A stretch of 64,000 nt of DNA, from assembly GCA_937879955.1 (NCBI GenBank), contig CALFMK010000001.1, forward strand, positions 5,461 through 69,460, given 5' to 3'. Numbering within the stretch: position 1 is the first letter of the stretch; the number at the start of each line of letters is the position of its first letter. Under the pieces are notes generated by a model, which worked only from the letters and a program-made list of their open reading frames with translations, was not told where the DNA came from and did not search any database. Position numbers and translations under genes: made by a program. The stretch comes from an uncultured bacterium. GTDB taxonomy: Bacteria > Patescibacteriota > Minisyncoccia > Phycocordibacterales > Phycocordibacteraceae. This document shows positions 1 to 64,000 of this stretch, one piece after another.

Positions 1-377
1 TTCTTCTGGAACTGCAGGCTGTTGCGGGCCGGCCACAGCGCGAAGCGGGCGATGAGGAAGCCGAAGAGGACGTTGAGGAGCACGAGGCCGAGGAACGAGT
101 ACAGGTACGCCTCGTCCTTCACGGCGTCGATGGTGTCCGGCAGGCTGCTCGTGGTGGTCGCGTTCTCTGCGAGCGCCTGGGCTATCTGCGTCGTGATGGT
201 CTCCACGGTGCGCTCCTGGGCGTAGTGCACGCCCCACACGAACACCACGATCGAGATCAGGGCGAGCACGATCTGCAGCCCGACGACATGGATCGCCGTC
301 TTCACGAACAGGTTGTACCGGTACTTATCGATTAAGTCGGTAACCCACGCCGCGGACGGTTTCGAAGAGAGGGGCAT
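1..377 (-). CDS. sensor histidine kinase, N-terminal fragment (continues beyond window start)
   Basis: Minus-strand frame is open from the ATG at 377-375 to position 1. It is absent from the ORF track because no stop lies in the window. Translation MPLSSKPSAAWVTDLIDKYRYNLFVKTAIHVVGLQIVLALISIVVFVWG...LYSFLGLVLLNVLFGFLIARFALWPARNSL shows two hydrophobic helices flanking a short loop, as in OmpR-partner kinases. It lies directly downstream of the response regulator and overlaps its 3' end. Start codon uncertain. Confidence 0.5.
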   Translation of the reverse strand, partial: MPLSSKPSAAWVTDLIDKYRYNLFVKTAIHVVGLQIVLALISIVVFVWGVHYAQERTVETITTQIAQALAENATTTSSLPDTIDAVKDEAYLYSFLGLVLLNVLFGFLIARFALWPARNSLQFQK

Positions 378-999
378 CTGCATAGGTATCGAGCTTCTTG
401 CGAAGATTCTTCATGTGTACATCAAGCACGTTCGAGAAGCCAGGGAAGTCGAAGCTCCAGACATGGTCGAGGATGCTCTCGCGCGTGAGGGCCTCGTCCG
501 GGTGGCGCATGAAGTACTCGAGGAGCGAGTACTCCTTGAGCGTGAGGGAGAGCGGCTTGCCGCCCTTGGTCACGGTCCGCGCCCCGGAGTCGAGCTCGAT
601 GTCGCGGACGGAGAGCTTCGACGGGAGGCTCTGCTCAGGACGGCGGAGCACCGCGTTGATGCGGGCCACGAGCTCCTCGAACGAGAACGGCTTCGCGAGG
701 TAGTCGTCGGCGCCGGTGTTGAGGAGCTCCACCTTGTACTCGGTCTCGTCGCGGGCCGTGAGGATGATGATCGGGGTCTTCACGCCCTCCTTCCGAGCCT
801 CGCGCGTGATGGTGGCGCCGTCGACGCCCGGGAGCATGAGGTCGAGCAGGATGAGGTCGTACTCGTCCCGGTAGAGGAGGATGCGGGTCTTCGCCTTCTC
901 GCTCTCCGCGATCCAGTCCACGGCGAAGCCCTTCGACTCGAGGCCGCGCTTCAGGCCCTCGGCGAGCTTCGCTTCGTCTTCAACGATGAGTATGCGCAT
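325..999 (-). CDS. OmpR/PhoB-family response regulator
   Basis: Receiver motifs MRILIVEDE, LILLDLMLPGVDG, ILTARD and AKPF, followed by a winged-helix output domain (LTLKEYSLLEYFMRHPDEALTRESILDHVW...VDVHMKNLRKKL...TVRGVGYRL). Confidence 0.92.
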   Translation of the reverse strand: MRILIVEDEAKLAEGLKRGLESKGFAVDWIAESEKAKTRILLYRDEYDLILLDLMLPGVDGATITREARKEGVKTPIIILTARDETEYKVELLNTGADDYLAKPFSFEELVARINAVLRRPEQSLPSKLSVRDIELDSGARTVTKGGKPLSLTLKEYSLLEYFMRHPDEALTRESILDHVWSFDFPGFSNVLDVHMKNLRKKLDTYADAPLFETVRGVGYRLNR

Positions 1000-1050
1000 G
1001 GGTAGAGGATTTATGGCTAATCGCGTATGGGAAGACTCTATCTATTAGAG

Positions 1051-1070
1051 CATGAAGCCTTCATGAAGGA
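1051..1070. promoter_or_regulatory. direct-repeat box CATGAAGCCTTCATGAAGGA (two CATGAAG half-sites 11 bp apart) upstream of the response-regulator gene
   Basis: Lies 52-71 nt upstream of the RR start codon. A 17/20 match in the same orientation occurs at 14977-14996 at the 5' end of the hybrid kinase gene. An 11-bp repeat phase is typical of OmpR-family sites. Confidence 0.4.
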
Positions 1071-1080
1071 TGGTTCAGAA

Positions 1081-1108
1081 AGGAAAAAGACCCGCAGGAG
1101 CGCGGGTC
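1081..1108 (-). terminator. intrinsic terminator (minus strand)
   Basis: Minus strand reads GACCCGCG-CUCCU-GCGGGUC followed by UUUUUCCU. It ends a minus-strand transcript coming from the ORF-free region at 1.1-1.6 kb. Confidence 0.6.
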
Positions 1109-1599
1109 CTCTGAAGGATCAGGAGACGCAGGACGGGATCGCTGGGCGCGACCCCGTCCTGCCGATATTCCTGCGCGGAACGATGCGCACAGGAATCTAT
1201 CGAGGGTGCGAGCCACCTGCCAGAGGCAGACAGCGGTGCCGCTTCCGCTCGGGTGAGGGCACCATACCACATAAAGAAATCCGCCTCACTGATGAGGCGG
1301 ACTGGACAAGGAAAGAGCGGGGAAGCCGGGCGCAGAACGGAAGCTGCTCGCTAGAGGGAGGAACGAGCTTTCTCCATTCTGCGCCGGGCCCGCGCTTGTC
1401 GTCGCTGGCGGGGCTCATTTCGCCGGCGACTGGCGCGTCGTGCCGGAAGATACGAGGGGTACTCCCGGCACGTGCATCCTCCCATAGGCAGGGCGAGCGT
1501 CAAGCGATGCGGGAAGTCGTATCCATTCGCGCACCGCACCACGATTCCCGGGTCCGTCTATGGGTCAAAAAACGGCCTCACGAAAGGCTTTTTCGAAGT

Positions 1600-1780
1600 T
1601 GTGTCTTGCCTCTGTCCGGGAACGTTTCGTGCTGGTTTATGCACAAGGAAGATTGGGTGAAGAGCCCGTATCATACGTAGGTCAACGCAGCCGAATGCAG
1701 TCGGAAGGATGCGGCGGGACGCGCTACGGCGCCCCCGAACGCGGTCCGAAGTGGAGCGAAAACCCTGCCAGCGTCCGAAG
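1600..1780 (+). promoter_or_regulatory. candidate cobalamin (B12) riboswitch in the nrdA leader
   Basis: AAGGAAGAUUGGGUGAAGAGCCCG (1645-) resembles the conserved GGGAAnnnGGUGnnAAnCCnG core. CAGUCGGAAGG resembles the GGGAAGG element. AGCGAAAACCCUGCC (1755-1769) resembles the B12 box AGCCnGGAGACCUGCC. It sits directly upstream of nrdA. Matching was done by eye against the remembered consensus only. Confidence 0.45.
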
Positions 1781-1830
1781 CCAAGGCTGACTTATAAATG
1801 TGCCGTGTAACCTACGGGATTACCTACCAT

Positions 1831-4719
1831 ATGAAGCAGGTCAAGAAGCGGAACGGGAGCATCGTCGACTTCGAGGCGACGAAGATTACTGACGCATTGC
1901 GAAAATCCTTCGCGTATTGCGAGGTCGCGATAGACGAGGCGGGGCTCGAGACGCTCACCAAGGGCGTCCTTGAGGACCTCTCGGCGAAGTTCGGCGACGA
2001 GGCGACTCCCTCCGTGGAGCATGTACAGGACCTGGTAGAGCTCGCGCTCATGGAGGCGGGCTACCTCACCGTGGCGAAGCACTACATCGTGTACCGCTAC
2101 GAGCATGCGAAGGTCCGCGAGGAGAAGAAGCAGGAGACCCTCGAGAAGATCGAGGAGGAGGGTCTCCTCATCACCACCGCGTCCGGGAAGCAGGAGCGCT
2201 TCAACGAGACCAAGCTCCGCCAGACCCTCGAGCATCTCGCGAAGGAGGACCAGATGGCGGGCATCGACATCGACCACATCCTCTCCCAGCTCAAGTACGA
2301 GCTCTATGAGGGTATGACCACGGCCGAGGTGGGGAAGGCGCTCATCATGGTGGTCCGCTCGATGATCGAGCGCGACCCGGCGTACTCGCGCCTGGCCGCC
2401 CGTCTCCTCCTGAACCGTCTCTACGCCGAGGTCTTCGGCACGGAGTTCGACAGCAAGAACCCGTACGATTCCGTCGAGCGCGTGTTCGAGGCGAACATGA
2501 AGCGGCTTGTGGCGAACGGCGACCTCGACGAGCGCATGGCCGAGTTCGACCTGAAGAAGCTCGCGCGCGCGATGAAGCTCGAGAACGACCAGCTCTTCGA
2601 GTACATGGGCCTCGAGATCATGATCAGCCGCTACTGCATGGAGGACCCGAAGGCCAAGCGCACCCTCGAGATCCCGCAGATGCTCTGGATGCGCGTGGCC
2701 ATGGGCCTCGCCATCGCCGAGAAGCCGGAGGACCGCGAGCGCGTGGCGCTCGAGTTCTACGACGCGCTCTCGAACTTCTACTACACCCCGGGCGGCCGCA
2801 CCCTCTTCCAGGCAGGCGCGAAGAAGGCGCAGCTTTCCAACTGCTTCCTCAACACCGTGCCTGATTCCCTCGAGGGCATCTTCAAGTCCATCTCGGACAA
2901 CGCCCAGTACCTGAAGTGGTCGGGAGGCACCGGCACCGACTGGACCCCGGTCCGCGCGACGGGTTCCTTCATCAAGGGTACCGGCGTGCCTTCCCAGGGC
3001 ATCGTGCCGTTCCTCAAGATCGCGAACGACGTGAACCTCGCCATCAACCGCTCCGGCAAGCGCCGCGGCGCCGGCTGCGTGTACCTCGAGACCTGGCACC
3101 ACGACATCGAGGACTTCCTCGAGCTCCGCAAGAACACCGGAGACGAGCGCCGCCGCACGCACGACATCAACACCGCGAACTGGATCCCGGACCTGTTCAT
3201 GAAGCGGGTGCGCGACAACGGCATGTGGACCCTCTTCAGCCCGAGCGAGGTGCCTGACCTCCACGACCTCTACGGCGCAGCCTTCGAGAAGCGCTACATG
3301 GAGTACGAGGCTATGGCGGACGCGGGCGGCATGGAGCTCTGGAAGCGCATCCCGGCGACCGACCTCTGGAAGAAGATGATCGGCATGCTCTTCGAGACGG
3401 GTCATCCATGGATCACCTGGAAGGACCCGATCAACGTCCGCTCCCCGCAGGATCACGCGGGCGTCGTGCACAACTCGAACCTCTGCACCGAGATCACCCT
3501 CAATACGAACGAGGACGAGACCGCCGTCTGTACGATCGGCTCCCTCAACTTCGCGAAGTTCGTCGTTACCGGCGAGGACGGCGTGGCTCGCTTCGACCAC
3601 GAGCTCGTGGCGCGCTACACGCGCATCGCGATCCGCATGCTCGACAACGTCATCGACCTCAACTTCTATCCGACGGAGGACGCACGTCGCGGCAACACCC
3701 GCCACCGTCCGGTGGGCCTCGGCGTCCGCGGCTACCATGACGCGCTCTACGGCCTGAACATCCAGTTCGACTCGCCTGAGGCGCTCAACTTCGCCGACGA
3801 GAGCATGGAGGTCGTCGCGTACTACGCGATCCTCGGCTCGTCCGAGCTCGCGAAGGAGCGCGGCACCTACTCGACCTACAAGGGATCGAAGTGGGACCGG
3901 GACATCTTCCCGCAGGACACCCTCGACCTCCTCGAGAAGGAGCGCGGCGAGTCCGTGAAGCTGAAGCGCGGCGGCAAGCTCGACTGGACCCCGGTCCGCG
4001 AGCACGTGAAGAAGTACGGCATGCGCAACAGCAACACCATGGCGATCGCGCCGACCGCGTCGACCGCGAACCTCGTCGGCTGCATCCCGTGCGTCGAGCC
4101 GATCTACAAGAACATCTACGTGAAGTCGAACAAGGAAGGGGAGTTCGTCGTCGTGAACAAGTACCTCGTCGAGGACCTCAAGAAGGCGAACCTCTGGAGC
4201 GCCGGCATGCTCAACCGCATCAAGTACGCGGACGGCAGCATCCAGGGCATCATCGAGATTCCGCGCGCGCTCCGCGAGAAGTACAAGGAGGTCTTCGAGA
4301 TCGACGGCAAGTGGCTCGTCGAGGCGGCGGCTCGTCGCGGCAAGTGGATCGACCAGTCCCAATCCCTGAACATCTTCTATAACGGAACCTCCGGAAAGGA
4401 CCTCTCCGACATCTACTTCCTCGCGTGGGAGATGGGCCTCAAGACGACCTATTACCTCCGCACCCTCGGCGCGTCCCAGGTTGAGAAGGCGACCGTCTCG
4501 ACCGTTGAGTACGGCTCGACCCACATCCGCGGAGGATCGACCCTCGCTGAGGTCGCTGCTGCGACCGTCGTAGAGGAGGTGGCCGTCGCGGCCCCGGTTA
4601 TCGAGGAGGTGCCCGCGCTCAGCGTCCCGAGCGGATTCTCGGCTGCGGAATGGCAGGCCAAGATGGCTCGCGTCGCCGCAGGCGAGGAGGCGGGCGTGTG
4701 CGAATCGTGCGAAAGCTAA
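1831..4719 (+). CDS. nrdA: ribonucleotide-diphosphate reductase large subunit, class Ia
   Basis: N-terminal ATP-cone (KRNGSIVDFEATKITDAL), a class I catalytic core (NLCTEI region) and a C-terminal Cys pair (CESCES). Followed by nrdB. Start moved from track position 1798 to the ATG at 1831, where the ATP-cone begins. Confidence 0.93.
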   Translation: MKQVKKRNGSIVDFEATKITDALRKSFAYCEVAIDEAGLETLTKGVLEDLSAKFGDEATPSVEHVQDLVELALMEAGYLTVAKHYIVYRYEHAKVREEKKQETLEKIEEEGLLITTASGKQERFNETKLRQTLEHLAKEDQMAGIDIDHILSQLKYELYEGMTTAEVGKALIMVVRSMIERDPAYSRLAARLLLNRLYAEVFGTEFDSKNPYDSVERVFEANMKRLVANGDLDERMAEFDLKKLARAMKLENDQLFEYMGLEIMISRYCMEDPKAKRTLEIPQMLWMRVAMGLAIAEKPEDRERVALEFYDALSNFYYTPGGRTLFQAGAKKAQLSNCFLNTVPDSLEGIFKSISDNAQYLKWSGGTGTDWTPVRATGSFIKGTGVPSQGIVPFLKIANDVNLAINRSGKRRGAGCVYLETWHHDIEDFLELRKNTGDERRRTHDINTANWIPDLFMKRVRDNGMWTLFSPSEVPDLHDLYGAAFEKRYMEYEAMADAGGMELWKRIPATDLWKKMIGMLFETGHPWITWKDPINVRSPQDHAGVVHNSNLCTEITLNTNEDETAVCTIGSLNFAKFVVTGEDGVARFDHELVARYTRIAIRMLDNVIDLNFYPTEDARRGNTRHRPVGLGVRGYHDALYGLNIQFDSPEALNFADESMEVVAYYAILGSSELAKERGTYSTYKGSKWDRDIFPQDTLDLLEKERGESVKLKRGGKLDWTPVREHVKKYGMRNSNTMAIAPTASTANLVGCIPCVEPIYKNIYVKSNKEGEFVVVNKYLVEDLKKANLWSAGMLNRIKYADGSIQGIIEIPRALREKYKEVFEIDGKWLVEAAARRGKWIDQSQSLNIFYNGTSGKDLSDIYFLAWEMGLKTTYYLRTLGASQVEKATVSTVEYGSTHIRGGSTLAEVAAATVVEEVAVAAPVIEEVPALSVPSGFSAAEWQAKMARVAAGEEAGVCESCES

Positions 4720-4767
4720 TAGCTGGCACAAAGGCTGACTTACAAGAAGCGTTAACACTCGCGAACT

Positions 4768-5802
4768 ATGCCCATCAACAAAGGTGCTGCTCCCGTGAAC
4801 ATTAACAACCGCAGGATCATCAACGGCGGAGACGCCGACGTGATGCAGCTCTACCCGATGAAGCACACGTTCGCGTGGGACGCGTACATGGCGGGTAACA
4901 GCAACCACTGGCTTCCGACGGAGATCAGCATGCAGCGCGACATCGAGCAGTGGAAGTCGACGACCGTGCTCTCGGACGACGAGCGCAGGGCGTTCGAGAC
5001 CGTGCTCGGATTCTTCACCACGGCCGATTCGATCGCCGCGAACAACATCGTGCTCGCCATCTACAAGCACATCACGAGCCCGGAGTGCCGCATGTACCTC
5101 CTGCGCCAGGGATACGAGGAGGCGATCCATACGCACGCGTACCAGTACATCGTGGAGTCGCTCGGCATGGACGAGTCGAAAATCTTCAACATGTACCGCG
5201 AGGTGGAGGCGATCTACAACAAGGACAACATGGTGCTGCGCCTCAACGAGGGCATCTTCTCGCCGGACTTCAAGACCGGCACGCTCGAGAACGACCAGCT
5301 CTTCGTGGAGAACCTCTGCGTCTTCTCGCTCATCATGGAAGGCATCTTCTTCTACAGCTCGTTCGCCGTCATGTTCGGCTTCCAGCGCCAGAACAAGCTC
5401 ACGGGCGCCGCGGAGCAGATCCAGTACATCATGCGCGACGAGTCCCAGCACCTTAACTTCGGCGTGAACCTGATTAACACGATCAAGGAGGAGCAGCCTG
5501 AGGTGTGGACCCCTGAGTTCCAGGAGCGCATCATCGGCATGGTGAAGCGCGCGGTGCAGCTCGAGTACGAGTTCGCTACCACGGTCTTCCCGAAGGGCAT
5601 CTTCGGCATGAACGCAGCAGGCTTCAAGCAGTACATCGAGCATATCGCCGACCGCCGTCTCGCGTCGGTAGGCCTTCCGGCGCAGTACAACGTCGAGAAC
5701 CCGTTCCCGTGGATGGGCGAGGCGGTGGACCTGAACAAGGAGAAGAATTTCTTCGAGACCCGCGTGACCGAGTACAAGACGGGCGGGCAGTTGAGCTGGT
5801 AA
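4768..5802 (+). CDS. nrdB: ribonucleotide-diphosphate reductase small subunit, class Ia
   Basis: Di-iron and radical-site motifs FFTTADSI (Asp ligand), EEAIHTHAYQY (ExxH plus Tyr at +7) and MRDESQHLNF. Confidence 0.93.
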   Translation: MPINKGAAPVNINNRRIINGGDADVMQLYPMKHTFAWDAYMAGNSNHWLPTEISMQRDIEQWKSTTVLSDDERRAFETVLGFFTTADSIAANNIVLAIYKHITSPECRMYLLRQGYEEAIHTHAYQYIVESLGMDESKIFNMYREVEAIYNKDNMVLRLNEGIFSPDFKTGTLENDQLFVENLCVFSLIMEGIFFYSSFAVMFGFQRQNKLTGAAEQIQYIMRDESQHLNFGVNLINTIKEEQPEVWTPEFQERIIGMVKRAVQLEYEFATTVFPKGIFGMNAAGFKQYIEHIADRRLASVGLPAQYNVENPFPWMGEAVDLNKEKNFFETRVTEYKTGGQLSW

Positions 5803-5824
5803 TCCTTCTTCCCGTGTTCAAAAA

Positions 5825-5851
5825 AGCGCTCCTTTACGGGAGTGCTTTGTT
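5825..5851 (+). terminator. intrinsic terminator after nrdB
   Basis: AGCGCTCC-TTTAC-GGGAGTGCT hairpin followed by TTGTT. Confidence 0.55.
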
Positions 5852-5863
5852 ATACTAATTCCG

Positions 5864-8257
5864 ATGAAACACGTGGGAAGGCTTCTGGTACTGCTTTTTG
5901 GTGCTTTTATCTTTCCGGGGATGGTCTCTGCAGCCACCTACTACGTTGATGCGACTCTCGGTAATAATTCGAATAACGGCACTGCCGCTAGTACCTCGTG
6001 GCAGACGCTCGCCAAAGTAAACGGCACTACATTCTTGGCTGGCGATAATATCCTCTTTAAGAAGGGAGAGACGTTTACTGGTGTGCTCGTAGCAGGCCAG
6101 AGTGGCACTAATGGGAATCCAATCACGTACGGCTCATATGGGGAGGGTGCGCGCCCAATTATTAATGCCGCTGGAAATAATCATGGATTCGACATCCGGA
6201 CAGGTAAGTCTTATATCAATGTAGCTGGCCTCGAAGTTCGAAACGCGACCTTGAACCAGTTTCTTCTGTTCGCTAATAGTTCGAATATATCGCACGTGTC
6301 CATCCAGGACTCGATAGCTGTAGGGGGAACGAGCGGATTCAATTTACAGGGACCAGGAACGTTTCTAGACATAACAATAAGTAGCAGTACCGCAAGCGGG
6401 TACGCGGGAGGTTCTGCGGTTGGTGTTCGCCTTGGTTCAGGAACCACTTTTGATGGAATTACTCTCGATGGAGTATCGGCGGCTTCTGGAAGTGGGTATC
6501 AGGGCTTCAGTACTGGATCGGGAACCTATTCAAATATTTCGATACTGAACTCATCGTTCACTGGGCATCCATCAAACGGTATTGCGTTTCTGTCTGCAAC
6601 GACGACTAACGTGGTCATTAGGGATACTGTAGCGAGCTTGAATGGAGGAAGTGGGATTTATTTCTTTGGTGTGAAGAGTGGAGTTGAGATTGATAACGTA
6701 ACAGCAAACTCAAATACCCAAAACGGAATAGGATTTGAAGCTGGTGCCATGAATCACATATCAATCGAAGACTCCGAGTTCAACAATAATGGACTTAATG
6801 GAATCGCACTTCTCGGAAGCGGAACCGGAACGTCAACAATCGTTTCTCGGTCGATTGCGTCTGGTAATGATAATGACGGTTTTAATATCTCTGGAAACTG
6901 GCAGAATGTCGTATTCGAGGAAGCGATCGCAAGTGATAATGGTGTAGATGGTATTGGCTCGAACGGAGACGGCTTCAGCTTTCACAACTCGAGCACCGGT
7001 GTAATTAGGAATAGCCAGGCACATAATAATTGGAAGTCAGCCGTAACAAACGTGAATACATCGAGCACGACGGTATATAACAACCTCTTTTCGCATGACA
7101 CCAACGGAACGAATGCCCTCATCACATTCCTAGACAGCGGAAGCCATGCTGCTTACAACAATGTGCTCTATAGCCCTGCACAGGTGGGGTATGGATTGGT
7201 CGCGAATGGTACAACGACACTCATAGCGAGGAATAATATTATTCAAGGTTTTCAGTACGGCGTATCGAAGGGGACGAATGCCTTCTTGGTAGAAGATTAC
7301 AATGACGTTTATGGAGCCAGTACGGCCTCCTACATTGGGCTTACTGGAGGTGTACATTCTATCTCTGTGAATCCAAAGTTTGTCGACGCTGAGGATGATG
7401 ATTTCCGACTACTTCAGTCCTCTCTTGCTATAAATGCAGGTACTACGACGCCCTATGTAACCGATTACCTCGGAAATCCACGCGTCGGCATTCCGGATAT
7501 GGGTGCATATGAGTATCAGGGAATACCTGATATAACAGCACCTTCTATCTACATAATTGCACCAGTGGATCCGGCTACGATATCTGGAACTGTAATTATT
7601 ACCGCATCAGCGACGGATGCTATCGGCGTAGAAGAAGTCGAATTTTTTCTAGATGGAGTATCGCTCGGGGATGATGCATCTGATCCTTATTCATTTTCAT
7701 GGAACTCATCTGCAGTTCCCGATGGCGTATACTCACTTCTCGCAGTTGCACATGATGCTGAAGGGAATTATGCCACCTCCTCTCCTGTCTCCGTCACGGT
7801 CTCGAATGTAATTCAGGAAGCGAGCCATCGCTCTGGTAAGTCCGGTCAGAGTGTCGTACGCACTATCTCTCCGCTCGCAGATTCTGTATTAAATGAAGGA
7901 GAAGCAAAGATATCATCAATAAATCGGCTCATACTCGATAATCGCGCACTTTTTATGCTTGCGCAGGAAAAGGGAATAGTAGTTCCTGAATTCATACTCA
8001 ATATGCTCGATCTCCCTTCGGGCTCGACCATTTCGATATTCTTTAATCGTCCTCTTGCGCTTGGAGCAACTGGCCCAGATGTCACTGCACTCCAGCAGAT
8101 TCTTAAGGATAAGGGCTTCTATGTTTATCAGGAGATAACCGGCTACTACGGACAAGCCACACTACAAGCTGTTGCTGACTACCAGAAGTCACTTGGGCTC
8201 GAATCTCTCGGGTATGTAGGTCCAGCAACAAGGGAAGCCTTGAATGCTGGGATTTGA
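5864..8257 (+). CDS. secreted parallel beta-helix repeat protein with Ig-like module and C-terminal peptidoglycan-binding domain
   Basis: Signal peptide MKHVGRLLVLLFGAFIFPGMVSA. About 400 aa of G/N/S/T-rich repeats (..NGI.F..) typical of right-handed beta-helices. Ig-like segment VEEVEFFLDGVSLGDDASDPYSFSWNSSAVPDGVYSLLAVAHDAEGN. PG_binding_1-like tail GATGPDVTALQQILKDKGFY..GYYGQATLQAVADYQKSLGL. Lies in the low-GC island. Confidence 0.8.
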   Translation: MKHVGRLLVLLFGAFIFPGMVSAATYYVDATLGNNSNNGTAASTSWQTLAKVNGTTFLAGDNILFKKGETFTGVLVAGQSGTNGNPITYGSYGEGARPIINAAGNNHGFDIRTGKSYINVAGLEVRNATLNQFLLFANSSNISHVSIQDSIAVGGTSGFNLQGPGTFLDITISSSTASGYAGGSAVGVRLGSGTTFDGITLDGVSAASGSGYQGFSTGSGTYSNISILNSSFTGHPSNGIAFLSATTTNVVIRDTVASLNGGSGIYFFGVKSGVEIDNVTANSNTQNGIGFEAGAMNHISIEDSEFNNNGLNGIALLGSGTGTSTIVSRSIASGNDNDGFNISGNWQNVVFEEAIASDNGVDGIGSNGDGFSFHNSSTGVIRNSQAHNNWKSAVTNVNTSSTTVYNNLFSHDTNGTNALITFLDSGSHAAYNNVLYSPAQVGYGLVANGTTTLIARNNIIQGFQYGVSKGTNAFLVEDYNDVYGASTASYIGLTGGVHSISVNPKFVDAEDDDFRLLQSSLAINAGTTTPYVTDYLGNPRVGIPDMGAYEYQGIPDITAPSIYIIAPVDPATISGTVIITASATDAIGVEEVEFFLDGVSLGDDASDPYSFSWNSSAVPDGVYSLLAVAHDAEGNYATSSPVSVTVSNVIQEASHRSGKSGQSVVRTISPLADSVLNEGEAKISSINRLILDNRALFMLAQEKGIVVPEFILNMLDLPSGSTISIFFNRPLALGATGPDVTALQQILKDKGFYVYQEITGYYGQATLQAVADYQKSLGLESLGYVGPATREALNAGI

Positions 8258-8284
8258 ATTCTTCTAGAGGACGGCGATAATAAA

Positions 8285-8500
8285 CTATATATAACGTTTA
8301 ATTATCTCAACACTGCCCAAGGTCAGTATGTCTCTACCGACCACTCCGTTCTTACGGGTACTAATTACTTTAATAGCTTCTCGTTCGAGAAAGTACATTA
8401 CCGCAGTGTTCAGAATTAAATTCCTATCCCTCTCCTCTGTAACTAGTAAATCAATCGTTTCAAGGACATCCTCTGGAATATCAAGATTAATTTTAGACAC
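8285..8500 (-). CDS. ribbon-helix-helix (CopG-like) small DNA-binding protein
   Basis: KINLDIPEDVLETIDLLVTEERDRNLILNTAVMYFLERE follows the RHH strand-helix-helix pattern. GTG start, no obvious SD, 23 nt after the upstream ORF. Low GC. Confidence 0.55.
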   Translation of the reverse strand: MSKINLDIPEDVLETIDLLVTEERDRNLILNTAVMYFLEREAIKVISTRKNGVVGRDILTLGSVEIIKRYI

Positions 8501-8523
8501 TGTAAATTCTAAAAATTAAAGCT

Positions 8524-9003
8524 CTAGCTGAACTTCAGCATTTTCGTTTCTAAATTTTCCAGCAATATCTGATAACGCGCATCGAGAGGATTTAACTTGT
8601 AACGTATTTGACGTATAACGATTTTGTATAATTTCCCAACTTGCCCTCGCGTTTCTATACGAATACGGAAGGCTGCTGTCATTCCTGTTGGTATCTTGCA
8701 GTAAACTATCGTGCCTAGGGCAACTTGAGTTATGTTCTCTCCTCGGCATGAAATATCAGTTTTTAATATTGAACTCTGAGCCGTTCCTTCAATCTGATAT
8801 ACAAAACCGGTTGGCTTCTTGCCCGAGGCAACCGAAAGAGGAACGTATAGATCTTTCCGAGGAGCAGTTATGTTAATGATAAATATAAAATTCCCGATTA
8901 CGCGGTCAGGTCCATTAGGAATTCGCGTTCTCCTAAGATTCTCTTCAGTGTCTTTAATATCGACCAAGACATCTTTCTCCGGTGGAATGATTGGTTTATC
9001 CAT
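8524..9003 (-). CDS. hypothetical protein (low-GC island)
   Basis: 159-aa ORF co-oriented with and immediately upstream of the RHH gene. I recognise no motif. Confidence 0.5.
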   Translation of the reverse strand: MDKPIIPPEKDVLVDIKDTEENLRRTRIPNGPDRVIGNFIFIINITAPRKDLYVPLSVASGKKPTGFVYQIEGTAQSSILKTDISCRGENITQVALGTIVYCKIPTGMTAAFRIRIETRGQVGKLYKIVIRQIRYKLNPLDARYQILLENLETKMLKFS

Positions 9004-9116
9004 ATAATCAGATAGCTCTTTGTATAAGATCAGTATGGGTTTAGGAATATGAAAAATATCTCAAAATTGCATAAAGTAATTATGGAGACAGTGGCAGAAA
9101 GCTGATCTAGTCACTT

Positions 9117-9148
9117 CGAAAAGAAGCACCGGACCACATGTCCGGTGC
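9117..9148 (-). terminator. intrinsic terminator (minus strand) after the 9182-9484 gene
   Basis: GCACCGGAC-ATGTG-GTCCGGTGC on the minus strand, followed by TTCTTTTCG. Confidence 0.6.
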
Positions 9149-9181
9149 TAACTAATATGAATCCTATAAGAAAGAGGCAAA

Positions 9182-9484
9182 TTACTTCTTACCCCAGCGC
9201 CATGATGGCTCTTCGCCAAAGCGTAGGCAGATCCGGTAGAGGGAATAGGAAAGAAGGGCGATAACGCCTGTGAACTCTAAGACTCCGAAAATGATGTCCC
9301 GGGCCCCTACATGGCTCTCGACCGCGGCACCGACCCATCCGAAGAATATAAGGAAGGCGAAGGTGAAGAGGAGGGCATAGAAGACCGTCACGGCCCATCC
9401 CTGCCATGAGACAGGGAACCAGCCCCACCCGAATTCCTTCGCCCGGAACCACAGCTTCCGGGCCTTCCTTTTGTGTTCGCTCAT
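9182..9484 (-). CDS. small integral membrane protein
   Basis: 100 aa with two or three hydrophobic helices (WAVTVFYALLFTFAFLIFFGWVGAAV, IIFGVLEFTGVIALLSYSLY). Confidence 0.6.
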   Translation of the reverse strand: MSEHKRKARKLWFRAKEFGWGWFPVSWQGWAVTVFYALLFTFAFLIFFGWVGAAVESHVGARDIIFGVLEFTGVIALLSYSLYRICLRFGEEPSWRWGKK

Positions 9485-9643
9485 GGGCTTATAATACTGT
9501 AAATAGGCCGTTTTATCCAGGCTTGACTCCTAAAAATGAGGGTCTCCTGAACATGAAGAATTGGCTTTCCACGTCTTGACAGTGGTTGTCAACCCTGCTA
9601 CTATGGGCCTTGTCAGGCCGTCCGCAAGGGCGGTCTTTCATTT

Positions 9644-10258
9644 ATGCCAGTTATTGCAGTAGTAGCCCTTATGGGCTTCCTGTTTTTACCGGGTAGCGCA
9701 GGAGCGCCGGCACAAGCGGAGACGATTTCCGCGCCGGTCGCGATAGCGGGGGCGGCTGAAGAGCCTTCCAAACGCCTGGCCACCTCGAAAGAGGCGGCCC
9801 GGACCTACCAGGTAAGTATGACCGCTTACAATGCCGTTCCCGGCCAGACGGATGCCAACCCATTCGTCACCGCGAGCGGCATGGCCTCGAATCACGAGGT
9901 TGTGGCTGCGCGATCGCGCGATATGGCGGCTGAACTCCCGTTCGGCACCGTCATACGCTTCGAGCGCTCGACGAAGGACACGCCTTCGTGCCGTTTCGGC
10001 GAAGTCGAGCACTTGATGGGGTACCGCATCATCGCGGACACCATGCATGAGCGCTGGAGCCACAAGGTGGACGTGCTCTTCGACCAGACCGATACGGTCA
10101 TGGTCGAGGGACGCATCGTCAACCCGGCGCTCGCCCTCGGTATCTGCGACGACGTGACGATCACGGTCGTGGGAACTGTCGATATGACGGATCCGCCGAC
10201 CACGCAGGCCGAGCTCGCGGCGATGTTCGCCACGCCGACCTACGCGATAGCGAAATAA
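9644..10258 (+). CDS. secreted 3D-domain (RlpA/MltA-like double-psi beta-barrel) cell-wall protein
   Basis: Signal peptide, then YQVSMTAYNAVPGQTDANPFVTASG, the hallmark of 3D-domain proteins. TTGACA-N17-TACTAT promoter at about 9583-9611. Confidence 0.75.
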   Translation: MPVIAVVALMGFLFLPGSAGAPAQAETISAPVAIAGAAEEPSKRLATSKEAARTYQVSMTAYNAVPGQTDANPFVTASGMASNHEVVAARSRDMAAELPFGTVIRFERSTKDTPSCRFGEVEHLMGYRIIADTMHERWSHKVDVLFDQTDTVMVEGRIVNPALALGICDDVTITVVGTVDMTDPPTTQAELAAMFATPTYAIAK

Positions 10259-10330
10259 ATGAATCTCCTTCATGAAGAGTCCTGCTCGTAAGAGCCGGGC
10301 TCTTCTTACGTTTGGTATACTGAACCCAGT

Positions 10331-11578
10331 ATGAACATCACCCCGAAGATCCTCGTCGCAGCCGCGCTCATGGCGACGTTCGCGGTCGCAGGCGCTATGC
10401 CCGCTACCGCGCTCGCGGCAAGTAGCAGGTCCTCCTCAAAATCCTCGATAGAGATATCGGGATGGATCCCGTACTGGAGGACGGAGCTCGGCACGAAGGA
10501 CGCGAAGGCGCACATCTCGCAGATGGCAGAGGTGAACCCGTTCGGCTACACGGTGACGAGTACCGGGAATCTGAACGACGCCATGAAGATCGGCGGCGCC
10601 GACTGGCAGAGCCTCATCGCAGCCGCGAAGAAGAAGGGCGTGAAGGTCATCCCGACGGTCATGTGGAGCGATACGGCGTCCATCTATAGCGTCCTCTCGA
10701 ACCCGGTCACGCGCGCGTCGCACGTGAAGGCTATCGCGAAGGCCGTTAAGGACAACGGCTTCGACGGCATCGACATCGACTACGAAGGCAAGACCGCGGA
10801 GACCCGCGTCTACTTCTCTGCGTTCCTCGCCGAGCTCAAGGCCGAGCTCGGCCGCAGCAAGCAGCTCGACTGCACCATCGAGGCCCGCATGCCGCTCGAG
10901 GCGCGCTTCTCGGGAACTCCTCCGGCGAACATCGAGTACGCGAACGACCTCCCGGAGATCAACAAGAGCTGCGATCGCGTGCGCATCATGACCTACGACC
11001 AGCAGACCGCAGACCTGCAGCTGAACGCATCGGCACGCCGCGCAGGCGAGATCTATGCGCCTGTGGCGGACGTGAAGTGGGTGGAGAAGGTCGTTGAGTA
11101 CATGGGCAAGGATATCGACAAGAAGAAGATGGTCCTCGGCGTCCCGACGTACGGCTATATCTACCAGATCATGCCGAACTCGGATGGCAGCGGCTACGGC
11201 TACACGAAGCTCGAGGCCTTCAATCCGGCGTACGCGACGCAGCTCGCGAAGGAGCTCGGCATCACGCCGGAGCGCAACCGCGCGGGCGAGATGTCCTTCA
11301 GCTACGTGCCGAAGGACCAGCCGGCCTCGCTCCCGACGCAGAGCGCGCTCTCGCGGCTCGCGCCGCGGAGCACCTCGTCGGCGAGCCTCGCTGCCGCAGG
11401 TGCCCTCGCGCTTGCGAAGAGCAAGAAGCAGCAGGCCCCGTTCGAGTACATCACCTGGAGCGACGCGGGCGCGATCAAGCAGAAGGTGGACCTCGCGAAG
11501 AAGATGAAGCTCGCGGGCGTGGCGGTCTTCAAGATCGACGGAGGATCCGACCCGAAGATGTGGGACGTGCTGAAGTAG
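10331..11578 (+). CDS. secreted glycoside hydrolase family 18 protein
   Basis: Signal peptide and the GH18 catalytic motif FDGIDIDYEG. TATACT lies 9 nt upstream of the ATG. Confidence 0.85.
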   Translation: MNITPKILVAAALMATFAVAGAMPATALAASSRSSSKSSIEISGWIPYWRTELGTKDAKAHISQMAEVNPFGYTVTSTGNLNDAMKIGGADWQSLIAAAKKKGVKVIPTVMWSDTASIYSVLSNPVTRASHVKAIAKAVKDNGFDGIDIDYEGKTAETRVYFSAFLAELKAELGRSKQLDCTIEARMPLEARFSGTPPANIEYANDLPEINKSCDRVRIMTYDQQTADLQLNASARRAGEIYAPVADVKWVEKVVEYMGKDIDKKKMVLGVPTYGYIYQIMPNSDGSGYGYTKLEAFNPAYATQLAKELGITPERNRAGEMSFSYVPKDQPASLPTQSALSRLAPRSTSSASLAAAGALALAKSKKQQAPFEYITWSDAGAIKQKVDLAKKMKLAGVAVFKIDGGSDPKMWDVLK

Positions 11579-11622
11579 AACGTGAGACACGAGAAAAGCC
11601 CCTGCGCGAGCGGGGGCTTTTC

Positions 11623-11970
11623 CTATTCCGTCGTTTGCTGGATGTCCTGCGTCTGTTCGTCGAGCATGTCGATGAGTGCGGCGTAATAGGTCGGACGCGT
11701 AGCAACCTTCTCTTCCGTAGCTGCGTTAATCGCGCGTATCGCGTCCTCGAGCGTGAATCCGGCAATAGCGGCCCGCGTCTCTTCCTTGCGTGCATCGCTC
11801 CAGAGGGACATATCGGCGCCGGGCCCGTACGTCTCGCCGACCATTCGTCGCACGCTCGCTTCCTTCGCCATGTCCAGAGCGCCGGTCTCTGCGGCCGGAC
11901 TCTCGGAGAGGTTGTCATTCGCTGCGGCATTCGGGAACTGCAGGATCTTTCCGAACGGTCTTCCTTCCAT
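11623..11970 (-). CDS. hypothetical protein
   Basis: Track ORF 11623-12060 trimmed to the internal ATG (MEGRPFGKILQFPN...) because the upstream part overlaps the VanY gene. TAGGAT lies 10 nt upstream. Confidence 0.5.
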   Translation of the reverse strand: MEGRPFGKILQFPNAAANDNLSESPAAETGALDMAKEASVRRMVGETYGPGADMSLWSDARKEETRAAIAGFTLEDAIRAINAATEEKVATRPTYYAALIDMLDEQTQDIQQTTE

Positions 11971-11992
11971 GGGTATGTAAATCCTAGTAGTG

Positions 11993-12874
11993 CTAATCGA
12001 ACAGCTCCGCAAGGTACTCGTCGATGGTGCGCTGGTCGAGGTCGTAGAACCACGCGTCATCGTCGTGCAGCCGCTCGGCGAGGTCCCTGCCTACGAAGCG
12101 CCAGTGCCACGGCTCGTACTGGTAGTACGTGTTGCCCTTGGGGTAGGAGAGCACAAAGCCGTACTTCCAGGCGTTCTTCGTGAGCCATTCGTACTCCTCG
12201 GTCTTGTCGAAGCCAGCGAACGTTCCGCCCACCGTCGTCGTCGTGAAGTCGACGGCGGTGCCGAGCTGGTGCTCGGAGTAGCCCTGATCTGCGGAGAACG
12301 AATTGGCTCCGGACCCGTACTTCACGGTGTAGCCGGACTTGAGCGACGCCTGGTTCGCGAACGAGCGGTACGAGGACGCCACCTTGAGGTCGAGGCCGTC
12401 CTCCTTCGCGTCGTCGAGCAGGTCCTCGAGGAACGGGTCTACGTCGGCATGTATCTCGTACGCGCGTCCCTCCTGGAACGCGTACGCGGCATCGATAACG
12501 GTCAGTCTCGACGGGACGTAGTTCTCGTTCAGGAAGTAGACCTTCGAGTACTTCGCGAGCAGCTCGGGATCGGTCTTCGCGAGCTTCTCGAGGGTCCCTA
12601 CGGTCCCCGAGAGGTCCTTGAGCTGGCTCTCGAACTTACCGTTCTTCTGCTGCTCGCGCCGGAGCTCCCCGGCGAGGCTGATGCTCTCCTCGGTCTTCTC
12701 GCCGAGCTTTCCGGTAAGCTCGGCCTCCTTCGCCTCGGCCGTCGCACGGGCCTCGGTAAGCGCGCTCTTCGCCGCCGCCAGCTCTGACGAGAGGGAATAG
12801 AGGCCGTACATCGCGAACCCTGCGAGCGCGAGGACGACGAGGCCGATGAGTGCGAGAAGGGTGCTGCGGGACAT
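11993..12874 (-). CDS. D-alanyl-D-alanine carboxypeptidase, VanY/M15B family, membrane-anchored with coiled coil
   Basis: N-terminal TM helix, a coiled-coil segment, then M15B motifs SSYRSFANQ, SEHQLGTAVD and EPWHWRF. Confidence 0.85.
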   Translation of the reverse strand: MSRSTLLALIGLVVLALAGFAMYGLYSLSSELAAAKSALTEARATAEAKEAELTGKLGEKTEESISLAGELRREQQKNGKFESQLKDLSGTVGTLEKLAKTDPELLAKYSKVYFLNENYVPSRLTVIDAAYAFQEGRAYEIHADVDPFLEDLLDDAKEDGLDLKVASSYRSFANQASLKSGYTVKYGSGANSFSADQGYSEHQLGTAVDFTTTTVGGTFAGFDKTEEYEWLTKNAWKYGFVLSYPKGNTYYQYEPWHWRFVGRDLAERLHDDDAWFYDLDQRTIDEYLAELFD

Positions 12875-12897
12875 ATGGCTATTCTCTCACAGGTCCC

Positions 12898-14979
12898 CTA
12901 TGCGCGCTCGATAGTAGCGAGAATCTCCTCGATCTCAGCGAGCCCCGCCGGCTTCGTGAGATGGTGGTCGAACCCGGCCTTCCGGGCCTTCTGTATGTCG
13001 GATTCCTGGCCGTAGCCGGTGAGTGCGACGAGCGTCGCGGCGAACCCATCAGCGCGGAGCGCCGTCGCGACCTCGTAGCCCTCCATGTCCGGCAGGCCGA
13101 TGTCGAGCAGGATCACGTCAGGACGGAACGCGGGCGCGCGGGCGATAGCCTCCTCGCCGGTATATGCGGTTTCGGTACGGTTCCCGCGGAGCGTGAGGAG
13201 CTTCGCGAGCGCGTCGGCCGCGGCGCGGTTGTCGTCCACGACGAGGATGCGGAACCCGTCACGCGCCTTTGGCGCTGCTACGGCCCGTGCCCGCACCCCG
13301 ACGGCTCCCTCCTGCGGGAGCGGGATGCGGACGGTGAACCGGCTCCCGTGTCCGGGCCCGTCGCTCTCGGCCTCGATCGTGCCGTCGTGCATCTCCACCA
13401 GGTTCTTGGTAAGCGAGAGGCCGATGCCGAGACCTGCGTGCATCTTGCCGGGCTGCTCGATCTGGAAGAACGGTTCGAAGACGTGCGCAAGGAGCGCGGC
13501 GTCCATGCCGATGCCGGTGTCCGTCACCGTGACGACGGCCTCGGTCCCGTCCGTGCGTGCCACGAGCTCGATACGGCCTCCGGGCTCGGTGTACTTCGCC
13601 GCGTTGTTGAGGAGGTTCACGAACACCTGCTCGAGACGCACGGGATCGGCCTCGAGGCGGATCGCCTCGTCCGGCATGTCGATCGAGAGCTCGTGCTTGA
13701 GGGACGCCATGAGCGGCGCCACGGTACGCTGGCTCCTTGCGAGCACGGTCTGGAGGTCGATGTGCTCCTTCTGGAGGGAGAGCTTCTCGCGGGTGATGCG
13801 CGAGATGTCGAGCAGGTCGTCGAGGAGATGCCGCATGGTCTTCAGGTGGTCGGTCATGCCTTCGGCGAGCTCGCTCGAGCGAGCGGCATCCGGCCGCTCG
13901 AGCTTCATGATCTCGAGCGAGGACATGAGCGGGGCGAGCGGGTTGCGCAGCTCGTGCGCGAGGGTGGCGATGAAGCGGCTCTTCGCCTCGTCCTCACGGC
14001 GGATCCGCTCCACGGCGTCCTCGAGCCTGCGCACGTTGTCGCGCAGGACGTTCGCGGTGTCCTTGCGCTCCTCCGCGATGGAGACGAGCACGAGGAATAT
14101 GAGGGAGAGCACGATCACGAATATCTCGGTCTGCAGGAGGTCGTATCCGAGCGTCCCTGTACCGGACGCGAGGCTGAGGAACGCGGTGCCGCCGAGCGCG
14201 AGCGCGGCGTTCAGGAAGAGCGCGAGCGTCATGAAGCGCGGGCCGATGCGCAGCGCGATCCAGAGGAACGGGATGAGGATAAGGTATACGAGCGGCACCT
14301 GCGCGATCTCGCGGTATGGGGTCCAGTACAGGAGGAGGCCGGTCCCGACGACGGCCGCTATCGCGACCCAGGCCTCGACGAGCTCGCCCTTCGTGCGCTG
14401 GAACCTGAAGCGCGGCAGCCACTTGATGAGGAGCGGCGTCACGACGAGCATGGAGAGGATGTGCCCGATCCACCACGGGATGAAGGTACCCATGAGGCCG
14501 CGGGGCATGGCGCGCTCGGCCAGGGTGAAGGTGAGGGTTCCGAGCGCCGGGATGAGGATGGTGACGAAGAGCGCGACGAACACGAACATGAGGGTGTCGG
14601 GAGCCTTCGAGAAGGTGTTGCGGTATCCGAGCTTCCGGAGGAGCCAGGTGCCCACGCTTGCCTGTATGGCGTTCGCCGCCGCAAGCCCGAGCGCCACGAA
14701 CAGCACGCTCCCGTTCAGGAGCTGGTGCGCGAGAGCTGCCAGGAATACCGCAGGCCAGAGCGCGATGCCGCCGAGGAGGAGTCCGCCGAGCGCGATGCCG
14801 GATGCCGGCCAGATGAGGGCCGGGGCGGTCGGGACGGAGGAATAGATATGCGAGAAGACCTGGGCGCAGAACAGGTACGCGCAGAACAGCAGCGCCATGT
14901 AGAGGAGCGACCGTCCGGAATAGGGGAAGCGAGGCATAGACGGGTGGATGGCGTTCTCCCTAGGATACATTCTTTTCAT
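12898..14979 (-). CDS. hybrid sensor histidine kinase (multi-TM MASE1-like sensor, HisKA, HATPase, C-terminal receiver)
   Basis: About 300 aa of TM helices. H-box LAHELRNPLAPL. ATP-lid boxes NLLNNAAKYT, DTGIGM and GLGIGL. Receiver ILVVDDN..ILLDIGLPDMEG..LTKP. Start could be an internal Met (14970 or 14937). Confidence 0.85.
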   Translation of the reverse strand: MKRMYPRENAIHPSMPRFPYSGRSLLYMALLFCAYLFCAQVFSHIYSSVPTAPALIWPASGIALGGLLLGGIALWPAVFLAALAHQLLNGSVLFVALGLAAANAIQASVGTWLLRKLGYRNTFSKAPDTLMFVFVALFVTILIPALGTLTFTLAERAMPRGLMGTFIPWWIGHILSMLVVTPLLIKWLPRFRFQRTKGELVEAWVAIAAVVGTGLLLYWTPYREIAQVPLVYLILIPFLWIALRIGPRFMTLALFLNAALALGGTAFLSLASGTGTLGYDLLQTEIFVIVLSLIFLVLVSIAEERKDTANVLRDNVRRLEDAVERIRREDEAKSRFIATLAHELRNPLAPLMSSLEIMKLERPDAARSSELAEGMTDHLKTMRHLLDDLLDISRITREKLSLQKEHIDLQTVLARSQRTVAPLMASLKHELSIDMPDEAIRLEADPVRLEQVFVNLLNNAAKYTEPGGRIELVARTDGTEAVVTVTDTGIGMDAALLAHVFEPFFQIEQPGKMHAGLGIGLSLTKNLVEMHDGTIEAESDGPGHGSRFTVRIPLPQEGAVGVRARAVAAPKARDGFRILVVDDNRAAADALAKLLTLRGNRTETAYTGEEAIARAPAFRPDVILLDIGLPDMEGYEVATALRADGFAATLVALTGYGQESDIQKARKAGFDHHLTKPAGLAEIEEILATIERA

Positions 14980-14996
14980 GAAGCCTACATGAAAGG
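14977..14996. promoter_or_regulatory. second copy of the CATGAAG direct-repeat box (CATGAAGCCTACATGAAAGG)
   Basis: 17/20 identity and the same orientation as 1051-1070. Lies at the 5' end of the hybrid kinase gene, in the divergent region shared with the SET gene. Confidence 0.4.
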
Positions 14997-15044
14997 CCCG
15001 CGCCTTGCTACGGAGCCGTGCTTCGCCGTACTATGGGCTCCACT

Positions 15045-15455
15045 ATGACAGCAAAAGGAAAGTACGTACCCGGCGAGTGGACGCTCGCCGTGAAGCGGTC
15101 GAGCGCCGGCCTCGGCCTGTTCGCGGGCGAGCGCATCCCGAAGGGCGCCTGCGTCATCGAGTATGTCGGACGCACGGTATCGAAGGAGGAGAGCGAGACG
15201 AGCAAGAGCAAGTACCTCTTCGAGATCTCGAAGAACAAGACCATCGACGGGAAGCCGAAGATAAACAAGGCGGGGTACATCAACCATGCCTGCAATCCGA
15301 ACTGCGAGACGGAGATAGCGAAAGGCCGCATCTTCGTGATGGCGATCAAGGACATAAAGCCCGGAGACGAACTCACCTACGACTACGGGAAGGAGTACTG
15401 CCTCGAGCACTGCGTCCCGTGCCGCTGCAGCGCGAAGAAGCACCTGTACGGATAG
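15045..15455 (+). CDS. SET-domain protein (putative lysine methyltransferase)
   Basis: GLGLFAGERIPKGACVIEYVG, NHACNPNC, ELTYDY and a Cys-rich tail CLEHCVPCRC. Start set to the ATG at 15045, 10 nt after TACTAT. The track start at 15018 is in the same frame. Confidence 0.8.
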   Translation: MTAKGKYVPGEWTLAVKRSSAGLGLFAGERIPKGACVIEYVGRTVSKEESETSKSKYLFEISKNKTIDGKPKINKAGYINHACNPNCETEIAKGRIFVMAIKDIKPGDELTYDYGKEYCLEHCVPCRCSAKKHLYG

Positions 15456-15468
15456 GTGCCGCGCATGA

Positions 15469-15500
15469 GGAACCCGCGCTTCGCGTGAAGCGCGGGTTCC
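15469..15500 (+). terminator. perfect 14-bp hairpin after the SET gene
   Basis: GGAACCCGCGCTTC-GCGT-GAAGCGCGGGTTCC. No clear U-tract. Confidence 0.45.
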
Positions 15501-15516
15501 GTGCTAGCGTACTCCC

Positions 15517-15741
15517 ATGTACGTGAAAGCGAGAGTACAGGCCGGTGCGAAGGCCGAGTCCCTCCGGCAGGTCTCTGATACGCATTTCGCGATAGCGGTC
15601 AGGGAGAAGGCGGAGCGGAACGAGGCGAACCTGCGGGTGATCGCGCTTGTCGCCGGCCACTTCGGCGTTCCTGCGGGGAAGGTGCGGATCGTGAACGGGC
15701 ATCGAAGCCCGTCGAAGCTCCTCTCCGTCGATACGGACTAG
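15517..15741 (+). CDS. DUF167/YggU-family protein
   Basis: 74 aa. KARVQAGAKAESL...AERNEANLRVIALVAGHFGVPAGKVRIVNGHRSPSK matches the YggU pattern as I remember it. Confidence 0.75.
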   Translation: MYVKARVQAGAKAESLRQVSDTHFAIAVREKAERNEANLRVIALVAGHFGVPAGKVRIVNGHRSPSKLLSVDTD

Positions 15742-16346
15742 CGGATGCGGACGTTCTTCGCGATCGCGCGGACGGTCTCCTCGTCTGCCTCGTCCGCCGA
15801 GAGGTTGAGCGGCGCGCCGATAACGAGCATCTTCGTTGCGGAGGCGCCCGTCGAGAGGACGAACGCGTAGTACGGGCCCTTCTCGACCTCCGTGACGCTT
15901 CCGGTGGCGAGGTCCTTGAGTTCGCCCTTCAGGTAGAGCTCGTAGCCGCTCGCGCCCATGTCCGAGACGAAGGGCGACAGCCGGGTCACGCCCGTGCAGG
16001 AGAAGGAGGCGTCAGGACCGTCTGCGGCGCAGAGGTTCGCGAGCTCGCGCACGGCTGCGTCCGTGAAGGACTCGCCCTCCTTTCCTTCGATGACCTGCAC
16101 GCGCACGTCGGCGACGCTATCGATGCCGCCTTCGATGAGGTGTCCGATCGACGCGATGTCATCGGTGTACTCGAGGATGTCGAGGTCTGCCGGATAGGCG
16201 AGGGAGTATCCGTGATCCGCGTTCTCGTACGCGGTCTCAGGCACCTCCTCCGGCGCAGGCGCGTTCGCCTTCAGGTTGAAGATGAAGCCGCCGAGCGCGA
16301 TGACGAATACGATGCAGATGGCGACGGAGAGGATGCGGTTCAGCAT
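15738..16346 (-). CDS. membrane-anchored/secreted hypothetical protein
   Basis: N-terminal hydrophobic anchor MLNRILSVAICIVFVIALGGFIF. GC-rich codon third positions. Confidence 0.6.
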   Translation of the reverse strand: MLNRILSVAICIVFVIALGGFIFNLKANAPAPEEVPETAYENADHGYSLAYPADLDILEYTDDIASIGHLIEGGIDSVADVRVQVIEGKEGESFTDAAVRELANLCAADGPDASFSCTGVTRLSPFVSDMGASGYELYLKGELKDLATGSVTEVEKGPYYAFVLSTGASATKMLVIGAPLNLSADEADEETVRAIAKNVRIR

Positions 16347-16391
16347 GGATAGGGATTTAGTGCTATGCCGCGAGTATACCGCGGGGCTGTA

Positions 16392-16793
16392 TCAGCGTGC
16401 CACGACGGCGTAGCAGAGCTGCTTGTGCCCGCAGCTTGCCGTCGGCATGATAGAGCCGCTCCTCACGGCATCAGCGAGCTCCGTGCGCGTCGCAGGGATC
16501 GTGAGAGGGATCTGGCACGTGCCATCGTCCGTGCTGGACCAAGTGCCGTTCGCGAGGATGCAGTCGTACTCAGTCTTCGTTTCGCGGCTGAACTCGTAGT
16601 GTCCGGTACCGGACACCTGATCTCCCGTAACATCGAGGGTGCCGGCATAGGTCCGGCCTCCGCCTGAGCTCGTGAGGTCCGCGCTCAGGGTCATGACGAA
16701 CGAGCGGGGAAGGCCGTCGCCCCTGAGGACGACCGCGGCGAGCACGCCGAGCGCGAGGCAGGCGAGGACGATGAGCGGAATGAGTCTCTTCAT
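16392..16793 (-). CDS. secreted hypothetical protein
   Basis: Signal/anchor MKRLIPLIVLACLALGVLAAVVL. 133 aa. Confidence 0.6.
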   Translation of the reverse strand: MKRLIPLIVLACLALGVLAAVVLRGDGLPRSFVMTLSADLTSSGGGRTYAGTLDVTGDQVSGTGHYEFSRETKTEYDCILANGTWSSTDDGTCQIPLTIPATRTELADAVRSGSIMPTASCGHKQLCYAVVAR

Positions 16794-16822
16794 GGCGACA
16801 ATGGTACCGCGTATACGAAGAA

Positions 16823-16845
16823 AGCGCCCTCTGGGGGGCGCTTTT
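16823..16845. terminator. bidirectional hairpin terminator
   Basis: AGCGCCC-TCTGGG-GGGCGCT flanked by an A-run and a T-run. Confidence 0.55.
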
Positions 16846-16849
16846 CCTG

Positions 16850-16963
16850 CTAGCGGACCTTCCGGGCGTCCTTCGCTGCCTGCTTGATAGCGAGACGCTT
16901 CTTGGTCTTCGGAGGACTCTTCCTCGGTTTCTTCGGGCTCACCCCGTGACTGTTTGCTGCCAT
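16850..16963 (-). CDS. possible 37-aa highly basic small protein (below the ORF-track length cutoff)
   Basis: ATG..TAG translates to MAANSHGVSPKKPRKSPPKTKKRLAIKQAAKDARKVR. Has its own TAGTAT box upstream and the 16823-16845 hairpin downstream. No homolog recognised. Confidence 0.3.
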   Translation of the reverse strand: MAANSHGVSPKKPRKSPPKTKKRLAIKQAAKDARKVR

Positions 16964-17033
16964 AGATATGATTTAGGTGTGCTCACACGATACTACGAAA
17001 TAAGGGAAAAAGCTCGGTGGGGGATATGAAAAA

Positions 17034-17056
17034 GGCGAGGACGTTCTGTCCTCGCC
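17034..17056 (-). terminator. intrinsic terminator (minus strand) after 17068-17451
   Basis: GGCGAGGAC-AGAAC-GTCCTCGCC followed by TTTTTC on the minus strand. Confidence 0.6.
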
Positions 17057-17067
17057 CTCTGCCAGCG

Positions 17068-17451
17068 TCAGGTGCTGGGATACTGAACCACGATGCGGTC
17101 GGCGTAGATGTCGATGACGGTCGCCGCGCAGACATTCACGCCCATCTTGGTGAGCACCTTGCCGCCGTTGAACTCGACCTTGATGTCGTACCGGCAGGCG
17201 CCGGAGCCGTCGTCGATATTGGCGATCTTCTGCCGGCCAGCGAACAGGACCGTACCGCCGAGCATGTCTTCCTGCCAGCTGTCCACGCCGACCCGCGAGG
17301 CATAGAACCTCCAGACCGAGACCTGCGCGTGGTTATGCAGCGCCACCTCACGGTCCCTGGCGCCGTCGGATTGGGCCAGGGCGGGCTGGGCGGACAAGGC
17401 AACGGCCGCCAGGATGGCGGCAGCGGATACGAATCGTTGGAACGCTCGCAT
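17068..17451 (-). CDS. secreted hypothetical protein
   Basis: Signal peptide MRAFQRFVSAAAILAAVALSAQPALAQ. Confidence 0.6.
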   Translation of the reverse strand: MRAFQRFVSAAAILAAVALSAQPALAQSDGARDREVALHNHAQVSVWRFYASRVGVDSWQEDMLGGTVLFAGRQKIANIDDGSGACRYDIKVEFNGGKVLTKMGVNVCAATVIDIYADRIVVQYPST

Positions 17452-17533
17452 GATATTCCCTCCTTGGAATATGAAAGATCAATGAAACAACCGTGGGAAT
17501 GTAACACACGTTATAGTGCCTGTCATCAGAAAA

Positions 17534-17557
17534 CCGCCGGGTCCAGGGACCCGGCGG
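17534..17557 (-). terminator. intrinsic terminator (minus strand) after tdk
   Basis: CCGCCGGGTCC-CTG-GACCCGGCGG followed by TTTTCTG on the minus strand. Confidence 0.6.
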
Positions 17558-17564
17558 GGAAGTT

Positions 17565-18164
17565 CTAGAGGGATGGCGGCACGAAGCATCGGCGGCAGCG
17601 CGGCTCGTACTTGTCCGCGTCGCCGATGACGACCGTCGACGTGTCCTTGCTTAGTCGTTGCGAGAACTGTGCTTCGTCACCGCATTCGCAGATAGCCGTG
17701 ACCTTCAGTATGCGGTCCGCGATGGCGCAGAGCCCGGGCATGCCGTTGAACGGCTTCCCGTCCCAGGTCATGTCGAGGCCGGCGATGTAGGCATGCAGGT
17801 CGTCATTCCGTCGTAGGTAGAGGAGCGTTTCGATAGCGCGCCCGAACCAGCCGAGCTGGTCCCCGTCGAGCGGGAAGAACTGGGCTTCGTCGACGATGAG
17901 GACGTCGAAGTCCTCATTGGCGAAGAGCGCGAGAAGTTCTCGCTCGGTCCTGATCTCGTGCGCCGGGAGGAGTCCCGTGCGCGCGGTGGTGCCGTTCTCC
18001 TGGAGCCTTCGCGGCGCGATGCCGTTAGCGATGCGCGTGTCGGTGACCGGCTTCACGGCGAGCACCCTCTTCTTCGCGATGCGCGCGCGTTCCGCCCGCA
18101 GGAGCAGTACCCCGGACTTCCCGGAGAACATGGGCCCCACGATAACCTCGAGCGTTGCTGGCAT
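17565..18164 (-). CDS. tdk: thymidine kinase
   Basis: P-loop GPMFSGKS, DEAQFF and a C-terminal zinc ribbon CECG...CRRC. SD AAGGAGGG upstream. Confidence 0.9.
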   Translation of the reverse strand: MPATLEVIVGPMFSGKSGVLLLRAERARIAKKRVLAVKPVTDTRIANGIAPRRLQENGTTARTGLLPAHEIRTERELLALFANEDFDVLIVDEAQFFPLDGDQLGWFGRAIETLLYLRRNDDLHAYIAGLDMTWDGKPFNGMPGLCAIADRILKVTAICECGDEAQFSQRLSKDTSTVVIGDADKYEPRCRRCFVPPSL

Positions 18165-18227
18165 GGAGCCCTCCTTGTTGATGAACGTCTGGAGGCAATG
18201 ATACAGCTCGCGCCTGACAAAGGAAAA

Positions 18228-18248
18228 GACAGGCCGCGAGGGCCTGTC
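18228..18248 (-). terminator. intrinsic terminator (minus strand) after the VOC-family gene
   Basis: GACAGGCC-CTCGC-GGCCTGTC followed by TTTTCCTTT on the minus strand. Confidence 0.6.
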
Positions 18249-18269
18249 TTTCCGTGTGTGGTCGGGTTG

Positions 18270-18695
18270 CTAGGCAGCCGGTGCCTCTACCATCCACTCG
18301 ATGCCGTACTTGTCGCGGAACATGCCGAAATGCGTGCCCCACGGGCTCTCGCTCATCGGCGCCTCTACCCGTCCTCCTTGCGAGAGGCCGGAGAATATCC
18401 TATCCGCCTCCTCCTTGCTCTCCGCGCTCACCGCTATCTTGCTGCGGTTCTCGCTCTCGCTCACGGTGCCCATGAACGAGGGAACGTCATTCCCCATGAG
18501 CACGTTCCCTGGGCCGATAGGGAGGGCGATGAGGATGATCTTGTCCGCGTCCGCCTCCGATACCGGGAACTCCGGACTCACGAGCTCCTTGAGGCGGAGC
18601 TTCTTGGTGAACTCGCCGCCGAACACCGACTTATAGAACGTGAACGCTTCTTCGGCGTTGCCGTTGAAGTTTATCCAAGGGTTTATGGTTGCCAT
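18270..18695 (-). CDS. VOC/PhnB-like (glyoxalase-fold) protein
   Basis: MATINPWINFNGNAEEAFTFYKSVFGGEF...WGTHFGMFRDKYGIEWMV is the PhnB/3-demethylubiquinone-methyltransferase-like pattern. Start trimmed to the ATG at 18695, 6 nt after TATACT. Confidence 0.8.
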   Translation of the reverse strand: MATINPWINFNGNAEEAFTFYKSVFGGEFTKKLRLKELVSPEFPVSEADADKIILIALPIGPGNVLMGNDVPSFMGTVSESENRSKIAVSAESKEEADRIFSGLSQGGRVEAPMSESPWGTHFGMFRDKYGIEWMVEAPAA

Positions 18696-18769
18696 GCGAG
18701 GAGTATAGCAGGGAGGATTTCGCTCCTGCATGAAGGAAAAAGGACCCTCATGGATCCTTGCGTCCTATC

Positions 18770-18844
18770 TGGCTCCGCGGGCAGGATTCGAACCTGCGAC
18801 CAATCGATTAACAGTCGACCGCTCTACCACTGAGCTACCGCGGA
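18770..18844 (-). tRNA. tRNA-Asn (anticodon GTT), CCA encoded
   Basis: Cloverleaf folded by hand. Acceptor TCCGCGG/CCGCGGA, D-stem GCTC/GAGC, anticodon loop CTGTTAA, T-arm GCAGG-TTCGAAT-CCTGC, discriminator G plus CCA. Confidence 0.95.
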
Positions 18845-18954
18845 ATGCTATGAAGCCCTCCTGGGAGGGCTTTTTCCATACTAGCCGAATTCTCGGATTC
18901 GGCAACGGGTAGGGCCTGGTATGCTTGGTATATATCCCGCTAACCCCATACGCC

Positions 18955-19197
18955 ATGCCTATCCTCTACATACGCCTCGGCTGCCACTACTCCGAGAAGG
19001 TGCTCCATGCGGCAGCCGAGCTCGGCGTGGCCTTCGACCTGAAGACCATCGACAATCCGGAGAGCCTCGCCGAGCTCGTGGCTCGAGGCGGGAAGCAGCA
19101 GGTCCCGTACCTCGTGGACGCCGAGCACGGCGTCGAGATGTACGAGTCCGAGGATATCATCGCCCATCTTCACGCTACCTTTACGTCGGCAGCGTAG
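18955..19197 (+). CDS. glutaredoxin-like thioredoxin-fold protein (monothiol CHYS site)
   Basis: MPILYIRLGCHYSEKV...KQQVPYLVD...MYESEDII follows the Grx/GST-N pattern. Only one Cys at the active-site position. Start trimmed to the ATG at 18955. Confidence 0.65.
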   Translation: MPILYIRLGCHYSEKVLHAAAELGVAFDLKTIDNPESLAELVARGGKQQVPYLVDAEHGVEMYESEDIIAHLHATFTSAA

Positions 19198-19247
19198 GAT
19201 AGGGCGAGGTGCGCCGTCTTATGAGATTCCGTTAAGTACCAGACTCC

Positions 19248-19616
19248 ATGCAGATCCATTTCAAGGGCACGAATTATGAGCTTCCGGCGAACGTAAGCGC
19301 GCTCGCCAAGCGCAAGGTGGACGGCCTCGCGAAGTATCTCGGGAAGGGGAAGGAGAACGCGCGCGCGTACGTCGACCTCGGGAAGGAGACCGAGGCGCAT
19401 CAGAACGGCGCTATCTGGCGCGCGGACATCAACTTCGACATCGATGGCAGCCGCTTCTACGCGAAGGCCGTGGAGGACAGCATCGAGAAGGCCATAGACC
19501 GGTCCGTGAGCGAGCTCGCGAAGGAGCTGCAGACAGCAAGGAAGCGCGAGCAGAGCCTCGCGCGCAAGGGAGGCAGCCTCATCAAGTCACTGATGCGCCG
19601 CGGGCTCACGTCCTAG
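19248..19616 (+). CDS. hpf: ribosome hibernation promoting factor (short HPF/RaiA)
   Basis: MQIHFKGTNYELPANVSALAKRKVDGLAKY...AYVDLGKE...FYAKAVEDSIEKAID is the typical S30AE/HPF fold sequence. Confidence 0.85.
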   Translation: MQIHFKGTNYELPANVSALAKRKVDGLAKYLGKGKENARAYVDLGKETEAHQNGAIWRADINFDIDGSRFYAKAVEDSIEKAIDRSVSELAKELQTARKREQSLARKGGSLIKSLMRRGLTS

Positions 19617-20470
19617 AGCGCATTCCAGCCGGAGGATACGAGACCGCGGTATGCGGTCTCGCTCTTTCCTTCGGGCACCACGAGCTCGGGCGCGAAGACG
19701 CCGTCCTCGAATCGCGCGGTCCTTATCTTCACGCGCAGGCGCTTCCCGTCCTTCTCCATGAAGAAGTACGTGCCCGGGGACTCCGCGTACGCGCGGTATC
19801 GGTTCCAGTTCTCCGTAGCGTCACCCCTGAGCGAGAGCTCGCCCATCTCCTTCCGGATCTTCTTCGTGACGGTGGCCTTGGAATCGTCCTGCGGTACGGG
19901 CACCAGCGTACCCTCCTCGAAGGCTGGGAGGATGTCGGCGAGGAGCGCGGCGCCGATCTGCACGAGGCGCGGACGGAGCTCGCGCGTGGTCTCGTCGGAT
20001 TCTATGGCTACGGTCTTCGACGCGAGCACGTCGCCTGCGTCGAGCGCGTAGACCATCCGCTGAATGGCGACGCCGGTCTCGGTCTCGCCCGCGAGGAGCG
20101 CGCCCTCGACAGGAGAGGCGCCGCGGTACTTCGGGAGGAGGGAATAATGGATATTGAGGATGCCGAGCGGGAACGAGTCGATGAGCGCCTGCGGCAGGAT
20201 CTTGCCGTACGCGACCACGATCGCGTACTCGCAACCGTATCCCTTGAGCTCTTCGATGAGCGCATCGTCCGCCTTCTCGGGCGTGAGGACGGGAAGGTCG
20301 TGCTCGAGCGCCCAGGCCTTGGTCTCGCAGGGCGTGAGCGTCATGCCGCGCCCTCTCGGCGCGTCAGGCGAGGTGACCACGACCGCGGGCACGTAGCCCC
20401 GCTCGACGAGGATCGCGAGGGTATCGCGCGCGACGTAGGGAGTGCCGAAGAAGGCGAAGGGCTTAGGCAT
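19613..20470 (-). CDS. fmt: methionyl-tRNA formyltransferase
   Basis: FFGTPYVARDTLAILVERG..., ILNIHYSLLPKYRGASP, and a C-terminal beta-barrel domain. Overlaps def by 8 nt. Confidence 0.9.
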   Translation of the reverse strand: MPKPFAFFGTPYVARDTLAILVERGYVPAVVVTSPDAPRGRGMTLTPCETKAWALEHDLPVLTPEKADDALIEELKGYGCEYAIVVAYGKILPQALIDSFPLGILNIHYSLLPKYRGASPVEGALLAGETETGVAIQRMVYALDAGDVLASKTVAIESDETTRELRPRLVQIGAALLADILPAFEEGTLVPVPQDDSKATVTKKIRKEMGELSLRGDATENWNRYRAYAESPGTYFFMEKDGKRLRVKIRTARFEDGVFAPELVVPEGKSETAYRGLVSSGWNAL

Positions 20471-20984
20471 GGCGCGCAGGGTCGGTCTCTACTTTATCAG
20501 TGGCATGGTCGATGAAGAGGATGCCGTTCAGGTGGTCGGTCTCGTGCTGGAAGATCTGCGCGAGTAAGCCGCCGCCGCCGCGCTCGAAGGCCGCGCCCTG
20601 CTCGTCGCGGGCTCGTACCGTGGCGCGATTGTGGCGCATGGTCTTGCCGTAGATGCCGCGTACGGAGAGGCAGCCCTCGTCCATCTCGACCCTGCGCTTC
20701 GAGCTCTTCACGAAGACGGGGTTTATGTAGACGCCCACTTCCACCGGATGGTCCGGGTGCCCGTCAGGCGGGGGAGGCACGGTGCGGTCGTAACGCACGA
20801 TGAAGATGCGCAGGCTGATGCCGATCTGAGGCGCCGCGAGCGCGACGCCGTCCTTCTGAGCGTCGAGGGCCTCGGCCATGTCGGCGAGTATGCGGGCGAG
20901 CTCGGGCGTCCCGAAGAGCTCTTCGGGTACGGGTTCGGCTATCTTTCTGAGGACGGGCGCGCCGTCCTGGACGATCTCGGACAT
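20463..20984 (-). CDS. def: peptide deformylase
   Basis: Motifs GVALAAPQIG, EGCLSV and HETDHLNG. TATAGT lies 6 nt upstream of the ATG. Confidence 0.92.
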   Translation of the reverse strand: MSEIVQDGAPVLRKIAEPVPEELFGTPELARILADMAEALDAQKDGVALAAPQIGISLRIFIVRYDRTVPPPPDGHPDHPVEVGVYINPVFVKSSKRRVEMDEGCLSVRGIYGKTMRHNRATVRARDEQGAAFERGGGGLLAQIFQHETDHLNGILFIDHATDKVETDPARHA

Positions 20985-20997
20985 ACGGGGACTATAG

Positions 20998-21235
20998 CAA
21001 AAAAGAAAGCACCGGCCACGAGGGTCGGTGCGGGAAGGTGCGAAAGGGCAAGGGTGCGTCGTCGGAGGACGGTGCCAGGGTTGGTGCGCCAGGCGGGGAA
21101 GGCGTGCGAATCGTTCCCCAACGGTACGTAGCCTCTTCTGTGCGAGTCGCTACTCTCTGACGGTCGACTCCGACGACGCGATGATAGCCTCACATGAGAG
21201 GCGAGGTCCTTGGCAGGGATTATGTACCAACGACC
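20998..21235 (-). ncRNA. candidate structured small RNA or attenuating leader between the 21272-21568 gene and def
   Basis: TTGACT-N16-TATAGT promoter (plus coordinates 21241-21268) right after the upstream stop codon. A 9-bp GC hairpin plus TTTCTTTTTT terminator lies at 20998-21031. No plausible ORF. A perfect 12-bp long-range complement (21056-21067 with 21168-21179) crosses a second helix (21111-21127 with 21224-21233). Confidence 0.35.
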
Positions 21236-21271
21236 TTCTGACTATAGCACTAATATGAATCGAGTCAATGG

Positions 21272-21568
21272 CTAGAACGGCTTGTCCAGCGTCTTGTGCT
21301 TCTCCGGGTCTATCTCCCACCAGAACTTCTTGCTGAAGTTCTTCGCTCTCGAACAGACCGTCTTCAGGTAGTAGAGGTCGTCGGTCGGGATGCCTTCGAG
21401 GATCTTTCCCATGCGGCTCATGGTGAGCTTCGGGAGGCCGTCATGCGCGCGGCTGTGGTTCAGGTGCCGGACGAAGAAGCGCATGAGCTCGCCGCGCTCG
21501 GTCTTGGTGCTCGGCTTCTTGCCGTCCTTGCCGAAGTCCTTCGGGAGGAGGTCCGCGATGCTCTTCAT
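21272..21568 (-). CDS. conserved hypothetical small protein
   Basis: 98 aa, basic, ...DDLYYLKTVCSRAKNFSKKFWWEI. TACAAT lies 6 nt upstream of the ATG. Confidence 0.65.
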   Translation of the reverse strand: MKSIADLLPKDFGKDGKKPSTKTERGELMRFFVRHLNHSRAHDGLPKLTMSRMGKILEGIPTDDLYYLKTVCSRAKNFSKKFWWEIDPEKHKTLDKPF

Positions 21569-21595
21569 AAGGGAATTGTACCAATTCCCGGGACG

Positions 21596-22897
21596 CTACG
21601 CGTGCTCGATTTTCGCGCCGATCGACGTGAGCCTATTCACCAAATCCTCGTATCCGCGGTTGATGCTGTAGACGTTGCGGAGCGTGGAGCGGCCTTCTGC
21701 GGCGAGCATGCCGATGAGGAGGATGGTCGCAGGGCGCAGTGCTGGCGGCGCCACGATCTCGGCGCCGCGCAGGTGCACGGGGCCGTGTATCTGGATGCGG
21801 TGCGGGTCCATGAGGAGCGTGTTCGCGCCGAGGCGGTCGAGCTCGGTGTAGTAGATGGCGCGCTTCTCGTAGACCCAGTCGTGGATCATGGTCTCGCCCT
21901 CGGCCTTCAGCGCCATGACGGCGAAGAACGGGAGGTTGTCGATGTTGAGCCCTGGGTACGGACGCGCATGGATCTTCTCGGGGAAGGCCGTGAGGGTCGA
22001 CGGCTCGATATGGATGTCGGCGAGCTTCGTGATGCCGTTCGCAGATATCGCGTGGCTGTCGACGCTGAACTTCAGTCCCATCTTCTCGAGCACCTCGAGC
22101 TCCACCTCGAGGAACTCGATCGGCGCGTTGCGGATGGTGAGCGCGGAGTTCGTGGTAACGGCGCAGGCGATGAAGAACATGGCATCGATCGGGTCCTCGC
22201 CGATCGCGTAGGTGACGTCGGCGCGGATGTCCTTCTTGCCGGTGATGGTGAGGGTCGTGGTGCCGATGCCTTCAACGGAGACGCCGAGCGCCTTGAGGAA
22301 GCCGCAGACCTCCTGGACCTGGTAGTTCGCGGACGCGTACTTGATGACGCTCGTGCCCTCGATACCTGCGGCTGCCAGCATCGCGTTTATGGTCGCGGTG
22401 TCGCTCGACTCGTAGAGCACTACCTCGGCCGCTGAGAGCCCGTCGTTCGTGATCTGGAAGCTGTCGGTGAGCGCCTCGATCGTGATGCCGAACTTCTCGA
22501 GCGCCCAAAGATGCGAGCGCACGCTCCTGAGACCGAGCGTGCAGCCGCCGGACTGCGGGAGCTCGAACGAAGGGAAGTGATGCACGAGGGAGCCGATGAA
22601 CATGAGGATGCTCCGGGTGCGCACGGCCGCGGCACGGTCGATGCTGTCGAGGTCGATCGTCTCGGGCGGCGTGATGGTCACGTCCTTCCCGTTCCACTCG
22701 ACCGAGACGCCGATGGAGCGGAGCACCTCGATGAGGCGGTTCACCTCCTCGATCTTCGGCATGTTGCGGAGCGTCGTCGTGCCCTTGTTAAGGAGCGACG
22801 CGCCGAGCATGGCCACGGCGCCGTTCTTCGAGCTATTGGTAGTGATGGACCCTGAGAGCGGATGGCCTCCCTCGACGACGAAGTTGTTCTCTGACAT
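21596..22897 (-). CDS. murA: UDP-N-acetylglucosamine 1-carboxyvinyltransferase
   Basis: MSENNFVVEGGHPLSGSITTNSSKNGAVAMLGASLL..., an active-site loop region, and a length of about 433 aa. Start trimmed to the ATG at 22897, 7 nt after TACAAT. Confidence 0.92.
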   Translation of the reverse strand: MSENNFVVEGGHPLSGSITTNSSKNGAVAMLGASLLNKGTTTLRNMPKIEEVNRLIEVLRSIGVSVEWNGKDVTITPPETIDLDSIDRAAAVRTRSILMFIGSLVHHFPSFELPQSGGCTLGLRSVRSHLWALEKFGITIEALTDSFQITNDGLSAAEVVLYESSDTATINAMLAAAGIEGTSVIKYASANYQVQEVCGFLKALGVSVEGIGTTTLTITGKKDIRADVTYAIGEDPIDAMFFIACAVTTNSALTIRNAPIEFLEVELEVLEKMGLKFSVDSHAISANGITKLADIHIEPSTLTAFPEKIHARPYPGLNIDNLPFFAVMALKAEGETMIHDWVYEKRAIYYTELDRLGANTLLMDPHRIQIHGPVHLRGAEIVAPPALRPATILLIGMLAAEGRSTLRNVYSINRGYEDLVNRLTSIGAKIEHA

Positions 22898-22986
22898 GGG
22901 TGGCATTGTAGCAGGCCCCGGACGCGTCCAGCCACAGATTCCATCGGTTTTGCGCACCTCGCCTCACCCGCGGTATGATGGCGCCA

Positions 22987-23997
22987 ATGTCCCTCTTCTC
23001 ACCGCGCATCGGCATCGACCTCGGCACTACCAATGTCCTCGTGTTCGTGCCTGGGAAGGGCGTGGTCCTGAACGAGCCGTCGGTCGTGGCGGTCTCCACC
23101 GAGACGAACAAGGTGGTCGCCATCGGGGTGGAGGCCAAGGCGATGGTAGGCCGCACCCCGGACTCCATCCAGGCGTACCGCCCGATGAAGGATGGCGTCA
23201 TCGCGGACTATCGCGTGACCGAGGCGATGCTCCGCTATTTCATAAAGAAGGCACTCGGCCGGAACCTCTTCAAGCCCACCGTCCTCATCTCCGTGCCTGC
23301 GGGCGTTTCCTCCACCGAGAAGCGCGCCGTGATCGAGGCTGCCGTGAAGGCGGGCGCGGCAGACGCGTACGTCGTGAAGGAGCCGATCCTCGCCGCGATC
23401 GGTGCCGGAATCCCGATCCAGGAACCGATGGGGCGCATGGTGGCTGACATCGGCGGCGGCACCATCGACGTGGCCGTGATCTCGCTCGGCGGCATCGTGG
23501 CGTCCACCTCCGTGAAGGTGGCAGGGAACAAGCTCGACCGCGCGATCATCGACCATGTGAAGAAGCAGTACAACCTCTCCATCGGCGACAAGTCGGCCGA
23601 GGACATCAAGATCCAGATCGGCTCGGCCGTCCCGGTCACCGAGGAGCTCACGATGTCGGTGAAGGGACGCGACCTCCTCTCGGGCCTCCCGCGCACCATC
23701 GAGCTCAAGACCAACGAGGTGGTGCAGGCACTGAACCGCGAGCTGCGCGACATGATGAACGCGGTGCGCAAGGTGCTGCAGGACACGCCGCCTGAGCTCG
23801 CAAGCGACATCATCGACAACGGCATCATCCTTACGGGCGGCACGAGCCAGCTCCGCCATCTCCCCGAGCTCGTGTATAGGCGCACCGGCGTGCAGGCGAA
23901 GCTCGCCGACGACGCCTACTACTGCGTCGTGCGCGGCACGGGCATCGCGCTCAAGCATCTCGATACCTATAAGAAGAGCATCATCTCGAAGCGGTAA
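22987..23997 (+). CDS. mreB: rod-shape-determining protein MreB (copy 1)
   Basis: IGIDLGTTNVLV, actin-fold phosphate and adenosine motifs (DIGGGTIDVAV, ILTGGTSQL). Start set to the ATG at 22987, 7 nt after TATGAT. In-frame ATGs also lie at 22975 and 22978. Confidence 0.9.
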   Translation: MSLFSPRIGIDLGTTNVLVFVPGKGVVLNEPSVVAVSTETNKVVAIGVEAKAMVGRTPDSIQAYRPMKDGVIADYRVTEAMLRYFIKKALGRNLFKPTVLISVPAGVSSTEKRAVIEAAVKAGAADAYVVKEPILAAIGAGIPIQEPMGRMVADIGGGTIDVAVISLGGIVASTSVKVAGNKLDRAIIDHVKKQYNLSIGDKSAEDIKIQIGSAVPVTEELTMSVKGRDLLSGLPRTIELKTNEVVQALNRELRDMMNAVRKVLQDTPPELASDIIDNGIILTGGTSQLRHLPELVYRRTGVQAKLADDAYYCVVRGTGIALKHLDTYKKSIISKR

Positions 23998-24007
23998 CAG
24001 GGAAGAG

Positions 24008-24036
24008 CAAAAGGCCCCGCGCATGCGCGGGGCCTT
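24008..24036. repeat. 29-nt palindromic hairpin element, copy 1 (CAAAAGGCCCCGCGCATGCGCGGGGCCTT)
   Basis: Identical 29-mer recurs at 24403-24431. The core is a perfect 22-nt palindrome. Plausibly also a bidirectional terminator after mreB. Confidence 0.8.
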
Positions 24037-24043
24037 TCCTGAT

Positions 24044-24328
24044 TCAGGCGCCGGTGCCCGTAGCGGCCCGGTACTCCTTCTCGGTCATGACGACGAACCC
24101 GTCCTTCCCGAGCTCGTCCTTCATGCAGCGGACGTAGTAGCGGTCGCGGTCGTCCGGATCGGTCACGGCGGCGAGACAGGTCGCCTTCGCCTTCAGGTAG
24201 GCCGCGGTCGCGACGCTCTGGTCGGTGACGCCGGGCTTCGTGACGTAGACCGCGGGCGGGTCGTACGGCTCGTGCGCGAGCGCGGAGCCGGCCAGAAGGC
24301 AGGCGAGTGTCAAAAGAGCGATGCGCAT
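24044..24328 (-). CDS. small secreted hypothetical protein
   Basis: Signal peptide MRIALLTLACLLAGSALA. 94 aa. Bracketed by the two identical hairpin elements. Confidence 0.55.
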   Translation of the reverse strand: MRIALLTLACLLAGSALAHEPYDPPAVYVTKPGVTDQSVATAAYLKAKATCLAAVTDPDDRDRYYVRCMKDELGKDGFVVMTEKEYRAATGTGA

Positions 24329-24402
24329 TGGTTTCCTCCCTGTGTGCGCGGCCGATCATGTCGGCGTGGGATGCACTATATACCGTTCCGCGCCCGTGGC
24401 CA

Positions 24403-24431
24403 CAAAAGGCCCCGCGCATGCGCGGGGCCTT
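24403..24431. repeat. 29-nt palindromic hairpin element, copy 2
   Basis: Identical to 24008-24036. Confidence 0.8.
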
Positions 24432-24438
24432 CAGTCTT

Positions 24439-24906
24439 TCATCGCCTCTTCCATGAGGTCTTCCGGGTGATGCTGATCCCGTAGCTCAGGTCCTTCTCCA
24501 TCCGCGGCATGAACCGCTCGGAGTACTTCGTGAGCCAGGCGCCGGCGTAGAGGGTGGTCCGGTCGTCGATGACTCGGGTGGCGTAGACGCCCTCGAACCG
24601 CTGCTTGGTCCCTTCGCGGAGGTAGTAGGACTTGCTGCGGGTCGTGAGGTCGACGTTCAGGACCGGGATGCGGACCGTGAACCGGCCGTCGTCGATGCGG
24701 TCGCGGAGCGAGTGCTCCGCGAAGCGGTCGAGGAAGAGCGGATCGGAGGCCGTGTCCGTATACCTCGCGGCGAACCGGTCAGCGAGGCCGGTGTCGAACG
24801 TCTTGGCGCTATAGGCGCGCGGCTCGGGCGTGAGCTTGAGCTGCGCGTGCGCTATGCCGCCACCGATCGTGGCGAGGGCGATGATGCTGAAAAGAGCTGC
24901 GCGCAT
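24439..24906 (-). CDS. secreted hypothetical protein
   Basis: Signal peptide MRAALFSIIALATIGGGIAHA. 155 aa. Confidence 0.55.
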   Translation of the reverse strand: MRAALFSIIALATIGGGIAHAQLKLTPEPRAYSAKTFDTGLADRFAARYTDTASDPLFLDRFAEHSLRDRIDDGRFTVRIPVLNVDLTTRSKSYYLREGTKQRFEGVYATRVIDDRTTLYAGAWLTKYSERFMPRMEKDLSYGISITRKTSWKRR

Positions 24907-24995
24907 TCGAACGTCCTTTCATGCTGGGTGATACGCACTACTTCCATCATAAGACTCCCGAACAGGGTTGGCGTCAATGCGGCCGGGGTGCAAAA

Positions 24996-25023
24996 GGAGT
25001 AGCCCGTTAATACGGGCTACTCC
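24996..25023. terminator. bidirectional hairpin terminator
   Basis: GGAGTAGCCCG-TTAATA-CGGGCTACTCC (11 bp), flanked by AAAA and TTACTTCTT. Confidence 0.6.
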
Positions 25024-25044
25024 TTACTTCTTGCGAGGTGGGCG

Positions 25045-25509
25045 CTACTTCACGCGCGTGAACTCGAGCGAGCCGTTGCCCGAGAGGTAGATCATGGAGA
25101 GGTCGGTCTCCGAGAGGTTCGTGAGCGCGAAGTACATGACCTCCTCGGGGAACTGGAGCTTCAGGACCTTCGCGTCCTTCACGACGGGAAGCTCCGCCTG
25201 CTCCTTCGTCGGGTCCGCCACGAAGCTCCAGGTGCCGCTCACGGTCGCGCTGTCATCGCCCTCGTAGCGGTCGGTGACGGTGCCGTCGGCCGTGAAGCTG
25301 CGGACGAAGCGCGCGTCGTCCGTGCTCTTCCAGGTGCCCTCGATCTTCGCGGCCGTCTCCTCGTTCGGCGTCGCGACATCATTCACGCTCCCGGATGCGG
25401 GGACGTCCTCGCCCATGTCGGCAGGCTTCTGCATGAAGAAGTAATACGCGCCGCCGACCACGATGAGCGCGAGCGCGATGACGATCCCTATAACGACGTT
25501 CCTGTTCAT
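25045..25509 (-). CDS. membrane-anchored hypothetical protein
   Basis: N-terminal TM MNRNVVIGIVIALALIVVGGAYYFF. 154 aa. Confidence 0.6.
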   Translation of the reverse strand: MNRNVVIGIVIALALIVVGGAYYFFMQKPADMGEDVPASGSVNDVATPNEETAAKIEGTWKSTDDARFVRSFTADGTVTDRYEGDDSATVSGTWSFVADPTKEQAELPVVKDAKVLKLQFPEEVMYFALTNLSETDLSMIYLSGNGSLEFTRVK

Positions 25510-25567
25510 ATGCGCGTTCAGGTTAGTTCCTATGGAGACAAGTCTAGCACCGGGGTAGACTGCCTGT

Positions 25568-26260
25568 ATGGCGCACCATGCGTATGTCTACATAGGGGAC
25601 CGCGAGGCAGGGCTCGCTGCCGCGCGCGCGTACGCGGCGGACGCGCTCGGCCTCCATGGGAGCGACAACCCGAACGTCGCCGTGTTCGAGTTCGGGCTCT
25701 TCTCGGTCGACGACGCGAGACGGGTCGCGAGCTTCGCGTCCCAGTCCCAGGCGACCGGCGACCGGAAGCTCATCGTCATCGCGACAGGACGCCTCTTCCA
25801 CGAGGCGCAGAACGCGCTCCTGAAGCTCTTCGAGGAGCCGACCGAGGGTACGACGCTCGTGCTCGTGGTCCCTGCCGAAGGCATCCTCCTGCCGACGCTC
25901 CGCTCGCGGCTCATCAGGCTTCCGGACGCGTCGGGCGGCGCGAACGCGATAGGGGACGTCGCGCAGGAATTCCTCTCCATGGCGAAGGCCGAGCGCGAGA
26001 AGTACGTCGTGAAGCTCGTCGCGCGCTCAAAGTCAGATAAGGACGCGGAGAAGCAGGCGGCCCGCCTCGAGGCGGCGTCCGTGATCGCGGGCGTCATGCG
26101 CGCGGCACATGCGAAGAACATGAAGACGCCCACAAGAGAGCTTGGCCTCCTCCTGCGCGACCTCGACCGGTTCGCACCCATCGTGCACGAGCGCTCCGCT
26201 CCGCTGAAGCTCATCTTCGAGCATCTCGTCCTCGTGATGCCCGAAGGACTGGGGAAGTGA
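25568..26260 (+). CDS. holB: DNA polymerase III delta-prime-like subunit (short form)
   Basis: NALLKLFEEP and LPTLRSRL motifs. Only 230 aa. TAGACT lies 6 nt upstream of the ATG. Confidence 0.7.
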   Translation: MAHHAYVYIGDREAGLAAARAYAADALGLHGSDNPNVAVFEFGLFSVDDARRVASFASQSQATGDRKLIVIATGRLFHEAQNALLKLFEEPTEGTTLVLVVPAEGILLPTLRSRLIRLPDASGGANAIGDVAQEFLSMAKAEREKYVVKLVARSKSDKDAEKQAARLEAASVIAGVMRAAHAKNMKTPTRELGLLLRDLDRFAPIVHERSAPLKLIFEHLVLVMPEGLGK

Positions 26261-26274
26261 TACACTCTCCGCAT

Positions 26275-26829
26275 ATGGCCTCATTCGATTTCAAGACCCT
26301 AGACACCAGCATCAAGGAGACCGAGGAGTGGCTCGTCCGCGAGCTCTCGACGGTGCGCACCGGCCGCGCCACCCCGGCGATCCTCGACACGATAAAGCCC
26401 GAGGTGTACGGCAGCCGCACCCCGATCAACCAGGTCGCGGCCGTCACCATCGAGGACGCGCGCACGCTGCGCATCGTCCCGTGGGACAAGTCCCTCACGA
26501 AGGTGATCGAGCGCGCGATCCAGGACGCCGACCTCGGCATGGGCGTGGGCAGCGACGACCAGGGGCTCCGCGTCTCGTTCCCTGAGCTCACGGCGGAGCG
26601 CCGCACCATGCTCCTCAAGGTAGCCAACGACAAGCTCGAGCAGGCGCGCATCACGCTGCGCGGCCATCGCACCGATACGCTCAAGGCGCTCGACGCTGCG
26701 GAGAAGGAGGGCGGCATGGGAAAGGACGAGCTCGCGCGCCTGAAGGACGAGGTCCAGAAGAAGGTGGATGCCGCCACCGAGGCGCTCGGCGCGCTCGCGA
26801 AGAAGAAGGAAGCAGAGATCGCTGCCTAG
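26275..26829 (+). CDS. frr: ribosome recycling factor
   Basis: LSTVRTGRATPAILD...IPWDKSL...AIQDADLG...RVSFPELTAERR. Start set to the ATG at 26275, 8 nt after TACACT. The track GTG at 26257 overlaps the holB stop. Confidence 0.92.
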   Translation: MASFDFKTLDTSIKETEEWLVRELSTVRTGRATPAILDTIKPEVYGSRTPINQVAAVTIEDARTLRIVPWDKSLTKVIERAIQDADLGMGVGSDDQGLRVSFPELTAERRTMLLKVANDKLEQARITLRGHRTDTLKALDAAEKEGGMGKDELARLKDEVQKKVDAATEALGALAKKKEAEIAA

Positions 26830-26832
26830 GCC

Positions 26833-27915
26833 ATGACGATTCTTATCTTCGTACTCGTTCTCGTCGCGCTCATCGTGGTGCACGAGTTCGGGCATTTCCT
26901 CGTCGCGAAGTGGTCCGGGATGCGCGTGGACGAGTTCGGCCTCGGCTATCCGCCGAAGGCCTGGGGCAAGAAGATCGGCGAGACCGAGTACACCCTCAAC
27001 TGGCTGCCGTTCGGCGGCTTCGTGAAGATATTCGGCGAGGACCCGGAGCCAGGGGAGAAGCCCGCGCCGCGCTCGTTCGGCTCGCGCCCGCGCGTCCTGC
27101 AGGCCGCGGTGCTCGTCGCAGGCATCGCCATGAACCTGTTGTTCGCGTACGTCCTTCTCACGGCGACCCTTTTCGGCGGCACGACCCGCGCGCTCACCGA
27201 CGAGGAGGCGAAGACCGCGCCTGACGCCGTGCTTGCCGTGGCGAGCGTGCTGCCCGAGTCTCCGGCCGCGGACGCTGGCCTCAGGCCTGGCGACTTCATC
27301 CTCTCTGCGACCGCGGGCGAGGACACCTACGAAGGCGCCGACGCGAAGGCGTTCACGTCCTTCGTCGCGGAGCACGGTGCCGAGGAGATCGTCCTCGACG
27401 TGAAGGGAGAGGAGGTCGTCGTGCGTCCTGAGGCGGGCGTCATCGCGGCGGATCCGGAACGCCTCGCGCTCGGCGTCGGGCTCACTGCCGTGGGCACGGC
27501 ATCGATGCCGTGGTATAGGGCGCCTATCGAGGGCGCGGTGCTCACCTGGGAGCTCACGAAGGAGACCGCCGTCGCGCTCGTGCATTTCTTCACCGGCATA
27601 TTCACGCTCTCCGCGGACCTCTCGCAGGTAGCGGGCCCGGTGGGCATCGCGGGTGCGGTCGGCGACGCGTCGAACAACGGCCTCGCGTCCCTCGCCACCA
27701 TCACGGCACTCATCTCCATCAACCTCGCGCTCATCAACCTGCTGCCAATCCCGGCGCTCGACGGCGGACGCCTCCTCTTCGTGATCATCGAGGCGATAAC
27801 CCGCAGGCCTATCAAGCCGTCCTTCGCGAACGCGGTGAACGGCATCGGGTTCTTCCTCCTCGTCGCGCTCATGCTCGTCGTGACCGCGAGCGACATCTTC
27901 AAGATCGTCGGGTAA
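26833..27915 (+). CDS. rseP: RIP metalloprotease RseP (M50 site-2 protease)
   Basis: HEFGHFLVAK (HExxH), a PDZ-like segment with SPAADAGLRPGD, and C-terminal NLLPIPALDGG. Confidence 0.88.
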   Translation: MTILIFVLVLVALIVVHEFGHFLVAKWSGMRVDEFGLGYPPKAWGKKIGETEYTLNWLPFGGFVKIFGEDPEPGEKPAPRSFGSRPRVLQAAVLVAGIAMNLLFAYVLLTATLFGGTTRALTDEEAKTAPDAVLAVASVLPESPAADAGLRPGDFILSATAGEDTYEGADAKAFTSFVAEHGAEEIVLDVKGEEVVVRPEAGVIAADPERLALGVGLTAVGTASMPWYRAPIEGAVLTWELTKETAVALVHFFTGIFTLSADLSQVAGPVGIAGAVGDASNNGLASLATITALISINLALINLLPIPALDGGRLLFVIIEAITRRPIKPSFANAVNGIGFFLLVALMLVVTASDIFKIVG

Positions 27916-27931
27916 AGGAAATGGCCGCTGG

Positions 27932-28174
27932 TTAGGCGGCCATGGGGAGTTCGTGATGCGCTTCGTCGATGCGCTCTTCTCCGTCAAAATCTGGGTCCTC
28001 GAACGGGCAGTACGGATTCAGGTGCTTCTTCCGTACGAGCACGTACCCGTAGCGTCCGTTCTTGCGAATCGTTACGGTGCGCTCATACCTATCCAGGGGA
28101 AAGATCGGATGGTTGCAGCGATCGCAGCGGTGCGTCAGTCTGGCGACGTGCGTGCTGCACGTGGGCTTCGGCAT
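27932..28174 (-). CDS. small Cys-rich (zinc-ribbon-like) hypothetical protein
   Basis: Track ORF trimmed to MPKPTCSTHVARLTHRCDRCNHPIF... (80 aa) with SD GGAAAGGAAG upstream. C-x10-CxxC plus a distal Cys. Confidence 0.5.
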   Translation of the reverse strand: MPKPTCSTHVARLTHRCDRCNHPIFPLDRYERTVTIRKNGRYGYVLVRKKHLNPYCPFEDPDFDGEERIDEAHHELPMAA

Positions 28175-28224
28175 GTGAGCTTCCTTTCCGAGGACGTTGT
28201 AGCACATGGGGAAGTAAAAAGAAG

Positions 28225-28250
28225 GACGCTCTCCTGAAAGGGAGAGCGTC
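28225..28250. terminator. bidirectional hairpin terminator
   Basis: GACGCTCTCC-TGAAAG-GGAGAGCGTC flanked by an A-run and a T-run. Confidence 0.6.
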
Positions 28251-28263
28251 TGTCTTTTTCCGG

Positions 28264-28569
28264 TCACGCGCGCTTCTTCGCTCCCGAGGGAGCGCGGAAC
28301 GGATTCCGGTCGGGGACGAAGAGCAGGACGAGCGCGATGGCGAGGCCTTCGCCGAAGACGATGCCGGCGGTGAACTGGACGAGCTCCGCGAGCGGGAAGT
28401 CGCCGCGGAGCGTCGGGAGGGCCATCCCGACGAACGGGATGAAGAACCCGGCGAGCACGTTCAGGACGAAGGCCGATTTCTTCGCGCGCCGCGGCGTGAC
28501 GGTCGGCGTGCCGAGCGCTGCGCACGAGAGCCCATGCTGCCTTCTGGGCAGCGCTGCATACGAGGTCAT
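28264..28569 (-). CDS. small membrane protein, hypothetical
   Basis: Two hydrophobic helices (FVLNVLAGFFIPFVGMAL, FTAGIVFGEGLAIALVLLFV). Confidence 0.5.
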   Translation of the reverse strand: MTSYAALPRRQHGLSCAALGTPTVTPRRAKKSAFVLNVLAGFFIPFVGMALPTLRGDFPLAELVQFTAGIVFGEGLAIALVLLFVPDRNPFRAPSGAKKRA

Positions 28570-28684
28570 AGCTATTTCTCCCTAGGCTGAAGAGGACGGA
28601 CTGGGACCACTATACTCCTGCCCTGTCCAGTAGGGAACAGCCACTTTTGCGGTGCGCGGGACAGGGCCGTATACTGGACGCACT

Positions 28685-29929
28685 ATGCGCCAGAGTCAGC
28701 TATTCACGAGGACCAGGAAAGACAATCCGTCCGACGAGGAATCGAAGAACGCGCAGCTCCTCATCCGTGCCGGATTCGTCTACAAGGAGATGGCGGGCGC
28801 CTACACGTACCTGCCGCTCGGTCTCCGCACGCTCAACAACCTGAACCGCATCATCCGCGAGGAGATGAACGCGATCGGCGGCCAGGAGCTCGCCATGACC
28901 GCGCTCCAGGACAAGTCGTTGTGGGAGAAGACCGACCGCTGGGACGACGCGAAGGTGGACAACTGGTTCAAGACCGAATTCAAGTCGGGCGGCGAGACCG
29001 GCCTCGGCATCACGCACGAGGAGCCGATCACGCGCATCATGACGGAGCACATCGCCTCGTATCGCGACCTGCCGGTGTACGCGTACCAGTTCCAGAACAA
29101 GTTCCGCAACGAGCTGCGCGCGAAGTCCGGCATCATGCGCGGGAAGGAGTTCCTCATGAAGGACCTCTACTCGTTCTCGAAGGACACGGAGGAGCACGAC
29201 GCCTTCTTCGCGAAGGCGCGCGAGGCGTACCTGAACGTCTTCCGTCGCGCCGGCATCGGAGACCGCACCTACGTCACGTTCGCGTCCGGCGGCATCTTCA
29301 GCGAGTTCTCGGAGGAGTTCCAGACCGAGTCCGAGGCGGGCGAGGACCTCATCTACGTGGACGAGGCGAAGGGCATCGCGGTTAACAAGGAGGTGCTCGA
29401 CGACGCGACCCTCGCGAAGCTCGGCCTTTCTAAGGACGCGCTCGTGGAGAAGAAGGCGATAGAGGCGGGCAACATCTTCAATCTCGGCACCCGCTTCTCG
29501 GAGCCGCTCGGCCTTACCTACACGGCCGAGGACGGCAGCAAGCAGCCCGTCGTGATGGGAAGCTACGGCATCGGTCCGACGCGCCTCATGGGCATCATCG
29601 CGGAGACCCTCTCCGACGATAAGGGGCTCGTGTGGCCGGAGGAGGTCGCGCCGTTCACGTACCATCTCGTCTCGCTCGCCGGCAACGATGATGAACTTGC
29701 TGCGGTCGCGGACGAGCTCTATGCGGACATGGAGAAGAAGGGCATGTCCGTCCTCTATGACGACCGCATTGCTCGCGCCGGCGAGAAGTTCGCGGACGCC
29801 GACCTCATCGGCATCCCGTACCGGATCGTGGTCGGGAAGGAGACGAAGGCGTCAGGACGCGTCGAGCTAGTCTCCCGGGCGACCGGCGAGGTCTCGACGC
29901 TCTCGCGCGAGGAATTACTCAACCGATAG
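28685..29929 (+). CDS. proS: prolyl-tRNA synthetase, bacterial type without INS editing domain
   Basis: MRQSQLFTRTRKDNPSDEESKNAQLLIRAGF..., class II motifs, and a C-terminal anticodon-binding domain. Only 414 aa. TATACT lies 9 nt upstream of the ATG at 28685. Confidence 0.92.
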   Translation: MRQSQLFTRTRKDNPSDEESKNAQLLIRAGFVYKEMAGAYTYLPLGLRTLNNLNRIIREEMNAIGGQELAMTALQDKSLWEKTDRWDDAKVDNWFKTEFKSGGETGLGITHEEPITRIMTEHIASYRDLPVYAYQFQNKFRNELRAKSGIMRGKEFLMKDLYSFSKDTEEHDAFFAKAREAYLNVFRRAGIGDRTYVTFASGGIFSEFSEEFQTESEAGEDLIYVDEAKGIAVNKEVLDDATLAKLGLSKDALVEKKAIEAGNIFNLGTRFSEPLGLTYTAEDGSKQPVVMGSYGIGPTRLMGIIAETLSDDKGLVWPEEVAPFTYHLVSLAGNDDELAAVADELYADMEKKGMSVLYDDRIARAGEKFADADLIGIPYRIVVGKETKASGRVELVSRATGEVSTLSREELLNR

Positions 29930-29933
29930 ACAT

Positions 29934-30995
29934 ATGGCAAAAGGAAACCGCTTCTCGAAGAGCTCGCTCTTCTCCACCGACATCGGCATCGACCTCGGCA
30001 CCGGCAATACGCTCGTGTACGTGCGCGGCCGCGGCATCGTGATATCGGAGCCGTCGGTGGTGACGCTCAACGAGAAGACCGGCCAGATGGTGGCGGTCGG
30101 GAAGGAGGCGAAGGCCATGCTCGGCAAGACGCCGCCGCACATCCGCGCGGTGCGTCCCTTGTCGCACGGCGTCATCTCCGACTTCGAGGTGACGGAGGAG
30201 CTGCTCGCGTATTTCATAAACAAGGCGCAGGGCGGACGCTCCAGGCTCTTCGGGCCAAGAGTGGTGGTGGGCGTGCCGACCGGCGTGACGAACGTCGAGT
30301 CGAGAGCGGTGCGCGACGCGGCGATGACGGCGGGCGCGCGCGAGGTGTTCATCCTCGAGGAGCCGATGGCGGGCGCGATCGGCGCGAAGCTCCCGGTCAT
30401 GGAGGCGGTGGGCACCATGGTGCTCGACATCGGCGCAGGCACTACCGACATCGCGGTCATCGCGCTCGGCGGATCGGTAGCAGGGAAGAGCTCGCAGGTC
30501 GCGGGCGACCGGTTCAACGAGAACATCATCGATTTCGTGCGCAGCGAGTTCCAGCTCGCCATCGGCGAGAAGACCGCCGAGGACACCAAGATCGCCATCG
30601 GCGCGGTGCTCCCGCTCGCGACGCCGCTCGAGAAGGCGATCCGCGGACGCGACCTCGCCACCGGCCTCCCGCGCGAGATCACCCTCAACGACTCACACAT
30701 GCGCGACGCGCTCGCGCCGTCCATGGAAGCGCTCATGGAGGCGATGAAAGAGGTCATCGAGAAGACGCCGCCCGAGCTCCTCTCGGACGTGCTCGAGCGC
30801 GGCGTCACCGTGTTCGGCGGCGGCGCCTTGCTCCGCGGCCTGCCTGAGCTCCTCGCGAAGATGCTCGGCGTGCCGGTGCACGTGGCCTCTGATCCTCTCA
30901 CGGCCGTGGTGCGTGGCACCGGCGTCGTGACGGAGGACCCGCGCCCGTGGAATGACGCATTCATGCATGAAGAAGCGATTCTCCCGAAGGCATAA
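29934..30995 (+). CDS. mreB: rod-shape-determining protein MreB (copy 2)
   Basis: IGIDLGTGNTLV, DIGAGTTDIAV and VFGGGALLRGL. Starts 4 nt after the proS stop and is followed by mreC, mreD and mrdA. Confidence 0.9.
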   Translation: MAKGNRFSKSSLFSTDIGIDLGTGNTLVYVRGRGIVISEPSVVTLNEKTGQMVAVGKEAKAMLGKTPPHIRAVRPLSHGVISDFEVTEELLAYFINKAQGGRSRLFGPRVVVGVPTGVTNVESRAVRDAAMTAGAREVFILEEPMAGAIGAKLPVMEAVGTMVLDIGAGTTDIAVIALGGSVAGKSSQVAGDRFNENIIDFVRSEFQLAIGEKTAEDTKIAIGAVLPLATPLEKAIRGRDLATGLPREITLNDSHMRDALAPSMEALMEAMKEVIEKTPPELLSDVLERGVTVFGGGALLRGLPELLAKMLGVPVHVASDPLTAVVRGTGVVTEDPRPWNDAFMHEEAILPKA

Positions 30996-31755
30996 CTCGT
31001 TCGTCGGCGCGTATCCGTGGGTCGGTCCCGCGCTCATAAGCCTCGTGGCGCTCGTGCTCGTCATGGGCCTCTTCCGCTTCCTCCTCCCGGGCGCGCTTGT
31101 CGCGGTGTCGAAGCCGTTCTGGTCCGCAGGCACCTCGCTCTCCGCGGGCGTCGGGAATGTCGGCTCGTTCTTCACGGACAAGACGAAGCTCGCGAACGAG
31201 CGCGATGCGCTCGCAAGCGAGAACGCCGCGCTGAAGGCTGCCGGCGCGACGAGCGCGGCCCGCATCACGGACCTCGAGCGCCTGCTCGGAGACCGCACGG
31301 AGGCGGGTAACGGCGTCCTTGCGGGTGTCCTCGCGCGTCCGCCCGTATCCCCGTACGACGTGCTCGTCATCGACCAGGGAAGCGATGCGGGCATCAAGGA
31401 GGGCAGCCGCGTGCAGGGGCCGGGCGGCATGCCGCTCGGCGTTATCGAGAGCGTGACGAAGTCGTCCGCGCGCGTCCTCCTGTACTCGGCGCCTGCCAAC
31501 GAGACGGAGAGCTGGATCGGCGAGGCGCGCATCCCCGTGACCGTGGTCGGCGAGGGCGCCGGCAGCCTGAGCGCGGAGGTTGCGCGCGAGGCGGGCGTCG
31601 CCGTGGGCGATCTCGTCTACATGATGGGTCCGGGCGCACGGGCGGTGGGCACGGTCATCGAGGTCGGCAACGACCCGTCCTCGCCGCGCTCGAGGGTCGA
31701 CATCCACCCGCTCCAGAACCCGTTCTCCATCACCTGGGTGACCGTGACGCCATGA
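30967..31755 (+). CDS. mreC: rod-shape-determining protein MreC
   Basis: N-terminal TM, coiled-coil segment ANERDALASENAALKAAG, then beta-rich domains. Its position lies between mreB and mreD. Confidence 0.78.
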   Translation: MKKRFSRRHNSFVGAYPWVGPALISLVALVLVMGLFRFLLPGALVAVSKPFWSAGTSLSAGVGNVGSFFTDKTKLANERDALASENAALKAAGATSAARITDLERLLGDRTEAGNGVLAGVLARPPVSPYDVLVIDQGSDAGIKEGSRVQGPGGMPLGVIESVTKSSARVLLYSAPANETESWIGEARIPVTVVGEGAGSLSAEVAREAGVAVGDLVYMMGPGARAVGTVIEVGNDPSSPRSRVDIHPLQNPFSITWVTVTP

Positions 31756-32006
31756 TCCGCTTCGCAGCCGTAGCCGCCGCCTTCGTCTCGCTCTTCGTAT
31801 TCCCATGGCCGGTCTCGGCCGCCTTCATGCTCGCGGCGAGCCTCTTCCTGCCGCCGGCAGGCATCGCGCTCGGCCTCGTCGCCGACCTTTCGTACTTTGT
31901 CCCGGGTGCGGCCCTCTTTCCGTACCTCTCCGTCTGGGGCGTCGCCTGCACGCTCGCGAGCCTGCTCGTGCATCGTTTCGTGAAGACGCGTATCATCAAC
32001 GGATGA
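31752..32006 (+). CDS. mreD: small polytopic membrane protein, probable MreD
   Basis: 84 aa and entirely hydrophobic. 4-nt overlaps with both mreC and mrdA. Called by position only. Confidence 0.5.
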   Translation: MIRFAAVAAAFVSLFVFPWPVSAAFMLAASLFLPPAGIALGLVADLSYFVPGAALFPYLSVWGVACTLASLLVHRFVKTRIING

Positions 32007-33673
32007 TCCTCAGGCGGCGCAGGCGAAGACGGGGGCTCGAGCTCGATCCGGACGAGATCTTCCTCGATTCCTCGAACACCTCGGGCTTCGACAGGAGCCA
32101 GCTGGAAGGGAGGCTCGAGAAGCCCATCGACCGCACCACGTTCGCGGGCATCGGCATCGTGATAGCGCTCATGTTCACGACCCTGCTCACGCAGGCCGCG
32201 AACCTCCAGATACACCAAGGAGACGAGTACGCGGCGCGCTCGGAGCGCAACCGCCTCCGCCCCCAGGTGCTCTTCGCCGAGCGCGGCGCCATCGTGGACC
32301 GCAACGGCGAGCCGCTCGTCTACAACGAGGAAGGCGAGGACGGGTTCGTGAAGCGCGTGTACGCGTACCCGGGATTCTCGCACCTCCTCGGCTACGTGTC
32401 GTACCCGAAGAAGGACTCCTCGGGCAATTTCTACGAGACGAAGATCGAGGGACTGAACGGCGTGGAGGAGGCGTTCGACCTGGCGCTCTCGGGCGAGAAC
32501 GGCACGCTGCTCGTGGAAGAGGATGCGCACGGCGACATCCAGTCGTCAGGCACCGTGAAGCCTGCCACGAAGGGGCAGACCGTGACGCTCTCGATAGACG
32601 CGCGGGCGCAGCGGGCCTTCGCGCACTCCATCAGCGAGCTCGCCGACCGCATCCCGTTCATGGGCGGCTCCGCCATCCTCATGGACGTGAACACGGGCGA
32701 GGTGCGCGCGCTCGTCTCCTATCCCGAGTACGACCCGAACGTGCTCTCGTCCGGCGGGCCGTCGAACGTGATCGCGGGATACCAGACCAACCCGCGCCGC
32801 GTCTATCTCGACCGCGCGGTCTCCGGCATCTATACGCCAGGCTCGATCGTGAAGCCGATGGAGGCGGCGGGCGCGATCAGTGACGGCGTGGTGACGCCTG
32901 AGTGGGGCATCGTCTCGACGGGTTCCATCTCCATCCCGAACCCGTACAACCCGGACAAGCCGAGCATCTTCAAGGACTGGAAGGCGCACGGCTGGGTGGA
33001 CGCGCGCCGCGCCATCGCGGTCTCCTCCGACGTGTACTTCTACGCCGTGGGCGGCGGGTACGGCGACGTGAAGGGCCTCGGCATCGAGCGCCTCAAGTAC
33101 TGGTTCGAGGCATTCGGCTTCACGAGCCCGACGGGCATCGAGCTCTCGGGCGAGGCCTCGGGCTTCGTGCCGGATCCGGCCTGGAAGGAGGCGAAGTACG
33201 ACGAGCCATGGCGCCTCGGCGACACGTACAACACCTCGATCGGGCAGTACGCGATGCAGATAACGCCGCTCGAGGCCGCGCGCGCGGTGGCGGCGGTCGC
33301 CAACGGCGGGAAGCTCGTTAAGCCCACCCTCATCAAGGACGCGCCGCTCCAGGGGCAGACCATTCCGATCAGCCAGGACGCGCTTAAGGTCGCGCGCGAG
33401 GGCATGCGCCTCGGCGCGGTCGAAGGCACGTCGGTGGGCCTCGCGCCGCTCTCGTTCGTGAAGCTCGCCGGAAAGACCGGCACGGCGCAGCTCGGCGTGA
33501 ACAACGAGTTCTACAACTCGTGGGCGGTGGGGTACTTCCCGTACGACAACCCGAAGTACGTGTACGTGGTGGTGATGGAGCGCGGTCCCTCCACCAACGC
33601 GATCGGCGGCATCTACGCGACGTATCAGGCGCTCGCGGAGCTGCATCGGACGGCGCCGGAGTACTTCGAGTAG
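32003..33673 (+). CDS. mrdA: penicillin-binding protein 2 (elongation transpeptidase)
   Basis: SxxK (GSIVKP), SxD/N (SSDVY) and KTG (KTGTAQ). Start trimmed to the ATG at 32003 (ATGA overlap with the mreD stop). Confidence 0.88.
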   Translation: MILRRRRRRRGLELDPDEIFLDSSNTSGFDRSQLEGRLEKPIDRTTFAGIGIVIALMFTTLLTQAANLQIHQGDEYAARSERNRLRPQVLFAERGAIVDRNGEPLVYNEEGEDGFVKRVYAYPGFSHLLGYVSYPKKDSSGNFYETKIEGLNGVEEAFDLALSGENGTLLVEEDAHGDIQSSGTVKPATKGQTVTLSIDARAQRAFAHSISELADRIPFMGGSAILMDVNTGEVRALVSYPEYDPNVLSSGGPSNVIAGYQTNPRRVYLDRAVSGIYTPGSIVKPMEAAGAISDGVVTPEWGIVSTGSISIPNPYNPDKPSIFKDWKAHGWVDARRAIAVSSDVYFYAVGGGYGDVKGLGIERLKYWFEAFGFTSPTGIELSGEASGFVPDPAWKEAKYDEPWRLGDTYNTSIGQYAMQITPLEAARAVAAVANGGKLVKPTLIKDAPLQGQTIPISQDALKVAREGMRLGAVEGTSVGLAPLSFVKLAGKTGTAQLGVNNEFYNSWAVGYFPYDNPKYVYVVVMERGPSTNAIGGIYATYQALAELHRTAPEYFE

Positions 33674-33764
33674 CCAATTACGACCCGAAACAGGGAAGAT
33701 TGACGCCAGGGTGGCACCCCGTACAATACTCATACCAAACAGCGTTCATTACTGATTCATACCC

Positions 33765-34235
33765 ATGACCGAACAGGATACTGTCGTAAGCCAGGAGAAA
33801 TTCGACGAGATGATAAAGGAGCTCGAGAACCTCAAGACCGTCCGCCGCACCGAGATCGCGGAGAATCTTGAGTATGCTCGCTCTCTCGGCGACCTGTCGG
33901 AGAACGCGGAGTACCAGGAGGCGCGCGAGCTCCAGGCCGCTACCGAGGAGCGCATCCGCAAGCTCGAGGAGCTCGTGAAGCGCGCGAAGATCGTCACGGA
34001 CGGCAAGAAGAAGGACGTCGTGGGATTCAGCTCCACCGTCACGATAAAGAAGGAGGGAAGCAGCGAGTCGCACGAGTACACCATCGTCGGCAGCGAGGAG
34101 GCGGACATGCGCGTGCACAAGCTCTCGCACGTGTCGCCGCTCGGCGCCGCGCTCATGGGCAAGAAGAAGGGGGACGTCTTCACGTTCGAGACGCCGAACG
34201 GGAAGCAGACGTACTCCGTCGAGAAGGTCTCCTAG
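33765..34235 (+). CDS. greA: transcription elongation factor GreA
   Basis: N-terminal coiled coil with ARSLGDLSENAEYQEA, and a C-terminal FKBP-like domain ending ...SHVSPLGAALMGKKKGD. Confidence 0.92.
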   Translation: MTEQDTVVSQEKFDEMIKELENLKTVRRTEIAENLEYARSLGDLSENAEYQEARELQAATEERIRKLEELVKRAKIVTDGKKKDVVGFSSTVTIKKEGSSESHEYTIVGSEEADMRVHKLSHVSPLGAALMGKKKGDVFTFETPNGKQTYSVEKVS

Positions 34236-34255
34236 GCATCCTCGGAGATAAGGGA

Positions 34256-34281
34256 AAGGGCGGTCCTTCGGGACCGCCCTT
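34256..34281. terminator. bidirectional hairpin terminator between greA and the convergent gene
   Basis: AAGGGCGGTCC-TTCG-GGACCGCCCTT. Confidence 0.65.
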
Positions 34282-34290
34282 CGACGTATC

Positions 34291-34671
34291 TCATGCGACG
34301 TTCTTTTTCGCCGTATCGAACCATGTCAGGACCAGGTTCGCGGCGTGCTTGAAGCGCTCGTCCCGCAGGCGGACCAGCGGACGATCGAGGTTCCTCGCCT
34401 CCTCGAGGTCCCGCACGCAGACGTAGCACGGGGCCTGCGGGCACCAGGGCTTCGGAGCGAGGCCGAGGGCCGGGAGTCCGGCGCGTTCGAGCCGCTGGAA
34501 CGGGTGCTTGAGGCCCTTCTTCGCGTACAGGATGGGAATCTCGCCGTCTCTGGGGCCTGCGGCTTCCTTCGCCGTGAGCACGCGGACCTCTAGCTGCGTA
34601 CGCAGGATGAGCTTCAGGATCTCATCGGGCAGCTCATCCTGGTGAGTGACGAACCTGATACTGGCGCACAT
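34291..34671 (-). CDS. hypothetical protein
   Basis: 126 aa. Strong SD GAAGGAGG upstream of the ATG. No motif recognised. Confidence 0.55.
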   Translation of the reverse strand: MCASIRFVTHQDELPDEILKLILRTQLEVRVLTAKEAAGPRDGEIPILYAKKGLKHPFQRLERAGLPALGLAPKPWCPQAPCYVCVRDLEEARNLDRPLVRLRDERFKHAANLVLTWFDTAKKNVA

Positions 34672-34933
34672 GGCGTCCTCCTTCTGTTTCTGGTTGAAAG
34701 AACAAACGAAATCGAGCCCCTGCCGTTTCCGGTCAGAGGCTCGTTTCAGGTTTCTCTCTGCTAGCTCTTGGCTGGGGAAACCTCAAATGAACCTCCGACC
34801 TTCGTAAGAAGGACGTAGGTAATCGTAAAGAGGATTCCCGCGAGCATGCTTATCATGTAGCCCGAGTATAGCGGGACAGGCATGCCTGTCAAAGGAAGGT
34901 TATACACAACTTTCTGTAGGGCGGATGAACCGA

Positions 34934-34979
34934 GTGGGGCAAAGTGTCATATACTGACCTATACGTGGGATGAAGTGGG
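34934..34979 (+). promoter_or_regulatory. phased GTGGG-type repeat array upstream of mraZ (candidate MraZ operator)
   Basis: GTGGG at 34934, 34965 and 34975, with degenerate GTGTC at 34944 and CTGAC at 34954, giving 10-11 bp phasing. MraZ is known to bind TGGGN repeats with about 10-bp spacing in its own promoter. Confidence 0.5.
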
Positions 34980-35025
34980 AACACGTTCCCTTCATCTTTC
35001 TCCCGCCAAAACCCTTCGTATCACT

Positions 35026-35460
35026 ATGTTCATCGGAGAATACCGCCACACTCTGGACGCGAAGAACCGCCTCTCGCTCCCGGCGAAGTTCCGCAAGGAG
35101 CTCGGCTCTTCGGTGATCGTGACGCGTGGTCTCGACCACTGCCTCTTCGTGTACCCGAAGGCGGCATGGAAGAAGGAGGCGCAGAAGTTCGCGGAGCACT
35201 CCTCGGGCGGACAGGCCGGCCGCGCGTTCGCGCGCCTCATGCTCGCGGGCGCGAACGAGGTCGACGTCGATACGGCCGGCCGCGTGCTCGTGCCTGACTA
35301 CCTCAAGACCTACGGCGCCCTCACGGGGAAGTGCGTGGTCGCGGGCGTCTCGGACCGCATCGAGATCTGGGACGAGGCGGCATGGGAGACCTACACGAAG
35401 GAGATCGAGCGCGATGCCGATTCCTTCGCGGAGACCCTCGGGGCCAAGGCGCTCGCATAA
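35026..35460 (+). CDS. mraZ: division/cell wall cluster transcriptional regulator MraZ
   Basis: Two SpoVT/AbrB-like halves, DAKNRLSLPAKFR and DTAGRVLVPDYLK. Start trimmed to MFIGEYRH at 35026. Confidence 0.9.
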   Translation: MFIGEYRHTLDAKNRLSLPAKFRKELGSSVIVTRGLDHCLFVYPKAAWKKEAQKFAEHSSGGQAGRAFARLMLAGANEVDVDTAGRVLVPDYLKTYGALTGKCVVAGVSDRIEIWDEAAWETYTKEIERDADSFAETLGAKALA

Positions 35461-35464
35461 CGGT

Positions 35465-36427
35465 ATGGATATGGCACCGGTACAGCGTCACGACACCGTC
35501 CTCCTCAAGGAGGCGGTCGACGCGCTCGAGGTCACGGCCGGCGACGTCGTCGTCGACGCGACGCTCGGCGGGGCAGGGCACTTCGGGGCGCTCCTCGCGC
35601 TGCTTGGCAAGGAGGGCACGCTCGTCGGCATCGACGCGGACAAGGATGCGCTCGTGCGCGCCCAGGCGGTCGTGGATGCGGTTCCGGAGGACGTCCGTCC
35701 GACGGTGCACCTCGTGAACGGGAACTTCCGCGACCTCGCGGTGATCCTCGACGAGCTCGAGCTCACGCCGACGAAGGTCCTCTTCGACCTCGGCTGGAGC
35801 GCCTTCCACCTCACGAGCGGGCGCGGCTTCTCGTTCCGTACGGACGAGCCGCTCCTCATGACCTACGGCGATCCTGAGGGCGTAACGACGGCAGCCGACC
35901 TCGTGAATCATCTCTCGGAGTCCTCGCTCGCCGATCTGCTCTGGTCGCTCGGCGAGGAGCGCTTCGCCCGGTCCATCGCGAAGTCCATCGTCGCCGTGCG
36001 CGAGGAGAAGCCGATCGAGACCACCGCGGACCTCGTCGCCGCGATCGGCGAGGGCGCGCCGTCCTGGTACCAGCATCGCAAGATCCATCCCGCCACGAAG
36101 ACCTTCCAGGCGCTCCGCATCGCCGTGAACGACGAGCTCGGCGCGCTGCGCGAGGGCCTTTCGGTGGCGCTAGAGCGGGTGCCTGCGGGCGGCCGCGTCG
36201 CCGTCATAACCTTCCACAGCACCGAGGACCGCATCGTGAAGACGATGCTCCGCGAGGCGGTGGACGAGGGGAGAGGGACGCTCGCGTCCCGGAAGCCGGT
36301 GGCGCCGTCGGCTGCCGAGCTCGAGAAGAACCCTCGGGCCCGCAGCGCGAAGCTCCGGACGTTCGTCGCCGGTGCGCCTGCCGTTAAGAACCGTATCAAC
36401 CTGACCTCATTTCCAGCCTATGCCTAA
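35465..36427 (+). CDS. rsmH: 16S rRNA (cytosine1402-N4)-methyltransferase
   Basis: VVDATLGGAGH, FDLGWSAFHL and ITFHSTEDRIVK. Start at the ATG at 35465 within the longer track ORF. Confidence 0.92.
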   Translation: MDMAPVQRHDTVLLKEAVDALEVTAGDVVVDATLGGAGHFGALLALLGKEGTLVGIDADKDALVRAQAVVDAVPEDVRPTVHLVNGNFRDLAVILDELELTPTKVLFDLGWSAFHLTSGRGFSFRTDEPLLMTYGDPEGVTTAADLVNHLSESSLADLLWSLGEERFARSIAKSIVAVREEKPIETTADLVAAIGEGAPSWYQHRKIHPATKTFQALRIAVNDELGALREGLSVALERVPAGGRVAVITFHSTEDRIVKTMLREAVDEGRGTLASRKPVAPSAAELEKNPRARSAKLRTFVAGAPAVKNRINLTSFPAYA

Positions 36428-36698
36428 GCTCGCCATCCCCGTCCTCGGATACTCCATCGCCGCCCTCGTCGCGACGTACCTCGTCCTGATCGTGGCCACG
36501 GTCTCGATGGCGGCATGGCAGACGAACCTCGCCATGGAGGTGCATGAGACCGAGTCGGACATCGCACGCCTCGAGTCCCGCTACTACGACATGGTGGCGC
36601 AGATCGACCGCCGGGACCCGGCGAGCATGGGCTTAGTCGCGCCGAAGGCCGTCTCCTACGCGCCGACGAAGGCCGCGCCGACATTCTCGCTCCGCTAG
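36420..36698 (+). CDS. ftsL: FtsL-like small bitopic division protein
   Basis: 92 aa with a single TM followed by a short coiled-coil-like segment. Its position lies between rsmH and ftsI. Confidence 0.55.
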   Translation: MPKLAIPVLGYSIAALVATYLVLIVATVSMAAWQTNLAMEVHETESDIARLESRYYDMVAQIDRRDPASMGLVAPKAVSYAPTKAAPTFSLR

Positions 36699-36702
36699 TC
36701 CT

Positions 36703-38430
36703 ATGCGCCGGGCGATACGAGGACGGCTCCGCATACTGACCATCGGTCTCGCTGCGGTCGCATTGCTGCTCGTCGTGCGGCTCTATTTCGTACAGGTGGT
36801 GCATGGCAGCGAGTTCGCGCTGCGCGCCGAGCGGCAGTACGTCTCGGCGAGCCAGGAGCTCTACGACCGCGGGACGATCTATTTCACCAGGAAGGACGGG
36901 ACGGTGCTCTCGGCCGCCACGCTCGCGAACGGCTTCACGGTCTCGATGAGCCCGAAGCTCGTGAAGGATCCGGAGGCGGCGTACCTGGCCATCTCCGCGC
37001 TCACGCCGATCGACCGCGACGCGTTCATGGCGTCCGCCGCACGGAAGGAGGATCCGTACGAGGTGGTGGCACGCCGTGTCGACGACGATGCGGGCCGCGC
37101 CATCGAGGCGCTCGAGATTCCAGGCATCTCGGTCTCGCGCGAGCGGTGGCGCTCTTATCCGGGAGAGACGCGCGCCGCGCAGTCCATCGGGTTCGTGGCG
37201 TTCGACGACGACGATACGCTCGCCGGCCGCTTCGGCCTCGAGCGCTACTATAACGACGTCCTGTCCCGGGATTCCGTCGGCGTGTTCGGCAACTTCTTCG
37301 CAGAGCTCTTCGCGAACGTGGACAACGCGACGTCCGAGGCGCGCGAGACCCGCGAAGGCGACCTCATAACCTCCATCGAGCCCGTGGTGCAGGAGAAGCT
37401 CGACCAGGTGCTCGCCTCCGTGAACGCGCAGTACGGCTCCCTCGAGACCGGCGGCATCGTCATGGATCCTGCCACCGGCGAGATCATCGCGCTCGACACG
37501 GCGCCCTCATTCGACGCGAACGACTTCGCGAACGGGGACTCGTCGCATTTCGGAAACCCGCTCGTGGAGCACCGCTACGAGTTCGGGTCGATCGTGAAGG
37601 CGCTCACCATGACCGCGGGGCTCGACTCGGGCGTCGTGACCGCGGACTCGACCTATAACGACACCGGCTGCACGACGCTCAACAACAAGACGTTCTGCAA
37701 CTACGACCTCAAGGCGCGCGGCATAACGCCGATGCAGGAGGTGCTCTCGCAGTCCCTGAACATGGGCGCGTCCTACATCGCGCTCAAGGTCGGGCACGAG
37801 AAGCTGCGGACGTACTTCAAGGACCTCGGCATGGCTACCGAGACCGGCGTCGACCTGCCGAGCGAGATCCGTGGCGACCTCGCGAACATCGAGACGTCCC
37901 CGCGCGACATCGAGTACGCCACGGCCTCCTACGGGCAGGGCATCGCGCAGACCCCGATGCAGATGGTGCGGGCGCTGGGCGCCTTGGCCAACGGCGGACA
38001 GGTGGTGACACCGCACCTCGTCTCGAAGATCCGCCTCGAGTCCGGCATCGAGAAGCAGCTCTCCTGGGGCACGCCCGAGCGCGTCTTCAGCGCGAAGGCT
38101 ACCGAAGAGACCACGCGCATGCTCGTGAAGGTGGTGGACACGAAGCTCGCGAACGGGACCGTGAAGATCCCGGAGATGAGCGTGGCCGCGAAGACCGGCA
38201 CCGCCCAGATCGCGGGCCCGGGCGGCAAGTACGCGGAGGGGAAGTACTTCCACTCCTTCTTCGGGTACTTCCCGGCGTACGACCCGAAGTTCATCATCGT
38301 CCTTTACACGCGCGAGCCGCAGGGCGTACAGTACGCCTCTGAGACGCTGACGCTGCCCTTCATGGATCTGACACACTTCCTCATCAATTATTACGAGATC
38401 CCGCCCGACCGGGCCGACTATCCCGCCTAG
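36703..38430 (+). CDS. ftsI: penicillin-binding protein 3-like (division transpeptidase)
   Basis: N-terminal TM, PBP dimerisation domain, SxxK (GSIVKA), SxN (SLN) and KTG (KTGTAQ). Confidence 0.88.
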   Translation: MRRAIRGRLRILTIGLAAVALLLVVRLYFVQVVHGSEFALRAERQYVSASQELYDRGTIYFTRKDGTVLSAATLANGFTVSMSPKLVKDPEAAYLAISALTPIDRDAFMASAARKEDPYEVVARRVDDDAGRAIEALEIPGISVSRERWRSYPGETRAAQSIGFVAFDDDDTLAGRFGLERYYNDVLSRDSVGVFGNFFAELFANVDNATSEARETREGDLITSIEPVVQEKLDQVLASVNAQYGSLETGGIVMDPATGEIIALDTAPSFDANDFANGDSSHFGNPLVEHRYEFGSIVKALTMTAGLDSGVVTADSTYNDTGCTTLNNKTFCNYDLKARGITPMQEVLSQSLNMGASYIALKVGHEKLRTYFKDLGMATETGVDLPSEIRGDLANIETSPRDIEYATASYGQGIAQTPMQMVRALGALANGGQVVTPHLVSKIRLESGIEKQLSWGTPERVFSAKATEETTRMLVKVVDTKLANGTVKIPEMSVAAKTGTAQIAGPGGKYAEGKYFHSFFGYFPAYDPKFIIVLYTREPQGVQYASETLTLPFMDLTHFLINYYEIPPDRADYPA

Positions 38431-38433
38431 ACC

Positions 38434-39717
38434 ATGAAAACCTTCCTGAAGTCCGTCGTCGCCATGCTCCTCGCGGTCCTCGCGAAAGCGGTTGTGCGCA
38501 AGTACCGCCCGCTCGTCGTGATGGTGACCGGAAGCGTCGGGAAGACCTCCACGAAGGATGCGCTCGCGTCCGTGCTCGCCGCCCGCTACCACCTGCGCGC
38601 GAGCGAGAAGAGCTATAACAGCGAGTTCGGCGTCCCGCTCACGATCCTCGGCAGCAAGAACCCGTGGGAGAAGCCGGCGGCATGGCTGCGTGTGGTCGAG
38701 GAGGCGTTCGCGCTCCTCCTCCTTCCGAACCATTACCCGAAGCTCCTCGTGCTCGAGGTGGGTGCGGACCGTCCCGGCGATCTCGCGCGCATCCTGCGCA
38801 TCGTGCGCCCTGACGCGGTGGTGGTCACGCGCCTGCCGGACGTGCCGGTGCACGTGGAGGCGTACGCGAGTCCGCAGGCCGTGCGCGACGAGGAGTTCAC
38901 GCCTGCCTATGCGCTCATCGCGGGCAGCCCGCTCGTGGTCTCCGCCGACGATCCGAACGCCATGACCATGGCGAGCCTGCTGCCGCTCTCCATTAGCACC
39001 TTCGGCTTCTCGGACGGCAGCGACGTCAGGCTCGAGGGGTACTCGTTCTTCGAGGACGGGGAGGTCTGCGGCATGGAGGCCACGCTCAACGTGCGCGGCA
39101 CCTCCTGCACGCTGCGGGTGCCGGGCGCGCTCGGGAAGAGCCAGCTGTACGCGCCTGCCGCCGCCATCGCCTGCGCGCTCACCCTCGACCTCACGCTCGA
39201 AGAGGCACTCAAGGGTGCGGAGAGCTACGTGCCGCCGGCCGGCCGCGGCCGCATCCTGGCCGGCAAGAACGGCTCGCTCCTCATAGACGATTCCTATAAC
39301 GCCTCCCCGGCCGCGGTCGAGGAGGCGCTTTCCGCGCTCCAGCTCCTGACGGGCCGCAAGCGCCGCATCGCGGTGCTCGGCGACATGCTCGAGCTCGGCC
39401 GGTACTCGGCGGAAGAGCACGAGCGCGTGGGAGCGCTCGCGGCAGGGAAGGTGGACGTGGTGGCCGCGGTAGGGACCCGCTCCCGCGCTACCGCCGCCGC
39501 CGCGATCAGCGCCGGGATGAAGGAAGAGGCCGTGTTCTCGTTCGATACCGCGAAGGACGCGGCAGACATGCTCGAGGGCTTTCTCGAGGAGGGGGACGCG
39601 GTGCTCGTGAAGGGCTCGCAGGGCATCCGTACGGAGCGGGTCGTGGAGCGCCTCCTCAAGGACCCGGCTGACTTGCCGAAACTGGTGCGTCAGGAGCGGG
39701 AGTGGAAGAGGCGATAG
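38434..39717 (+). CDS. murF: UDP-N-acetylmuramoyl-tripeptide--D-alanyl-D-alanine ligase
   Basis: Mur ligase P-loop TGSVGKTSTKD. C-terminal domain DDSYNASP...VLGDMLELG. Confidence 0.88.
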   Translation: MKTFLKSVVAMLLAVLAKAVVRKYRPLVVMVTGSVGKTSTKDALASVLAARYHLRASEKSYNSEFGVPLTILGSKNPWEKPAAWLRVVEEAFALLLLPNHYPKLLVLEVGADRPGDLARILRIVRPDAVVVTRLPDVPVHVEAYASPQAVRDEEFTPAYALIAGSPLVVSADDPNAMTMASLLPLSISTFGFSDGSDVRLEGYSFFEDGEVCGMEATLNVRGTSCTLRVPGALGKSQLYAPAAAIACALTLDLTLEEALKGAESYVPPAGRGRILAGKNGSLLIDDSYNASPAAVEEALSALQLLTGRKRRIAVLGDMLELGRYSAEEHERVGALAAGKVDVVAAVGTRSRATAAAAISAGMKEEAVFSFDTAKDAADMLEGFLEEGDAVLVKGSQGIRTERVVERLLKDPADLPKLVRQEREWKRR

Positions 39718-39771
39718 ATTGACTTTCTATTTTAGATACGTATAGTTCAGGCAGAAGAAAAGGAGCATCAG

Positions 39772-40137
39772 ATGCTTTCAGAAGAAGTGCGCGTACGTCT
39801 GCGCGAGATGGGAGTCTTCCCGACTGACGAGGACATGCATCGGCGAAAGGACGCCAACCCCTTCTTCGAGATCCGGCCTGACAGCGAATCTCCGACCGAG
39901 ACAGAACTGAATCGTCTGACCGCTCTGACCGAGGCCTATCGGGAATGCTTCGGCGACGCCGCGACGATCAGGACGTTCTGGGGCGTGATGGCGAATACCA
40001 TTACGCTTTGGAAGTGTAAGGGTACCTGGCGCATGCGTCGCATGACGTGGACCGACAAGGGAGAGTGGACACCAGCACCGAATGGCGTCAGTATCGAAGA
40101 ACTGTTCCTAAAGGTTGCCCGCGGCACGACCGCCTGA
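39772..40137 (+). CDS. hypothetical protein
   Basis: TTGACT-N16-TATAGT promoter and AAGGAG SD upstream. A long hairpin plus T-run follows at 40130-40179. Confidence 0.55.
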   Translation: MLSEEVRVRLREMGVFPTDEDMHRRKDANPFFEIRPDSESPTETELNRLTALTEAYRECFGDAATIRTFWGVMANTITLWKCKGTWRMRRMTWTDKGEWTPAPNGVSIEELFLKVARGTTA

Positions 40138-40179
40138 CCAGAGAGACCGCACGGCTCTCGGGTCGGGCGGTTTTCTTTT
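40130..40179 (+). terminator. intrinsic terminator after 39772-40137
   Basis: CCGCCTGACCAGAGAG...CTCTCGGGTCGGGCGG imperfect long hairpin followed by TTTTCTTTT. Confidence 0.6.
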
Positions 40180-40189
40180 ATGGAAACGA

Positions 40190-40217
40190 GCAAAGCCGCC
40201 CTTTCGGACGGCTTTGC
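40190..40217. terminator. hairpin just downstream of tRNA-Glu
   Basis: GCAAAGCCG-(10 nt)-CGGCTTTGC. Confidence 0.45.
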
Positions 40218-40221
40218 TGCT

Positions 40222-40296
40222 TGGTGACCTCACGGGGAATCGAACCCCGATTTGATCCGTGAGAGGGATCTGTCCTAGCCGTTAGACGATGAGGCC
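40222..40296 (-). tRNA. tRNA-Glu (anticodon CTC), CCA encoded
   Basis: Cloverleaf folded by hand. Acceptor GGCCTCA/TGAGGTC, D-arm GTCT-AACGGCTA-GGAC, anticodon stem GATCC/GGATC with loop CTCTCAC, T-arm CGGGG-TTCGATT-CCCCG, then A plus CCA. Confidence 0.93.
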
Positions 40297-40409
40297 GTGC
40301 AAGATTTATACCAGATTCCTCTGGGGAATTCAAACCAGTCCAGCACCCTCAGGAGATTGATTTACCCTCGTCGGAGGGTATAGTCCTCGAGGAGAGAGAA
40401 GGAGGAGAG

Positions 40410-40817
40410 ATGCACGATTATTTCGAGATCGTCGTCCCGCGCCAGACGCAGGATCCGATCGCATATATCGAGTTAGCGGAATGGGGAACGGCCACGGTCC
40501 TCTGTGCCCGAAAACGGGTCCGCATCACGTTCGAGATGACCTTCCCGTCGCAGGAGCACATGGACTCGTTCCTCGAAGCGCGTCGCACGCACCGATACGC
40601 GCAGTATGGCGGCCGCATCACGGCGCTCACGCCGACGCACCTGAGCGAGCAAATCCCGTCATCTGAGAGCGAAGATGGGGACAGTCTGGTACTCGGGATA
40701 CGGCAGCTGGCCGAGGTGTTCGGCGTAACGGAGAAGGAGTTCAAGGCGGCGAGGACGCTCGCGGAGTCCGCCATCCTCTCGAAGTACCGTTTCGGAAGAA
40801 GGAGAGCGTCTACCTAA
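40410..40817 (+). CDS. hypothetical protein with possible C-terminal HTH
   Basis: TTGATT-N16-TATAGT promoter and GAAGGAGGAG SD. The C-terminal LGIRQLAEVFGVTEKEFKAAR is HTH-like. Confidence 0.55.
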   Translation: MHDYFEIVVPRQTQDPIAYIELAEWGTATVLCARKRVRITFEMTFPSQEHMDSFLEARRTHRYAQYGGRITALTPTHLSEQIPSSESEDGDSLVLGIRQLAEVFGVTEKEFKAARTLAESAILSKYRFGRRRAST

Positions 40818-40858
40818 TCGACCCCTGCCGCATGGCACGGGGTCGATTTCTTCATGGC

Positions 40859-41686
40859 TCAGCGGTATTCCCGGATCCAGCATCCCATGCCGAGGATCTG
40901 CCGGTAGGTGCCGATCCTCGTCCTCCGGATGGAGAGCGCCATGCCTCGGGTGCCGAGCGCGCGGCCGATGCGCTCGGCAAGCGAGCGCATGTAGGTTCCT
41001 GACGCGCAGGTCACGCGGAGCCGCATGCTAGCGAAGCTGCGATCAGCCATGTCGTCGAACGTGTCCTTCCATGCGGCGCGTATCTCGTCCTGCCTGAAGT
41101 CCCGTCCGAGCGCTTTCGACTCATCGTCGGTGCGTGGTGCCAGATCGAGCATCGCCATGACGCGCTTCTCGAGGTCCTTCGCATCGATCTTCAGGATGTC
41201 GAGATCCGCTATGCGATAGATGGTCTCGGTGTGCGTCGGCATATCGACGGCATCGAGCGTGCCCTCGAGCGCGTGCAGGAAGAGCGGCCTGCCGCCTACG
41301 GTCTTCGACGAGTAGGGCGGGTACGGGATATCCTTCGCGCCCGTTTCCGCCTTGAGCGCCTTCCGGACCGTCCTGCCATCGGGATGGGACGCAGTTCCTG
41401 CGTAGGACGGCATGCCGAGCACGTCCCCCGTGTCAGTCGCCAGATCGAGCAGGACCTCAACCTCGTATTCCTTGTCGAGCCCGAGATATGCCTCCTTGCG
41501 CTTGCACTCGTCGCCGAGCAGCACGAGGAGCGCTCCTTCGGCCATCGGATCGAGCCTGCCGGCGTAGGTGGCCGGGAGGTGCGCGTATCGGGGATTTTCC
41601 CGCTTCCAGTCCTGAAGCGCTTGGAGCGGCGTCTGGCCGATTTTCTTATGGAGTACGATCGGGCCGGTCGGCTGGATGCTCTGCAT
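40859..41686 (-). CDS. truB: tRNA pseudouridine(55) synthase
   Basis: HKKIGQTPLQAL and catalytic YAGRLDPMAEGALLVLLG. Start trimmed to MQSIQPTG at 41686. Confidence 0.88.
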   Translation of the reverse strand: MQSIQPTGPIVLHKKIGQTPLQALQDWKRENPRYAHLPATYAGRLDPMAEGALLVLLGDECKRKEAYLGLDKEYEVEVLLDLATDTGDVLGMPSYAGTASHPDGRTVRKALKAETGAKDIPYPPYSSKTVGGRPLFLHALEGTLDAVDMPTHTETIYRIADLDILKIDAKDLEKRVMAMLDLAPRTDDESKALGRDFRQDEIRAAWKDTFDDMADRSFASMRLRVTCASGTYMRSLAERIGRALGTRGMALSIRRTRIGTYRQILGMGCWIREYR

Positions 41687-41758
41687 GGTGGGTTGATGAT
41701 ACCGGCAACAGCCAGGAAAAGAAAAAGGCCCCGACATGATGTCGGGGCCAATGCTGCC

Positions 41759-42766
41759 TCATATAGGGGCGGAAAGTGCGTAGTCTCCGGTCCTCGTGGT
41801 GCGAAGCGCGCTGAGGCCGTGGCTGTGATAGAGCGCCCTCCATTCGGCATACTCCGCCGCGCTCAGTCCCGGATACTTTGCCAGGACGTAGGGAAGCGGG
41901 ATGCCGCCCTTCTCGACGAGCAGGACGATCACCGCCTTGCGGCGTATGACCCATCGCGTGTCCTGCGCTTCGGACGGGAGGTCCTCGGCGCAGATCTTCA
42001 TTCCCAGGGGGCCCGTGATCGTCTTCTTCGGGTCGAAGCAGACCGTCGGGTTCGCGCTCGGATCGAGCCTGAGCTCGCCGAAGTAGTAGCCGCGGCCCCA
42101 GACGGTCCTGAGCGGAGGGTTACCCGGGAAGAACGCCCCGAGAGCCTTCCGCATCCTGCACGCATGCACGTCGATTATCTTCGGATCGACATGCGTGCCT
42201 TCCTCGTGCCTCGCATCCAGCAGCATCTGCCGCGTATGGATGATCCCGGACTTCGAGATGAGGGTCGTGAGCAGGCGGGCCTCGTCAGGGGTGATGCGCG
42301 CGCGCTGGCCCCCGATGAAGACCTCGTCGAGCCCGTTGATGACGATCGGAACGCCTTCGTGCACGGACTCGAGCTTGGTCGCGACGGATTGCAGCTCGGC
42401 TCCGTCTTCAAGCGCGAGCATGTAGCCCCTCCTGGGATGCGTGCTGATGACCTGCCTTGCGGCGGGGTGGCACGCGGCGAGCCGCATGCGGATATGGTGG
42501 ATATGGGTGTCGATCACCTTATCGAGCGGAGGATGCTCCTTGTTGCCGTCGATGACGCGCTTGAGGCTCGCCTTCGACTGCAGATGGCCACGCCGATCCA
42601 TCATGTAGAGGAAGAGCTTCTGCTCCGAAGGCGTGAACTTGGCGGAGATCTCGTTTACTGAGACCTGGCCGCTCGAGGCGATCTTGAACACCAGCTCTCC
42701 GTACGTAAGCTGGATAGGGTCTCGCTGGGGAGCCGCGTGGGTTCCCGTACGTTCGACGACGCTCAT
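41759..42766 (-). CDS. receiverless regulator with two tandem OmpR/PhoB-type winged-helix domains and a C-terminal DUF1153-like HTH
   Basis: Domain 1: FTPSEQKLFLYMMDRRGHLQSKASLKRVI...VIDTHIHHIRMRL...ISTHPRRGYML. Domain 2: ITPDEARLLTTLISKSGIIHTRQMLLDA...IIDVHACRMRKAL...LRTVWGRGYYF. Tail: RWVIRRKAVIVLLVEKGGIPLPYVLAKYPGLSAAEYAEWRALYHSHGLSALRTTR. Start set to the ATG at 42766 with an AGGAG SD; the track start is 42820. Confidence 0.75.
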   Translation of the reverse strand: MSVVERTGTHAAPQRDPIQLTYGELVFKIASSGQVSVNEISAKFTPSEQKLFLYMMDRRGHLQSKASLKRVIDGNKEHPPLDKVIDTHIHHIRMRLAACHPAARQVISTHPRRGYMLALEDGAELQSVATKLESVHEGVPIVINGLDEVFIGGQRARITPDEARLLTTLISKSGIIHTRQMLLDARHEEGTHVDPKIIDVHACRMRKALGAFFPGNPPLRTVWGRGYYFGELRLDPSANPTVCFDPKKTITGPLGMKICAEDLPSEAQDTRWVIRRKAVIVLLVEKGGIPLPYVLAKYPGLSAAEYAEWRALYHSHGLSALRTTRTGDYALSAPI

Positions 42767-42854
42767 GTACTTGCTCCTAGATACCTTGGTTTCAACGAAT
42801 CCAGAGCCAGTAAATGACAAGAAGGAGGCCGTGTCAATAAATAGGACAATGGAA

Positions 42855-42883
42855 AGAGCCGCCCTTCATGGAAGGGCGGCTCT
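42855..42883 (-). terminator. 13-bp hairpin after the CtrA-like copy 1 gene
   Basis: AGAGCCGCCCTTC-ATG-GAAGGGCGGCTCT. Confidence 0.55.
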
Positions 42884-42912
42884 GCTTGAAGCACGCACTG
42901 CTGATACTGCTC

Positions 42913-43683
42913 TCAGGCCATCGGCGCCGGACTCGGGGCGCCGGAGCCGTTCGTGAAGGCCGGTCTCGCGGCCTCGGCGATCGGAAGATCTTCTGCCATC
43001 ACGCGCTCGTTCGGGTCGCGCAGCACGTAGCCGCGGCCCCAGACGGTCTCGATGTGGTGCCTGCCGCTGTTACCGGAAGCGAGCTTCCTGCGCAGCTTGC
43101 AGACGAACACGTCCACGATCTTGAGTTCCGGCTCGTCCATGCCGCCGTACAGGTGGTTCAGGAACATCTCCTTGGTGAGGGTGGTGCCCTTGCGCAAGGA
43201 GAGGAGCTCCAGTATCTGGTACTCCTTGCCGGTCAGGTGCACGTGCTTCCCGCCGATCTCGACGGTCTTCGCGTCGAGGTTCACGACGATCTCGCCGGTC
43301 TTGATGACCGACTGGGCATGACCCCGCGAGCGCCGCACGATCGCGTGGATGCGCGCGATCATCTCGTCCTTGTGGAACGGCTTGGTCATGTAGTCGTCGG
43401 CGCCGCCCGCGAAGGTCTTCACCTTCATGTCGATCTCGGCGGATCGCGCCAGGATCATGATCGGCGTGTTGACCTTCGCGACCCTGATGGTGCGAAGCAC
43501 GTCGATCGCTGACATGTCGAGCAGGTCGAGACTGAGTACGATCATGTCGTAGTCATATATCTTTGCCAGATCGACGCCCTCCTCGCCCAGGTCGGTCACG
43601 TAGACGTTGAAGCCTTCCGACTTCAGCATCAGCTCGATCGTCTGGGCGGTAGCGCTGTCGTCTTCGATCAGGAGAATACGCAC
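42913..43683 (-). CDS. CtrA-like response regulator paralog with degenerate receiver (Ser at the phospho-acceptor position) and a C-terminal Pro/Ala-rich extension
   Basis: GTG start with a [47 protein letters not shown]... The expected [11 protein letters not shown] reads [12 protein letters not shown], and the conserved T/S reads A ([10 protein letters not shown]). The output domain [52 protein letters not shown]...[11 protein letters not shown] is near-identical to copy 2. Confidence 0.85.
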
Positions 43684-43736
43684 GCTTAGCTCTCCTCTGT
43701 GTCTGTTTGATTATCGGGAACGCATGTCTGGGATTG

Positions 43737-43764
43737 ATGATAGTGATTATCCGGGCATTGTCAA
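43737..43764 (-). promoter_or_regulatory. sigma70-type promoter of CtrA-like copy 1 (TTGACA-N16-TATCAT)
   Basis: -35 at 43764-43759 and -10 at 43742-43737 on the minus strand. Paralogous in sequence to the promoter at 44597-44624. Confidence 0.6.
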
Positions 43765-43800
43765 AAGTAGCGAATGCTCCTGTCCCTCAGGTAAGAAATT

Positions 43801-43826
43801 GGCCGCCCTTCGTGAGAAGGACGGCC
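43801..43826 (-). terminator. hairpin after the canonical ctrA-like gene
   Basis: GGCCGTCCTTC-TCAC-GAAGGGCGGCC on the minus strand, followed by AATTTCTT. Confidence 0.5.
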
Positions 43827-43851
43827 AGGTATCTTCGGATGGGTGATGCTA

Positions 43852-44547
43852 CTACGCCGCGGATACCATCTCGTTCTCGTCGCGCAGCACGTAGCCGCGG
43901 CCCCAGACGGTATCGATGTGATGCTTGCCGCCGTTGCCCGAGCCGAGCTTCTTGCGAAGCTTGCAGATAAAGACGTCCACGATCTTGATCTCGGGAACAT
44001 CGATGCCGCCGTACAGGTGATTCAAGAACATCTCCTTGGAAAGGGCGGTGCCCTTGCGTAGCGACAGGAGCTCGAGCATCTGGTACTCCTTGCCGGTCAG
44101 GTGCACGCGCGTGCCGCCGACCTCGACGGTCTTCATGTCGAGGTTCACGACGATCTCGCCGGTCTTGATGACCGAATGAACGAGACCCTTCGAGCGCCGT
44201 ACGATCGCATAGATGCGAGCCACGAGCTCGTCCTTATGGAACGGCTTGGTCATGTAGTCGTCGGCGCCGAGGTTCAGCGCCTTCACCTTCGTCTCGATGC
44301 GGGTGTCGCCGGTCGAGATCATGACGAGCGTCTCGATCTTCTCGGCGCGGAGCGTCCGGAGAACGTCGAGGCCGTACATGTCAGGCAGGTTAAGGTCGAG
44401 CAGGATCAGGTCGTAGTCGTAGGACCTCGCGAGATCGAGACCCTCCTCGCCCAGGTCGGTCGTCTGGACGCTGAAACCTTCCGACATCAGCATCAGCTCC
44501 ACCGTTTGGGCAGTGGCGCCGTCATCTTCGATCTGGAGAACGCGCAT
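43852..44547 (-). CDS. ctrA: CtrA-type OmpR-family response regulator (canonical receiver)
   Basis: [67 protein letters not shown]...[28 protein letters not shown]...[32 protein letters not shown]...[11 protein letters not shown], ending in ..SAA. It reads along its whole length like alphaproteobacterial CtrA as I remember it. Track ORF trimmed to the ATG at 44547 with an AGGAGG SD. Confidence 0.85.
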
Positions 44548-44596
44548 TATGAAATCCTCCTGTTTCCGTTGTCTGGATGGAACGTGTCTGATTTTG

Positions 44597-44624
44597 ATAC
44601 TACGACTACTCCATGGATTGTCAA
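44597..44624 (-). promoter_or_regulatory. sigma70-type promoter of the canonical ctrA-like gene (TTGACA-N16-TAGTAT)
   Basis: -35 at 44624-44619 and -10 at 44602-44597 on the minus strand. Confidence 0.6.
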
Positions 44625-44647
44625 ACGAGCGCACGTGAGGAATAGGG

Positions 44648-44673
44648 AAAGGCGGCCATGCGTGGCCGCCTTT
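44648..44673 (-). terminator. hairpin terminator after the 44675-44974 ORF
   Basis: AAAGGCGGCC-ACGCAT-GGCCGCCTTT. Confidence 0.6.
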
Positions 44674-44674
44674 G

Positions 44675-44974
44675 CTAGGGAGGTGGGAAGAGCGGCAGCT
44701 GTCGTGCATCCTGCGCCGCTCGCGCTTCGGCGCGCTCACGCTTCTTGCTGTTTCTCGAACGCGTCGCGCCCGCTTTCTTGCCGTACCGCTGACGGAGTCT
44801 CGCGACGAGGCCTTCGGGCGTATCGGCATCGGGCCAGCAGGTGCTGTTCAGGAACTCGTTCGCCTTTTGTACGAGCTCCTTATTCGTGAATCGGTTAAGG
44901 TCCTTCGGGCCGTGCCGCCTCCGGAAGCGCAGGTTCCGCTCGAATGCGTCGAGACGCTCTTCAGGGGACAGCAT
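44675..44974 (-). CDS. hypothetical basic small protein ending in QLPLFPPP
   Basis: 99 aa with GC-rich third positions. Overlaps the upstream ORF by 14 nt. A terminator follows directly. Confidence 0.5.
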
Positions 44975-45176
44975 GCCGTCTCCTTTTCGGGGCGCGTATG
45001 ATGCCGCGATTCCGGAGTTCGGCGAGGACTTCCGCCACGCGTCTCCTTATATCGGGAGCATGGCGGATATTCTTCCCTTCGATTGCCTTGATCGCCGCGA
45101 GCGGCCACCCGACGCTCTTGTCGGAACGCTGCTTCACGCGGATAGTCGCCTCGGTAAGCTCTGCAATGCTTAACAT
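44961..45176 (-). CDS. hypothetical small protein
   Basis: 71 aa. TTGACA-N18-TATAGT promoter and GAGAGGTG SD upstream. Confidence 0.5.
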   Translation of the reverse strand: MLSIAELTEATIRVKQRSDKSVGWPLAAIKAIEGKNIRHAPDIRRRVAEVLAELRNRGIIRAPKRRRHAVP

Positions 45177-45250
45177 CTGACACCTCTCAAAGATCCAGAT
45201 ATCGTGCTGGAAAAACTATACCGAACGGAGAAAGGGCATGTCAAACCTCT

Positions 45251-45706
45251 CTAGGAAAGGAGGGAATCGATCACCGCCTTCACGGCAGCGCCGTCCGCGC
45301 GTCCCTTAATCTCCTGCATGACGGCGCCCGTGAACTTGCCGGCGTCCTTCTTCTCGGAGATCCCGAGCTCTGCCATCTTCGCCTTCACCACGGCCTCGAT
45401 CTCCTCGGTGCTCATCTGCGCAGGGAGGAACGACTCGATCACGGCGAGCTCCTCCTTCTCGGGCGCGGCGAGCTCGTCACGCCCTGCGGCCGTGAACTGC
45501 TCGATGGAGTCCTTGCGCTGGTTCGCTGCGCGCTTCACAACCGCGAGCGCCTCATCGTCCGTGAGGAACTCGTCAGGCTTGCGCTTCTTCGCGACGACCT
45601 CGTTGGTCATCATGGTAGCGAGCGAACGGAGGGTGCGGAGGCGGATTTCGTCCTTTGCGCGCAGCGCATCAGGGATGCCGGCCTTTATGGTCTGATGTAG
45701 GGTCAT
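45251..45706 (-). CDS. yqeY: GatB/YqeY domain protein
   Basis: LRAKDEIRLRTLRSL...AANQRKDSIEQFTAAGRDELAAPEKEELAVIESFLP...MSTEEIEAVVKA is the typical YqeY pattern. Confidence 0.85.
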   Translation of the reverse strand: MTLHQTIKAGIPDALRAKDEIRLRTLRSLATMMTNEVVAKKRKPDEFLTDDEALAVVKRAANQRKDSIEQFTAAGRDELAAPEKEELAVIESFLPAQMSTEEIEAVVKAKMAELGISEKKDAGKFTGAVMQEIKGRADGAAVKAVIDSLLS

Positions 45707-45733
45707 GCGGAAATCGTACCATCCCCGGGCGCG

Positions 45734-46546
45734 TCAGGCACTCCGGTGCGCATAGGACGCGGGTACGCTCGCGTACGCGTCCCTGGTCACGATGACATGG
45801 TCGACGAGCTCGATGCCGAGCAGGCGCCCGGCCTCGATGACCTGTTCCGTGACCCTGAGGTCGGCCACAGAGGGAGCCACTTCTCCGGAGGGATGGTTGT
45901 GGACCAGGATTACGGCTGCGGCCAGGTGTTCAACCGCCGGACGGAACACCTCGCGCGGATGCACGAGGTTCGCGTCGATAGTGCCCATGGAGAGTATCTC
46001 GTCATGGACGACCTTGTAATGCGCGTTCAGGTAGAGGCCGCGCAGGTGCTCCTTCGGCAGCATGCGCATGTCCGCGACATGCTCGAAGACGTCGCGTGCG
46101 GTCCGTACGACCGGCAGCGCCTTGTCGTTGCGCGCGTAGAAGCGGCGCCCGAGCTCGGCGGCAGCGACCACCTGCATGGCCTTGCCGATAGGGAGGCCGA
46201 TCTCCCGTGCGAGGCGCTCCGGATCGGCTTCGTGCATCATGGCGCGCTCGCCATACTCCCGCGTGATGCGGGATGCCATCGAGAGCACATTCTCCTTCTT
46301 GGTGCCGGACGAGAGGAGCACTGCTACGAGCTCGGCGGTGCTGAGCGCCTTGGGCCCGTGCTCGAGCAATCGCTCGCGCGGACGGTCCTCGTCCGGCAGG
46401 TCGTGGATAGTAAGGACATAGGTGCGCTCGGCATCGGACACGAGGGCATCCATCGGCGCGATGGCATAGGGCGTGAGCGTCTCCATGAGGACATCGTACT
46501 GCGCTTCGTGCGGAGCGCCTGAAAAGAAATCCCCAAAAGATTTCAT
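45734..46546 (-). CDS. radC: RadC-family JAMM/MPN protein
   Basis: DRPRERLLEHGPKALSTAELVAVLLSSG (HhH) and the JAMM motif ILVHNHPSGEVAPSVAD. Start trimmed to MKSFGDFF at 46546. Confidence 0.85.
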   Translation of the reverse strand: MKSFGDFFSGAPHEAQYDVLMETLTPYAIAPMDALVSDAERTYVLTIHDLPDEDRPRERLLEHGPKALSTAELVAVLLSSGTKKENVLSMASRITREYGERAMMHEADPERLAREIGLPIGKAMQVVAAAELGRRFYARNDKALPVVRTARDVFEHVADMRMLPKEHLRGLYLNAHYKVVHDEILSMGTIDANLVHPREVFRPAVEHLAAAVILVHNHPSGEVAPSVADLRVTEQVIEAGRLLGIELVDHVIVTRDAYASVPASYAHRSA

Positions 46547-46676
46547 ATTCTCGTTATCTTTTAGACGTCCGATGTCACTGAAATCGGAAACGGACCAACG
46601 GATACAATAAGGAATGCATTCCCGAACGAGGCCCCTGTCCTCAGGGCTCGATTTCTTCGTCGGGTATACTGGCAGC

Positions 46677-49343
46677 ATGAAAGACACGGCAACGTGGCAC
46701 GCCCTTGCGCTATCGGATGCGGCCGAGTACCTGGAGACTGATCATGTGAGAGGGCTCTCGCGTGACGAAGCGGCGAAGCGCCTCCTTCAGGGTGCGAATC
46801 GCATGCCCGAGCCCGAACGGGATGGCTTTCTCATGCGGCTCCTAAAGCAGTTCGCGAGCCCCATAACGCTCGTGCTCGTGGCGGCGAGCATCGCGACCCT
46901 GCTGCTCTCGCACGTGACCGACTCGCTCGTCATCCTCGCTGCGCTCCTCGTGAACGTCGTCATGGGGCTCGTACAGGAGGGGAGGGCCTCCCGCGCGTTC
47001 GAAGCGCTCAAGGAAGGCGAGGCGCGCTTCGCGATGGTGATCCGCGGCGGCGAGCCGCTGCGCATCCCCGCCGAGGAGCTCGTGCCAGGCGATCTCGTCA
47101 TGCTCTCGACCGGGAACGCGGTCCCTGCCGACCTGCGCCTCGTGGAGACGCACGGGCTCTCCGTCAACGAGTCCGCGCTCTCGGGCGAATGGATGGCGGT
47201 CGAGAAGGATACTGAAGGAACGCATGAGGAAGCCCCGCTCGTGGAGCGCACCGGCATGGCGTACGCGGGGACGCTCATCGCAGCGGGCGCGGGTAAGGGC
47301 ATCGTCGTCGCGACCGGAAGCAAGACCGAGCTCGGCAAGATCGCGCTCGAGCTCGGGAAGAAGGACGAGTCCGTCACGCCGCTCATGCGCGACATACGGC
47401 AGGTGGCCCGCCTTATCCTGATCGTCGTCTCCTTCGTTATCGTGGGAATCGTCGCGCTCGGCCTGTTGCGCGGGCTCCCGCTCGACGAGTCCCTGTTCAC
47501 GGCTATCGCGCTCGCGGTGGCGTCCGTCCCCGAGGGGCTCCCGGCCGCGGTGACGGTCGTGCTCGCGCTCGGCATGGAGCGCATCCTCACGTCCGGCGGC
47601 CTCGTCCGCAACCTGCTCGCGGCCGAGACGCTCGGGACGACGAGCATCATCCTCACCGACAAGACCGGTACGCTCACCGAAGGCCGCATGACGCTCGAGC
47701 GGTACGTCGGGAAGTCAGGATCGGCGGGAGCGGCAGACGACACCGAGCCCGCCATGCTCCTCACGGGCGCGGTCCTGGCATCGAACGCGTACGTGGAGGA
47801 GGTCCAGGGCGCCCCGGAGAGCGAGCGGCTCGTGGTGCACGGCAGGCCCATCGAGGCGGCCATCGTCACGGCGGGCCTCGCGTACGGCGTCGAGCAGCAC
47901 GTGCTCCTTTTGGAGCGTCCGCGCATCGACGAGCTGCACTTCGATTCCTCCCGCCGCTTCGGCGGCATGATCGTACGGGAAGGAGGCGTGCCTGTCGCGT
48001 ACGTGACCGGCGCGCCTGAGCTCTTCCTCGCCTCCGTGAAGACGGTGCGGGACGGGGACGGTACGGACCATCCGATCGCGGGCGCGGCCCTTTCGCACTT
48101 CGAGGACGCGCTCTCCGAAGCTGCCGCGAGCGGAAAGCGCGTGATCGCGGTGGCGCGCATCCCTGCGGGAGACGCGTTCCCGTCTGAGGATGCGCTCCCG
48201 GCGTTCCTCGCGACAGGCTCTTTGCTCGGGCTCCTCGTCTTCTCGGACGTCATACGCCCTGAGGCGGCGCGCGCGATACAGGACATGCGCGCGGCAGGCG
48301 CGCGCGTGATCATGCTCACGGGGGACAATCCGGAGACTGCGCTCTCCATCGCGCGCACGGTCGGCATCGCCACGGACGCCGAGGAGCGCGCCTATACGGG
48401 TGCCGAGCTCTCCGGTCTCTCGGATGCCGAGCTCCTCTCTGTGCTGCGCGAGCATGTCGTCTTCGCGCGCGTGGCGCCTGCCGAGAAGCTCCGCATCGCA
48501 ACCGTGCTCAAGGACGCGGGCGAGGTCGTCGCCATGACGGGCGACGGCGTGAACGACGCGCCCGCGCTGCGCTCCGCCGCCATCGGCATCGCGCTCGGCT
48601 CCGGCACCGACGTCGCGAAGGAGGCTTCGGACCTCGTACTCCTCGACAACGGCTTCTCCGTGATAACGGCGGCGATACGCGAAGGGCGCCGCCTGCGTGA
48701 CAATTTCAAGAAGATATTCGCGTACATGCTCTCGACGAACTTCAGCGAGGTCTCGCTCATCGCGTTCTCGCTCATCGTCGGACTGCCGCTCCCGATCCTG
48801 CCGACGCAGATCCTCTGGTCCAACCTCGTGGAGGGCGGGCTCATGAACTTCGCGTTCGCGTTCGAGCCCCTGTATCCGGACGCCATGAAGCGCGGCCCGA
48901 AGGACCCGGAGACCGCGCGCGTGCTCTCGCCGAAGCTCCTCCGGCTCATCGGCGTGGTGGGTACCATAACCTCGGTCACGCTCATCGGCGTCTATACGTA
49001 TCTCATCTATCTCACGGACCTCGCCCTGCCTGAGATCCAGACGCTCATGTTCGTCGCGGTCTCCGTGAACTGCATCTTCATGGCGTTCTCGATGAAGAGC
49101 TTCGGCACGCCGCTCTGGAAGCTCCCGCTCTTCTCGAACATGTTCCTCCTCGTCTCGCTGCTCGGCAGCGCAGCGCTCCTCTTCGCCGCGCTCTACGTCC
49201 CGATGCTCCAGATGCTCGTGCACGTGTCTCCGCCGACCGTGCTTCAGATTCTGATGCTCGTTGGATTCGGCTTCGTGAACCTCGCCACCATCGAGCTCGC
49301 GAAATGGATCGTGTTCATACGCCCGCAGCGGAATCCGGTATAA
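46677..49343 (+). CDS. P-type cation-transporting ATPase (P2-like, Ca2+/Mg2+ type)
   Basis: DKTGTLT, MLTGDN and GDGVNDAPAL. N-terminal cation-ATPase-N segment and 10 predicted TM regions. Start at the ATG at 46677, 6 nt after TATACT. Confidence 0.9.
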   Translation: MKDTATWHALALSDAAEYLETDHVRGLSRDEAAKRLLQGANRMPEPERDGFLMRLLKQFASPITLVLVAASIATLLLSHVTDSLVILAALLVNVVMGLVQEGRASRAFEALKEGEARFAMVIRGGEPLRIPAEELVPGDLVMLSTGNAVPADLRLVETHGLSVNESALSGEWMAVEKDTEGTHEEAPLVERTGMAYAGTLIAAGAGKGIVVATGSKTELGKIALELGKKDESVTPLMRDIRQVARLILIVVSFVIVGIVALGLLRGLPLDESLFTAIALAVASVPEGLPAAVTVVLALGMERILTSGGLVRNLLAAETLGTTSIILTDKTGTLTEGRMTLERYVGKSGSAGAADDTEPAMLLTGAVLASNAYVEEVQGAPESERLVVHGRPIEAAIVTAGLAYGVEQHVLLLERPRIDELHFDSSRRFGGMIVREGGVPVAYVTGAPELFLASVKTVRDGDGTDHPIAGAALSHFEDALSEAAASGKRVIAVARIPAGDAFPSEDALPAFLATGSLLGLLVFSDVIRPEAARAIQDMRAAGARVIMLTGDNPETALSIARTVGIATDAEERAYTGAELSGLSDAELLSVLREHVVFARVAPAEKLRIATVLKDAGEVVAMTGDGVNDAPALRSAAIGIALGSGTDVAKEASDLVLLDNGFSVITAAIREGRRLRDNFKKIFAYMLSTNFSEVSLIAFSLIVGLPLPILPTQILWSNLVEGGLMNFAFAFEPLYPDAMKRGPKDPETARVLSPKLLRLIGVVGTITSVTLIGVYTYLIYLTDLALPEIQTLMFVAVSVNCIFMAFSMKSFGTPLWKLPLFSNMFLLVSLLGSAALLFAALYVPMLQMLVHVSPPTVLQILMLVGFGFVNLATIELAKWIVFIRPQRNPV

Positions 49344-49350
49344 TCAGGGC

Positions 49351-50427
49351 ATGGACGTCATAACCGTAGTCATCATCGTCGCCGTCGTCATGGTCCTGCA
49401 GGGGGTCGGGCTGTACCTGGTCCTGCGGCGCCGGGAGAACGACGCGCCCAAGGAGGACAACGGCGGCCTGCTTCTGATCCAGAACCAGATGGAGAAGCTC
49501 GAGCGCGCGCTCGACACCCGCATGGCCGAGAGCCAGCGCGCCGCGCACGAAGCGATGCGTTCGCAGAACGAGACGATGCGCAGCGCGAACTCCGAGACCG
49601 CGCAGCTCATCAAGGAGATCACGGCGGAGATCACCTCGGTGAAGGAGATCGGCCGCGAGACGGGAAAGTTCGCCGAGCAGCTAAAGTCCCTCCAGGACAT
49701 CCTGAAGAACCCGAAGCAGCGCGGCATCCTCGGCGAGTACTACCTCGAGACCGTGCTCAAGAACGTGCTGCCGCCTGGCATGTTCCAGATGCAGTACCCG
49801 TTCCCGAACGGGGAGATCGTGGACGCGGCGGTGTTCGTGAACGAGAAGGTGGTGCCGATCGATTCGAAGTTCTCGCTCGACAACTACAACCGGTTCATCC
49901 ATGCGGAGGGCGCCGAGCGCACGGCCCTCGAGAAGGCGTTCGTGAACGACCTCAAGCTCCGCATCACGGAGACGGCGAAGTACATCCGCCCGGAGGAGGG
50001 GACCATGGACTTCGCGTTCATGTTCATCCCGTCCGAGGGCATCTACTACGACCTCCTCACGAATCAGGTGGGCGCGGGCGAGGACGAGAACCTCATCCAG
50101 CGCGCGGCCGGGAAGTACAAGGTGATCATCGTGTCGCCGACCTCCTTCCTCGCGTACCTCCAGACCGTCATGCAGGGCCTGAAGGCCCTCCAGATCGAGA
50201 AGCGGGCCGAGGAGATCCAGAAGCGCGTGGGGGAGCTCGGGAAGCATCTCGGCGCCTACGAGACCTACTATCAGAAGCTCGGCGCTTCGCTCGGGACCGC
50301 CGTCTCCCATTACAACGCCGGCTACAAGGAGCTCGGGAAGGTGGAGAAGGACGTGTACCGCATCGCCGAGGAGAAGATCGGGCTCGAGGTGACCTTGCTC
50401 GACAAGCCGTCCGCGGGGGACGAGTAA
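49351..50427 (+). CDS. rmuC: DNA recombination protein RmuC
   Basis: N-terminal TM, a long coiled coil, and the RmuC nuclease-like C-terminal domain (MFIPSEGIYYDLL...). TATAAT lies 6 nt upstream of the ATG. Confidence 0.85.
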   Translation: MDVITVVIIVAVVMVLQGVGLYLVLRRRENDAPKEDNGGLLLIQNQMEKLERALDTRMAESQRAAHEAMRSQNETMRSANSETAQLIKEITAEITSVKEIGRETGKFAEQLKSLQDILKNPKQRGILGEYYLETVLKNVLPPGMFQMQYPFPNGEIVDAAVFVNEKVVPIDSKFSLDNYNRFIHAEGAERTALEKAFVNDLKLRITETAKYIRPEEGTMDFAFMFIPSEGIYYDLLTNQVGAGEDENLIQRAAGKYKVIIVSPTSFLAYLQTVMQGLKALQIEKRAEEIQKRVGELGKHLGAYETYYQKLGASLGTAVSHYNAGYKELGKVEKDVYRIAEEKIGLEVTLLDKPSAGDE

Positions 50428-50491
50428 TTGACGCTTCTCCGCGCCAGTCGCATAGTGCTCCCGGAATGACCGCTTCGGGGGAGGAATAGCC

Positions 50492-50698
50492 ATGAAGCCC
50501 TTACGTGAGGACAGGCAGGAAGCCATACGGGACAAGGGGATCGCCATAGGCTCGATCGTGAGCTTCGCCGCGGGACCCGGGCTTCCGGCGGGCCGCGGGG
50601 AGGTCCTCGGCATCGACGAGGACGATCTCGGGCTCTATATCGAAGGCCGGAAGGACCCGCTCTGTCCGCTCGAGGTCCAGAAGGTCCTCAGTACCTAG
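50492..50698 (+). CDS. hypothetical small protein
   Basis: 68 aa with SD GGGGGAGGAA upstream. A hairpin terminator at 50726-50750 follows. Confidence 0.5.
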   Translation: MKPLREDRQEAIRDKGIAIGSIVSFAAGPGLPAGRGEVLGIDEDDLGLYIEGRKDPLCPLEVQKVLST

Positions 50699-50725
50699 GC
50701 GCCTATTCGCCGAGATGCGCCCCAC

Positions 50726-50750
50726 AGGCCGCCGCTAACCCCGGCGGCCT
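50726..50750 (+). terminator. intrinsic terminator
   Basis: AGGCCGCCG-CTAACCC-CGGCGGCCT followed by TGCTTTCT. Confidence 0.55.
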
Positions 50751-50787
50751 TGCTTTCTAGGGCCTATTTCGGTACTATACGGGGACT

Positions 50788-51117
50788 ATGGAACTCGCAG
50801 TAATCAAGACCGGAGGCAAGCAGTACGTCGTCTCCCCAGGCGCTCTCGTAACCATCGAGAAGCTCGGCCGCGGCATCAACACCGTGGCGCTCAAGAAGGG
50901 AGATACCGTCACCTTCGACGAGGTGCTCATGAAGGATAACGGCACCCTCAGCCTCGGCACTCCGGTGCTCGCGGGCGCGAAGGTAACCGGTACTGTCCAG
51001 TCGGTAGGCCGCAACAAGAAGGTGGAGGTGGTGAAGTACAAGGCGAAGAGCAACTACCTCAAGCGCCGCGGACACCGCCAGCCGCACATCAAGGTCAAGA
51101 TCGACGCGATCGCGTAA
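50788..51117 (+). CDS. rplU: 50S ribosomal protein L21
   Basis: MELAVIKTGGKQYVVSPG...KVEVVKYKAKSNYLKRRGHRQPH. Confidence 0.93.
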   Translation: MELAVIKTGGKQYVVSPGALVTIEKLGRGINTVALKKGDTVTFDEVLMKDNGTLSLGTPVLAGAKVTGTVQSVGRNKKVEVVKYKAKSNYLKRRGHRQPHIKVKIDAIA

Positions 51118-51123
51118 GCACGA

Positions 51124-51145
51124 GCCGCCCGGAAGGGCGGTTTTG
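51124..51145 (+). terminator. intrinsic terminator after rplU
   Basis: GCCGCCC-GGAA-GGGCGGT followed by TTTTG. Confidence 0.65.
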
Positions 51146-51204
51146 CGTTACGCAGGCCTCGTGGCATATTAGGGAAAGCATTTTGTACAACAGGGAGGAA
51201 TACC

Positions 51205-51447
51205 ATGCGTAGCGAGCGGCTCATGAAAGTCATCGCGATCAGGGGGACCGGGGAGGTGAATATGCCCCTCGGTGAGCACAGCCTGCCGGACGATCTCGTG
51301 CCGGGCGTCACGTTCACGCTCACCGACTATCCCGACGTGCAGTTCACGACCATGAACATCGTTCACGGCGTGGTCCGCGGCCGTGTCGCGGTCGACGTCT
51401 ATGATCGCACATTCGCCGGCAAGGGAGCGCAGGGCGTCGCAGCCTGA
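51205..51447 (+). CDS. hypothetical small protein
   Basis: 80 aa with SD GGGAGGAA upstream. A bidirectional terminator lies downstream. Confidence 0.5.
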   Translation: MRSERLMKVIAIRGTGEVNMPLGEHSLPDDLVPGVTFTLTDYPDVQFTTMNIVHGVVRGRVAVDVYDRTFAGKGAQGVAA

Positions 51448-51451
51448 CATC

Positions 51452-51487
51452 AAAACCCCGCTCGGACATCTGTCCGGGCGGGGTTTT
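51452..51487. terminator. bidirectional terminator between 51205-51447 and recR
   Basis: AAAACCCCGC..GGACA-TC-TGTCC..GCGGGGTTTT. Confidence 0.65.
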
Positions 51488-51489
51488 CT

Positions 51490-52095
51490 CTATGTCTCCT
51501 TCCGGTTCTGGAGCGCCGCCGAGAGGGTAGCGGAATCGGCGTACTCGAGCTCGGAGCCCGTGGCGAGCCCGCGGCCGAGCTCGGAGATGAGGATGGGGCC
51601 GCGCAGGGGCGCGAGCAGCTCGCGGACACGGTCCGCGGTGTGCTCGCCCTCAGAAGTCGCCGAGAGCGCGAGGACGATCTCCGAGAGGCCGTTGCGGGAT
51701 CGCTCCTCCACGACGCGCACGAGGTCGCGCTCGCGGATGGCGCCCTTGCCGGAGAGCGTGAGGACGCCGCCGAGGACGAAGTACCGTCCGCGATAGGTGC
51801 CTGCGCGCTCCACGGCTACCAGGTCCTGGTCCTTCTCGAGGATCATGAGGATAGCGTCTTCCCGGCCCTGGTCCGCGCAGTAGTTGCAGAGGGCGTCCGC
51901 GTTCACGGGCGCAAAGCGCATGCACATGCGGCACTGCGCGACGTCCTGCCCGAGGTTCGCGATGAGGTCGGCGAGGCGGTTCCGGTCGCCCTGCGAGACG
52001 GCGAGAAGGTGATAGACGAAGCGCTTCGCCTGGCGGGGTCCGATGCCCGGGAAGCGGTTGAACGCTGCGGAGAGGTCTTCAATCCGGTCGCGCAT
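51490..52095 (-). CDS. recR: recombination protein RecR
   Basis: FPGIGPRQAKRFVYHLL (HhH), Cys4 finger CRMC..CNYC, and a Toprim domain. Confidence 0.92.
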   Translation of the reverse strand: MRDRIEDLSAAFNRFPGIGPRQAKRFVYHLLAVSQGDRNRLADLIANLGQDVAQCRMCMRFAPVNADALCNYCADQGREDAILMILEKDQDLVAVERAGTYRGRYFVLGGVLTLSGKGAIRERDLVRVVEERSRNGLSEIVLALSATSEGEHTADRVRELLAPLRGPILISELGRGLATGSELEYADSATLSAALQNRKET

Positions 52096-52097
52096 GG

Positions 52098-53468
52098 CTA
52101 GAATTCGTCAGCGAGCTCGCCGTAGCCGGTCTTGTCCATCGGCATGAAGCTCGTGCGCTTCTCGTCGAAGTAGAGCTCCACCGAGCCTGTCGGGCCGTTA
52201 CGGTGCTTCTCGATGAGGATCTCGGCGATGTTCGGGCGGTCGCTGTCCTTGTTTATCTTGTCCTCGCGATGGATGAACATAACCACGTCCGCGTCCTGCT
52301 CGATCGATCCCGAGTCGCGGAGGTCGGAGAGGCGGGGCTTGCCGCCGCGCTGCTCCACGGCGCGCGAGAGCTGCGAGAGCGCGATGACAGGCACCTCGAT
52401 CTCGCGGGCGAGCTGCTTCAGGGAGCGGGAGATCTCCGTGACCTGCTGCACCATGGAATCCGACGCCTTCGTGTTGGTCGGCGCCATGAGCTGGAGGTAG
52501 TCCACGACGATGAGGCCGATGCCGCGCTCGCGCTTCAGGCGGCGCGCCACGGCGCGCATGGAAAGGATGTTCTGGGCCGGCTTGTCGTCGATGTAGATCG
52601 GCGCCTTCGAGAGGGTCTCGAGCGCGTCGCGGATCTTCGCGAAGTCGTCCTCGCTGCTGATGGCGCCCGTGCGCATCTTCCAGGAATTCACGAAGGACTC
52701 CGCGGAGAGCATGCGGTCCACGAGCTGCTCCGAGCTCATCTCGAGCGAGAAGATGCCCACCGGCGTGTCGTGCCGCACGGCGACGTTGCGCGCGATGTCG
52801 AGCGCGAACGACGTCTTACCCATGGACGGACGGGCGGCGAGGATGATGAGGTCGGACTTATGGAGTCCGGACATGAGGTTGTCGAGGTCCGGGAAGCCGG
52901 TCGGCACGCCCCGGACGGCGCCCTTGTTCTTCGAGAGCTGCTCGATGCGGTCCCAGGCGTCGTCCACCTTGTCCTTGATGGCTACGAACTTGTGAACGGC
53001 CGACGAGTTGCCGATGGCATAGATCGCTTTCTCGGCCGCGTCGAGCGCTACCGCCGTGTCCACGGAATCGTCATAGGCGGACTCGGTGATCTCGCTCGCG
53101 GTCTCGATGAGGGAGCGCATGATGTGCTTCCGGACCACGAGCTCCGCGTAGTGGTTGAAGTTGCCCGGAGTAGGCGAGGAGCCCGCGAGCTCGGCGAGGT
53201 ACGCGCGTCCGCCGGCGCGCTCGAGCAGCCCCTTCGCGTTCAGGCGCTCGCCCAAGGAGAGCATGTCGATCGGCTCGCCGCGCTCGACGAGCTCGCGCAT
53301 GGTGTCGAAGATGTGGCGGTGCTTGTCCGCGTAGAAGGACTCCGGACGGATGAGGTCCGAGACGTCGTGGATGGCGTCAGGCTTGAGCAGGAGCGAGCCC
53401 AGGAGCGCGCGTTCAGACTCGAGGCTCTGCGGAGGTACGCGGTGGGTGGGGTCGGTAGGGGTGGCCAT
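52098..53468 (-). CDS. dnaB: replicative DNA helicase DnaB
   Basis: PPQSLESERALLGSLLL, Walker A ARPSMGKTSF and the RecA-like core ...LIVVDYLQLM... Confidence 0.93.
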   Translation of the reverse strand: MATPTDPTHRVPPQSLESERALLGSLLLKPDAIHDVSDLIRPESFYADKHRHIFDTMRELVERGEPIDMLSLGERLNAKGLLERAGGRAYLAELAGSSPTPGNFNHYAELVVRKHIMRSLIETASEITESAYDDSVDTAVALDAAEKAIYAIGNSSAVHKFVAIKDKVDDAWDRIEQLSKNKGAVRGVPTGFPDLDNLMSGLHKSDLIILAARPSMGKTSFALDIARNVAVRHDTPVGIFSLEMSSEQLVDRMLSAESFVNSWKMRTGAISSEDDFAKIRDALETLSKAPIYIDDKPAQNILSMRAVARRLKRERGIGLIVVDYLQLMAPTNTKASDSMVQQVTEISRSLKQLAREIEVPVIALSQLSRAVEQRGGKPRLSDLRDSGSIEQDADVVMFIHREDKINKDSDRPNIAEILIEKHRNGPTGSVELYFDEKRTSFMPMDKTGYGELADEF

Positions 53469-53480
53469 GCCCCCATTCTA

Positions 53481-54941
53481 TCAACCGCGCCTCCTGGTGA
53501 CTACGGTCCCGGAAGGGCCGTCTTCAACATGATATCCACTCTCCTCTATGTGGATACGGAGCGCGTCTGACTTCGCGAAATCCCGGGAAATGCGCGCGAT
53601 ATCGCGCTCCTTGAGGAGCGCCTCGATATGGGCAGGGATAGCGGCCTCCTTGGCAAGGAGCGAGAGGCCGAACACGGCGTCCGCGGCCTCGATGACGGCG
53701 AGCTGCTCCTCGCGTCCCATGTCCTCGTCCTTCACGGCCTCCCAGAGGAGCGCGAGCGCGGCGGGGGTGGCGAGGTCATCCCGCAGGAGGGCGATAACGC
53801 GGCGGCTCGCGTCGGACTGCCGGGCCACGCCCTTCGCTTCCGCATGGATGGTGCGTGCGATGCGCTGCAGGCGCTCGAGCGCCGCATCCGCGGCCGCGAG
53901 CGACTCCCAGGTGAACGAGAGCGGGGAGCGGTAATGAGCCTGGAGGAACAGGTAGCGGAGCGCGAGGGGGCTGTAGCCGCGCTCGACGACGTCGGAGACG
54001 TAGTAGGTATTCCCGAGGGACTTCGCGATCTTCTCGCCGTCTATCGTGAGGAACCCGCCGTGCATCCAGAAGCGCGCGAGCGGCTTGTCGAAGGCGGCCT
54101 CGGACTGCGCGATCTCGTTGGTGTGATGGACCGGGATGTGATCGATGCCGCCGGTATGGATGTCGAGCGGCTGGCCGAGGAGGCTGCGTGCCATCGCGGA
54201 GCACTCGATGTGCCAGCCCGGGAACCCGACGCCCCACGGACTCTTCCATTCCTGTTCGCGCCGCGCGCCGCGGGGCGAGAACTTCCAGAGCGCGAAGTCC
54301 GCAGGATGCCTCTTCTCGTCGTTGCCGGCGATGCGGCGGCCGATCTCCGCGAACGCCTCTTCGCGCATCTTCGCGCCCGAGTGGTCCAGCACGCCGTAGG
54401 CAGGGAACTGCTTCGTATCGAAATAGATGCCGTCGGAGGTGCGATAGGTATAGCCGCGCTGCTCGAGCCGCTTCACGATGTCGATCTGCTCCTCGATGTA
54501 GTCGGTGGCCTTCGGGAAGCTGATGTCGTCGACGTCCACGCCGAGCATGCGGACGTCGTCGAGGTACATCTTCGTGTAGCGCGCGGCGATGTCCTGCGCG
54601 CGGAGCCCCTCCTTCTTCGCGCCCATCTCCATCTTGTCCTCGCCGTCGTCCGCGTCCGAAACGAGGTGGCCGACGTCCGTGATGTTTATCACGCGGCGCA
54701 CGTGATAGTCCGCGCTCTTGAGCGTGCGGGCGAGGAGGTCGGAGAACACGACGGCCCGCATGTTCCCGATGTGCTGCTTGCTGTAGACGGTGGGTCCGCA
54801 GGAGTAGAGCGTCACGGACCCGGCGCGTATCGGGGAGAAGATCTCCTTCTTCCCGGAAAGGGTATTCGTGAGGAGGACGGGCGCGTCGCTCCGGGCAGGC
54901 TCGCTCGCACGAGGACGGAAGAGGGAGGCGAGCCAGTTCAT
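53481..54941 (-). CDS. cysS: cysteinyl-tRNA synthetase
   Basis: CGPTVYSKQHIGNMR (HIGH-type), WHIECSAM, and the KMSKS-equivalent GEKIAKSLGN. Confidence 0.93.
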   Translation of the reverse strand: MNWLASLFRPRASEPARSDAPVLLTNTLSGKKEIFSPIRAGSVTLYSCGPTVYSKQHIGNMRAVVFSDLLARTLKSADYHVRRVINITDVGHLVSDADDGEDKMEMGAKKEGLRAQDIAARYTKMYLDDVRMLGVDVDDISFPKATDYIEEQIDIVKRLEQRGYTYRTSDGIYFDTKQFPAYGVLDHSGAKMREEAFAEIGRRIAGNDEKRHPADFALWKFSPRGARREQEWKSPWGVGFPGWHIECSAMARSLLGQPLDIHTGGIDHIPVHHTNEIAQSEAAFDKPLARFWMHGGFLTIDGEKIAKSLGNTYYVSDVVERGYSPLALRYLFLQAHYRSPLSFTWESLAAADAALERLQRIARTIHAEAKGVARQSDASRRVIALLRDDLATPAALALLWEAVKDEDMGREEQLAVIEAADAVFGLSLLAKEAAIPAHIEALLKERDIARISRDFAKSDALRIHIEESGYHVEDGPSGTVVTRRRG

Positions 54942-55043
54942 GCCCGTATTCTACCCTAGAGTCCCTGGCGTTTGACAGGCCTCCTTGGCAGGAGCACTCT
55001 ACGGAAAGCACCTTGTCCTTACGTAGTTTCTGAGGAGGTAGAG

Positions 55044-55589
55044 ATGAATACGCTTGTCGAAGAGCGGCCCGTCGCGGCCGCCGAGCCCATCCAGGTCCTC
55101 GAGCGCGTCGGTCCGGTCGTCACGCTCCCTGAGGTCCAGAACTCTCACATGTCCGGCCTCTTCTCCGTGAGCGGCGTCGAGCCCGTCCCGTTCTCTGAGA
55201 TCTGCAAGGCGTTCAAGAGGTTGATGCCGAGCCAGTCGAGCGCCCCGTCGATAACGGTCAGCGCGCGGCGCCTCACCGGCGGGTGGACCGACGAGGAGGT
55301 CATCGCGGCGCTCAGGAGCGCAGGCTCCTCGCCGTATGTCGCGCTGATTCACGTGTACGAGTACCTGAAGCATGCCGAGCGCCGGCCGGCCGATCTCGAG
55401 GTCGACCGCCGTCCCCACTGGCATATCTTCTACTACAGGACGGACCATCCTGACCCGAAGAAACGGGAAGACTGGGTGATCCGCGCGCTCTGGCAGGAAG
55501 GCGGCTGGTCCATGGCCGCGGGCCGTACGGACGCGGAGAGGCCCTGGGACGAGGACGAGGAGATACTCGTCATCGCTCCTGACTCCTGA
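55044..55589 (+). CDS. hypothetical protein
   Basis: Start at the ATG at 55044 with SD GAGGAGG. 181 aa. No motif recognised. Confidence 0.55.
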   Translation: MNTLVEERPVAAAEPIQVLERVGPVVTLPEVQNSHMSGLFSVSGVEPVPFSEICKAFKRLMPSQSSAPSITVSARRLTGGWTDEEVIAALRSAGSSPYVALIHVYEYLKHAERRPADLEVDRRPHWHIFYYRTDHPDPKKREDWVIRALWQEGGWSMAAGRTDAERPWDEDEEILVIAPDS

Positions 55590-55645
55590 ACGAAAGAAGG
55601 CCCGCATCTCTCCGGAGAGATGCGGGCCTTTTCCTTATTCTTTAG

Positions 55646-56563
55646 CTACAGCCACTTCTTCAGCTTGAAGAACGCGAGGAGCGCGAGGCCCGTGAGCGTC
55701 ATGATGCCGAGGATGATCCAGAAGCCGTTCTGTCCGTGCACGACAGGCATGTACTCCGCGTTCATGCCGAATACGGACGCGATGAGGGTGAGCGGCACCC
55801 CGACGAACGCCATCACCGTGAGGGTCTTGGTCACCTGGTTCTGGCTCGCCGAGAGGAGGGAGTCGTTGGTGATGCGGAGCTCCTGCGCCACGGCGCGATA
55901 CGAGGACACGAGCCCTGCGGCGTGGGTGCGCCTCGCCTCGATATGCGCGGCATGCTCCTCGAAGGCGGTGCCGAAGAAGACCGGCGTTGAGAGCGCCGCG
56001 AGGAAGTCCGCGAGCGGCTCCTTGTGACGCGAGAGGGAGGTCTCGAACCGCAGGAGGATGCGGCCGGTCTCGGAGATCGGACGGACCGTCTCCTGTTCCT
56101 TGCCGGAGAAGATGTCGCGCTCGATGCGCTCGAGCCGGTATCCGGCCTGCTCGATGTCCTCGCTGATGGAGGCGTAGAGGCGGCTCATGACGCGCTCGAG
56201 CAGCTCGCCGGTGCGCAGCAGGCCGCCGCGCAGCTCGAGCATCTCCTCGGCCTCGAGCACCTTATGCAGGTTATGGAGCGACTCGATGCTCTCGTACCTG
56301 GCGGTTATGAGGAAGTGCTTGCCGACGATGAAGTCGATCTCCTGGGAGCGGGTGCCGTCCTCGGAGCCCGCGATCGGGAAGTGCAGGATGAGATAGGTGT
56401 AGCCCGGGAAGGAGATGGAGAGCGGGTAGGCGGTCGGCGTCGAGATCTCCTGGTGGATGCGCTCGTCGATGTCGAACTCCCGCATCACCTCGCTCACTTC
56501 CTCGTCGGTCGGGCACTCAAGGTCGACCCAGACGGTCTTGCCGCGCGTATGCCTGGTTATCAT
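55646..56563 (-). CDS. corA: CorA-family magnesium/cobalt transporter
   Basis: C-terminal two TM helices with the GMN motif (ASVFGMNAEYMP). Confidence 0.88.
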   Translation of the reverse strand: MITRHTRGKTVWVDLECPTDEEVSEVMREFDIDERIHQEISTPTAYPLSISFPGYTYLILHFPIAGSEDGTRSQEIDFIVGKHFLITARYESIESLHNLHKVLEAEEMLELRGGLLRTGELLERVMSRLYASISEDIEQAGYRLERIERDIFSGKEQETVRPISETGRILLRFETSLSRHKEPLADFLAALSTPVFFGTAFEEHAAHIEARRTHAAGLVSSYRAVAQELRITNDSLLSASQNQVTKTLTVMAFVGVPLTLIASVFGMNAEYMPVVHGQNGFWIILGIMTLTGLALLAFFKLKKWL

Positions 56564-56650
56564 GCCAGTAAGTATACGCGCTCCGCGTACGTCTTAAGCG
56601 GCATAGCCTCTCGCATCAGTGGATATGCGCGGCATGATAGAATTTCTCCC

Positions 56651-57922
56651 ATGAACCCATTCGAAGAATCCGAGGCGCCGATCCGCTCCTCCAGCCCGTT
56701 ACCGAAGATCGCGAAGCTCGGCATCGCGTCCGCGCTCATGCTCGCCGTCGGATTCATCGGCGGCATCTCGGTAGGCGCCGCGAACGCGAGCAACCTGATC
56801 GCGAACGTGCCGCTGCTCGGCGACGGGCTCGACGCGACCCCGGACGCCGATGCCGACCTCACGGACTTCTGGAAGGCATGGAACACGCTCGACTCGCGGT
56901 TCGTCGAGACGCACTCGACCTCGAGCCTTCCGACATCGGAGAACAAGATCTGGGGCGCTATCCAGGGTCTCGCCGCATCGTACGGCGACCCGTACACGAT
57001 ATTCATGCCGCCGTCGGAAGCGAAGCAGTTCCAGGACGATATCCGGGGCGACTTCTCGGGCGTAGGCATGGAGCTCGGCGTGAAGGACGGCGTCCTCACC
57101 GTCATCGCACCCTTGAAGGGTACGCCGGCAGAGCGCGCAGGCCTCCGCTCCGGCGACATGATCATCGCGATCGACAAGGCCTCCACCGACGGCCTCTCGA
57201 CCGACGAGGCGGTGAAGCTCATCCGCGGCGAGAAGGGCACGACCGTCACCTTCACCATCATCCGGGACGGCAAGTCGTCCGAGATACCTGTCGTGCGCGA
57301 CACCATCGTCGTGCCGACCATCGAGACGGAGACCAAGGACGGCGTGTTCGTCATCTCCTTCTACAGCTTCACGGCTAACTCGAGCCAGCTCTTCGCGAAG
57401 GCTATCGCCGAGTTCCGCGCTTCCGGCTCTAAGAAGCTCGTCATCGACCTGCGCAGCAATCCGGGCGGCTACCTCGAGTCCGCGGTGGCTATAGCGGGCC
57501 ACTTCCTCCCGAAGGGAGCTAGCGTCGTCACCGAGGACTATAAGGGGAAGGGGAATCAGGAGAACGTCGTGCATCGCAGCCGCGGCATCGGCGGCTTGCC
57601 TGAGGGCGCGAAGGTCGCGATCCTCATCGATCAGGGCTCCGCGTCAGCGTCCGAGATCCTCGCGGGAGCGCTGCAGGACGCGCACGTAGCGACGCTCATC
57701 GGCACTCGCTCGTTCGGAAAGGGCTCGGTCCAGGAGCTCGTCGATATCAACGGCGGCGCGCTCAAGGTCACGATCGCGCGCTGGCTCACCCCGAGCGGCC
57801 GTTCCATCTCCGACGGCGGCCTCACGCCTGACATCGAGGTCGAGTACACCGCGAAGGACCGCGATGCGGACGCCGATCCGCAGATGGACCGCGCGATACG
57901 GTTCCTGAACACGGGGAAGTAG
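56651..57922 (+). CDS. carboxy-terminal processing protease (S41)
   Basis: N-terminal TM, PDZ (GTPAERAGLRSGDMIIAID), S41 core (DLRSNPGGYL, GSASASEILAGAL, GKGSVQ). Start at the ATG at 56651, 7 nt after TAGAAT. The upstream part of the track ORF is antisense to corA. Confidence 0.88.
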   Translation: MNPFEESEAPIRSSSPLPKIAKLGIASALMLAVGFIGGISVGAANASNLIANVPLLGDGLDATPDADADLTDFWKAWNTLDSRFVETHSTSSLPTSENKIWGAIQGLAASYGDPYTIFMPPSEAKQFQDDIRGDFSGVGMELGVKDGVLTVIAPLKGTPAERAGLRSGDMIIAIDKASTDGLSTDEAVKLIRGEKGTTVTFTIIRDGKSSEIPVVRDTIVVPTIETETKDGVFVISFYSFTANSSQLFAKAIAEFRASGSKKLVIDLRSNPGGYLESAVAIAGHFLPKGASVVTEDYKGKGNQENVVHRSRGIGGLPEGAKVAILIDQGSASASEILAGALQDAHVATLIGTRSFGKGSVQELVDINGGALKVTIARWLTPSGRSISDGGLTPDIEVEYTAKDRDADADPQMDRAIRFLNTGK

Positions 57923-57938
57923 GTTCTGCATCGCAGTA

Positions 57939-57962
57939 ACAGCCCCGCATACGCGGGGCTGT
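57939..57962 (+). terminator. hairpin after the S41 protease gene
   Basis: ACAGCCCCGC-ATAC-GCGGGGCTGT. Confidence 0.5.
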
Positions 57963-58052
57963 TCTATTGACGTTATCTAGATATAGAGGTATAACCATCC
58001 CAGACGTTCTCTCCATGAATGGTCATGAGAGACAGATCGATGGGAGGAATAC

Positions 58053-58412
58053 ATGCTCCGTTCGCTTCAAGACCTGGAAACCGGGATCATCATCCCCGAT
58101 ACGGTCGCGTACCACGTCCGCGCGTTCGACATCGTCGGCCGCTGGACGGGCCGCGACATCGACGGCGCGATGCACGCCCGGTCCCTGATTCGGATCACGG
58201 ATCCGGACATCATCGCGCTGATCCGCGACGACGACCTGCTCGATCGCAGCGGCATGCCGAACCTGATCCCGCAGGACGATATCCTGGCCCTGAGCCTGGT
58301 CTACTCGCGCAACGACCGCGGCATCACGACCGATCGCGCGAGCATGACCTCGCGGATCCCGTGGACGGGCGGCCGCCTGTTCGTGCTCGCCGCCGGCGCC
58401 TGTCCGAACTGA
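58053..58412 (+). CDS. hypothetical protein
   Basis: TTGACG-N16-GTATAA promoter-like boxes and SD GGGAGGAA. 119 aa. Confidence 0.5.
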   Translation: MLRSLQDLETGIIIPDTVAYHVRAFDIVGRWTGRDIDGAMHARSLIRITDPDIIALIRDDDLLDRSGMPNLIPQDDILALSLVYSRNDRGITTDRASMTSRIPWTGGRLFVLAAGACPN

Positions 58413-58508
58413 CGGCGTCCTGACCCGCATACAAACCCCGGCTACCAAGGTAGCCGGGGTTTTCTCTGTCGTTGCGCGGCCCTATCTTTGCCGGTAGGAT
58501 GGTCCTAT

Positions 58509-58934
58509 ATGAAAGTCGTACTACTCAAAGACGTGAAGAATACGGGCCGTGCGGGAGCGGTCATCGAGTGCTCTGACGGGCACGCGCAGAACTTCCTCAT
58601 ACCGCGCGGCATGGCCGCGCTCGCGACGCCCGCGAACCTCAAGCAGGCCGAGCTCCGCCTCAAGCAGGAAGGCGAGCGCAAGGCGCTCGACGTGAAGCTC
58701 ATCCAGGACCGCCTCGCCGCGCTCGCGGAGGAGCGCATCGTCATCCTGAAGAAGACGAACGAGAAGGGTCACCTCTACGACGCGGTCGACGCGGCGGATA
58801 TCGCGAAGGCGACGCAGCTTCCGGTAGAGGCCATCAAGCTCGAGAAGCCGTTCAAGGAGGTCGGCACGTTCGACGTCCCGGTAGCGCTCGGAGAGAGTTT
58901 CGGGAAGCTCTCCATCACGGTCGAGGCCGAGTAA
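58509..58934 (+). CDS. rplI: 50S ribosomal protein L9
   Basis: MKVVLLKDVKNTGRAGAVIECSDGHAQNFLIPRGMA. Start at the ATG at 58509, 9 nt after TAGGAT. Confidence 0.92.
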   Translation: MKVVLLKDVKNTGRAGAVIECSDGHAQNFLIPRGMAALATPANLKQAELRLKQEGERKALDVKLIQDRLAALAEERIVILKKTNEKGHLYDAVDAADIAKATQLPVEAIKLEKPFKEVGTFDVPVALGESFGKLSITVEAE

Positions 58935-58996
58935 GAGAAGGGAGATAAAAGATAACGGCGTCCCATGCGGGACGCCGTTCTTTTGTGCCTGCGCGG

Positions 58997-59419
58997 CTAC
59001 CGCCTGCGGCCCATCCTTCCGGCGACGAAGCCGAGAAGCAGGGAGAGCAGGATGACGAACGCGCACCAGCCAACCCACCCGAGATTGTAGTGCCGCTTGA
59101 AGTAGTTCGTGTCGCCGACCCGCAGCTTCAGCTGGTCGACCTCGGCGCTCAGTGCGCTGATCCGGGCCTTCTGGTCCCTGATCATCGCATCCTTCGCGTC
59201 CATGGCCGACTTCGCCTTGTCGGCTTTCGCGCAGATGCTCTGCGCGCTTTCGCCGGGCCTGACGAAGTACTCGGCGTTCTCGAACAGGATCGCCGTGTTC
59301 GCGACGAGTCCCGTCGGCGAGAGCCCCTGCGCGGCGAACCGTTCCTCGCAGGTCTTCGCATTCGCGGCGGATGCCGCGAATGCCATGATCGCTACTGCGA
59401 CCACCATCCTGTACTTCAT
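58997..59419 (-). CDS. secreted coiled-coil protein with C-terminal membrane anchor
   Basis: Signal peptide MKYRMVVAVAIMAFAASAANA, coiled coil (ARISALSAEVDQLKLR), C-terminal TM WVGWCAFVILLSLLLGFVAG. SD GGGAGGGG and a TTGAAC-N16-CATAAT promoter. Confidence 0.55.
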   Translation of the reverse strand: MKYRMVVAVAIMAFAASAANAKTCEERFAAQGLSPTGLVANTAILFENAEYFVRPGESAQSICAKADKAKSAMDAKDAMIRDQKARISALSAEVDQLKLRVGDTNYFKRHYNLGWVGWCAFVILLSLLLGFVAGRMGRRR

Positions 59420-59518
59420 GGAACCCCTCCCTAGAGAAAACAATGATCCGGTGCAGCCGGATGTCTGGGAGCATTATGCATTAAAATTCAATATGTTCAA
59501 TGCTTGGCATAGAAAGAG

Positions 59519-59544
59519 AAAAACCGCCCAGAGAGGCGGTTTTT
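59519..59544. terminator. bidirectional terminator downstream of rpmA
   Basis: AAAAACCGCC-CAGAGA-GGCGGTTTTT. Confidence 0.7.
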
Positions 59545-59558
59545 CGGAGGAGGATGGC

Positions 59559-59837
59559 TTATGCCGGCACGACGTCCACGACCTTCTTCTGGACGACGCG
59601 TCCGTCGAAGTTGGTCTTGCGGCGGCTGCGAAAGAGGACCTTGCCCGCGATCATCGAGTAGAGGGTGTGGTCATGGCCGACCTTCACGTTGTGGCCTGCC
59701 TCGATCTTGGTGCCGCGCTGGCGCACGATAACCATGCCCGGGCGCGCTGCCTGGCCGTCATAGAGCTTAACGCCCAGGAACTTTGGTCCTGAGTCGCGCC
59801 CGTTCTTAGTCGATCCTCCGGCTTTTGTGTGTGCCAT
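59559..59837 (-). CDS. rpmA: 50S ribosomal protein L27
   Basis: [24 protein letters not shown]...RQRGTK...G.D.TL. Confidence 0.93.
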
Positions 59838-59860
59838 ACTGCTATACTTTTTAGGTTGCT

Positions 59861-60289
59861 ATGACTATATCAGAGGAGCAGGTACAGGGCAAGGCGTATA
59901 TAGGCCGTATACCCCCGGATATCCTCATCCTCCTGGTGCTCGTGCTCTCCTCGACCCTGGCGTTCGGGCTCGGGATCCTGGCAGGGAAGGATATGGCAAA
60001 GACGGACGGGAAGGACGGATTCTGGATAGAACAGCTCCCGGAACAGCCCGGAAGTGCTGCGGGAGGGCCTGCCGCGGCCATCGAGGCCGTTACGCCCGCG
60101 AAGGCTGCCGAGCCGGCACCGGCTCCTGGGCCCCAGGTCTACATGGCCTCGAAGAACGGCACTAAGTACTACCTGCCGTCCTGCGGGTCCGCGAAGCGCA
60201 TTAAGGAGGAGAACCGGATCTGGTTCGCTACCAAGGACGAGGCGGAGGCGGCAGGGTACGGCCCGGCGGCGAACTGCCCGGGGCTCTAG
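59861..60289 (+). CDS. membrane-anchored protein with small C-terminal Cys-containing domain
   Basis: TM ILILLVLVLSSTLAFGLGILAG, a Pro/Ala linker, then YMASKNGTKYYLPSCGSAKRIKEENRIWFATKDEAEAAGYGPAANC. This resembles the small metal-binding module often found at the C-terminus of CPR ComEA-like proteins. Confidence 0.6.
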   Translation: MTISEEQVQGKAYIGRIPPDILILLVLVLSSTLAFGLGILAGKDMAKTDGKDGFWIEQLPEQPGSAAGGPAAAIEAVTPAKAAEPAPAPGPQVYMASKNGTKYYLPSCGSAKRIKEENRIWFATKDEAEAAGYGPAANCPGL

Positions 60290-60303
60290 GGTAGAATAGG
60301 CGC

Positions 60304-60909
60304 ATGATAGTCCTCGACGTCGAAGGGACCGGGCTCGACCCGCAGAAGCATTCCATCGTATCCATCGGCGCGCTCGACCTCGACGATCCCACGAACCAGT
60401 TCTACGAGGAGTGCCAGGTGTGGGACGGCGCGGAGATCGAGGATGCGGCGCTCATGGTTAACGGCTTTGCGCGCGAGGAGATAACCGGACAGGGAACCCG
60501 AAAGCAGACCGAGGCTGAGCTCATCGCGTCCTTCGTCACGTGGGCCATGGATCGCCCGAAGGACCGCACGCTCGCGGCGCAGAACGTCACGTTCGACCGG
60601 TTGTTCGTCGAGGCGGCGTGCAGGCGCGCCGGGATCGAGTGCCCGTTCGCGCACCGGACGCTCGACGTGCACAGCCTCGTGTGGCTGCACATGGTCTCGA
60701 ACGGGAAGGTGCCGCCGACGAAGAACGCGCACTCGGGCATCGATCTCGGGTTCGCGCTCAACTACGCCGGGCTCCCTGAAGAGCCCCGGCCGCACAATGC
60801 ACTCACAGGCGCCTTCTGCCATGCCGAAGTGATATCGCGCATAGCGTATACTAAGAAACTACTACCAGACTTCAGCGACTTCGACATTCCATGGGAGACG
60901 AACCGATAA
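60304..60909 (+). CDS. DEDD-family 3'-5' exonuclease (DnaQ-like)
   Basis: Exo I VLDVEGTGL, Exo II AQNVTFDRLF, Exo III PHNALTGAFCHAE. TAGAAT lies 6 nt upstream of the ATG. Confidence 0.8.
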   Translation: MIVLDVEGTGLDPQKHSIVSIGALDLDDPTNQFYEECQVWDGAEIEDAALMVNGFAREEITGQGTRKQTEAELIASFVTWAMDRPKDRTLAAQNVTFDRLFVEAACRRAGIECPFAHRTLDVHSLVWLHMVSNGKVPPTKNAHSGIDLGFALNYAGLPEEPRPHNALTGAFCHAEVISRIAYTKKLLPDFSDFDIPWETNR

Positions 60910-61685
60910 TCACGACGCCGACGACGAGCCTCTATACCCCTGACGAAGGGGAGCCGAAGGCCGAGCGCAACCGCGAGATGGGCAACGTGCTCACGCGCGC
61001 CATCGAGGAAGGGAAGCATGTGGTCCCGGAGAATCCGGCGCCCTTGGTGTGCAAGCCGGCGCAGCTCGAGAGCTGGCGGGTGTTCAAGATCATGGCAGAG
61101 TTCGTGGACGGCTTCGAGATCCTCAAGAAGTACGGACTCGCCGCGACCTTCTTCGGCAGCGTCCGCCTCACGCCCGAGGACCGCTACTACCAGGAAGCAT
61201 CCGCGCTCGCGGGCCTCATGGCGAAGGCAGGCTACGCGATCATCACGGGCGGGTCGGCCGGCATCATGGAGGCGGGGAACAAGGGCGCGCACGACGCGGG
61301 CGGCTCCTCGGTCGGCCTCAACATCCGTCTCTCGGACAGCCAGGCGTACAACGGCTACCTCACCGATTCCTTCACCTTCGACCACTTCTTCGTGCGCAAG
61401 GTGATGCTCGCGTTCGCGTCCGAGGTATACGTGTACTTCCCGGGTGGCTTCGGTACGCTCGACGAGTTCTCGGAGATCGTCACGCTCGTACAGACGAAGA
61501 AGATAAAGCCGGTGCCGATCGTCCTCTACGGGAAGGAGTTCTGGGACCCGATCGTCGAGCTCTTCAAGACGCATCTCCTCGGGAAGTACAAGACCATCAG
61601 CGAGGAGGACATGGACCTCTTCCATGTCGTGGACTCGGTGGACGAGGCGTTCGCGTATATCCAGAAGAACGTCACGGCCTGCTAG
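60891..61685 (+). CDS. LOG-family (TIGR00730) nucleotide phosphoribohydrolase-like protein
   Basis: ITGGSAGIMEAGNKGA and YFPGGFGTLDEF motifs. Confidence 0.85.
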   Translation: MGDEPIITTPTTSLYTPDEGEPKAERNREMGNVLTRAIEEGKHVVPENPAPLVCKPAQLESWRVFKIMAEFVDGFEILKKYGLAATFFGSVRLTPEDRYYQEASALAGLMAKAGYAIITGGSAGIMEAGNKGAHDAGGSSVGLNIRLSDSQAYNGYLTDSFTFDHFFVRKVMLAFASEVYVYFPGGFGTLDEFSEIVTLVQTKKIKPVPIVLYGKEFWDPIVELFKTHLLGKYKTISEEDMDLFHVVDSVDEAFAYIQKNVTAC

Positions 61686-61694
61686 CGCATCACC

Positions 61695-61856
61695 ATGGGA
61701 CTCGACTATAGCCAGAAGCGCCTCGTCTCCGCGCCGCTCCATCACCGGGGGCGCGAGAGCGCGCACACCAAGCGCCTTAAGCTCTACGCGTTCCTCACGG
61801 GCCTCATGAGCACCTGCATATCGCTCGCGCAGCTGGTTATCACGGCGATGAAATAG
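61695..61856 (+). CDS. possible 53-aa tail-anchored small protein (below the ORF-track cutoff)
   Basis: MGLDYSQKRLVSAPLHHRGRESAHTKRLKLYAFLTGLMSTCISLAQLVITAMK. Codon third positions are almost all G/C. Paralogous C-terminus to the next ORF. Confidence 0.35.
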   Translation: MGLDYSQKRLVSAPLHHRGRESAHTKRLKLYAFLTGLMSTCISLAQLVITAMK

Positions 61857-61886
61857 GCGTGCTATCCTAGTACCCATACATTCCTT

Positions 61887-62006
61887 ATGGCACGCCGAGC
61901 AAAGAAACATTCCAAGGGACCGGGGCTCGAGGTCTACGCGTTCTGGACCGGGTTCGCGAGCACTATCATCAGCCTCCTGCACGTGCTCATCGTGGCGAGC
62001 AAGTAG
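61887..62006 (+). CDS. possible 39-aa tail-anchored small protein
   Basis: MARRAKKHSKGPGLEVYAFWTGFASTIISLLHVLIVASK. Shares the (L/V)YAF.TG..ST.ISL...(L/V)I.A.K pattern with the previous ORF. Confidence 0.35.
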   Translation: MARRAKKHSKGPGLEVYAFWTGFASTIISLLHVLIVASK

Positions 62007-62010
62007 CGCC

Positions 62011-62130
62011 ATGGCAGAGAATAAGCCTGCACCATCGTTCCGTGACCCGAAGCGCGGCATGAGCGCGTTCTCGAGCAAGGGCGTGAAGAAGCCTGTACGC
62101 GCGTCGTATTTCGGAAAGAAGGCGCGATAG
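62011..62130 (+). CDS. possible 39-aa basic small protein
   Basis: MAENKPAPSFRDPKRGMSAFSSKGVKKPVRASYFGKKAR. Followed 8 nt later by a strong terminator. Confidence 0.3.
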   Translation: MAENKPAPSFRDPKRGMSAFSSKGVKKPVRASYFGKKAR

Positions 62131-62138
62131 GGAAGGGA

Positions 62139-62166
62139 AAAGCCGGAGTAGGGATGCTCCGGCTTT
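62139..62166 (+). terminator. intrinsic terminator closing the LOG / tiny-ORF transcription unit
   Basis: AAAGCCGGAG-TAGGGATG-CTCCGGCTTT followed by T. Confidence 0.65.
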
Positions 62167-62182
62167 TACGTAGGTGGATGCG

Positions 62183-62368
62183 TCATCGGGTGCGGCCGCT
62201 GTAGGTGAGCACGCCGGCGATTATGATCGCGACGGTGACAGTCCGTCCGGCGATCTGTACGACAGGGTCCGGATGGAGATTCGCCGCGAGCGAGCAGAGC
62301 AGCATCACGAGAGCGACGGTGTACAGAATGATCGAGATACCCCTACTTTCAGGACTATGACGCGACAT
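62183..62368 (-). CDS. small membrane protein, hypothetical
   Basis: 61 aa with two hydrophobic helices (ISIILYTVALVMLLCSLAA, VTVAIIIAGVLTY). Confidence 0.4.
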   Translation of the reverse strand: MSRHSPESRGISIILYTVALVMLLCSLAANLHPDPVVQIAGRTVTVAIIIAGVLTYSGRTR

Positions 62369-62554
62369 GGCACGGACCTTTCCTAAAGAGCGATACCGAG
62401 CTCTTCCGCTAGTATGCGCTCCGCCGGGGATTTGTTAAGCAGAAAGGCACTCGACTTTATCTTTTCTTTATCTCTCGTACATACACTGAGCCGGGTAGTT
62501 CTTTCATCCTGCAAGGTCGCCCGTAGCGACTGCGCATGAATACCCGCATAGGGG

Positions 62555-62586
62555 AGAGCGAACCGTCCGTCAGGGCGGTTCGCTCT
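62555..62586 (+). terminator. 13-bp hairpin in the 62.4-62.6 kb ORF-free region
   Basis: AGAGCGAACCGTC-CGTCAG-GGCGGTTCGCTCT followed by TT. Confidence 0.45.
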
Positions 62587-62648
62587 TTAGTGGTGTAATA
62601 TTTTAGCCCTAAACACGGTACGCGCACGGTGCTATAGTCGAGGTATCT

Positions 62649-63014
62649 ATGCCTTGGCCACGAGTGGGGGACTGGTTGGAGAGGATCAGTAAATCGAACG
62701 CGCTCTATCCGCTCCTCATAGCGCTATGCCTCTCCGTCGCGTTCGCCGGTACGGTCATAGCATTCGTACCGAACGTTCTCATCCAGGTCATCGTCTGTAT
62801 ACCAGTGCTGATGATCGTATTCCAGATCGTCCGGAGCTTCGAGTACTTCTCCAAGAACAACCCGGACATGCTCCGGACCGAGACGCATGTGATCCAGCAG
62901 CGCGTCCTCGAGATGATGGGGGACGAGTCCGGCGTCGTGCACGCGACTGCGGCCGACCTGGTAGCCATAACGAATCCTGCGAATACCCAGGATAGAATCG
63001 AAAACCATGGCTAA
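62649..63014 (+). CDS. membrane protein, hypothetical
   Basis: 121 aa with two TM helices (LYPLLIALCLSVAFAGTVIAFV, IQVIVCIPVLMIVFQIV). TATAGT box upstream. Confidence 0.5.
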   Translation: MPWPRVGDWLERISKSNALYPLLIALCLSVAFAGTVIAFVPNVLIQVIVCIPVLMIVFQIVRSFEYFSKNNPDMLRTETHVIQQRVLEMMGDESGVVHATAADLVAITNPANTQDRIENHG

Positions 63015-63294
63015 CATCTATCTTATCGCCGTAAAGAATGATGATTCCTTCAATGTTAAGGAATTCCATAAATTTGTTAAGGAAAAACTCTATCCTGAGC
63101 ATGTGGGCGGTTGGTGGCATTACGTTTCTGGACCAACCTATCTCGTTAAGTCGGAAACACTTGATGCTAAGGGAATATCCGAAATCATCACCCAGTTCAC
63201 TGGCAAGCAGAGTCATCTTGTTACCAAGATCGATCTAGAAGATATCGAAGGAATGTTGCCGGCTCGCGCATGGGACTGGCTCGGACTCTACTAA
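63007..63294 (+). CDS. hypothetical protein (low-GC island)
   Basis: 95 aa. Overlaps the previous gene by 8 nt. AT-rich codon usage. Confidence 0.5.
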   Translation: MANIYLIAVKNDDSFNVKEFHKFVKEKLYPEHVGGWWHYVSGPTYLVKSETLDAKGISEIITQFTGKQSHLVTKIDLEDIEGMLPARAWDWLGLY

Positions 63295-63512
63295 TGGAGC
63301 ACATCACACTTCAAGAGTATGAAGATACTGATGGAACGAGGATGGAGCTCGGTATCCAGTATGACGAAGCTACCTACCAGTTCATCGTTTCCGGAACGCC
63401 AATTAATGGCAATGGGGCGTATGAGGCAGGGAAGACGCCCATTTTCGCATCCTTCCCGACCCTCGAAGAAGCAAGGATGTTCGTAGAAAAGAGTTTCACT
63501 AAGATCTCCTAG
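63294..63512 (+). CDS. hypothetical protein (low-GC island)
   Basis: TAATG stop/start overlap with the previous gene. MEHITLQEYEDTDG... (72 aa). The track start at 63270 is in the same frame. Confidence 0.45.
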   Translation: MEHITLQEYEDTDGTRMELGIQYDEATYQFIVSGTPINGNGAYEAGKTPIFASFPTLEEARMFVEKSFTKIS

Positions 63513-63571
63513 GAATCTTCGGTTTATTTTTTCTCCAGGATTCCTTTATCCGGGGCTGGTAGGGTTCGGAT

Positions 63572-64000
63572 ATGGCAATGGTAGAAGAAAATCTGATACT
63601 TTCCCTCTTGAAGAAAGAGTTTCCGAAGGCGCCCGAACAGGTATTGAGACAATGGCTTGCTCCAGCTGTTAAGAAGGACGGTTGGCCACCGACCGGACTT
63701 CATTGGATCGGTGTATTGGGGAAAAGGGATCTGGATTTCTGGAAAAAGAAGGAATGGTCCCTTAAGGACGTTAACCTCGAAGAAGCTTCCTGGGATTACG
63801 ATACTAGGTACGCGGCAGAAAAGGTGCTCGAAGGGTTTGTTGCATCTCAAGAATCTGAAGTCCTCTTCTCTGATTCTCATGAGAAGCAGAAGGTCATACG
63901 AGCACTTAAGCACCTTTCAGTCGAAGGAAGCTTCTTCGAGCCGATAACCGCATTTCTCGTAGAAAACGAATCTGGTGGCTACTCGCTCGTAGACGGATTC
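63572..64000 (+). CDS. hypothetical protein, N-terminal fragment (runs off window end); possibly ParB/Srx-like
   Basis: Open frame from the ATG at 63572 to the window end (143 codons), so it is absent from the track. It ends ...GGYSLVDGF, reminiscent of the ..LIDG(H/F)HR motif of ParB-like nuclease domains, but the motif is cut by the window edge. Confidence 0.4.
   Translation, partial: MAMVEENLILSLLKKEFPKAPEQVLRQWLAPAVKKDGWPPTGLHWIGVLGKRDLDFWKKKEWSLKDVNLEEASWDYDTRYAAEKVLEGFVASQESEVLFSDSHEKQKVIRALKHLSVEGSFFEPITAFLVENESGGYSLVDGF

Follow-up and report, generated by a model that had tools for sequence, protein, structure and literature searches.

In the window, the 64,000-nucleotide stretch of DNA that we analyzed, the gene at 42913..43683 (minus strand) encodes a CtrA-family protein with serine in place of the phospho-acceptor aspartate, Asp51, of its receiver. 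Judging from sequence comparisons, we think it moderately probable that this S51 protein is a phosphorelay-independent CtrA-family DNA-binding regulator, retained as the pseudo-receiver member of a horizontally acquired three-gene module.

The S51 protein is a CtrA paralog with an altered receiver pocket

The S51 gene encodes 256 residues, with a receiver at residues 1-118 and a winged helix-turn-helix (wHTH) domain at residues 125-225. Pfam recognizes both domains (Response_reg, 72.5 bits; Trans_reg_C, 73 bits), and the receiver match (PF00072) spans profile positions 1-110 of 111 with the acceptor Asp absent. The protein is 86% identical to Caulobacter vibrioides CtrA over 230 residues without gaps. 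It scores 379.9 bits against the NCBIfam CtrA equivalog NF045991, above the cutoff of 350 (Caulobacter CtrA scores 410.2). A first-pass annotation of the window had described the gene as a tandem CtrA paralog with a GTG start. Both descriptions were correct: this copy and its neighbor each exceed the equivalog cutoff, and the GTG lines up with Met1 of CtrA, with GGAGAG preceding it.

We aligned the receiver with those of the neighboring D51 copy, Caulobacter CtrA and Brucella CtrA, the last from a solved structure (PDB 4QPJ). None of the alignments needs a gap, and Ser51 (codon AGT, 43531..43533, minus strand) falls exactly on the acceptor Asp. The replacement of Asp by Ser, noted in the first pass, therefore stands. 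Since Asp to Ser requires at least two nucleotide changes, it is not a single sequencing error. Would a proper alignment instead shift Asp53 (codon 43525-43527, minus strand) onto the acceptor position, as the same annotation had asked? It does not; Asp53 stays two residues downstream of Ser51. Two further readings of the pocket were also accurate, namely Ala in place of the switch Thr/Ser (Ala79) and retention of the pocket Lys (Lys101). Asp8/Asp9 and Tyr98 are kept as well. The pocket changes are D51S, N53D, P55L, G59A, S79A and G80R, and those at Pro55, Gly59 and Gly80 affect positions whose conservation across 41 CtrA references is 97% or more. Non-conservative changes in the receiver are located in the active-site loops, and deviations of all kinds are enriched there (Fisher p = 0.015). 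Among the 154 closest CtrA homologs in a 5.8-billion-protein database, 152 have Asp51; the exceptions are the S51 protein and a protein from another contig, L085. Ser51 supports the earlier claim that phosphorylation at the canonical Asp is ruled out for this paralog, and we infer that the protein is unable to take phosphate at that site.

The CtrA DNA-binding domain is essentially unchanged in the S51 protein, and the alpha4-beta5-alpha5 face of the receiver almost so. Within the recognition helix (residues 185-201), only I190V, I194V and K199R depart from the CtrA consensus; the columns around this helix are invariant across 43 sequences.

The neighboring D51 copy (43852..44547, minus strand) encodes a 231-residue paralog with a canonical pocket (D51, T79, K101) and a ..VSAA end, and it scores 360.8 bits against the NF045991 cutoff of 350. 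It has its own promoter-like site (44624-44597, minus strand) and terminator-like hairpin (43827-43800, minus strand). The two copies align without gaps at 72% identity over 230 residues. Their output domains, which had been called near-identical, are in fact 80% identical, and their receivers are 65% identical. Compared with Caulobacter CtrA, the S51 copy is the closer of the two, both over the whole protein (86% versus 77%) and in the receiver (86% versus 73.5%). Hence, the earlier description of the S51 receiver as diverged holds for its active-site loops but not elsewhere, where it is better conserved than its neighbor; judged by sequence identity, it is the D51 receiver that has drifted more.

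The module is shared by several Paceibacterota lineages

CtrA is regarded as a hallmark of Alphaproteobacteria, and an alphaproteobacterial host had been assumed for this DNA. We find instead that the host belongs to the Paceibacterota (CPR/Patescibacteria): the 90% cluster of its DnaB includes a "Patescibacteria group bacterium" MAG, and nearly all of 80 MurF relatives are labeled Paceibacterota, Parcubacteria or Patescibacteria. The gene content of the window is that of a streamlined housekeeping genome.

Between yqeY and truB lies a module of three genes: a canonical CtrA-like gene, its Asp-less counterpart and a (wHTH)2-SciP-like fusion gene (41759..42766, minus strand). The 335-residue fusion protein has two OmpR/CtrA-type wHTH domains followed by a C-terminal SciP-like (DUF1153) domain. 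Pfam matches Trans_reg_C twice and DUF1153 (PF06627) at 63.7 bits against a gathering score of 23.5. The C-terminal domain carries the DLP..RWV.RRKA motif of stand-alone SciP proteins; the best NCBIfam match, "CtrA inhibitor SciP" (NF051866), reaches 61 bits, under the cutoff of 100. An AF2 model of the fusion protein (mean pLDDT 78.8) gives Foldseek matches to OmpR/PhoB DNA-binding domains. Between two strains the gene has a dN/dS of 0.23. We saw this architecture in the CPR-type contexts examined and in uncharacterized metagenome proteins, and found no alphaproteobacterial counterpart. No kinase gene adjoins the module. The only kinase in the 64-kb window is a MASE1 hybrid histidine kinase, and the CckA model is absent among the best 25 NCBIfam matches listed for it.

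Independent samples yielded at least five more Paceibacteria-like contigs with the same module (L085, L097, L086 with L087 and L088, L098, and L109), and contigs L002 and L084 of a sister strain carry it too. Synteny of MurF, TruB, YqeY, RadC and the ATPase is conserved across GTDB relatives. A CtrA-like gene at MurF-TruB-YqeY is absent from all 80 GTDB loci, and closer relatives lack the module. In lower-GC lineages the module is a GC3-rich island; the ctrA-like genes of L085, L097 and L098 have GC3 values of 0.78-0.82, compared with 0.50-0.66 in their flanks. Between lineages the CtrA-like protein is 82-84% identical and the P-type ATPase 53-54%; identity of the CtrA-like protein to Caulobacter CtrA reaches 84-87%. 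In a neighbor-joining tree, bootstrap values were weak for the CPR clade (47%) and for its Asp-less subgroup (44%). These comparisons suggest that a Paceibacterota clade most likely acquired the module horizontally from a Caulobacterales-type alphaproteobacterium. Searching more widely, we found that a degenerate nucleotide pattern encoding I-x-L-[NS]-L-D-L-[LP]-D-M hit 8 loci in JGI metagenomes, none of them CtrA-like, and that a phage GenBank collection held just distant response regulators and one 64% partial match. A search of the accessible literature for CtrA in Patescibacteria, Parcubacteria or Saccharibacteria returned coincidental co-mentions only and no paper linking them. A selected CtrA/SciP-derived module in ultra-small CPR genomes would represent a clear, datable transfer of a master regulator between phyla, and a rare sequence-based clue to the partners of uncultured symbionts.

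Loss of Asp51 coincides with gain of Asp53

We compared residues 51, 53, 79 and 101 across the module-bearing lineages. The S51 copy reads S/D/A/K; L085 and L097, where the Asp-less gene is the sole CtrA-like copy at the locus, both read N/D/D/K; L086_RR1 reads N/D/G/L; and the canonical copies (the D51 copy and L086_RR2) read D/N/T/K. Wherever residue 51 can be read, the lineage has a CtrA that lacks the acceptor Asp and shows [N/S]51-L-D53. Of the CtrA-like members of the module, the Asp-less one is constant and the canonical one optional. A strict change of D51 to N or S together with N53 to D, on a CtrA backbone with 84-86% identity retained, would make a clean case of a canonical receiver turning into a pseudo-receiver.

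Perhaps the phosphate is accepted elsewhere in these proteins? Asp53 (D+2) or Ser51 might be phosphorylated, by a histidine kinase or HPt protein or by a Ser/Thr kinase. The loss of Asp51 and the gain of Asp53 covary perfectly: D53 is found in four of four Asp-less CPR CtrA-like proteins, and N or S stands at 53 in both canonical CPR copies and in all 41 references. D8, D9, K101 and Y98 are kept in the S51 protein, L085 and L097. In CheY D57N, the adjacent Ser56 can become phosphorylated. Serine accounts for 15% of acceptor substitutions in aspartate-less receivers, for which Ser/Thr phosphorylation has been proposed (PMC4395418). However, the phosphoryl-oxygen-binding Thr/Ser79 is gone (replaced by Ala in the S51 copy and by Asp or Gly in the others), the beta3-alpha3 loop has changes at Pro55 and Gly59, and L086_RR1 has also lost Lys101 and Asp8. 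Asp53 itself lies off the acceptor position in gapless alignments to 4QPJ and 1KGS. Moreover, the N51-D79 pair is that of RitR, which signals without Asp phosphorylation (PMC4395418). We therefore consider a relocated acceptor unlikely. Even so, with D8/D9/K101 kept and Asp53 strictly gained, the S51 pocket could still handle a phosphoryl group.

A phosphorylation-independent regulator is the favored reading

Since no phosphate would be taken at the canonical site, we favor the view that the S51 protein acts as a phosphorelay-independent regulator on CtrA-type sites. The DNA-binding domain and the alpha4-beta5-alpha5 face are conserved and some lineages have the Asp-less protein alone; from this we infer that dimerization and DNA binding are free of Asp phosphorylation. 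How active the S51 protein is would then probably depend on its own level and on the SciP-like partner, not on a kinase, and the protein may pair with its D51 paralog.

The C-terminal residues E231-A256 (42916..42993, minus strand) replace the last Ala of the ..AA end. Because A231 is the final residue of CtrA, the protein gains 25 residues on balance, the length given in the first pass. The S51 protein ends ..APMA and is missing the C-terminal Ala-Ala ClpXP determinant of CtrA; the ..AA end is present in Caulobacter CtrA and in every CPR CtrA-like copy other than this one. Contig L084 of the sister strain encodes an identical tail. The tail has no secondary structure (pLDDT 32-37) in an AF2 model that is of low confidence overall (mean pLDDT 56.5, from a shallow, low-diversity alignment) and that we used for secondary structure and tail disorder only. 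ClpXP recognizes non-polar C-terminal residues (PMC8973945). With the ..AA end lost and buried under a disordered 25-residue tail, the S51 protein is probably more stable than the other copies. The AEDLP motif within the tail also opens the SciP-like domain encoded by the neighboring fusion gene; the two show no similarity at the DNA level.

The S51 gene appears equipped for its own expression. A sigma-70-type promoter-like site (TTGACA-16-TATCAT, 11 of 12 matches) lies upstream at 43737..43764 (minus strand), and there are 7 such sites in 5.6 kb where 1.3 are expected. Right after the stop codon, at 42851..42882 (minus strand), is a terminator-like hairpin, a 12-bp GC-rich stem followed by TTTCC, read straight from the sequence; the short T-run kept a terminator scan from calling it.

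We searched for classical CtrA boxes that the protein might recognize. Even when one mismatch is allowed, TTAA-N7-TTAA is absent from the 64-kb window, against 1.97 sites expected with one mismatch, and five other loci have none beside the module. Nothing seen locally supports binding of the protein to classical CtrA boxes in its own genome.

We wondered if the target might lie in another cell. The S51 protein and its relatives might be look-alikes of host CtrA that, being blind to host kinases and resistant to degradation, act with the double-DNA-binding-domain SciP fusion to disturb the CtrA regulon or the replication origin of a Caulobacterales host on which the Paceibacterota live as episymbionts. 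We rate this as quite improbable. It would fit the 84-87% identity to Caulobacter CtrA in organisms whose own housekeeping proteins are only ~54% identical between lineages, the host-type ..AA end kept in most copies, and an own genome without CtrA boxes in the 64 kb seen. CtrA-like genes are also carried by two contigs of the IMG/VR viral collection (putative phages), with Glu51 replacing the acceptor Asp. A protein without acceptor and without the ..AA end resembles the dominant laboratory allele ctrAD51E-delta3-omega, in which both the dependence on Asp51 phosphorylation and the C-terminal ClpXP determinant are lost. Glu51 mimics the phosphorylated state, which Ser51 does not; the S51 protein may thus lack activity, be activated in another way or act as a competitor. 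Against a role in the host, the protein has no signal peptide or recognizable secretion signal, the promoters of the module genes are of the usual housekeeping type, internal reasons keep CtrA just as conserved throughout the Alphaproteobacteria, and we know of no established route of protein delivery from Paceibacteria into their hosts. We hold it just as doubtful that a Paceibacteria episymbiont captured its host's CtrA and inhibitor, and that a single-chain "dimer" of CtrA DNA-binding domains tethered to SciP holds the host in a symbiont-favorable state. Were such host control real, the need to fit host DNA sites and partners would be what upholds the 84-87% identity, and the gene would double as a host-assignment marker for this uncultured CPR clade.

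Comparison with known aspartate-less regulators

With Caulobacter vibrioides CtrA, the S51 protein shares the receiver-wHTH architecture, the recognition helix and the alpha4-beta5-alpha5 face. The alphaproteobacterial protein has Asp51, Ser79 and an Ala-Ala end, whereas the S51 protein, from a Paceibacterota genome without CtrA boxes nearby, has Ser51, Ala79, a gained Asp53 and a 25-residue extension. Natural CtrA variants now form an acceptor-less series, S51 or N51 with D53, D79 or A79 and with or without the ..AA end, that is directly testable in Caulobacter genetics.

The phosphorylation-independent reading has precedents among regulators that, like the S51 protein, join an OmpR-type wHTH to a receiver fold without a phospho-Asp, namely RitR and other aspartate-less response regulators (PMC4395418, PMC12632262). 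Asn and Ser are among the commonest acceptor replacements in such receivers (PMC4395418, PMC12632262). In the aspartate-less OmpR-type receiver of Streptococcus pneumoniae RitR, Asn occupies the acceptor position and Asp that of the Thr/Ser (PMC4395418); this is the pair seen in the L085 and L097 orthologs, while the window protein has Ser51/Ala79. The relationship to RitR is at the family level only, and we saw no counterpart of its redox-Cys mechanism. Unlike RitR, the S51 protein has its recent origin in a canonical, essential master regulator. ChxR of Chlamydia and HP1043/HsrA of Helicobacter are OmpR/PhoB-family proteins described as dimerizing and binding DNA without phosphorylation (PMC3960148, PMC5253667). 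They are native, stand-alone orphans, whereas the S51 gene is acquired and accompanied by a canonical paralog and an inhibitor-domain fusion. Closer in arrangement, Clostridioides difficile co-encodes a canonical and a pseudo-receiver OmpR-family pair, CmrR/CmrT, that is thought to cooperate (PMC12548384, PMC12632262). However, the CmrRST operon has a cognate kinase; the CtrA/SciP module has no adjacent kinase, and two lineages have the Asp-less protein alone. SciP, CtrA and DNA form a ternary complex (PMC8973945). SciP is a stand-alone protein, whereas the SciP-like domain of the fusion protein is joined to two wHTH domains and scores below the SciP equivalog cutoff.

The S51 gene is under selection

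Could the S51 copy simply be a decaying duplicate, its acceptor lost by drift after tandem duplication and a pseudogene in the making? We estimated dN/dS by NG86, in which dS is compressed by a GC3 of ~0.9. The S51 copy gave 0.126 against Caulobacter and 0.13 against L085 and L097, with values of ~0.13-0.37 for both window copies. A three-point decomposition placed post-duplication dN/dS at ~0.35-0.38 for both copies, compared with ~0.07 on the stem or Caulobacter branch. This rise after duplication, together with the alteration of several normally invariant residues in the S51 copy, is what decay would predict. However, the reading frame is intact with a GC3 of 0.89-0.91, dN/dS against Caulobacter is 0.13, and the changes are concentrated in the pocket, with the DNA-binding domain and the alpha4-beta5-alpha5 face nearly untouched. 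The strong promoter-like site and terminator are the gene's own, the tail is unchanged in the sister strain, and L085 and L097 have the Asp-less ortholog as their only CtrA-like gene. The first-pass annotation had proposed looking for disruption in related genomes; Asp-less orthologs are conserved in other lineages and the gene is undisrupted. Since both copies have dN/dS values of ~0.13-0.37 and each comes with a promoter-like site and a terminator hairpin to itself, we conclude that the S51 gene is not decaying. On selection, synteny and multi-assembly evidence the pseudogene reading is rejected as very unlikely.

We give next to no credence to a mis-join of alphaproteobacterial DNA into a CPR contig. 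Such a chimera would fit the very high identity to Caulobacter CtrA, the S51 protein being a database singleton, and the sister-strain contigs that end inside the ctrA repeats. However, the yqeY-side and truB-side junctions with CPR flanks recur in assemblies made independently from six or more samples, the Caulobacter gene is just 82% identical at the nucleotide level, the module genes share TTGACA-type promoters with their neighbors and the fusion gene has no alphaproteobacterial counterpart. For practical purposes, multi-assembly, synteny and selection evidence refutes the mis-join.

At the yqeY-proximal edge of the insertion is a 99-residue open reading frame (44675..44974, minus strand) that matched nothing in Pfam and NCBIfam searches and is conserved in the sister strain. 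Outside the module, about 1.5 kb away, lies a tRNA-Glu(CTC) gene (40222..40296, minus strand) that is an integration hotspot in the sister strain.

Active site of the S51 copy

Pfam identifies a receiver (72.5 bits) and a wHTH domain, Trans_reg_C (73 bits), in the 256-aa protein encoded by the S51 copy (42913..43683, minus strand). This protein aligns without gaps to the product of the D51 copy, its canonical-pocket neighbor upstream at 43852..44547 on the same strand (72% identity over 230 aa), and its receiver is also gapless against the crystallized Brucella CtrA receiver 4QPJ and DrrD 1KGS. The first-pass annotation had reported Ser at the acceptor position, Ala in place of the conserved Ser/Thr, a retained Lys, a GTG start and a 25-aa extension. 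Because the gapless alignments fix the active-site residues, and start and tail check out, these observations hold. Ser51 (codon AGT, 43533-43531; CtrA numbering throughout) aligns with the phospho-acceptor Asp in every alignment, Ala79 occupies the Ser/Thr column, and Lys101 is present, as are Asp8/Asp9 and Tyr98. The Asp of SLD, which might have proved to be the acceptor, is Asp53 and lies two residues past the acceptor column. The GTG codon aligns with CtrA Met1 and is preceded by GGAGAG; CtrA stops at Ala231, whereas the S51 copy has Glu231 and 25 further residues.

Three more substitutions, Pro55 to Leu, Gly59 to Ala and Gly80 to Arg, fall in columns at least 97% conserved among 41 reference CtrAs. 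The active-site loops carry more than their share of departures from conserved columns (6/20 loop columns versus 16/173 other columns; Fisher p=0.015), and the alpha4-beta5-alpha5 face differs from that of Caulobacter only by S82A, T86M and V115I. AF2 modeled the S51 protein with low confidence (pLDDT 56.5). Receiver divergence, as originally claimed, is real for the pocket residues, but elsewhere in the receiver the S51 copy is better conserved than the D51 copy. To call the two output domains near-identical was too strong, since they share just 80% identity (receivers, 65%).

Bona fide Caulobacter CtrAs are the closest database proteins to the S51 copy (85-86% identity); the D51 copy shares just 77-78% identity with them. 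Both score above the 350-bit cutoff of the NCBIfam CtrA equivalog (S51, 379.9; D51, 360.8; Caulobacter CtrA, 410.2), and by this sequence measure the S51 protein is a CtrA.

The module in its host genome

These genes lie on a 591-kb contig from a member of the Paceibacterota (CPR), not an alphaproteobacterium. The window is a dense housekeeping run (RNR, MreB/C, PBP2, MurA, MraZ-RsmH-FtsI-MurF, TruB, YqeY, RadC, RecR, DnaB, CysRS and L9). The 90% cluster of its DnaB includes a "Patescibacteria group bacterium" MAG, and of the 80 nearest MurF loci in GTDB species representatives, almost all carry Paceibacterota, Parcubacteria or Patescibacteria MAG labels. Full-text literature searches returned no paper linking CtrA with Patescibacteria, Parcubacteria, Paceibacteria or Saccharibacteria. 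The phylum is an unexpected one for an Asp-less CtrA variant, and the (wHTH)2-SciP fusion family that accompanies it had not been described before.

The fusion gene (41759..42766, minus strand) lies directly downstream of the S51 copy and encodes 335 aa, in which Pfam places two wHTH domains of the OmpR/CtrA type ahead of a C-terminal DUF1153 domain. In NCBIfam it scores highest with "CtrA inhibitor SciP," though its 61 bits fall short of the equivalog cutoff of 100. The AF2 model (pLDDT 78.8) has two winged helices and a small helical domain, and Foldseek matched it to OmpR/PhoB DNA-binding domains. All three genes carry separate TTGACA-type promoter-like sites and terminator-like hairpins; scanning 5.6 kb yielded 7 promoter-like sites where 1.3 were expected.

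The order MurF-TruB-YqeY-RadC-P-type ATPase is conserved in related GTDB genomes, and a CtrA-like gene occurs at this locus in 0 of 80 GTDB loci (the sole response-regulator match, in L034, is generic, at 43-45%). Hence, relative to these 80 loci, the segment of some 3.5 kb between 41759 and about 45200 is an insertion.

A sister strain (sample SRR14271336; 95-97% nucleotide identity) has the same module arrangement. Its contigs break within the two ctrA repeats, leaving residue 51 uncovered: L002 stops within the N-terminal part of the D51 copy, while L084 starts with the last 43 S51 codons, tail identical, followed by the fusion gene and truB. Over its first 25 codons, the D51-type copy (L002:6265-6339 against window 44473-44547) differs at 11/75 nt and 3 aa, far above the 3-5% of the flanks, which could reflect paralogue gene conversion or a graph artifact at the contig end. 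Elsewhere in this strain (L001:11797-18760), an island of about 7 kb sits at the 3' end of tRNA-Glu, with the tRNA end duplicated; it carries a DUF4238 protein, several unknown proteins and a 561-aa serine recombinase. As this island is absent from the window, where tRNA-Glu is at 40222-40296, the region beside the CtrA module is an active integration hotspot.

Asp-less CtrAs in other CPR lineages

With the fusion protein as query, exhaustive HMMER searching recovered a family of (wHTH)2-SciP-like proteins of about 310-335 aa (25-32% identity), on contigs from independent samples that again show CPR-type synteny. L085 and L097 read RmuC-ATPase-YqeY ... CtrA-like-fusion ... TruB, L086 reads RadC-YqeY-CtrA-like-CtrA-like-fusion-TruB ... 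MurF, and L098 and L109 hold partial versions. At residues 51/53/79/101, the window S51 copy has S/D/A/K, the sole CtrA-like copies of L085 and L097 both have N/D/D/K, and the first L086 copy (L086_RR1) has N/D/G/L; the window D51 copy and the second L086 copy (L086_RR2) share the canonical pocket D/N/T/K. An Asp-less CtrA with x51-L-D53 is therefore present in 4/4 lineages readable at residue 51 and a canonical copy in 2/4, making the Asp-less protein the constant part of the module among them.

Might the phosphoryl group instead be taken by Asp53 or Ser51? Loss of D51 and gain of D53 covary perfectly, and D8, D9 and K101 are kept. However, Thr/Ser79, Pro55 and Gly59 are lost, L086_RR1 also lacks Lys101, and alignment to solved receiver sequences is gapless. 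We consider a relocated acceptor unlikely.

In a database of 5.8 billion proteins, the closest 154 CtrA homologues all have Asp51 except the window protein and that of L085. An NJ tree with pocket columns masked groups window S51, L085 and L097 (44% bootstrap) and places all CPR copies together (47%) next to Caulobacter (43%), all with weak support. Ile115 is common to 5/6 CPR copies; 40/41 references have Val. In two further lineages (L098:2-829 and L109:1-228), the CtrA-like gene beside the fusion gene has a C-terminal extension of about 230 aa, a Pro-rich linker plus extra helical domains, ending ..KKAA or ..QKAA.

Selection and origin

Pairwise NG86 dN/dS over codons 2-225, with dS compressed and hence biased by a GC3 of about 0.9, was 0.13 for S51 against Caulobacter (dN 0.090, dS 0.717), L085 (0.117, 0.900) and L097 (0.118, 0.882), and 0.37 against D51 (0.172, 0.466). 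Three-point decomposition of these values put omega at about 0.35-0.38 on each of the two window branches and at about 0.07 on the stem or Caulobacter branch. The estimates clearly point to relaxed yet purifying constraint on both window copies; the D51 receiver is the faster-evolving half. Between the two strains, dN/dS was 0.23 for the fusion gene and similar for truB (0.20).

Composition sets the module apart as an island in the lower-GC lineages, with GC3 of 0.78-0.82 in ctrA-like genes, 0.69-0.81 in fusion genes and 0.50-0.66 in the flanks. Moreover, CtrA-like proteins are 82-84% identical across genomes whose P-type ATPases share 53-54% identity, and closer relatives (ATPase, 73-78%) are without the module. 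Together, these data indicate horizontal acquisition from a high-GC, Caulobacterales-type donor. The patchy spread in Paceibacteria indicates loss or CPR-to-CPR transfer, with very strong constraint on the CtrA-like proteins.

Proposed function of the S51 protein

Sequence comparison leaves the S51 protein without acceptor and Ser/Thr partner but with fold, DNA-binding domain and dimer face intact, and an Asp-less orthologue can be the sole CtrA-like protein at its locus (L085, L097). The receiver pocket quintet DD, D, T, K catalyzes phosphotransfer (PMC12632262). Roughly 2% of regulators of the OmpR type lack the aspartate, with Asn (16%) and Ser (15%) common in its place; in RitR the acceptor is Asn, and the Thr/Ser position holds an Asp that points inward as in activated receivers (PMC4395418). 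This Asn/Asp pair corresponds to N51/D79 of L085 and L097. We propose that the S51 protein acts as a DNA-binding regulator of the CtrA family that needs no phosphorelay, with its output probably set by its own level and the SciP-like partner. SciP forms a ternary complex with CtrA and DNA (PMC8973945). The S51 protein may also pair with its D51 paralogue. Since it scores above the equivalog cutoff yet lacks three features of CtrA control (Asp51, the Ala-Ala end and an alphaproteobacterial CckA-ChpT context), we suggest that it should be classed as an aspartate-less CtrA derivative, working like RitR, ChxR or HP1043-type regulators.

ClpXP reads non-polar C-terminal ends of its substrates (PMC8973945). 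The S51 tail removes an end of this kind, and all other CPR copies end ..AA, including the L098 copy with its 230-aa extension; hence, the window S51 protein is probably the most stable variant. Its tail opens with AEDLP, as does the fusion's SciP-like domain (42979-42993 and 41977-41991). DLP is invariant in that domain, and stand-alone SciP proteins conserve it as their N-terminal motif. The two stretches lack DNA similarity (21/51 nt) and may represent chance or a convergent short motif.

Alternatively, the CPR CtrA look-alikes could mimic CtrA in a host cell. Their extreme conservation towards host CtrA and retained ..AA ends would fit, as would the absence of local CtrA boxes: TTAA-N7-TTAA with at most one mismatch occurred 0 times in the 64-kb window (1.97 expected with one mismatch), and none was found beside the module in the other lineages' loci. 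The S51 protein also resembles the dominant lab allele ctrAD51E-delta3-omega. Yet there is no secretion signal or known delivery route, and we regard such mimicry as unlikely. A decaying duplicate is contradicted by selection, conservation and expression signals, and an assembly chimera by junctions reproduced in independent assemblies and a nucleotide identity to the Caulobacter gene of just 82%.

Additional observations

Two CtrA-like proteins on putatively viral IMG/VR contigs (L101:4916-6034 and L104:1316-2083) have Glu at the acceptor (MLLEIALPDM, LIILETVLPDT) and C-terminal extensions. With Glu51, they would represent naturally occurring D51E-type phosphomimics; Asp is kept in other CtrA-like proteins from viral contigs. 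A degenerate-pattern scan also found an unrelated pseudo-receiver family in an organism of about 39% GC (L089, L092 and L094; JGI Ga0265297_10001126 and Ga0265297_10000620): several paralogous hybrid kinase-receivers with a long helical C-terminal region and Ser at the acceptor (IFLSLDLPDM).

The window also encodes a second, ordinary OmpR-family response regulator (325-999, minus strand; 224 aa) and a MASE1-HisKA-HATPase-REC hybrid kinase (12898-14979, minus strand), whose best 25 NCBIfam matches are of EspC, TorS, RcsC and ArcB types, with no CckA model among them. GC content, otherwise 60-69%, falls to 46-47% at 6001-10000 and again to 51.5% at the window end (62001-64000). The first patch holds a predicted secreted protein of 797 aa (5864-8257, plus strand), followed by two small low-GC ORFs; beta-helix-like repeats, an Ig-like region and a C-terminus resembling PG-binding domains can be made out by eye in the 797-aa protein.

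Follow-up and report, generated by a model that had tools for sequence, protein, structure and literature searches.

The locus raises the question of how a full-length look-alike of CtrA comes to lie in DNA whose surroundings do not look alphaproteobacterial. CtrA, a cell-cycle master regulator and a textbook case of a lineage-specific one, is to our knowledge thought to be confined to Alphaproteobacteria. The window, i.e. the whole 64,000-nucleotide (64-kb) stretch of DNA that was analyzed, carries the gene concerned (ctrA-A) at 43852..44547 on the minus strand. The preliminary description had called its context non-alphaproteobacterial, and this was borne out: named relatives of the DnaB protein at 77-99% identity were all Candidatus Paceibacterota, Parcubacteria, Minisyncoccia or Kaiserbacteria, a gene order over ~20 kb was common to the window and to Paceibacterota contigs, and the gene content also pointed away from Alphaproteobacteria. 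From these comparisons, the host of the ctrA genes is assigned to the tiny-genome Paceibacterota (CPR/Patescibacteria) and is not taken to be alphaproteobacterial.

ctrA-A starts with an ATG preceded by AGGAGG and encodes a 231-aa CtrA-family response regulator, with the architecture PF00072 (receiver, REC) plus PF00486 (OmpR/PhoB winged helix) over ~230 aa in Pfam. The protein scored 360.8 bits on the NCBIfam CtrA equivalog NF045991 (curated cutoff 350 bits; runner-up family PmrA, 157 bits), was aligned without gaps to full-length C. vibrioides CtrA (77% identity across all 231 residues), and had the Brucella CtrA receiver (4qpj) as its closest PDB match. In the alignment with CtrA the residues D8, D9, D51, T79 and K101 were present, giving an intact phospho-acceptor pocket, and the substitutions T168A and T170S were seen relative to Caulobacter CtrA. 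The earlier claim that this ORF is a full-length CtrA therefore held, and all five motif strings quoted for it were found. The Ala-Ala end that had been likened to that of CtrA was also present (...VSAA*); in Caulobacter, a C-terminal Ala-Ala is required for ClpXP proteolysis of CtrA. When 5.8 billion proteins were searched, the ctrA-A protein alone exceeded 78% identity, and the top matches were all CtrA. Sequences P0002-P0006 outscored Caulobacter CtrA and were rejected as close relatives, being assembly chimeras in which an ordinary CtrA is duplicated internally.

OmpR/PhoB regulators are universal, and a generic one lies in the window itself at 325..999. It could be supposed, then, that the ctrA genes are native CPR regulators that converged on a CtrA-like sequence, or members of an ancient family inherited vertically in CPR and Alphaproteobacteria. 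The generic regulator, however, scored 168.6 bits on the CtrA model, whereas ctrA-A, its neighbor ctrA-B and the CtrA of a second contig (both described below) scored 361-390 bits. By pairwise identity ctrA-A was likewise far nearer to CtrA (77%) than to generic OmpR/PhoB regulators, and its homologs were not common in the phylum.

The neighboring gene ctrA-B (42913..43683, minus strand), which the preliminary description overlooked, starts 168 bp downstream of ctrA-A and encodes a 256-aa CtrA paralog (NF045991, 379.9 bits). It was 86% identical to C. vibrioides CtrA over the full length, which is also the level of its best database match. Judged by these identities, ctrA-B is the copy nearest to Caulobacter CtrA and ctrA-A the divergent member. 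Helix alpha-1 of ctrA-B is identical to that of Caulobacter CtrA and the recognition helix nearly identical; the dimerization and DNA-binding parts are retained, with the DNA-binding domain nearly unchanged. Six near-invariant receiver residues are missing, and the changes (D51S, N53D, P55L, G59A, S79A and G80R) cluster in the active site. The Ala-Ala end is absent, and a 25-aa C-terminal extension ending PMA stands in its place.

One other Paceibacterota CtrA was found, on a second and more distant contig from a different run (L099, GC ~0.53). This protein scored 389.9 bits on NF045991, was 87% identical to C. vibrioides CtrA, and is also without the phospho-acceptor (D51N, N53D, S79D; C-terminus VMAA). 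Codon 51 reads GAC in ctrA-A, AAT in L099 and AGT in ctrA-B, the change from Asn to Ser forming a one-step series. In both ctrA-B and the L099 protein an aspartate is newly present at position 53, beside the lost Asp51, and could conceivably take over as phospho-acceptor.

A third gene, also missed earlier, follows ctrA-B at 41759..42766 on the minus strand and encodes a 335-aa fusion of an OmpR-type winged helix (wHTH), a CtrA-derived wHTH and a SciP-like DUF1153 domain. The second wHTH was 37% identical to the DNA-binding domain of ctrA-B, and the SciP-like part 40% identical over the whole of Agrobacterium SciP, the ortholog that adjoins ctrA there. PF06627 (DUF1153) matched residues 265-347 of the 353-aa ORF with 63.7 bits (cutoff 23.5); the SciP orthologs linked to ctrA in Agrobacterium and Seohaeicola reached 142 and 129.5 bits with this model. 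The SciP core motif RWVIRRKA...W....HGL..LRTTR is retained in the C-terminal 90 residues. An AF2 model of the fusion protein had a pLDDT of 87.4, and its structure matches were OmpR/PhoB effector folds. The fusion founded a sizeable protein family, of which no description was found: ~75 diverse cluster representatives with a signature of their own (YPDLS), so far from metagenomes and two Paceibacterota contigs (the window and L099). No literature on DUF1153 was found. Metagenome scans with the fusion protein as query, and with the degenerate pattern KIVDVF[IV]CKLR[KR]KL[GA]SGN for a motif specific to ctrA-A and ctrA-B, gave no matches, and the nine matches of the fusion-family pattern in viral contigs were all false.

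The module lies between yqeY (45251..45706) on one flank and truB (40859..41737) on the other, in a block (41660..45241) that is non-syntenic relative to the sister Paceibacterota contigs L083 and L085. On either side of the block these contigs remain syntenic with the window, up to breaks at 45242 and 41659, and the module genes are absent at the locus in these nearest sisters. The small genes that occupy this site in the sister genomes were considered as SciP remnants and rejected, with no Pfam match and no similarity to the module. The block also holds two small overlapping lineage-specific ORFs of uncertain coding status (44675..45176, minus strand; 71 aa at 44961..45176 and 99 aa at 44675..44974), which have their own promoter-like site (45244..45215) and hairpin. 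A hypothetical 135-aa gene (40410..40817, plus strand) co-occurs with the module: a homolog adjoins the L099 fusion gene (28% identity, E = 1e-10), and none was found in the module-less sister contigs. Its product had no family match and a poor AF2 model (pLDDT 63.9). On this gene content, ctrA-A is best described as belonging to a lineage-specific module of three to four genes. Mobile-element signatures were not found at the module (no notable flanking direct or inverted repeats, no integrase), and CtrA-like genes in viral contigs were at most 77% identical to ctrA-B, so that no vector is evident.

CtrA is otherwise restricted to Alphaproteobacteria, the source is seemingly an assembled genome or MAG, and the codon usage of ctrA-A and ctrA-B is atypical for the host; all three points would fit an assembly or binning artefact in which a Caulobacter-like fragment was mis-joined into a CPR contig. 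Both flanks in the window are, however, syntenic with Paceibacterota contigs, and L099, an independent assembly, has an Asp-less CtrA and the fusion at the same locus. With two independent assemblies, a mis-join is very unlikely. Moreover, no alphaproteobacterial protein among the 5.8 billion was more than 78% identical to ctrA-A (best for ctrA-B, 86%), neither an Asp-less receiver nor a wHTH-wHTH-SciP fusion is an alphaproteobacterial feature, and the promoters fit a consensus TTGACA/TAnnnT type.

Trees were built by neighbor joining from ~224 columns with 100 bootstraps. ctrA-B and the L099 CtrA were sisters in 97/100 bootstraps, and in 100/100 they fell within the genus Caulobacter or beside it, nesting within the Caulobacteraceae CtrA and not in an independent deep clade. 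The tree and the profile scores together refute a native origin by convergence or shared vertical descent; the sister genomes without the genes and the codon usage atypical for the host also speak against it, and its probability is practically nil. The dS of the module CtrA to Caulobacteraceae ctrA was 0.5 or more, and between ctrA-B and the L099 CtrA it was 0.89 (dN/dS 0.13). These data indicate an old horizontal capture from a Caulobacter-like donor; the recipient was ancestral to two or more Paceibacterota lineages, and the site, with yqeY on one side and truB on the other, is fixed. As the module is patchy, with the closest sisters lacking it, one has to assume either repeated loss or transfer within the phylum. 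Taken jointly, the CtrA identity, the horizontal origin and the existence of the module are held to be highly probable.

ctrA-A had been described as matching the host in GC content and codon style. GC alone cannot discriminate, because host and donor are both GC-rich. On a codon log-likelihood scale of host versus Caulobacteraceae, host genes scored +0.10 +/- 0.06 (+0.06 to +0.16 for those of at least 200 aa) and donor-proxy genes -0.10 +/- 0.05; ctrA-A (+0.004) and ctrA-B (-0.028) fell between host and donor. The description was thus partly right, the codon usage being intermediate and not host-like.

ctrA-A itself stands on a long branch. It was grouped with ctrA-B in 23/100 bootstraps of the full-length neighbor-joining tree, in 0/100 of the receiver tree, and in 68/100 of the tree of the DNA-binding domain. 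Nucleotide identity between the two genes was 87% in the DNA-binding domain versus 74% in the receiver, and third-position identity jumped at about codon 110-120. ctrA-A therefore looks like a mosaic, in which the DNA-binding half was apparently homogenized with ctrA-B and the receiver half has had a separate, faster history; it could have arisen by old duplication, by a second transfer or by reversion. The dN/dS between ctrA-A and ctrA-B was 0.36 (receiver, 0.42), compared with ~0.07 among Caulobacteraceae orthologs, and this elevation could reflect relaxed constraint on ctrA-A.

Every module gene was predicted to have its own consensus-like sigma-70 promoter and hairpin terminator. The sigma-70-type promoter-like sites of ctrA-A (44597..44624, minus strand; TTGACA-16-TAGTAT) and ctrA-B (43737..43764, minus strand; TTGACA-16-TATCAT) share a conserved -35 region. 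Terminator-like hairpins lie 3' of ctrA-A (43800..43827, minus strand) and 3' of ctrA-B (42855..42883, minus strand; a perfect 13-bp hairpin). The CtrA box TTAA-N7-TTAA, for which inspection by eye had given nothing, was also absent when the 64-kb window was scanned (0 exact, 0.03 expected; 0 with one mismatch, 1.97 expected). At 63% GC hardly any boxes are expected, and their absence is scarcely informative in either direction. A single TTAACCAT half-site was found in the window (0.2 expected). For L099, 5 one-mismatch CtrA boxes were counted versus 1.6 expected, a weak excess that was reached by 6/200 shuffles; one of the 5 falls inside the promoter of the fusion gene. CtrA is controlled through the CckA-ChpT phosphorelay together with DivK, DivL, CpdR and RcdA. 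Within the 64-kb window, part of a contig spanning at least 591 kb, no homologs of CckA, ChpT, DivK, CcrM or GcrA and no genes for DivL, CpdR or RcdA were found. A hybrid kinase (12898..14979) was considered as a CckA candidate and rejected (MASE1 sensor, host-like codons, score below the cutoff of every NCBIfam kinase model); it is a possible phosphodonor.

The lack of CtrA boxes and pathway partners in the window would suit genes that were acquired by chance and are functionless, with the loss of Asp51 in ctrA-B marking the onset of pseudogenization. The closest sister genomes without the module, the six near-invariant receiver residues missing from ctrA-B, and the dN/dS of 0.13-0.36 versus ~0.07 among Caulobacteraceae orthologs could be read in the same way. 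Decay is nevertheless quite improbable. The ORFs are all intact, each with a predicted promoter and terminator, and the partner fusion gene comes from a large, diverse family. At a dS of ~0.9, ctrA-B and the L099 CtrA still had a dN/dS of 0.13 and 84% identity, which exceeds the identity of the host RmuC (76%), YqeY (76%) and ATPase (53%) across the same split. In the receiver, it is the active site that took most of the changes, and the dimerization and DNA-binding parts were kept. The conserved copy (ctrA-B and the single CtrA of L099) has lost Asp51 but is under purifying selection, with a DNA-binding domain that has hardly changed.

As to mechanism, we put forward tentatively that the captured genes became a regulator system that is largely independent of phosphorylation. 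The recipient probably lacks a CckA-ChpT phosphorelay, and the module would therefore have been rewired. ctrA-B would bind CtrA-type sites constitutively. The SciP-domain fusion, tethered to DNA via its wHTH domains, would bind CtrA and keep RNA polymerase from being recruited, in the manner of Caulobacter SciP. ctrA-A would be the signal-responsive and probably ClpXP-degradable member, and may heterodimerize or compete with ctrA-B.

A different use of the same genes, directed at another cell, has also to be weighed. An episymbiotic life is typical of CPR bacteria, the donor was specifically Caulobacter-like, and the CPR window yielded no targets. A CPR cell that lives on a Caulobacter-like host, or parasitizes it, might use CtrA and SciP look-alikes derived from that host to interfere or synchronize with the host cycle. 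A non-phosphorylatable CtrA delivered into such a host would occupy CtrA boxes and ChpT. The helix alpha-1 of ctrA-B, identical to that of Caulobacter despite long residence in CPR, its nearly identical recognition helix, and a CtrA protein conservation above that of host housekeeping genes are consistent with this, although the high conservation may simply be an intrinsic constraint on CtrA. Exploitation of CtrA by phages of Alphaproteobacteria, as reported in a published paper (PMC9437464), can be counted on the same side. Against it, ctrA-A and ctrA-B have no signal peptide or recognizable secretion signal, no secretion system was found within the window, and no ecological link of the organism to Caulobacteraceae was found; the promoters and the modulator gene are equally explained by ordinary intracellular regulation. 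Mimicry of host regulators is accordingly judged unlikely, as is the broader proposal that module-bearing Paceibacterota are episymbionts or parasites of Caulobacter-like Alphaproteobacteria, coupled by CtrA/SciP mimics to the host CtrA cell cycle. Such coupling could take the form of mimics delivered into the host, or of mimics that sense cues from the host and time the division of the symbiont to follow that of the host.

CtrA occurs here at ortholog-level similarity in CPR, kept under purifying selection at a single chromosomal site by two divergent lineages; retention of the module under such selection implies that a complex regulator can be transplanted across phyla and kept. The literature on CtrA in Patescibacteria, CPR or Parcubacteria yielded incidental co-mentions, and no report of the module was found. 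The locus amounts to a natural rewiring experiment, in which the conserved CtrA lost its phosphorylation site and the inhibitor SciP was fused to a CtrA DNA-binding domain. Hosts and lifestyles are unknown for most Paceibacterota, and a retained regulatory module from a specifically Caulobacter-like donor offers a tangible, testable hint of physical association. If the symbiont reading were true, the donor signature would point, for the first time from sequence, to the range of hosts that a Paceibacterota lineage uses. Should it prove to do no more than regulate a few CPR genes as a domesticated factor, the module would remain an instructive case in which a regulator and its modulator were transferred horizontally as a pair.

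Compared with known systems, ctrA-A shares the REC plus OmpR-type wHTH and the 231-aa length of Caulobacter CtrA, and the recognition helix is nearly identical in ctrA-A and ctrA-B. The window genes differ in residing in a Paceibacterota host as tandem paralogs, and ctrA-B and the L099 CtrA in having lost Asp51 and Ser79. CtrA recognizes TTAA-N7-TTAA boxes in the promoters of its targets, its own promoter and the origin among them. The Caulobacter ctrA promoters P1 and P2 carry CtrA boxes; the promoters of ctrA-A and ctrA-B have none. HP1043 of Helicobacter and ChxR of Chlamydia are atypical aspartate-less OmpR/PhoB regulators, and an Asp-less receiver with a conserved DNA-binding domain is a hallmark of phosphorylation-independent, constitutively active orphan regulators. 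ctrA-B and the L099 CtrA are like them in sequence, keeping the complete REC fold sequence and the DNA-binding domain without the phospho-acceptor Asp; HP1043 and ChxR are not CtrA relatives.

SciP (CC_0903; PF06627) is free-standing and ~90 aa long, whereas the domain in the window forms the C-terminal third of a 335-aa protein behind two wHTH. In Caulobacter, SciP binds CtrA and impairs RNAP recruitment, and T170A renders CtrA SciP-resistant (PMC4083442); the T168A and T170S substitutions of ctrA-A fall in the segment of this resistance substitution. Two metagenomic REC-wHTH-SciP fusions (P0246 and P0247) also unite CtrA-like and SciP domains in one polypeptide, but have a receiver in place of the first wHTH of the window protein, to which they are 29-32% identical; P0246 is surrounded by rve integrase, patatin, SAVED and SNF2, a setting that looks mobile or defence-related. 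In Rhodobacter capsulatus, unphosphorylated CtrA activates gafA expression in GTA regulation (PMC6363796), which supports a function for the Asp-less ctrA-B. There, one protein cycles through both states under CckA-ChpT, whereas in ctrA-B the non-phosphorylatable state is hard-wired by mutation.

The gene flagged as a full-length CtrA look-alike (ctrA-A) is a 231-aa ORF on the minus strand (44547..43852), with an ATG start placed 8 nt downstream of AGGAGG. All motif strings quoted in the preliminary description were found in it, and the Ala-Ala ending reported there is present (C-terminus VSAA). The likeness to CtrA was confirmed along the whole length: ctrA-A scored 360.8 bits on the NCBI curated CtrA equivalog model NF045991 (cutoff 350), the best-scoring non-CtrA family was PmrA (157 bits), and pairwise identity to C. 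vibrioides CtrA (P0009) was 77% in a gap-free alignment. The top solved-structure match was 4qpj, the Brucella CtrA receiver. A generic OmpR-family response regulator at 325-999 (minus; best match RppA/CopR/PhoB-like), after which comes an ORF truncated at the window start (3-383, minus), served as internal control for a non-CtrA score on the CtrA model and reached 168.6 bits.

A tandem paralog, ctrA-B (43683..42913, minus; 256 aa, GTG start), lies 168 bp downstream. It scored 379.9 bits on NF045991; its identity is 86% with C. vibrioides CtrA and 72% with ctrA-A. A further copy (231 aa, C-terminus VMAA) was found on a more distant Paceibacterota contig (L099); it scored 389.9 bits, with an identity of 87% to C. 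vibrioides CtrA and of 84% to ctrA-B. Only ctrA-A of the three retains D8, D9, D51, T79 and K101 intact. Near-invariant receiver residues are changed in ctrA-B (D51S, N53D, P55L, G59A, S79A, G80R) and in the L099 copy (D51N, N53D, S79D, G80A); the phospho-acceptor is thus lost in the conserved copy. Because codon 51 differs by a single step (AAT in L099, AGT in ctrA-B), Asp51 was probably lost before these two lineages split. Their DNA-binding domains (DBDs) are nearly unchanged relative to Caulobacter CtrA, and the recognition helix of the L099 copy is identical to that of Caulobacter. The most divergent copy is ctrA-A, with 53 differences from C. vibrioides CtrA, 31 of them in the receiver. 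T168A and T170S are among its substitutions and fall in the segment where the Caulobacter T170A change permits escape from SciP (PMC4083442).

The suspected non-alphaproteobacterial context was borne out. Relatives of DnaB (52098..53468) share 77-99% identity with it, all named ones being Candidatus Paceibacterota, Parcubacteria, Minisyncoccia or Kaiserbacteria. The window also encodes class I RNR, thymidine kinase, def-fmt, murA, two mreB, mreC, PBP2, ftsI, murF, frr, rseP, a short ProRS, greA, dnaB, cysS, recR, L9, L21, yqeY, radC and rmuC, and gene order is common to two sister Paceibacterota contigs (L083 and L085) across ~20 kb. The context is therefore that of the Candidate Phyla Radiation (CPR)/Patescibacteria. 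Two mreB paralogs, at 22975-23997 and 29934-30995 (both plus), are found inside a 7-kb distance, and mreC and PBP2 come after the second; together these form a complete rod-shape system in a CPR genome.

The sister contigs (DnaB 87-88% identical to that of the window) carry dnaB-recR-...-L21-rmuC-ATPase-(radC)-yqeY-two small genes-truB-tRNA-Glu-murF-ftsI, and from dnaB to ftsI they lack a response regulator. Their tblastx homology to the window ends at 45242 and restarts at 41659, and the intervening 3.6 kb is lineage-specific, comprising two small ORFs, ctrA-A, ctrA-B and a wHTH-wHTH-SciP fusion gene. These genes are an insertion rather than a chimera. L099, with a GC of only ~53%, has Paceibacterota-type synteny (rmuC-ATPase-yqeY-...-truB) and carries at the matching site its CtrA gene, then a full-length relative of the fusion (P0364). 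Its housekeeping proteins are further from the window's than those of the sister contigs (ATPase 53% vs 72-79% identity). The module thus sits at one fixed locus in both Paceibacterota lineages, and since the two assemblies are independent, misassembly is ruled out. Its patchy distribution implies ancestral presence with losses, or spread inside the phylum. One hypothetical gene of 135 aa (window 40410..40817; L099 8220..8624) accompanies the module in both lineages, with no homolog in the contigs lacking it. An MFS transporter gene lies between yqeY/hyp133 and the CtrA gene on L099 (4903-6171) with no counterpart in the window, L083 or L085, so that the variable region at the yqeY-truB locus holds different cargo per lineage.

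Neighbor-joining trees (224 columns, 100 bootstraps) placed ctrA-B and the L099 copy as sisters (97/100), adjoining the genus Caulobacter within Caulobacteraceae (100/100). Between the two, dS was 0.89 and dN/dS 0.13; against every sampled Caulobacteraceae ctrA, dS of ctrA-B was at least 0.5, both dS estimates being affected by strong codon bias. On a codon scale (log-likelihood ratio per codon, host vs Caulobacteraceae genes), host genes scored +0.10 +/- 0.06, Caulobacteraceae genes -0.10 +/- 0.05, and the fusion gene a host-like +0.077. The host-like codon usage attributed to the flagged gene in the preliminary description held only in part: ctrA-A (+0.004), like ctrA-B (-0.028), is intermediate and lies outside the interval spanned by host genes at least 200 aa long (+0.06 to +0.16). 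Trees, substitution rates and codon usage together point to an old, partly ameliorated transfer, then purifying selection. That these genes are CtrA, acquired horizontally from a Caulobacter-like donor, is to us very likely. Ten IMG/VR contigs classed as viral (L089-L098) carry CtrA-like genes 51-77% identical to ctrA-B, and Caulobacter CtrA is at least as near to the CPR copies as any of them; the contigs may stem from prophage, from host DNA that flanks a GTA, or from a phage carrying ctrA.

Derived states common to ctrA-A and ctrA-B are confined to the DBD (V190, G204, N205). In domain-wise neighbor-joining trees the two group in 68/100 bootstraps for the DBD and 0/100 for the receiver, where ctrA-B groups with L099 (96/100). 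At the nucleotide level they are 87% identical across the DBD and 74% across the receiver, with a jump in third-position identity near codon 110-120. Such a mosaic is consistent with gene conversion between the tandem genes, in which case the ctrA-A receiver would be either a second import or an older duplicate that L099 has since lost.

The fusion gene (42766..41759, minus; 335 aa) lies immediately downstream of ctrA-B and encodes two OmpR-type winged-helix (wHTH) domains plus a C-terminal DUF1153 (PF06627). Small proteins encoded beside ctrA in Agrobacterium and Seohaeicola match PF06627 at 142 and 129.5 bits, and the family corresponds to SciP, an inhibitor that binds CtrA (PMC4083442). Across its whole length, the Agrobacterium ortholog aligns with the SciP domain of the fusion at 40% identity. 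An AlphaFold model from the family alignment was confident (mean pLDDT 87.4), and Foldseek returned OmpR/PhoB effector domains (target TM ~0.8). The second wHTH is 37% identical to the DBD of ctrA-B, a CtrA-type DBD thus being fused to SciP. One 22-nt stretch, GTAGCCGCGGCCCCAGACGGTC (encoding TVWGRGY, minus strand), is shared without change by this wHTH (42086-42107) and ctrA-B (43027-43048), and its ctrA-A counterpart (43891-43912) is 95% identical; outside it, protein identity to ctrA-B is just 37%. A short gene-conversion tract, or codon bias acting on an invariant motif, could account for this. An exhaustive HMMER search with the fusion protein as query gave ~12 full-length relatives at 25-32% identity and many shorter wHTH-SciP proteins, with ~15 long and ~60 mid-length cluster representatives among the best 148 matches; as far as we could find, the family has no earlier description. 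Among fetched loci, sciP lies <~2 kb from ctrA in Hyphomicrobiales and immediately adjoins it in Rhodobacterales, and none was found near ctrA in Caulobacterales. Two metagenomic proteins, P0246 (L088 1268-2194) and P0247, join a complete CtrA-like regulator (REC and wHTH) with a SciP domain; P0246 neighbors an rve integrase, a patatin, a SAVED-domain protein and an SNF2 helicase, with the look of a mobile or defence island. P0248 (L087 10001-11089), called as a single 362-aa sciP-ctrA product in a Gram-negative, alphaproteobacteria-like context (bamA-ompH-fabZ-lpxA-lpxI-lpxB), is probably two neighboring genes fused by the gene caller.

Expression signals are intact: near-consensus promoters precede ctrA-A (TTGACA-16-TAGTAT) and ctrA-B (TTGACA-16-TATCAT), the -35 region is kept between them, and a hairpin follows each copy. 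The 64-kb window holds no TTAA-N7-TTAA box, as had been noted by eye, either exact (0.03 expected) or with one mismatch (1.97 expected), and one TTAACCAT half-site, which is intragenic. L099 has 5 one-mismatch sites (1.6 expected; 6/200 shuffles reach 5), one of them in the -35/-10 spacer of the promoter ahead of the fusion gene, which is suggestive only. Neither homologs of CckA, ChpT, DivK, CcrM and GcrA nor an Hpt protein were seen in the window. Its sole phosphorelay-type kinase, a hybrid histidine kinase (12898..14979, minus; MASE1 sensor, HisKA, HATPase, C-terminal receiver), is native-looking with host-like codon usage, falls below the cutoff of every NCBIfam kinase model, and is a conceivable phosphodonor for ctrA-A.

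Near this kinase lie a secreted-looking GH18 glycosyl hydrolase (10331-11578, plus) and, adjoining it, a VanY/LdcB-like D-Ala-D-Ala carboxypeptidase (11993-12874, minus), both cell-wall-active, whose target could be a host or the own cell. A 145-aa SET-domain protein (15018-15455, plus; Pfam SET, 2.3e-24) weakly matches the Legionella effector AnkI/LegAS4 model; among bacteria, SET-domain methyltransferases are uncommon and frequently effectors. In a low-GC island (~6000-10000, GC 0.47 vs 0.63), a 797-aa protein (5864-8257, plus) combines a right-handed beta-helix with a bacterial Ig domain and, at its C-terminus, a peptidoglycan-binding domain. It may be a foreign enzyme, either a surface one or one that targets the cell wall; several small low-GC ORFs after it had no family match. 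A second low-GC stretch (62000-64000, 0.515), with four small ORFs lacking Pfam matches, may be a further foreign island continuing past the window end.

The module may constitute a CtrA-type transcription system freed from the CckA-ChpT relay. In this scheme ctrA-B would bind DNA constitutively, by analogy with R. capsulatus, where unphosphorylated CtrA is active (PMC6363796). The SciP-domain protein would modulate ctrA-B while on DNA, and ctrA-A would supply a phosphorylatable input, probably under proteolysis control. As a whole the mechanism, with every function in it inferred, is offered as a tentative possibility. Full-text literature searches found no paper tying CtrA or SciP to CPR, Patescibacteria or Parcubacteria. 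HP1043 and ChxR are aspartate-less OmpR-family regulators, and the likeness of the Asp-less CtrA copies to them is one of functional analogy. With Caulobacter CtrA the window copies share the family but differ in the phylum of the host and in wiring. With SciP the fusion protein shares the domain, which in the window protein is fused rather than separate.

Follow-up and report, generated by a model that had tools for sequence, protein, structure and literature searches.

Domains of the ParB/sulfiredoxin (Srx) fold are present in several defence systems, including GmrSD, DndB, the BREX PglZ-associated proteins and SspE, and we know of no agreed catalytic signature for the label "ParB-like nuclease". 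The GxxR motif (Box II), at the beginning of the helix that follows the central strand, is the phosphate-binding P motif of the ParB fold, the members of which bind ATP, CTP or GTP; of the 28 proteins of this fold that were purified in one survey, only 11 showed detectable NTP binding (PMC12704722). The roles of this fold have recently been widened beyond chromosome segregation (PMC12704722), and the protein denoted P4 below adds an unannotated family to it.

The genomes of Patescibacteria are tiny and streamlined, and hence where and how foreign genes enter them is of some interest. Here we describe the right end of a window (the whole stretch of DNA that was analysed, 64,000 nucleotides) from a high-GC chromosome of this group (Candidatus Paceibacterota). 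The region is probably the left end of a strain-specific accessory islet of mosaic structure, located at a hotspot of lineage-wide turnover, and P4, encoded at its visible edge, is likely to be an NTP-binding protein. The islet is an ordinary one that adds a single member to the ParB/Srx family, and the locus neither opens nor settles a major question.

Gene content and composition of the region

The features of the region are as follows.

62,141-62,168, plus strand: hairpin followed by a T-run, 3' of the third conserved tiny gene; AGCCGGAG-tagggatg-CTCCGGCTTTT
62,183-62,368, minus strand: ORF for a hydrophobic protein of 61 aa (ORF list)
62,411-62,590, no strand assigned: noncoding stretch, 76% identical to L002 and L003
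62,610-62,638, plus strand: promoter-like site TAAACA-17-TG-TATAGT, 5' of P1 (predicted by consensus scan)
62,649-63,014, plus strand: P1, 121 aa, two predicted transmembrane segments and a soluble tail of ~55 aa (ORF list)
63,007-63,294, plus strand: P2, 95 aa, soluble; 8-nt overlap with P1
63,294-63,512, plus strand: P3, 72 aa; 1-nt overlap with P2 (TAATG)
63,572-64,000, plus strand: P4, first 143 of 191 codons; separated from P3 by 59 nt; truncated by the window end

The four co-oriented ORFs with overlaps of 8 and 1 nt noticed in a first-pass annotation of the window are real, as judged from the ORF list. The composition of the DNA that carries them departs from that of the host chromosome. 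The GC content is 0.498 over positions 62,400-64,000 and 0.469 over 62,950-64,000, compared with 0.638 in the remainder of the window (the first island left out). Among 400-bp windows taken along the 64 kb (mean GC 0.624, sd 0.059), values below 0.52 occur in only three runs, one of which is a single window, and the drop at the window end is not due to chance. The earlier annotation had put this DNA at 35-45% GC from 62.4 kb onward: the drop itself is real, but the sharp fall, from 0.64 to 0.47, begins at ~62,950, and the range was overstated because just 9 of the 26 60-nt lines at the window end have values of 0.45 or less (the lines range from 0.35 to 0.65 and average 0.50). The k-mer composition deviates as well, with a tetranucleotide distance of z = +2.6 for the final 1.4 kb. 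The GC content at third codon positions (GC3) is 0.83-0.91 in the neighbouring core genes L9, exonuclease and LOG, compared with 0.48 in P2, 0.59 in P3 and 0.50 in P4; P1 is intermediate (0.76) and therefore may be older or of other origin. In all three respects, GC, GC3 and tetranucleotides, the region shows the atypical composition of a genomic island or a hotspot of horizontal gene transfer (HGT), and a horizontal origin of its genes appears probable.

The syntenic site in related genomes

A search with the LOG protein retrieved 80 loci, the closest of which belong to metagenome-assembled genomes of Paceibacterota/Patescibacteria with 80-85% amino acid identity. More than 20 loci retain the three tiny genes that follow LOG, and the relatives are collinear up to that point. 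The hairpin and T-run at 62,141-62,168 are conserved in L002 and L003, and blastn homology to L004-L015 and L032 ends at 62,129-62,146; this hairpin is the last sequence common to the species-level relatives and thus marks the left edge of a segment that varies across the lineage. The variable segment spans ~0.8-5.2 kb in 9 of the 11 relatives examined and exceeds 9 kb in L032 and L008; beyond it lies a shared block (G2, G8, G9, G7, G5, G0 and further genes), the first genes of which are LexA-like and MsrA-like. Several of the variable segments are low in GC, as in L032 (0.40-0.49 versus 0.60-0.64).

No tblastn or phmmer match to P1-P4 was found in any relative except the contig L001, which is discussed below. 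None of the related genomes compared carries P1-P4 at the syntenic position, the content of which varies in all of them; therefore the region is accessory and not a conserved piece of the core genome, which the first-pass annotation had named among the findings that would refute its island, and the site qualifies as a hotspot. The gene content of this one position is exchanged throughout the lineage, with differences even between the closest strains. The hotspot lies between the block comprising the exonuclease, LOG and the three tiny genes and the LexA-like/MsrA-like block. What is visible in the window is the left end of the islet, the body and right end of which lie beyond position 64,000; an integrase, an att site or partner genes may be located there, shortly after the window end.

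The two closest contigs (L002 and L003, 82% identical) are collinear with the window up to position 62,578, and both end ~600 nt later. In the alignment to these relatives, the segment 62,183-62,368 has diverged whereas the flanks on both sides are conserved. The 61-aa ORF in this segment has no relative by tblastn or phmmer in any locus, and because an unrelated ORF of 66 aa occupies the same place in the closest relatives, it is uncertain whether the 61-aa ORF is a real gene. The noncoding stretch that follows (62,411-62,590) is conserved in these two contigs only. It harbors a predicted minus-strand promoter-like site (62,438-62,411) and a hairpin (62,555-62,586, inverted repeat I3), and its RNA fold on the plus strand has z = -3.7. 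Comparison of this stretch with Rfam gave no match at the gathering threshold or at E<=10, and a known RNA gene as the integration target at the junction was accordingly rejected. The strain-specific DNA starts directly 3' of the noncoding stretch.

A two-gene module with its own predicted promoter

The hydrophobic stretches of P1 span residues ~18-40 and 43-61; the protein belongs to no Pfam or PADLOC family, and a metagenome scan with it gave no match. P2 is predicted to adopt a ferredoxin-like beta-alpha-beta-beta-alpha-beta fold, which is a generic one. P2 and P3 are orphans in family searches, and P3 has no family, PDB or locus match; an alternative start of P3 at an in-frame ATG (63,270) would give a protein of 80 aa.

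A second copy of P1-P2 is carried by L001, a 4-kb contig of low GC throughout (0.47). The sequence that it has in common with the window covers exactly 62,590-63,293, that is, the promoter, P1 and P2, at 84% nucleotide identity; the homology stops exactly at the P2 stop codon, after which other genes follow. The element TAAACA...TGCTATAGTCGAG is also kept in L001, though the DNA further upstream differs, and on this comparison the predicted promoter appears to be part of the mobile P1-P2 module. The two copies of P1 are 97% identical at the amino acid and 87% at the nucleotide level, with a dN/dS of 0.036, and the corresponding value for P2 is 0.022; both genes are under strong purifying selection.

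The four genes had been viewed as one tightly coupled unit. This does not hold, given that P1-P2 travel without P3-P4 on L001, that a 59-nt gap precedes P4 and that no neighbour is conserved across the 52 loci of P4 relatives. The visible part of the islet appears to be composite, with two or more pieces acquired independently of each other from donors of lower GC content. The first would be the self-contained P1-P2 module, in which a two-TM membrane protein is translationally coupled to a ferredoxin-like protein under a promoter of their own and to which the orphan P3 would have been appended at this locus; the second would be P4, a stand-alone and separately transcribed gene.

P4, a predicted ParB/Srx-fold protein of an undescribed family

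The window cuts P4 at ...ENESGGYSLVDGF. The full-length protein (P0001, 191 aa) was obtained from a protein collection and is 100% identical to P4 over the 143 aa encoded in the window; the gene would end 147 nt past the window, at ~64,147. After the cut, P0001 continues with HRLSAWQLQRK..., and therefore the DG(F)HR motif of ParB/sulfiredoxin-like domains, which had been suspected from the truncated ORF, is present. It corresponds to the GxxR motif, D141-G142-F-H144-R145 in P0001; all of 160 members of the P4 family have the G and the R, and D and H show 97% conservation. When aligned by the family profile, the motif coincides with DGHHR/DGVHR in SerK and SbnI. Besides GxxR, the conserved polar residues include only D141 and H144, along with N95 and R107 in most members, and four semi-conserved positions of the P4 in the window carry residues other than those of the family consensus (N95S, R107K, Y114H and P122F).

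In the predicted structure of P0001, residues ~59-187, including DGFHR, adopt the alpha/beta fold of the ParB/Srx superfamily, and residues 1-58 form a helical, Trp-rich N-terminal extension with a GWPP motif; 7p9k and 6jiv are among the structure matches, at low Z. P0001 has no ParB match in Pfam (PF02195 ParB_N or its clan, gathering score), and NCBIfam yielded nothing for the family. When 60 members were compared with Pfam, the only hits were sub-threshold (GmrSD_N for 6, DUF1015 for 5 and ParB_N for 2; best E 0.001-0.03), and sequence-level support for P0001 as a ParB/Srx protein amounts to E ~0.01. The assignment of P4 to a previously undescribed family of this fold is a prediction that rests mainly on the modelled structure, which is a confident one, and one short motif. 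The name "ParB-like nuclease", used in the first-pass annotation, is a domain name kept for historical reasons only; the residues conserved in the family belong to the nucleotide-phosphate (GxxR) motif. Nor is P4 a partition ParB: no HTH was detected by Pfam in P0001, which does not combine an HTH with a C-terminal dimerisation domain, there is no GERR motif, no parA is encoded upstream of P4 in the window or beside its relatives in 52 loci, and tblastn found no P4 in the plasmids of PLSDB.

The P4 family is rare, with 221 cluster representatives among 1.84 billion. A scan of genome contigs with P4 detected no relative, and a family-specific DNA pattern matched 98 metagenome stretches; 80 loci were taken, 36 of which were discarded as chance matches without a family member, and 46 verified members were recovered from metagenomes. 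The relatives occur alone in variable regions. Neighbour clustering of 52 loci recovered only duplicates of the same locus and two serine-recombinase neighbours, with no conserved operon partner; the latter two are large recombinases that directly adjoin P4 relatives (L090 and L126). In L089, a tyrosine recombinase is encoded 7 kb away from the P4 relative. Here and in L158/L164, the relatives reside in integron-like cassettes with attC-like sites: the spacers in L089 start with ..CTAAC.. and end with ..GTTAGGC/GTTAGCC, and a 61-nt GCCTAAC...GTTAGGC element lies 3' of the P4 relative in L158/L164. A regex scan of positions 62,300-64,000 found no RYYYAAC...GTTRRRY attC-like pair, and an integron cassette within the window was thus rejected.

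Judging from the invariant GxxR, P4 most likely binds a nucleoside triphosphate. This compact candidate for nucleotide binding could then function as a small nucleotide-dependent switch or a phosphotransferase-type enzyme, with the Trp-rich helical part serving as a specificity or partner-binding surface. A bolder scenario can be sketched in which the family represents a branch of the ParB-CTPase fold with a new function, spreads as single-gene cargo of integron cassettes, serine-recombinase elements and hotspots and acts as a free-standing switch or enzyme of defence or counter-defence in conflicts with mobile elements, P1-P2 being a separate, new membrane-acting module; we regard this scenario as speculative and rather unlikely.

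Origin of the islet

Given an accessory islet at a turnover hotspot, the DNA was most likely inserted by homologous recombination within the flanking core genes or by a recombinase encoded beyond the window. Among the alternatives, the one that survives best, although it appears unlikely, is that the visible genes form the edge of a discrete integrative element (a prophage or an integrative island), with the recombinase and the right att site beyond the window and P1-P4 as cargo or "moron" genes. The abrupt composition step, the junction directly after a conserved, hairpin-terminated noncoding element, the recombinases encoded next to or near P4 relatives, and the almost full-length match of P1 to the phage family phrog_27377 (unknown function; E 2.6e-9) are all compatible with such an element. 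However, the stretch 62,170-64,000 contains no integrase or recombinase gene and no att direct repeats of note, and the junction does not lie at a tRNA or tmRNA gene, the closest tRNA being located at a distance of 22 kb. Furthermore, P1-P2 and P3-P4 are separable, and in the relatives the site is occupied by many small, differing insertions and not by a single element. With regard to a prophage specifically, tblastn of P1 and P0001 against 50,697 phage records found no match, and searches of IMG/VR with P1, with the alignment of P4 and with its motif pattern were also negative; the PHROG match of P1 is the sole phage link, so a prophage is not supported.

Less probable still is that P1-P2, perhaps with P3 and with or without P4, constitute a small anti-phage or toxin-antitoxin-like module in a defence island, with a membrane effector and a cytosolic partner. 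Small translationally coupled genes that have a promoter of their own, move as a unit and evolve under strong purifying selection would fit this reading, as would the occurrence of ParB/Srx-fold domains in defence systems. So would the context on L001, where the gene directly 3' of P1-P2 encodes a DUF3800 protein with a match to the candidate system PDC-M04A of PADLOC (E 1.6e-20), and a 201-aa protein contains an RxxxxH (HEPN-like) motif and a faint match to CARF_HEPN (E 0.009). This, however, is guilt by association from a single 4-kb contig; P2 and P3 are orphans, the fold of P2 is generic, P4 relatives lack a conserved partner, and neither P1, P2, P3 and the partial P4 nor the full-length P0001 have a match in PADLOC-DB 2.0, on which ground a known anti-phage defence system was rejected. 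A mobile element or defence island, as proposed in the first-pass annotation, is at most suggested by context elsewhere, namely the PDC-M04A gene beside P1-P2 on L001 and the serine recombinases or attC-like sites beside P4 relatives.

An assembly or binning artefact, in which DNA of another organism was joined to a Paceibacterota contig as a low-GC tail, is highly improbable: the source contig is metagenome-assembled, the join adjoins a hairpin and the sole other copy of P1-P2 is on a short, uniformly low-GC contig, but independent assemblies (L032, L006 and L009) show low-GC insertions at the same site followed again by host-like sequence, GC decreases gradually from 62,300 onward, the GC3 of P1 is intermediate, and a homologue of one 37-aa L001 gene is located in the same hotspot of L008, which ties the content of L001 to the lineage.

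Comparison with known systems

Among stand-alone ParB/Srx-fold proteins, namely sulfiredoxin, the serine kinases SerK and SbnI, Pyrococcus 1vk1 and PadC, P4 finds relatives that are only 12-20% identical to it. Unlike these proteins, P4 is predicted to possess an additional N-terminal helical part of ~58 residues, with the conserved pattern LPNFP...W...GWPP...W...W and without a clear structural match, and it lacks the catalytic Cys of sulfiredoxin. With the partition ParB of ParABS systems, Noc and KorB, P4 shares the predicted fold of the N-terminal domain and the position of the phosphate motif; however, at 191 aa in total it lacks the HTH/parS-binding and C-terminal dimerisation domains of partition ParB and has DGFHR in place of its arginine patch, GERRxR.

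The relatives of P4 resemble integron cassettes in that they are found in co-oriented arrays of unrelated small genes, whereas P1, P2 and P3, in contrast to promoterless cassettes, overlap one another and have a predicted promoter of their own. The closest parallel to the locus as a whole is with HGT hotspots and genomic islets between core genes, in which, as here, the content differs at one syntenic position, the composition is atypical, small genes of unknown function occur together with candidate defence genes, and an integrase is often missing. The difference from typical HGT hotspots lies in the host, which in this case is a patescibacterium with a genome of ~0.6 Mb.

Composition and gene content of the right end of the window

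The GC content of the window averages ~0.63 and dips twice, at 5.7-9.4 kb and over the last ~1.3 kb. At a finer scale, it is 0.50-0.58 over 62,300-62,950 and 0.40-0.49 from 62,950 to the window end; the interval 62,400-64,000 has a GC content of 0.498 and 62,950-64,000 of 0.469, against 0.638 elsewhere. The drop reported in the first-pass annotation is real, although the 35-45% given there was too low (9 of 26 sixty-nucleotide lines are at or below 0.45). Third codon positions show the contrast best: GC3 lies at 0.83-0.91 for the conserved upstream genes (L9, exonuclease, LOG), at 0.73-0.87 for the three tiny genes that come after LOG, and at 0.76, 0.48, 0.59 and 0.50 for the terminal ORFs P1, P2, P3 and P4, respectively. 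These four co-oriented ORFs are all present as originally described. The other low-GC island (5864-9484), where GC falls as low as 0.375, carries genes unrelated to those of the P1-P4 region: it encodes a 797-aa beta-helix/Big_7/peptidoglycan-binding surface protein and two further ORFs, of 159 and 100 aa, that match no family.

Features of the right end of the window
61695-62130: three tiny genes (53, 39 and 39 aa) directly after LOG, conserved in >20 Paceibacterota loci
62183-62368, minus strand: 61-aa hydrophobic ORF
62411-62590: noncoding stretch
62610-62638, plus strand: promoter-like TAAACA-17-TG-TATAGT ahead of P1
62649-63014, plus strand: P1
63007-63294, plus strand: P2, overlapping P1 by 8 nt
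63294-63512, plus strand: P3, start in TAATG
63572 to past the window end, plus strand: P4, last residues in the window ...GGYSLVDGF

A variable site next to a conserved block

The LOG protein retrieves 80 loci, the closest of which belong to Candidatus Paceibacterota/Patescibacteria MAGs. Two contigs, L002 and L003 (~82% nucleotide identity), show collinearity with the window from L9 and L27 over the exonuclease and LOG to the three tiny genes; species-level relatives lose nucleotide homology to the window at 62,129-62,146. Tiny genes 1 and 2 are paralogous, each product having a hydrophobic segment near its C terminus, and tiny gene 3 encodes a very basic product. At the position of the 61-aa minus-strand ORF, L002 and L003 carry an unrelated 66-aa hydrophobic ORF between conserved flanks; the 61-aa product may be a small membrane protein that evolves fast or has been swapped. 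Past this diverged ORF collinearity resumes at 62,411-62,578, in the noncoding stretch (76% identity), which folds better than shuffled sequences on the plus strand (z -3.7), closes with a hairpin (62555-62586) in which the relatives have compensatory changes, has no Rfam match, and may represent a small RNA or regulatory region. Strain-specific DNA begins immediately beyond it: L002 and L003 differ from the window after 62,578, and both contigs end ~600 nt later.

P1-P4 are found in none of the >20 loci that keep the three tiny genes. Clustering of the ORFs of 11 relatives delineates a shared right-hand gene block, the first genes of which we take, by their motifs, to be LexA-like (GDSM) and MsrA-like (GCFWG); no gene of this block lies within the window. 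The block starts from 0.8 kb (L007, L013) to ~5 kb (L006, L010, L015) after the tiny genes and is not reached within >9 kb in L032 and L008. The intervening DNA is unrelated among genomes and often of low GC. In L032 (a 622-kb contig), an island at 11836-18240 (GC 0.40-0.49 for 6.5 kb) encodes HNH, GTP cyclohydrolase II, TauD dioxygenase, LD-carboxypeptidase, MazG-like pyrophosphatase and SAM hydroxide adenosyltransferase-like proteins, and is possibly a nucleotide-modification cluster. Variable DNA of this sort, flanked by two core blocks, marks the site as a gene-turnover hotspot.

P1-P2 as a probably separable module

A single further contig carries P1 and P2: L001, a 4-kb Logan contig (GC 0.47) that has exactly 62,590-63,293 in common with the window, that is, the promoter-like site, P1 and P2, at 84% nucleotide identity; the sequences differ both upstream and downstream of this segment. 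The protein identity (P1, 97%; P2, 88%) and the low dN/dS values (0.036 and 0.022) indicate that P1 and P2 are real, constrained genes that move together. The tightly coupled unit of four genes that had been proposed is not demonstrated: L001 has only P1-P2, followed by different sequence with a DUF3800 protein matching the PADLOC candidate defence family PDC-M04A (E 1.6e-20), then small membrane or secreted proteins. The DUF3800/PDC-M04A protein (1136-1900) and a 201-aa protein with an R-x4-H (HEPN-like) motif (3231-3836) are both encoded on this contig, and its 37-aa gene has a homologue inside the same hotspot of L008. P1 matches phrog_27377 (function unknown; E 2.6e-9); phage records and IMG/VR gave no match for it. 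P2 is an orphan with no relatives besides the L001 copy; its predicted model, built on two sequences only, is a generic ferredoxin-like fold (pLDDT 86). P3 has no relative anywhere among the families, structures and loci searched.

P4, a small ParB/Srx-fold protein

A word-indexed search returned a sole protein, P0001 (191 aa), identical to P4 across the 143 residues in the window and encoded on a 591,393-bp contig (NCBI, ENA, Logan). Its sequence past the cut (...LVDGFHRLSAWQLQRK..., gene end ~147 nt beyond the window) contains the DG(H/F)HR motif that had been guessed from the truncated ORF. HMMER, run exhaustively against 1.84 billion cluster representatives, recovered 221 relatives at E<=1e-3, of which 55 pass E<=1e-10; almost all are 160-210 aa long, with alignments spanning residues ~10-155. 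An alignment of 160 members shows no variation at W62, G142 and R145, 97% conservation at D141 and H144, and 93-98% at W28, G37-W38-P39-P40, W45, W57 and W184. No model in Pfam, NCBIfam or PADLOC reaches threshold. The sub-threshold matches, namely GmrSD_N, DUF1015 and ParB_N in Pfam, 'ParB-like partition protein' PHROGs (12 of 60 members), and SbnI, SerK, 1vk1 (E ~0.01) and ParB (E 1) in the PDB, are mutually consistent, and the PDB matches all align on ...PI-x-L-x(5-7)-Y-x-I-x-DG-x-HR-x-x-A. In the predicted structure, residues ~59-187 adopt the ParB/Srx fold, which supports the initial 'ParB-like' call at the fold level, and residues 1-58 form a four-helix Trp-rich extension with no clear match; P4 has neither an HTH nor a dimerisation domain. 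Given this fold and the GxxR motif, the phosphate-binding P motif of ParB-fold proteins, members of which bind ATP, CTP or GTP (PMC12704722), we read P4 as a small putative nucleotide-binding protein.

A DNA pattern specific to the family (WPP-x4-8-W-x11-W-x4-W-x72-82-DGxHR) occurs in 98 stretches of JGI metagenomes and in none of 2.9 million IMG/VR contigs; among 80 fetched loci the family HMM confirmed 46, the remainder being chance matches. Clustering of neighbours across 52 loci revealed no conserved partner. Three settings recur. One is a co-oriented array of unrelated small genes. Another is seen in L085, where the P4-family gene lies amid toxin-antitoxin, glyoxalase and AHSA1 genes near smpB, and the third in L090 (796-2745) and L126 (1533-3500), where it is directly beside homologous large serine recombinases (~430-443 aa), in different relative orientations. 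An integron-like co-oriented cassette array in L089 (199-12451) includes SNase, HEPN_RiboL-PSP, HNH and glyoxalase genes along with the P4-family gene, with a tyrosine recombinase and a type I R-M methylase downstream; its spacers (57-108 nt) have attC-like ends (..CTAAC.. / ..GTTAGGC). A 61-nt GCCTAAC...GTTAGGC element follows the P4-family gene in L158 and L164.

Origin of the P1-P4 region

The P1-P4 region is probably an accessory islet specific to the strain, located at a hotspot shared across the lineage and built from pieces that are separable and derive from lower-GC sources; these would be the P1-P2 module plus an added P3, and the stand-alone ParB/Srx-fold gene P4. An unlikely rival is that P1-P4 form one end of a discrete integrative element, for which the recombinases near P4 relatives could be cited; over the part of the region inside the window there are no significant repeats, and the junction has no tRNA, tmRNA or known RNA. 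The interval 62,300-64,000 holds no attC-like pair. Less likely still is a small defence or toxin-antitoxin module, for which the DUF3800 neighbour of P1-P2 in L001 could be cited, set against the lack of a PADLOC match for P1-P4 and of a conserved partner for P4 relatives. An assembly chimera is very improbable. The 'nuclease' and 'mobile element/defence island' labels of the first-pass annotation are not demonstrated; its observation is otherwise largely correct.

In a published survey, the ParB fold frequently comes joined to lineage-specific domains, and very short forms exist as genuine single-domain proteins (PMC12704722). The P4 family is a new, unannotated member family within this known superfamily, of modest novelty, and the genomic location of P1-P4 is of an ordinary kind.
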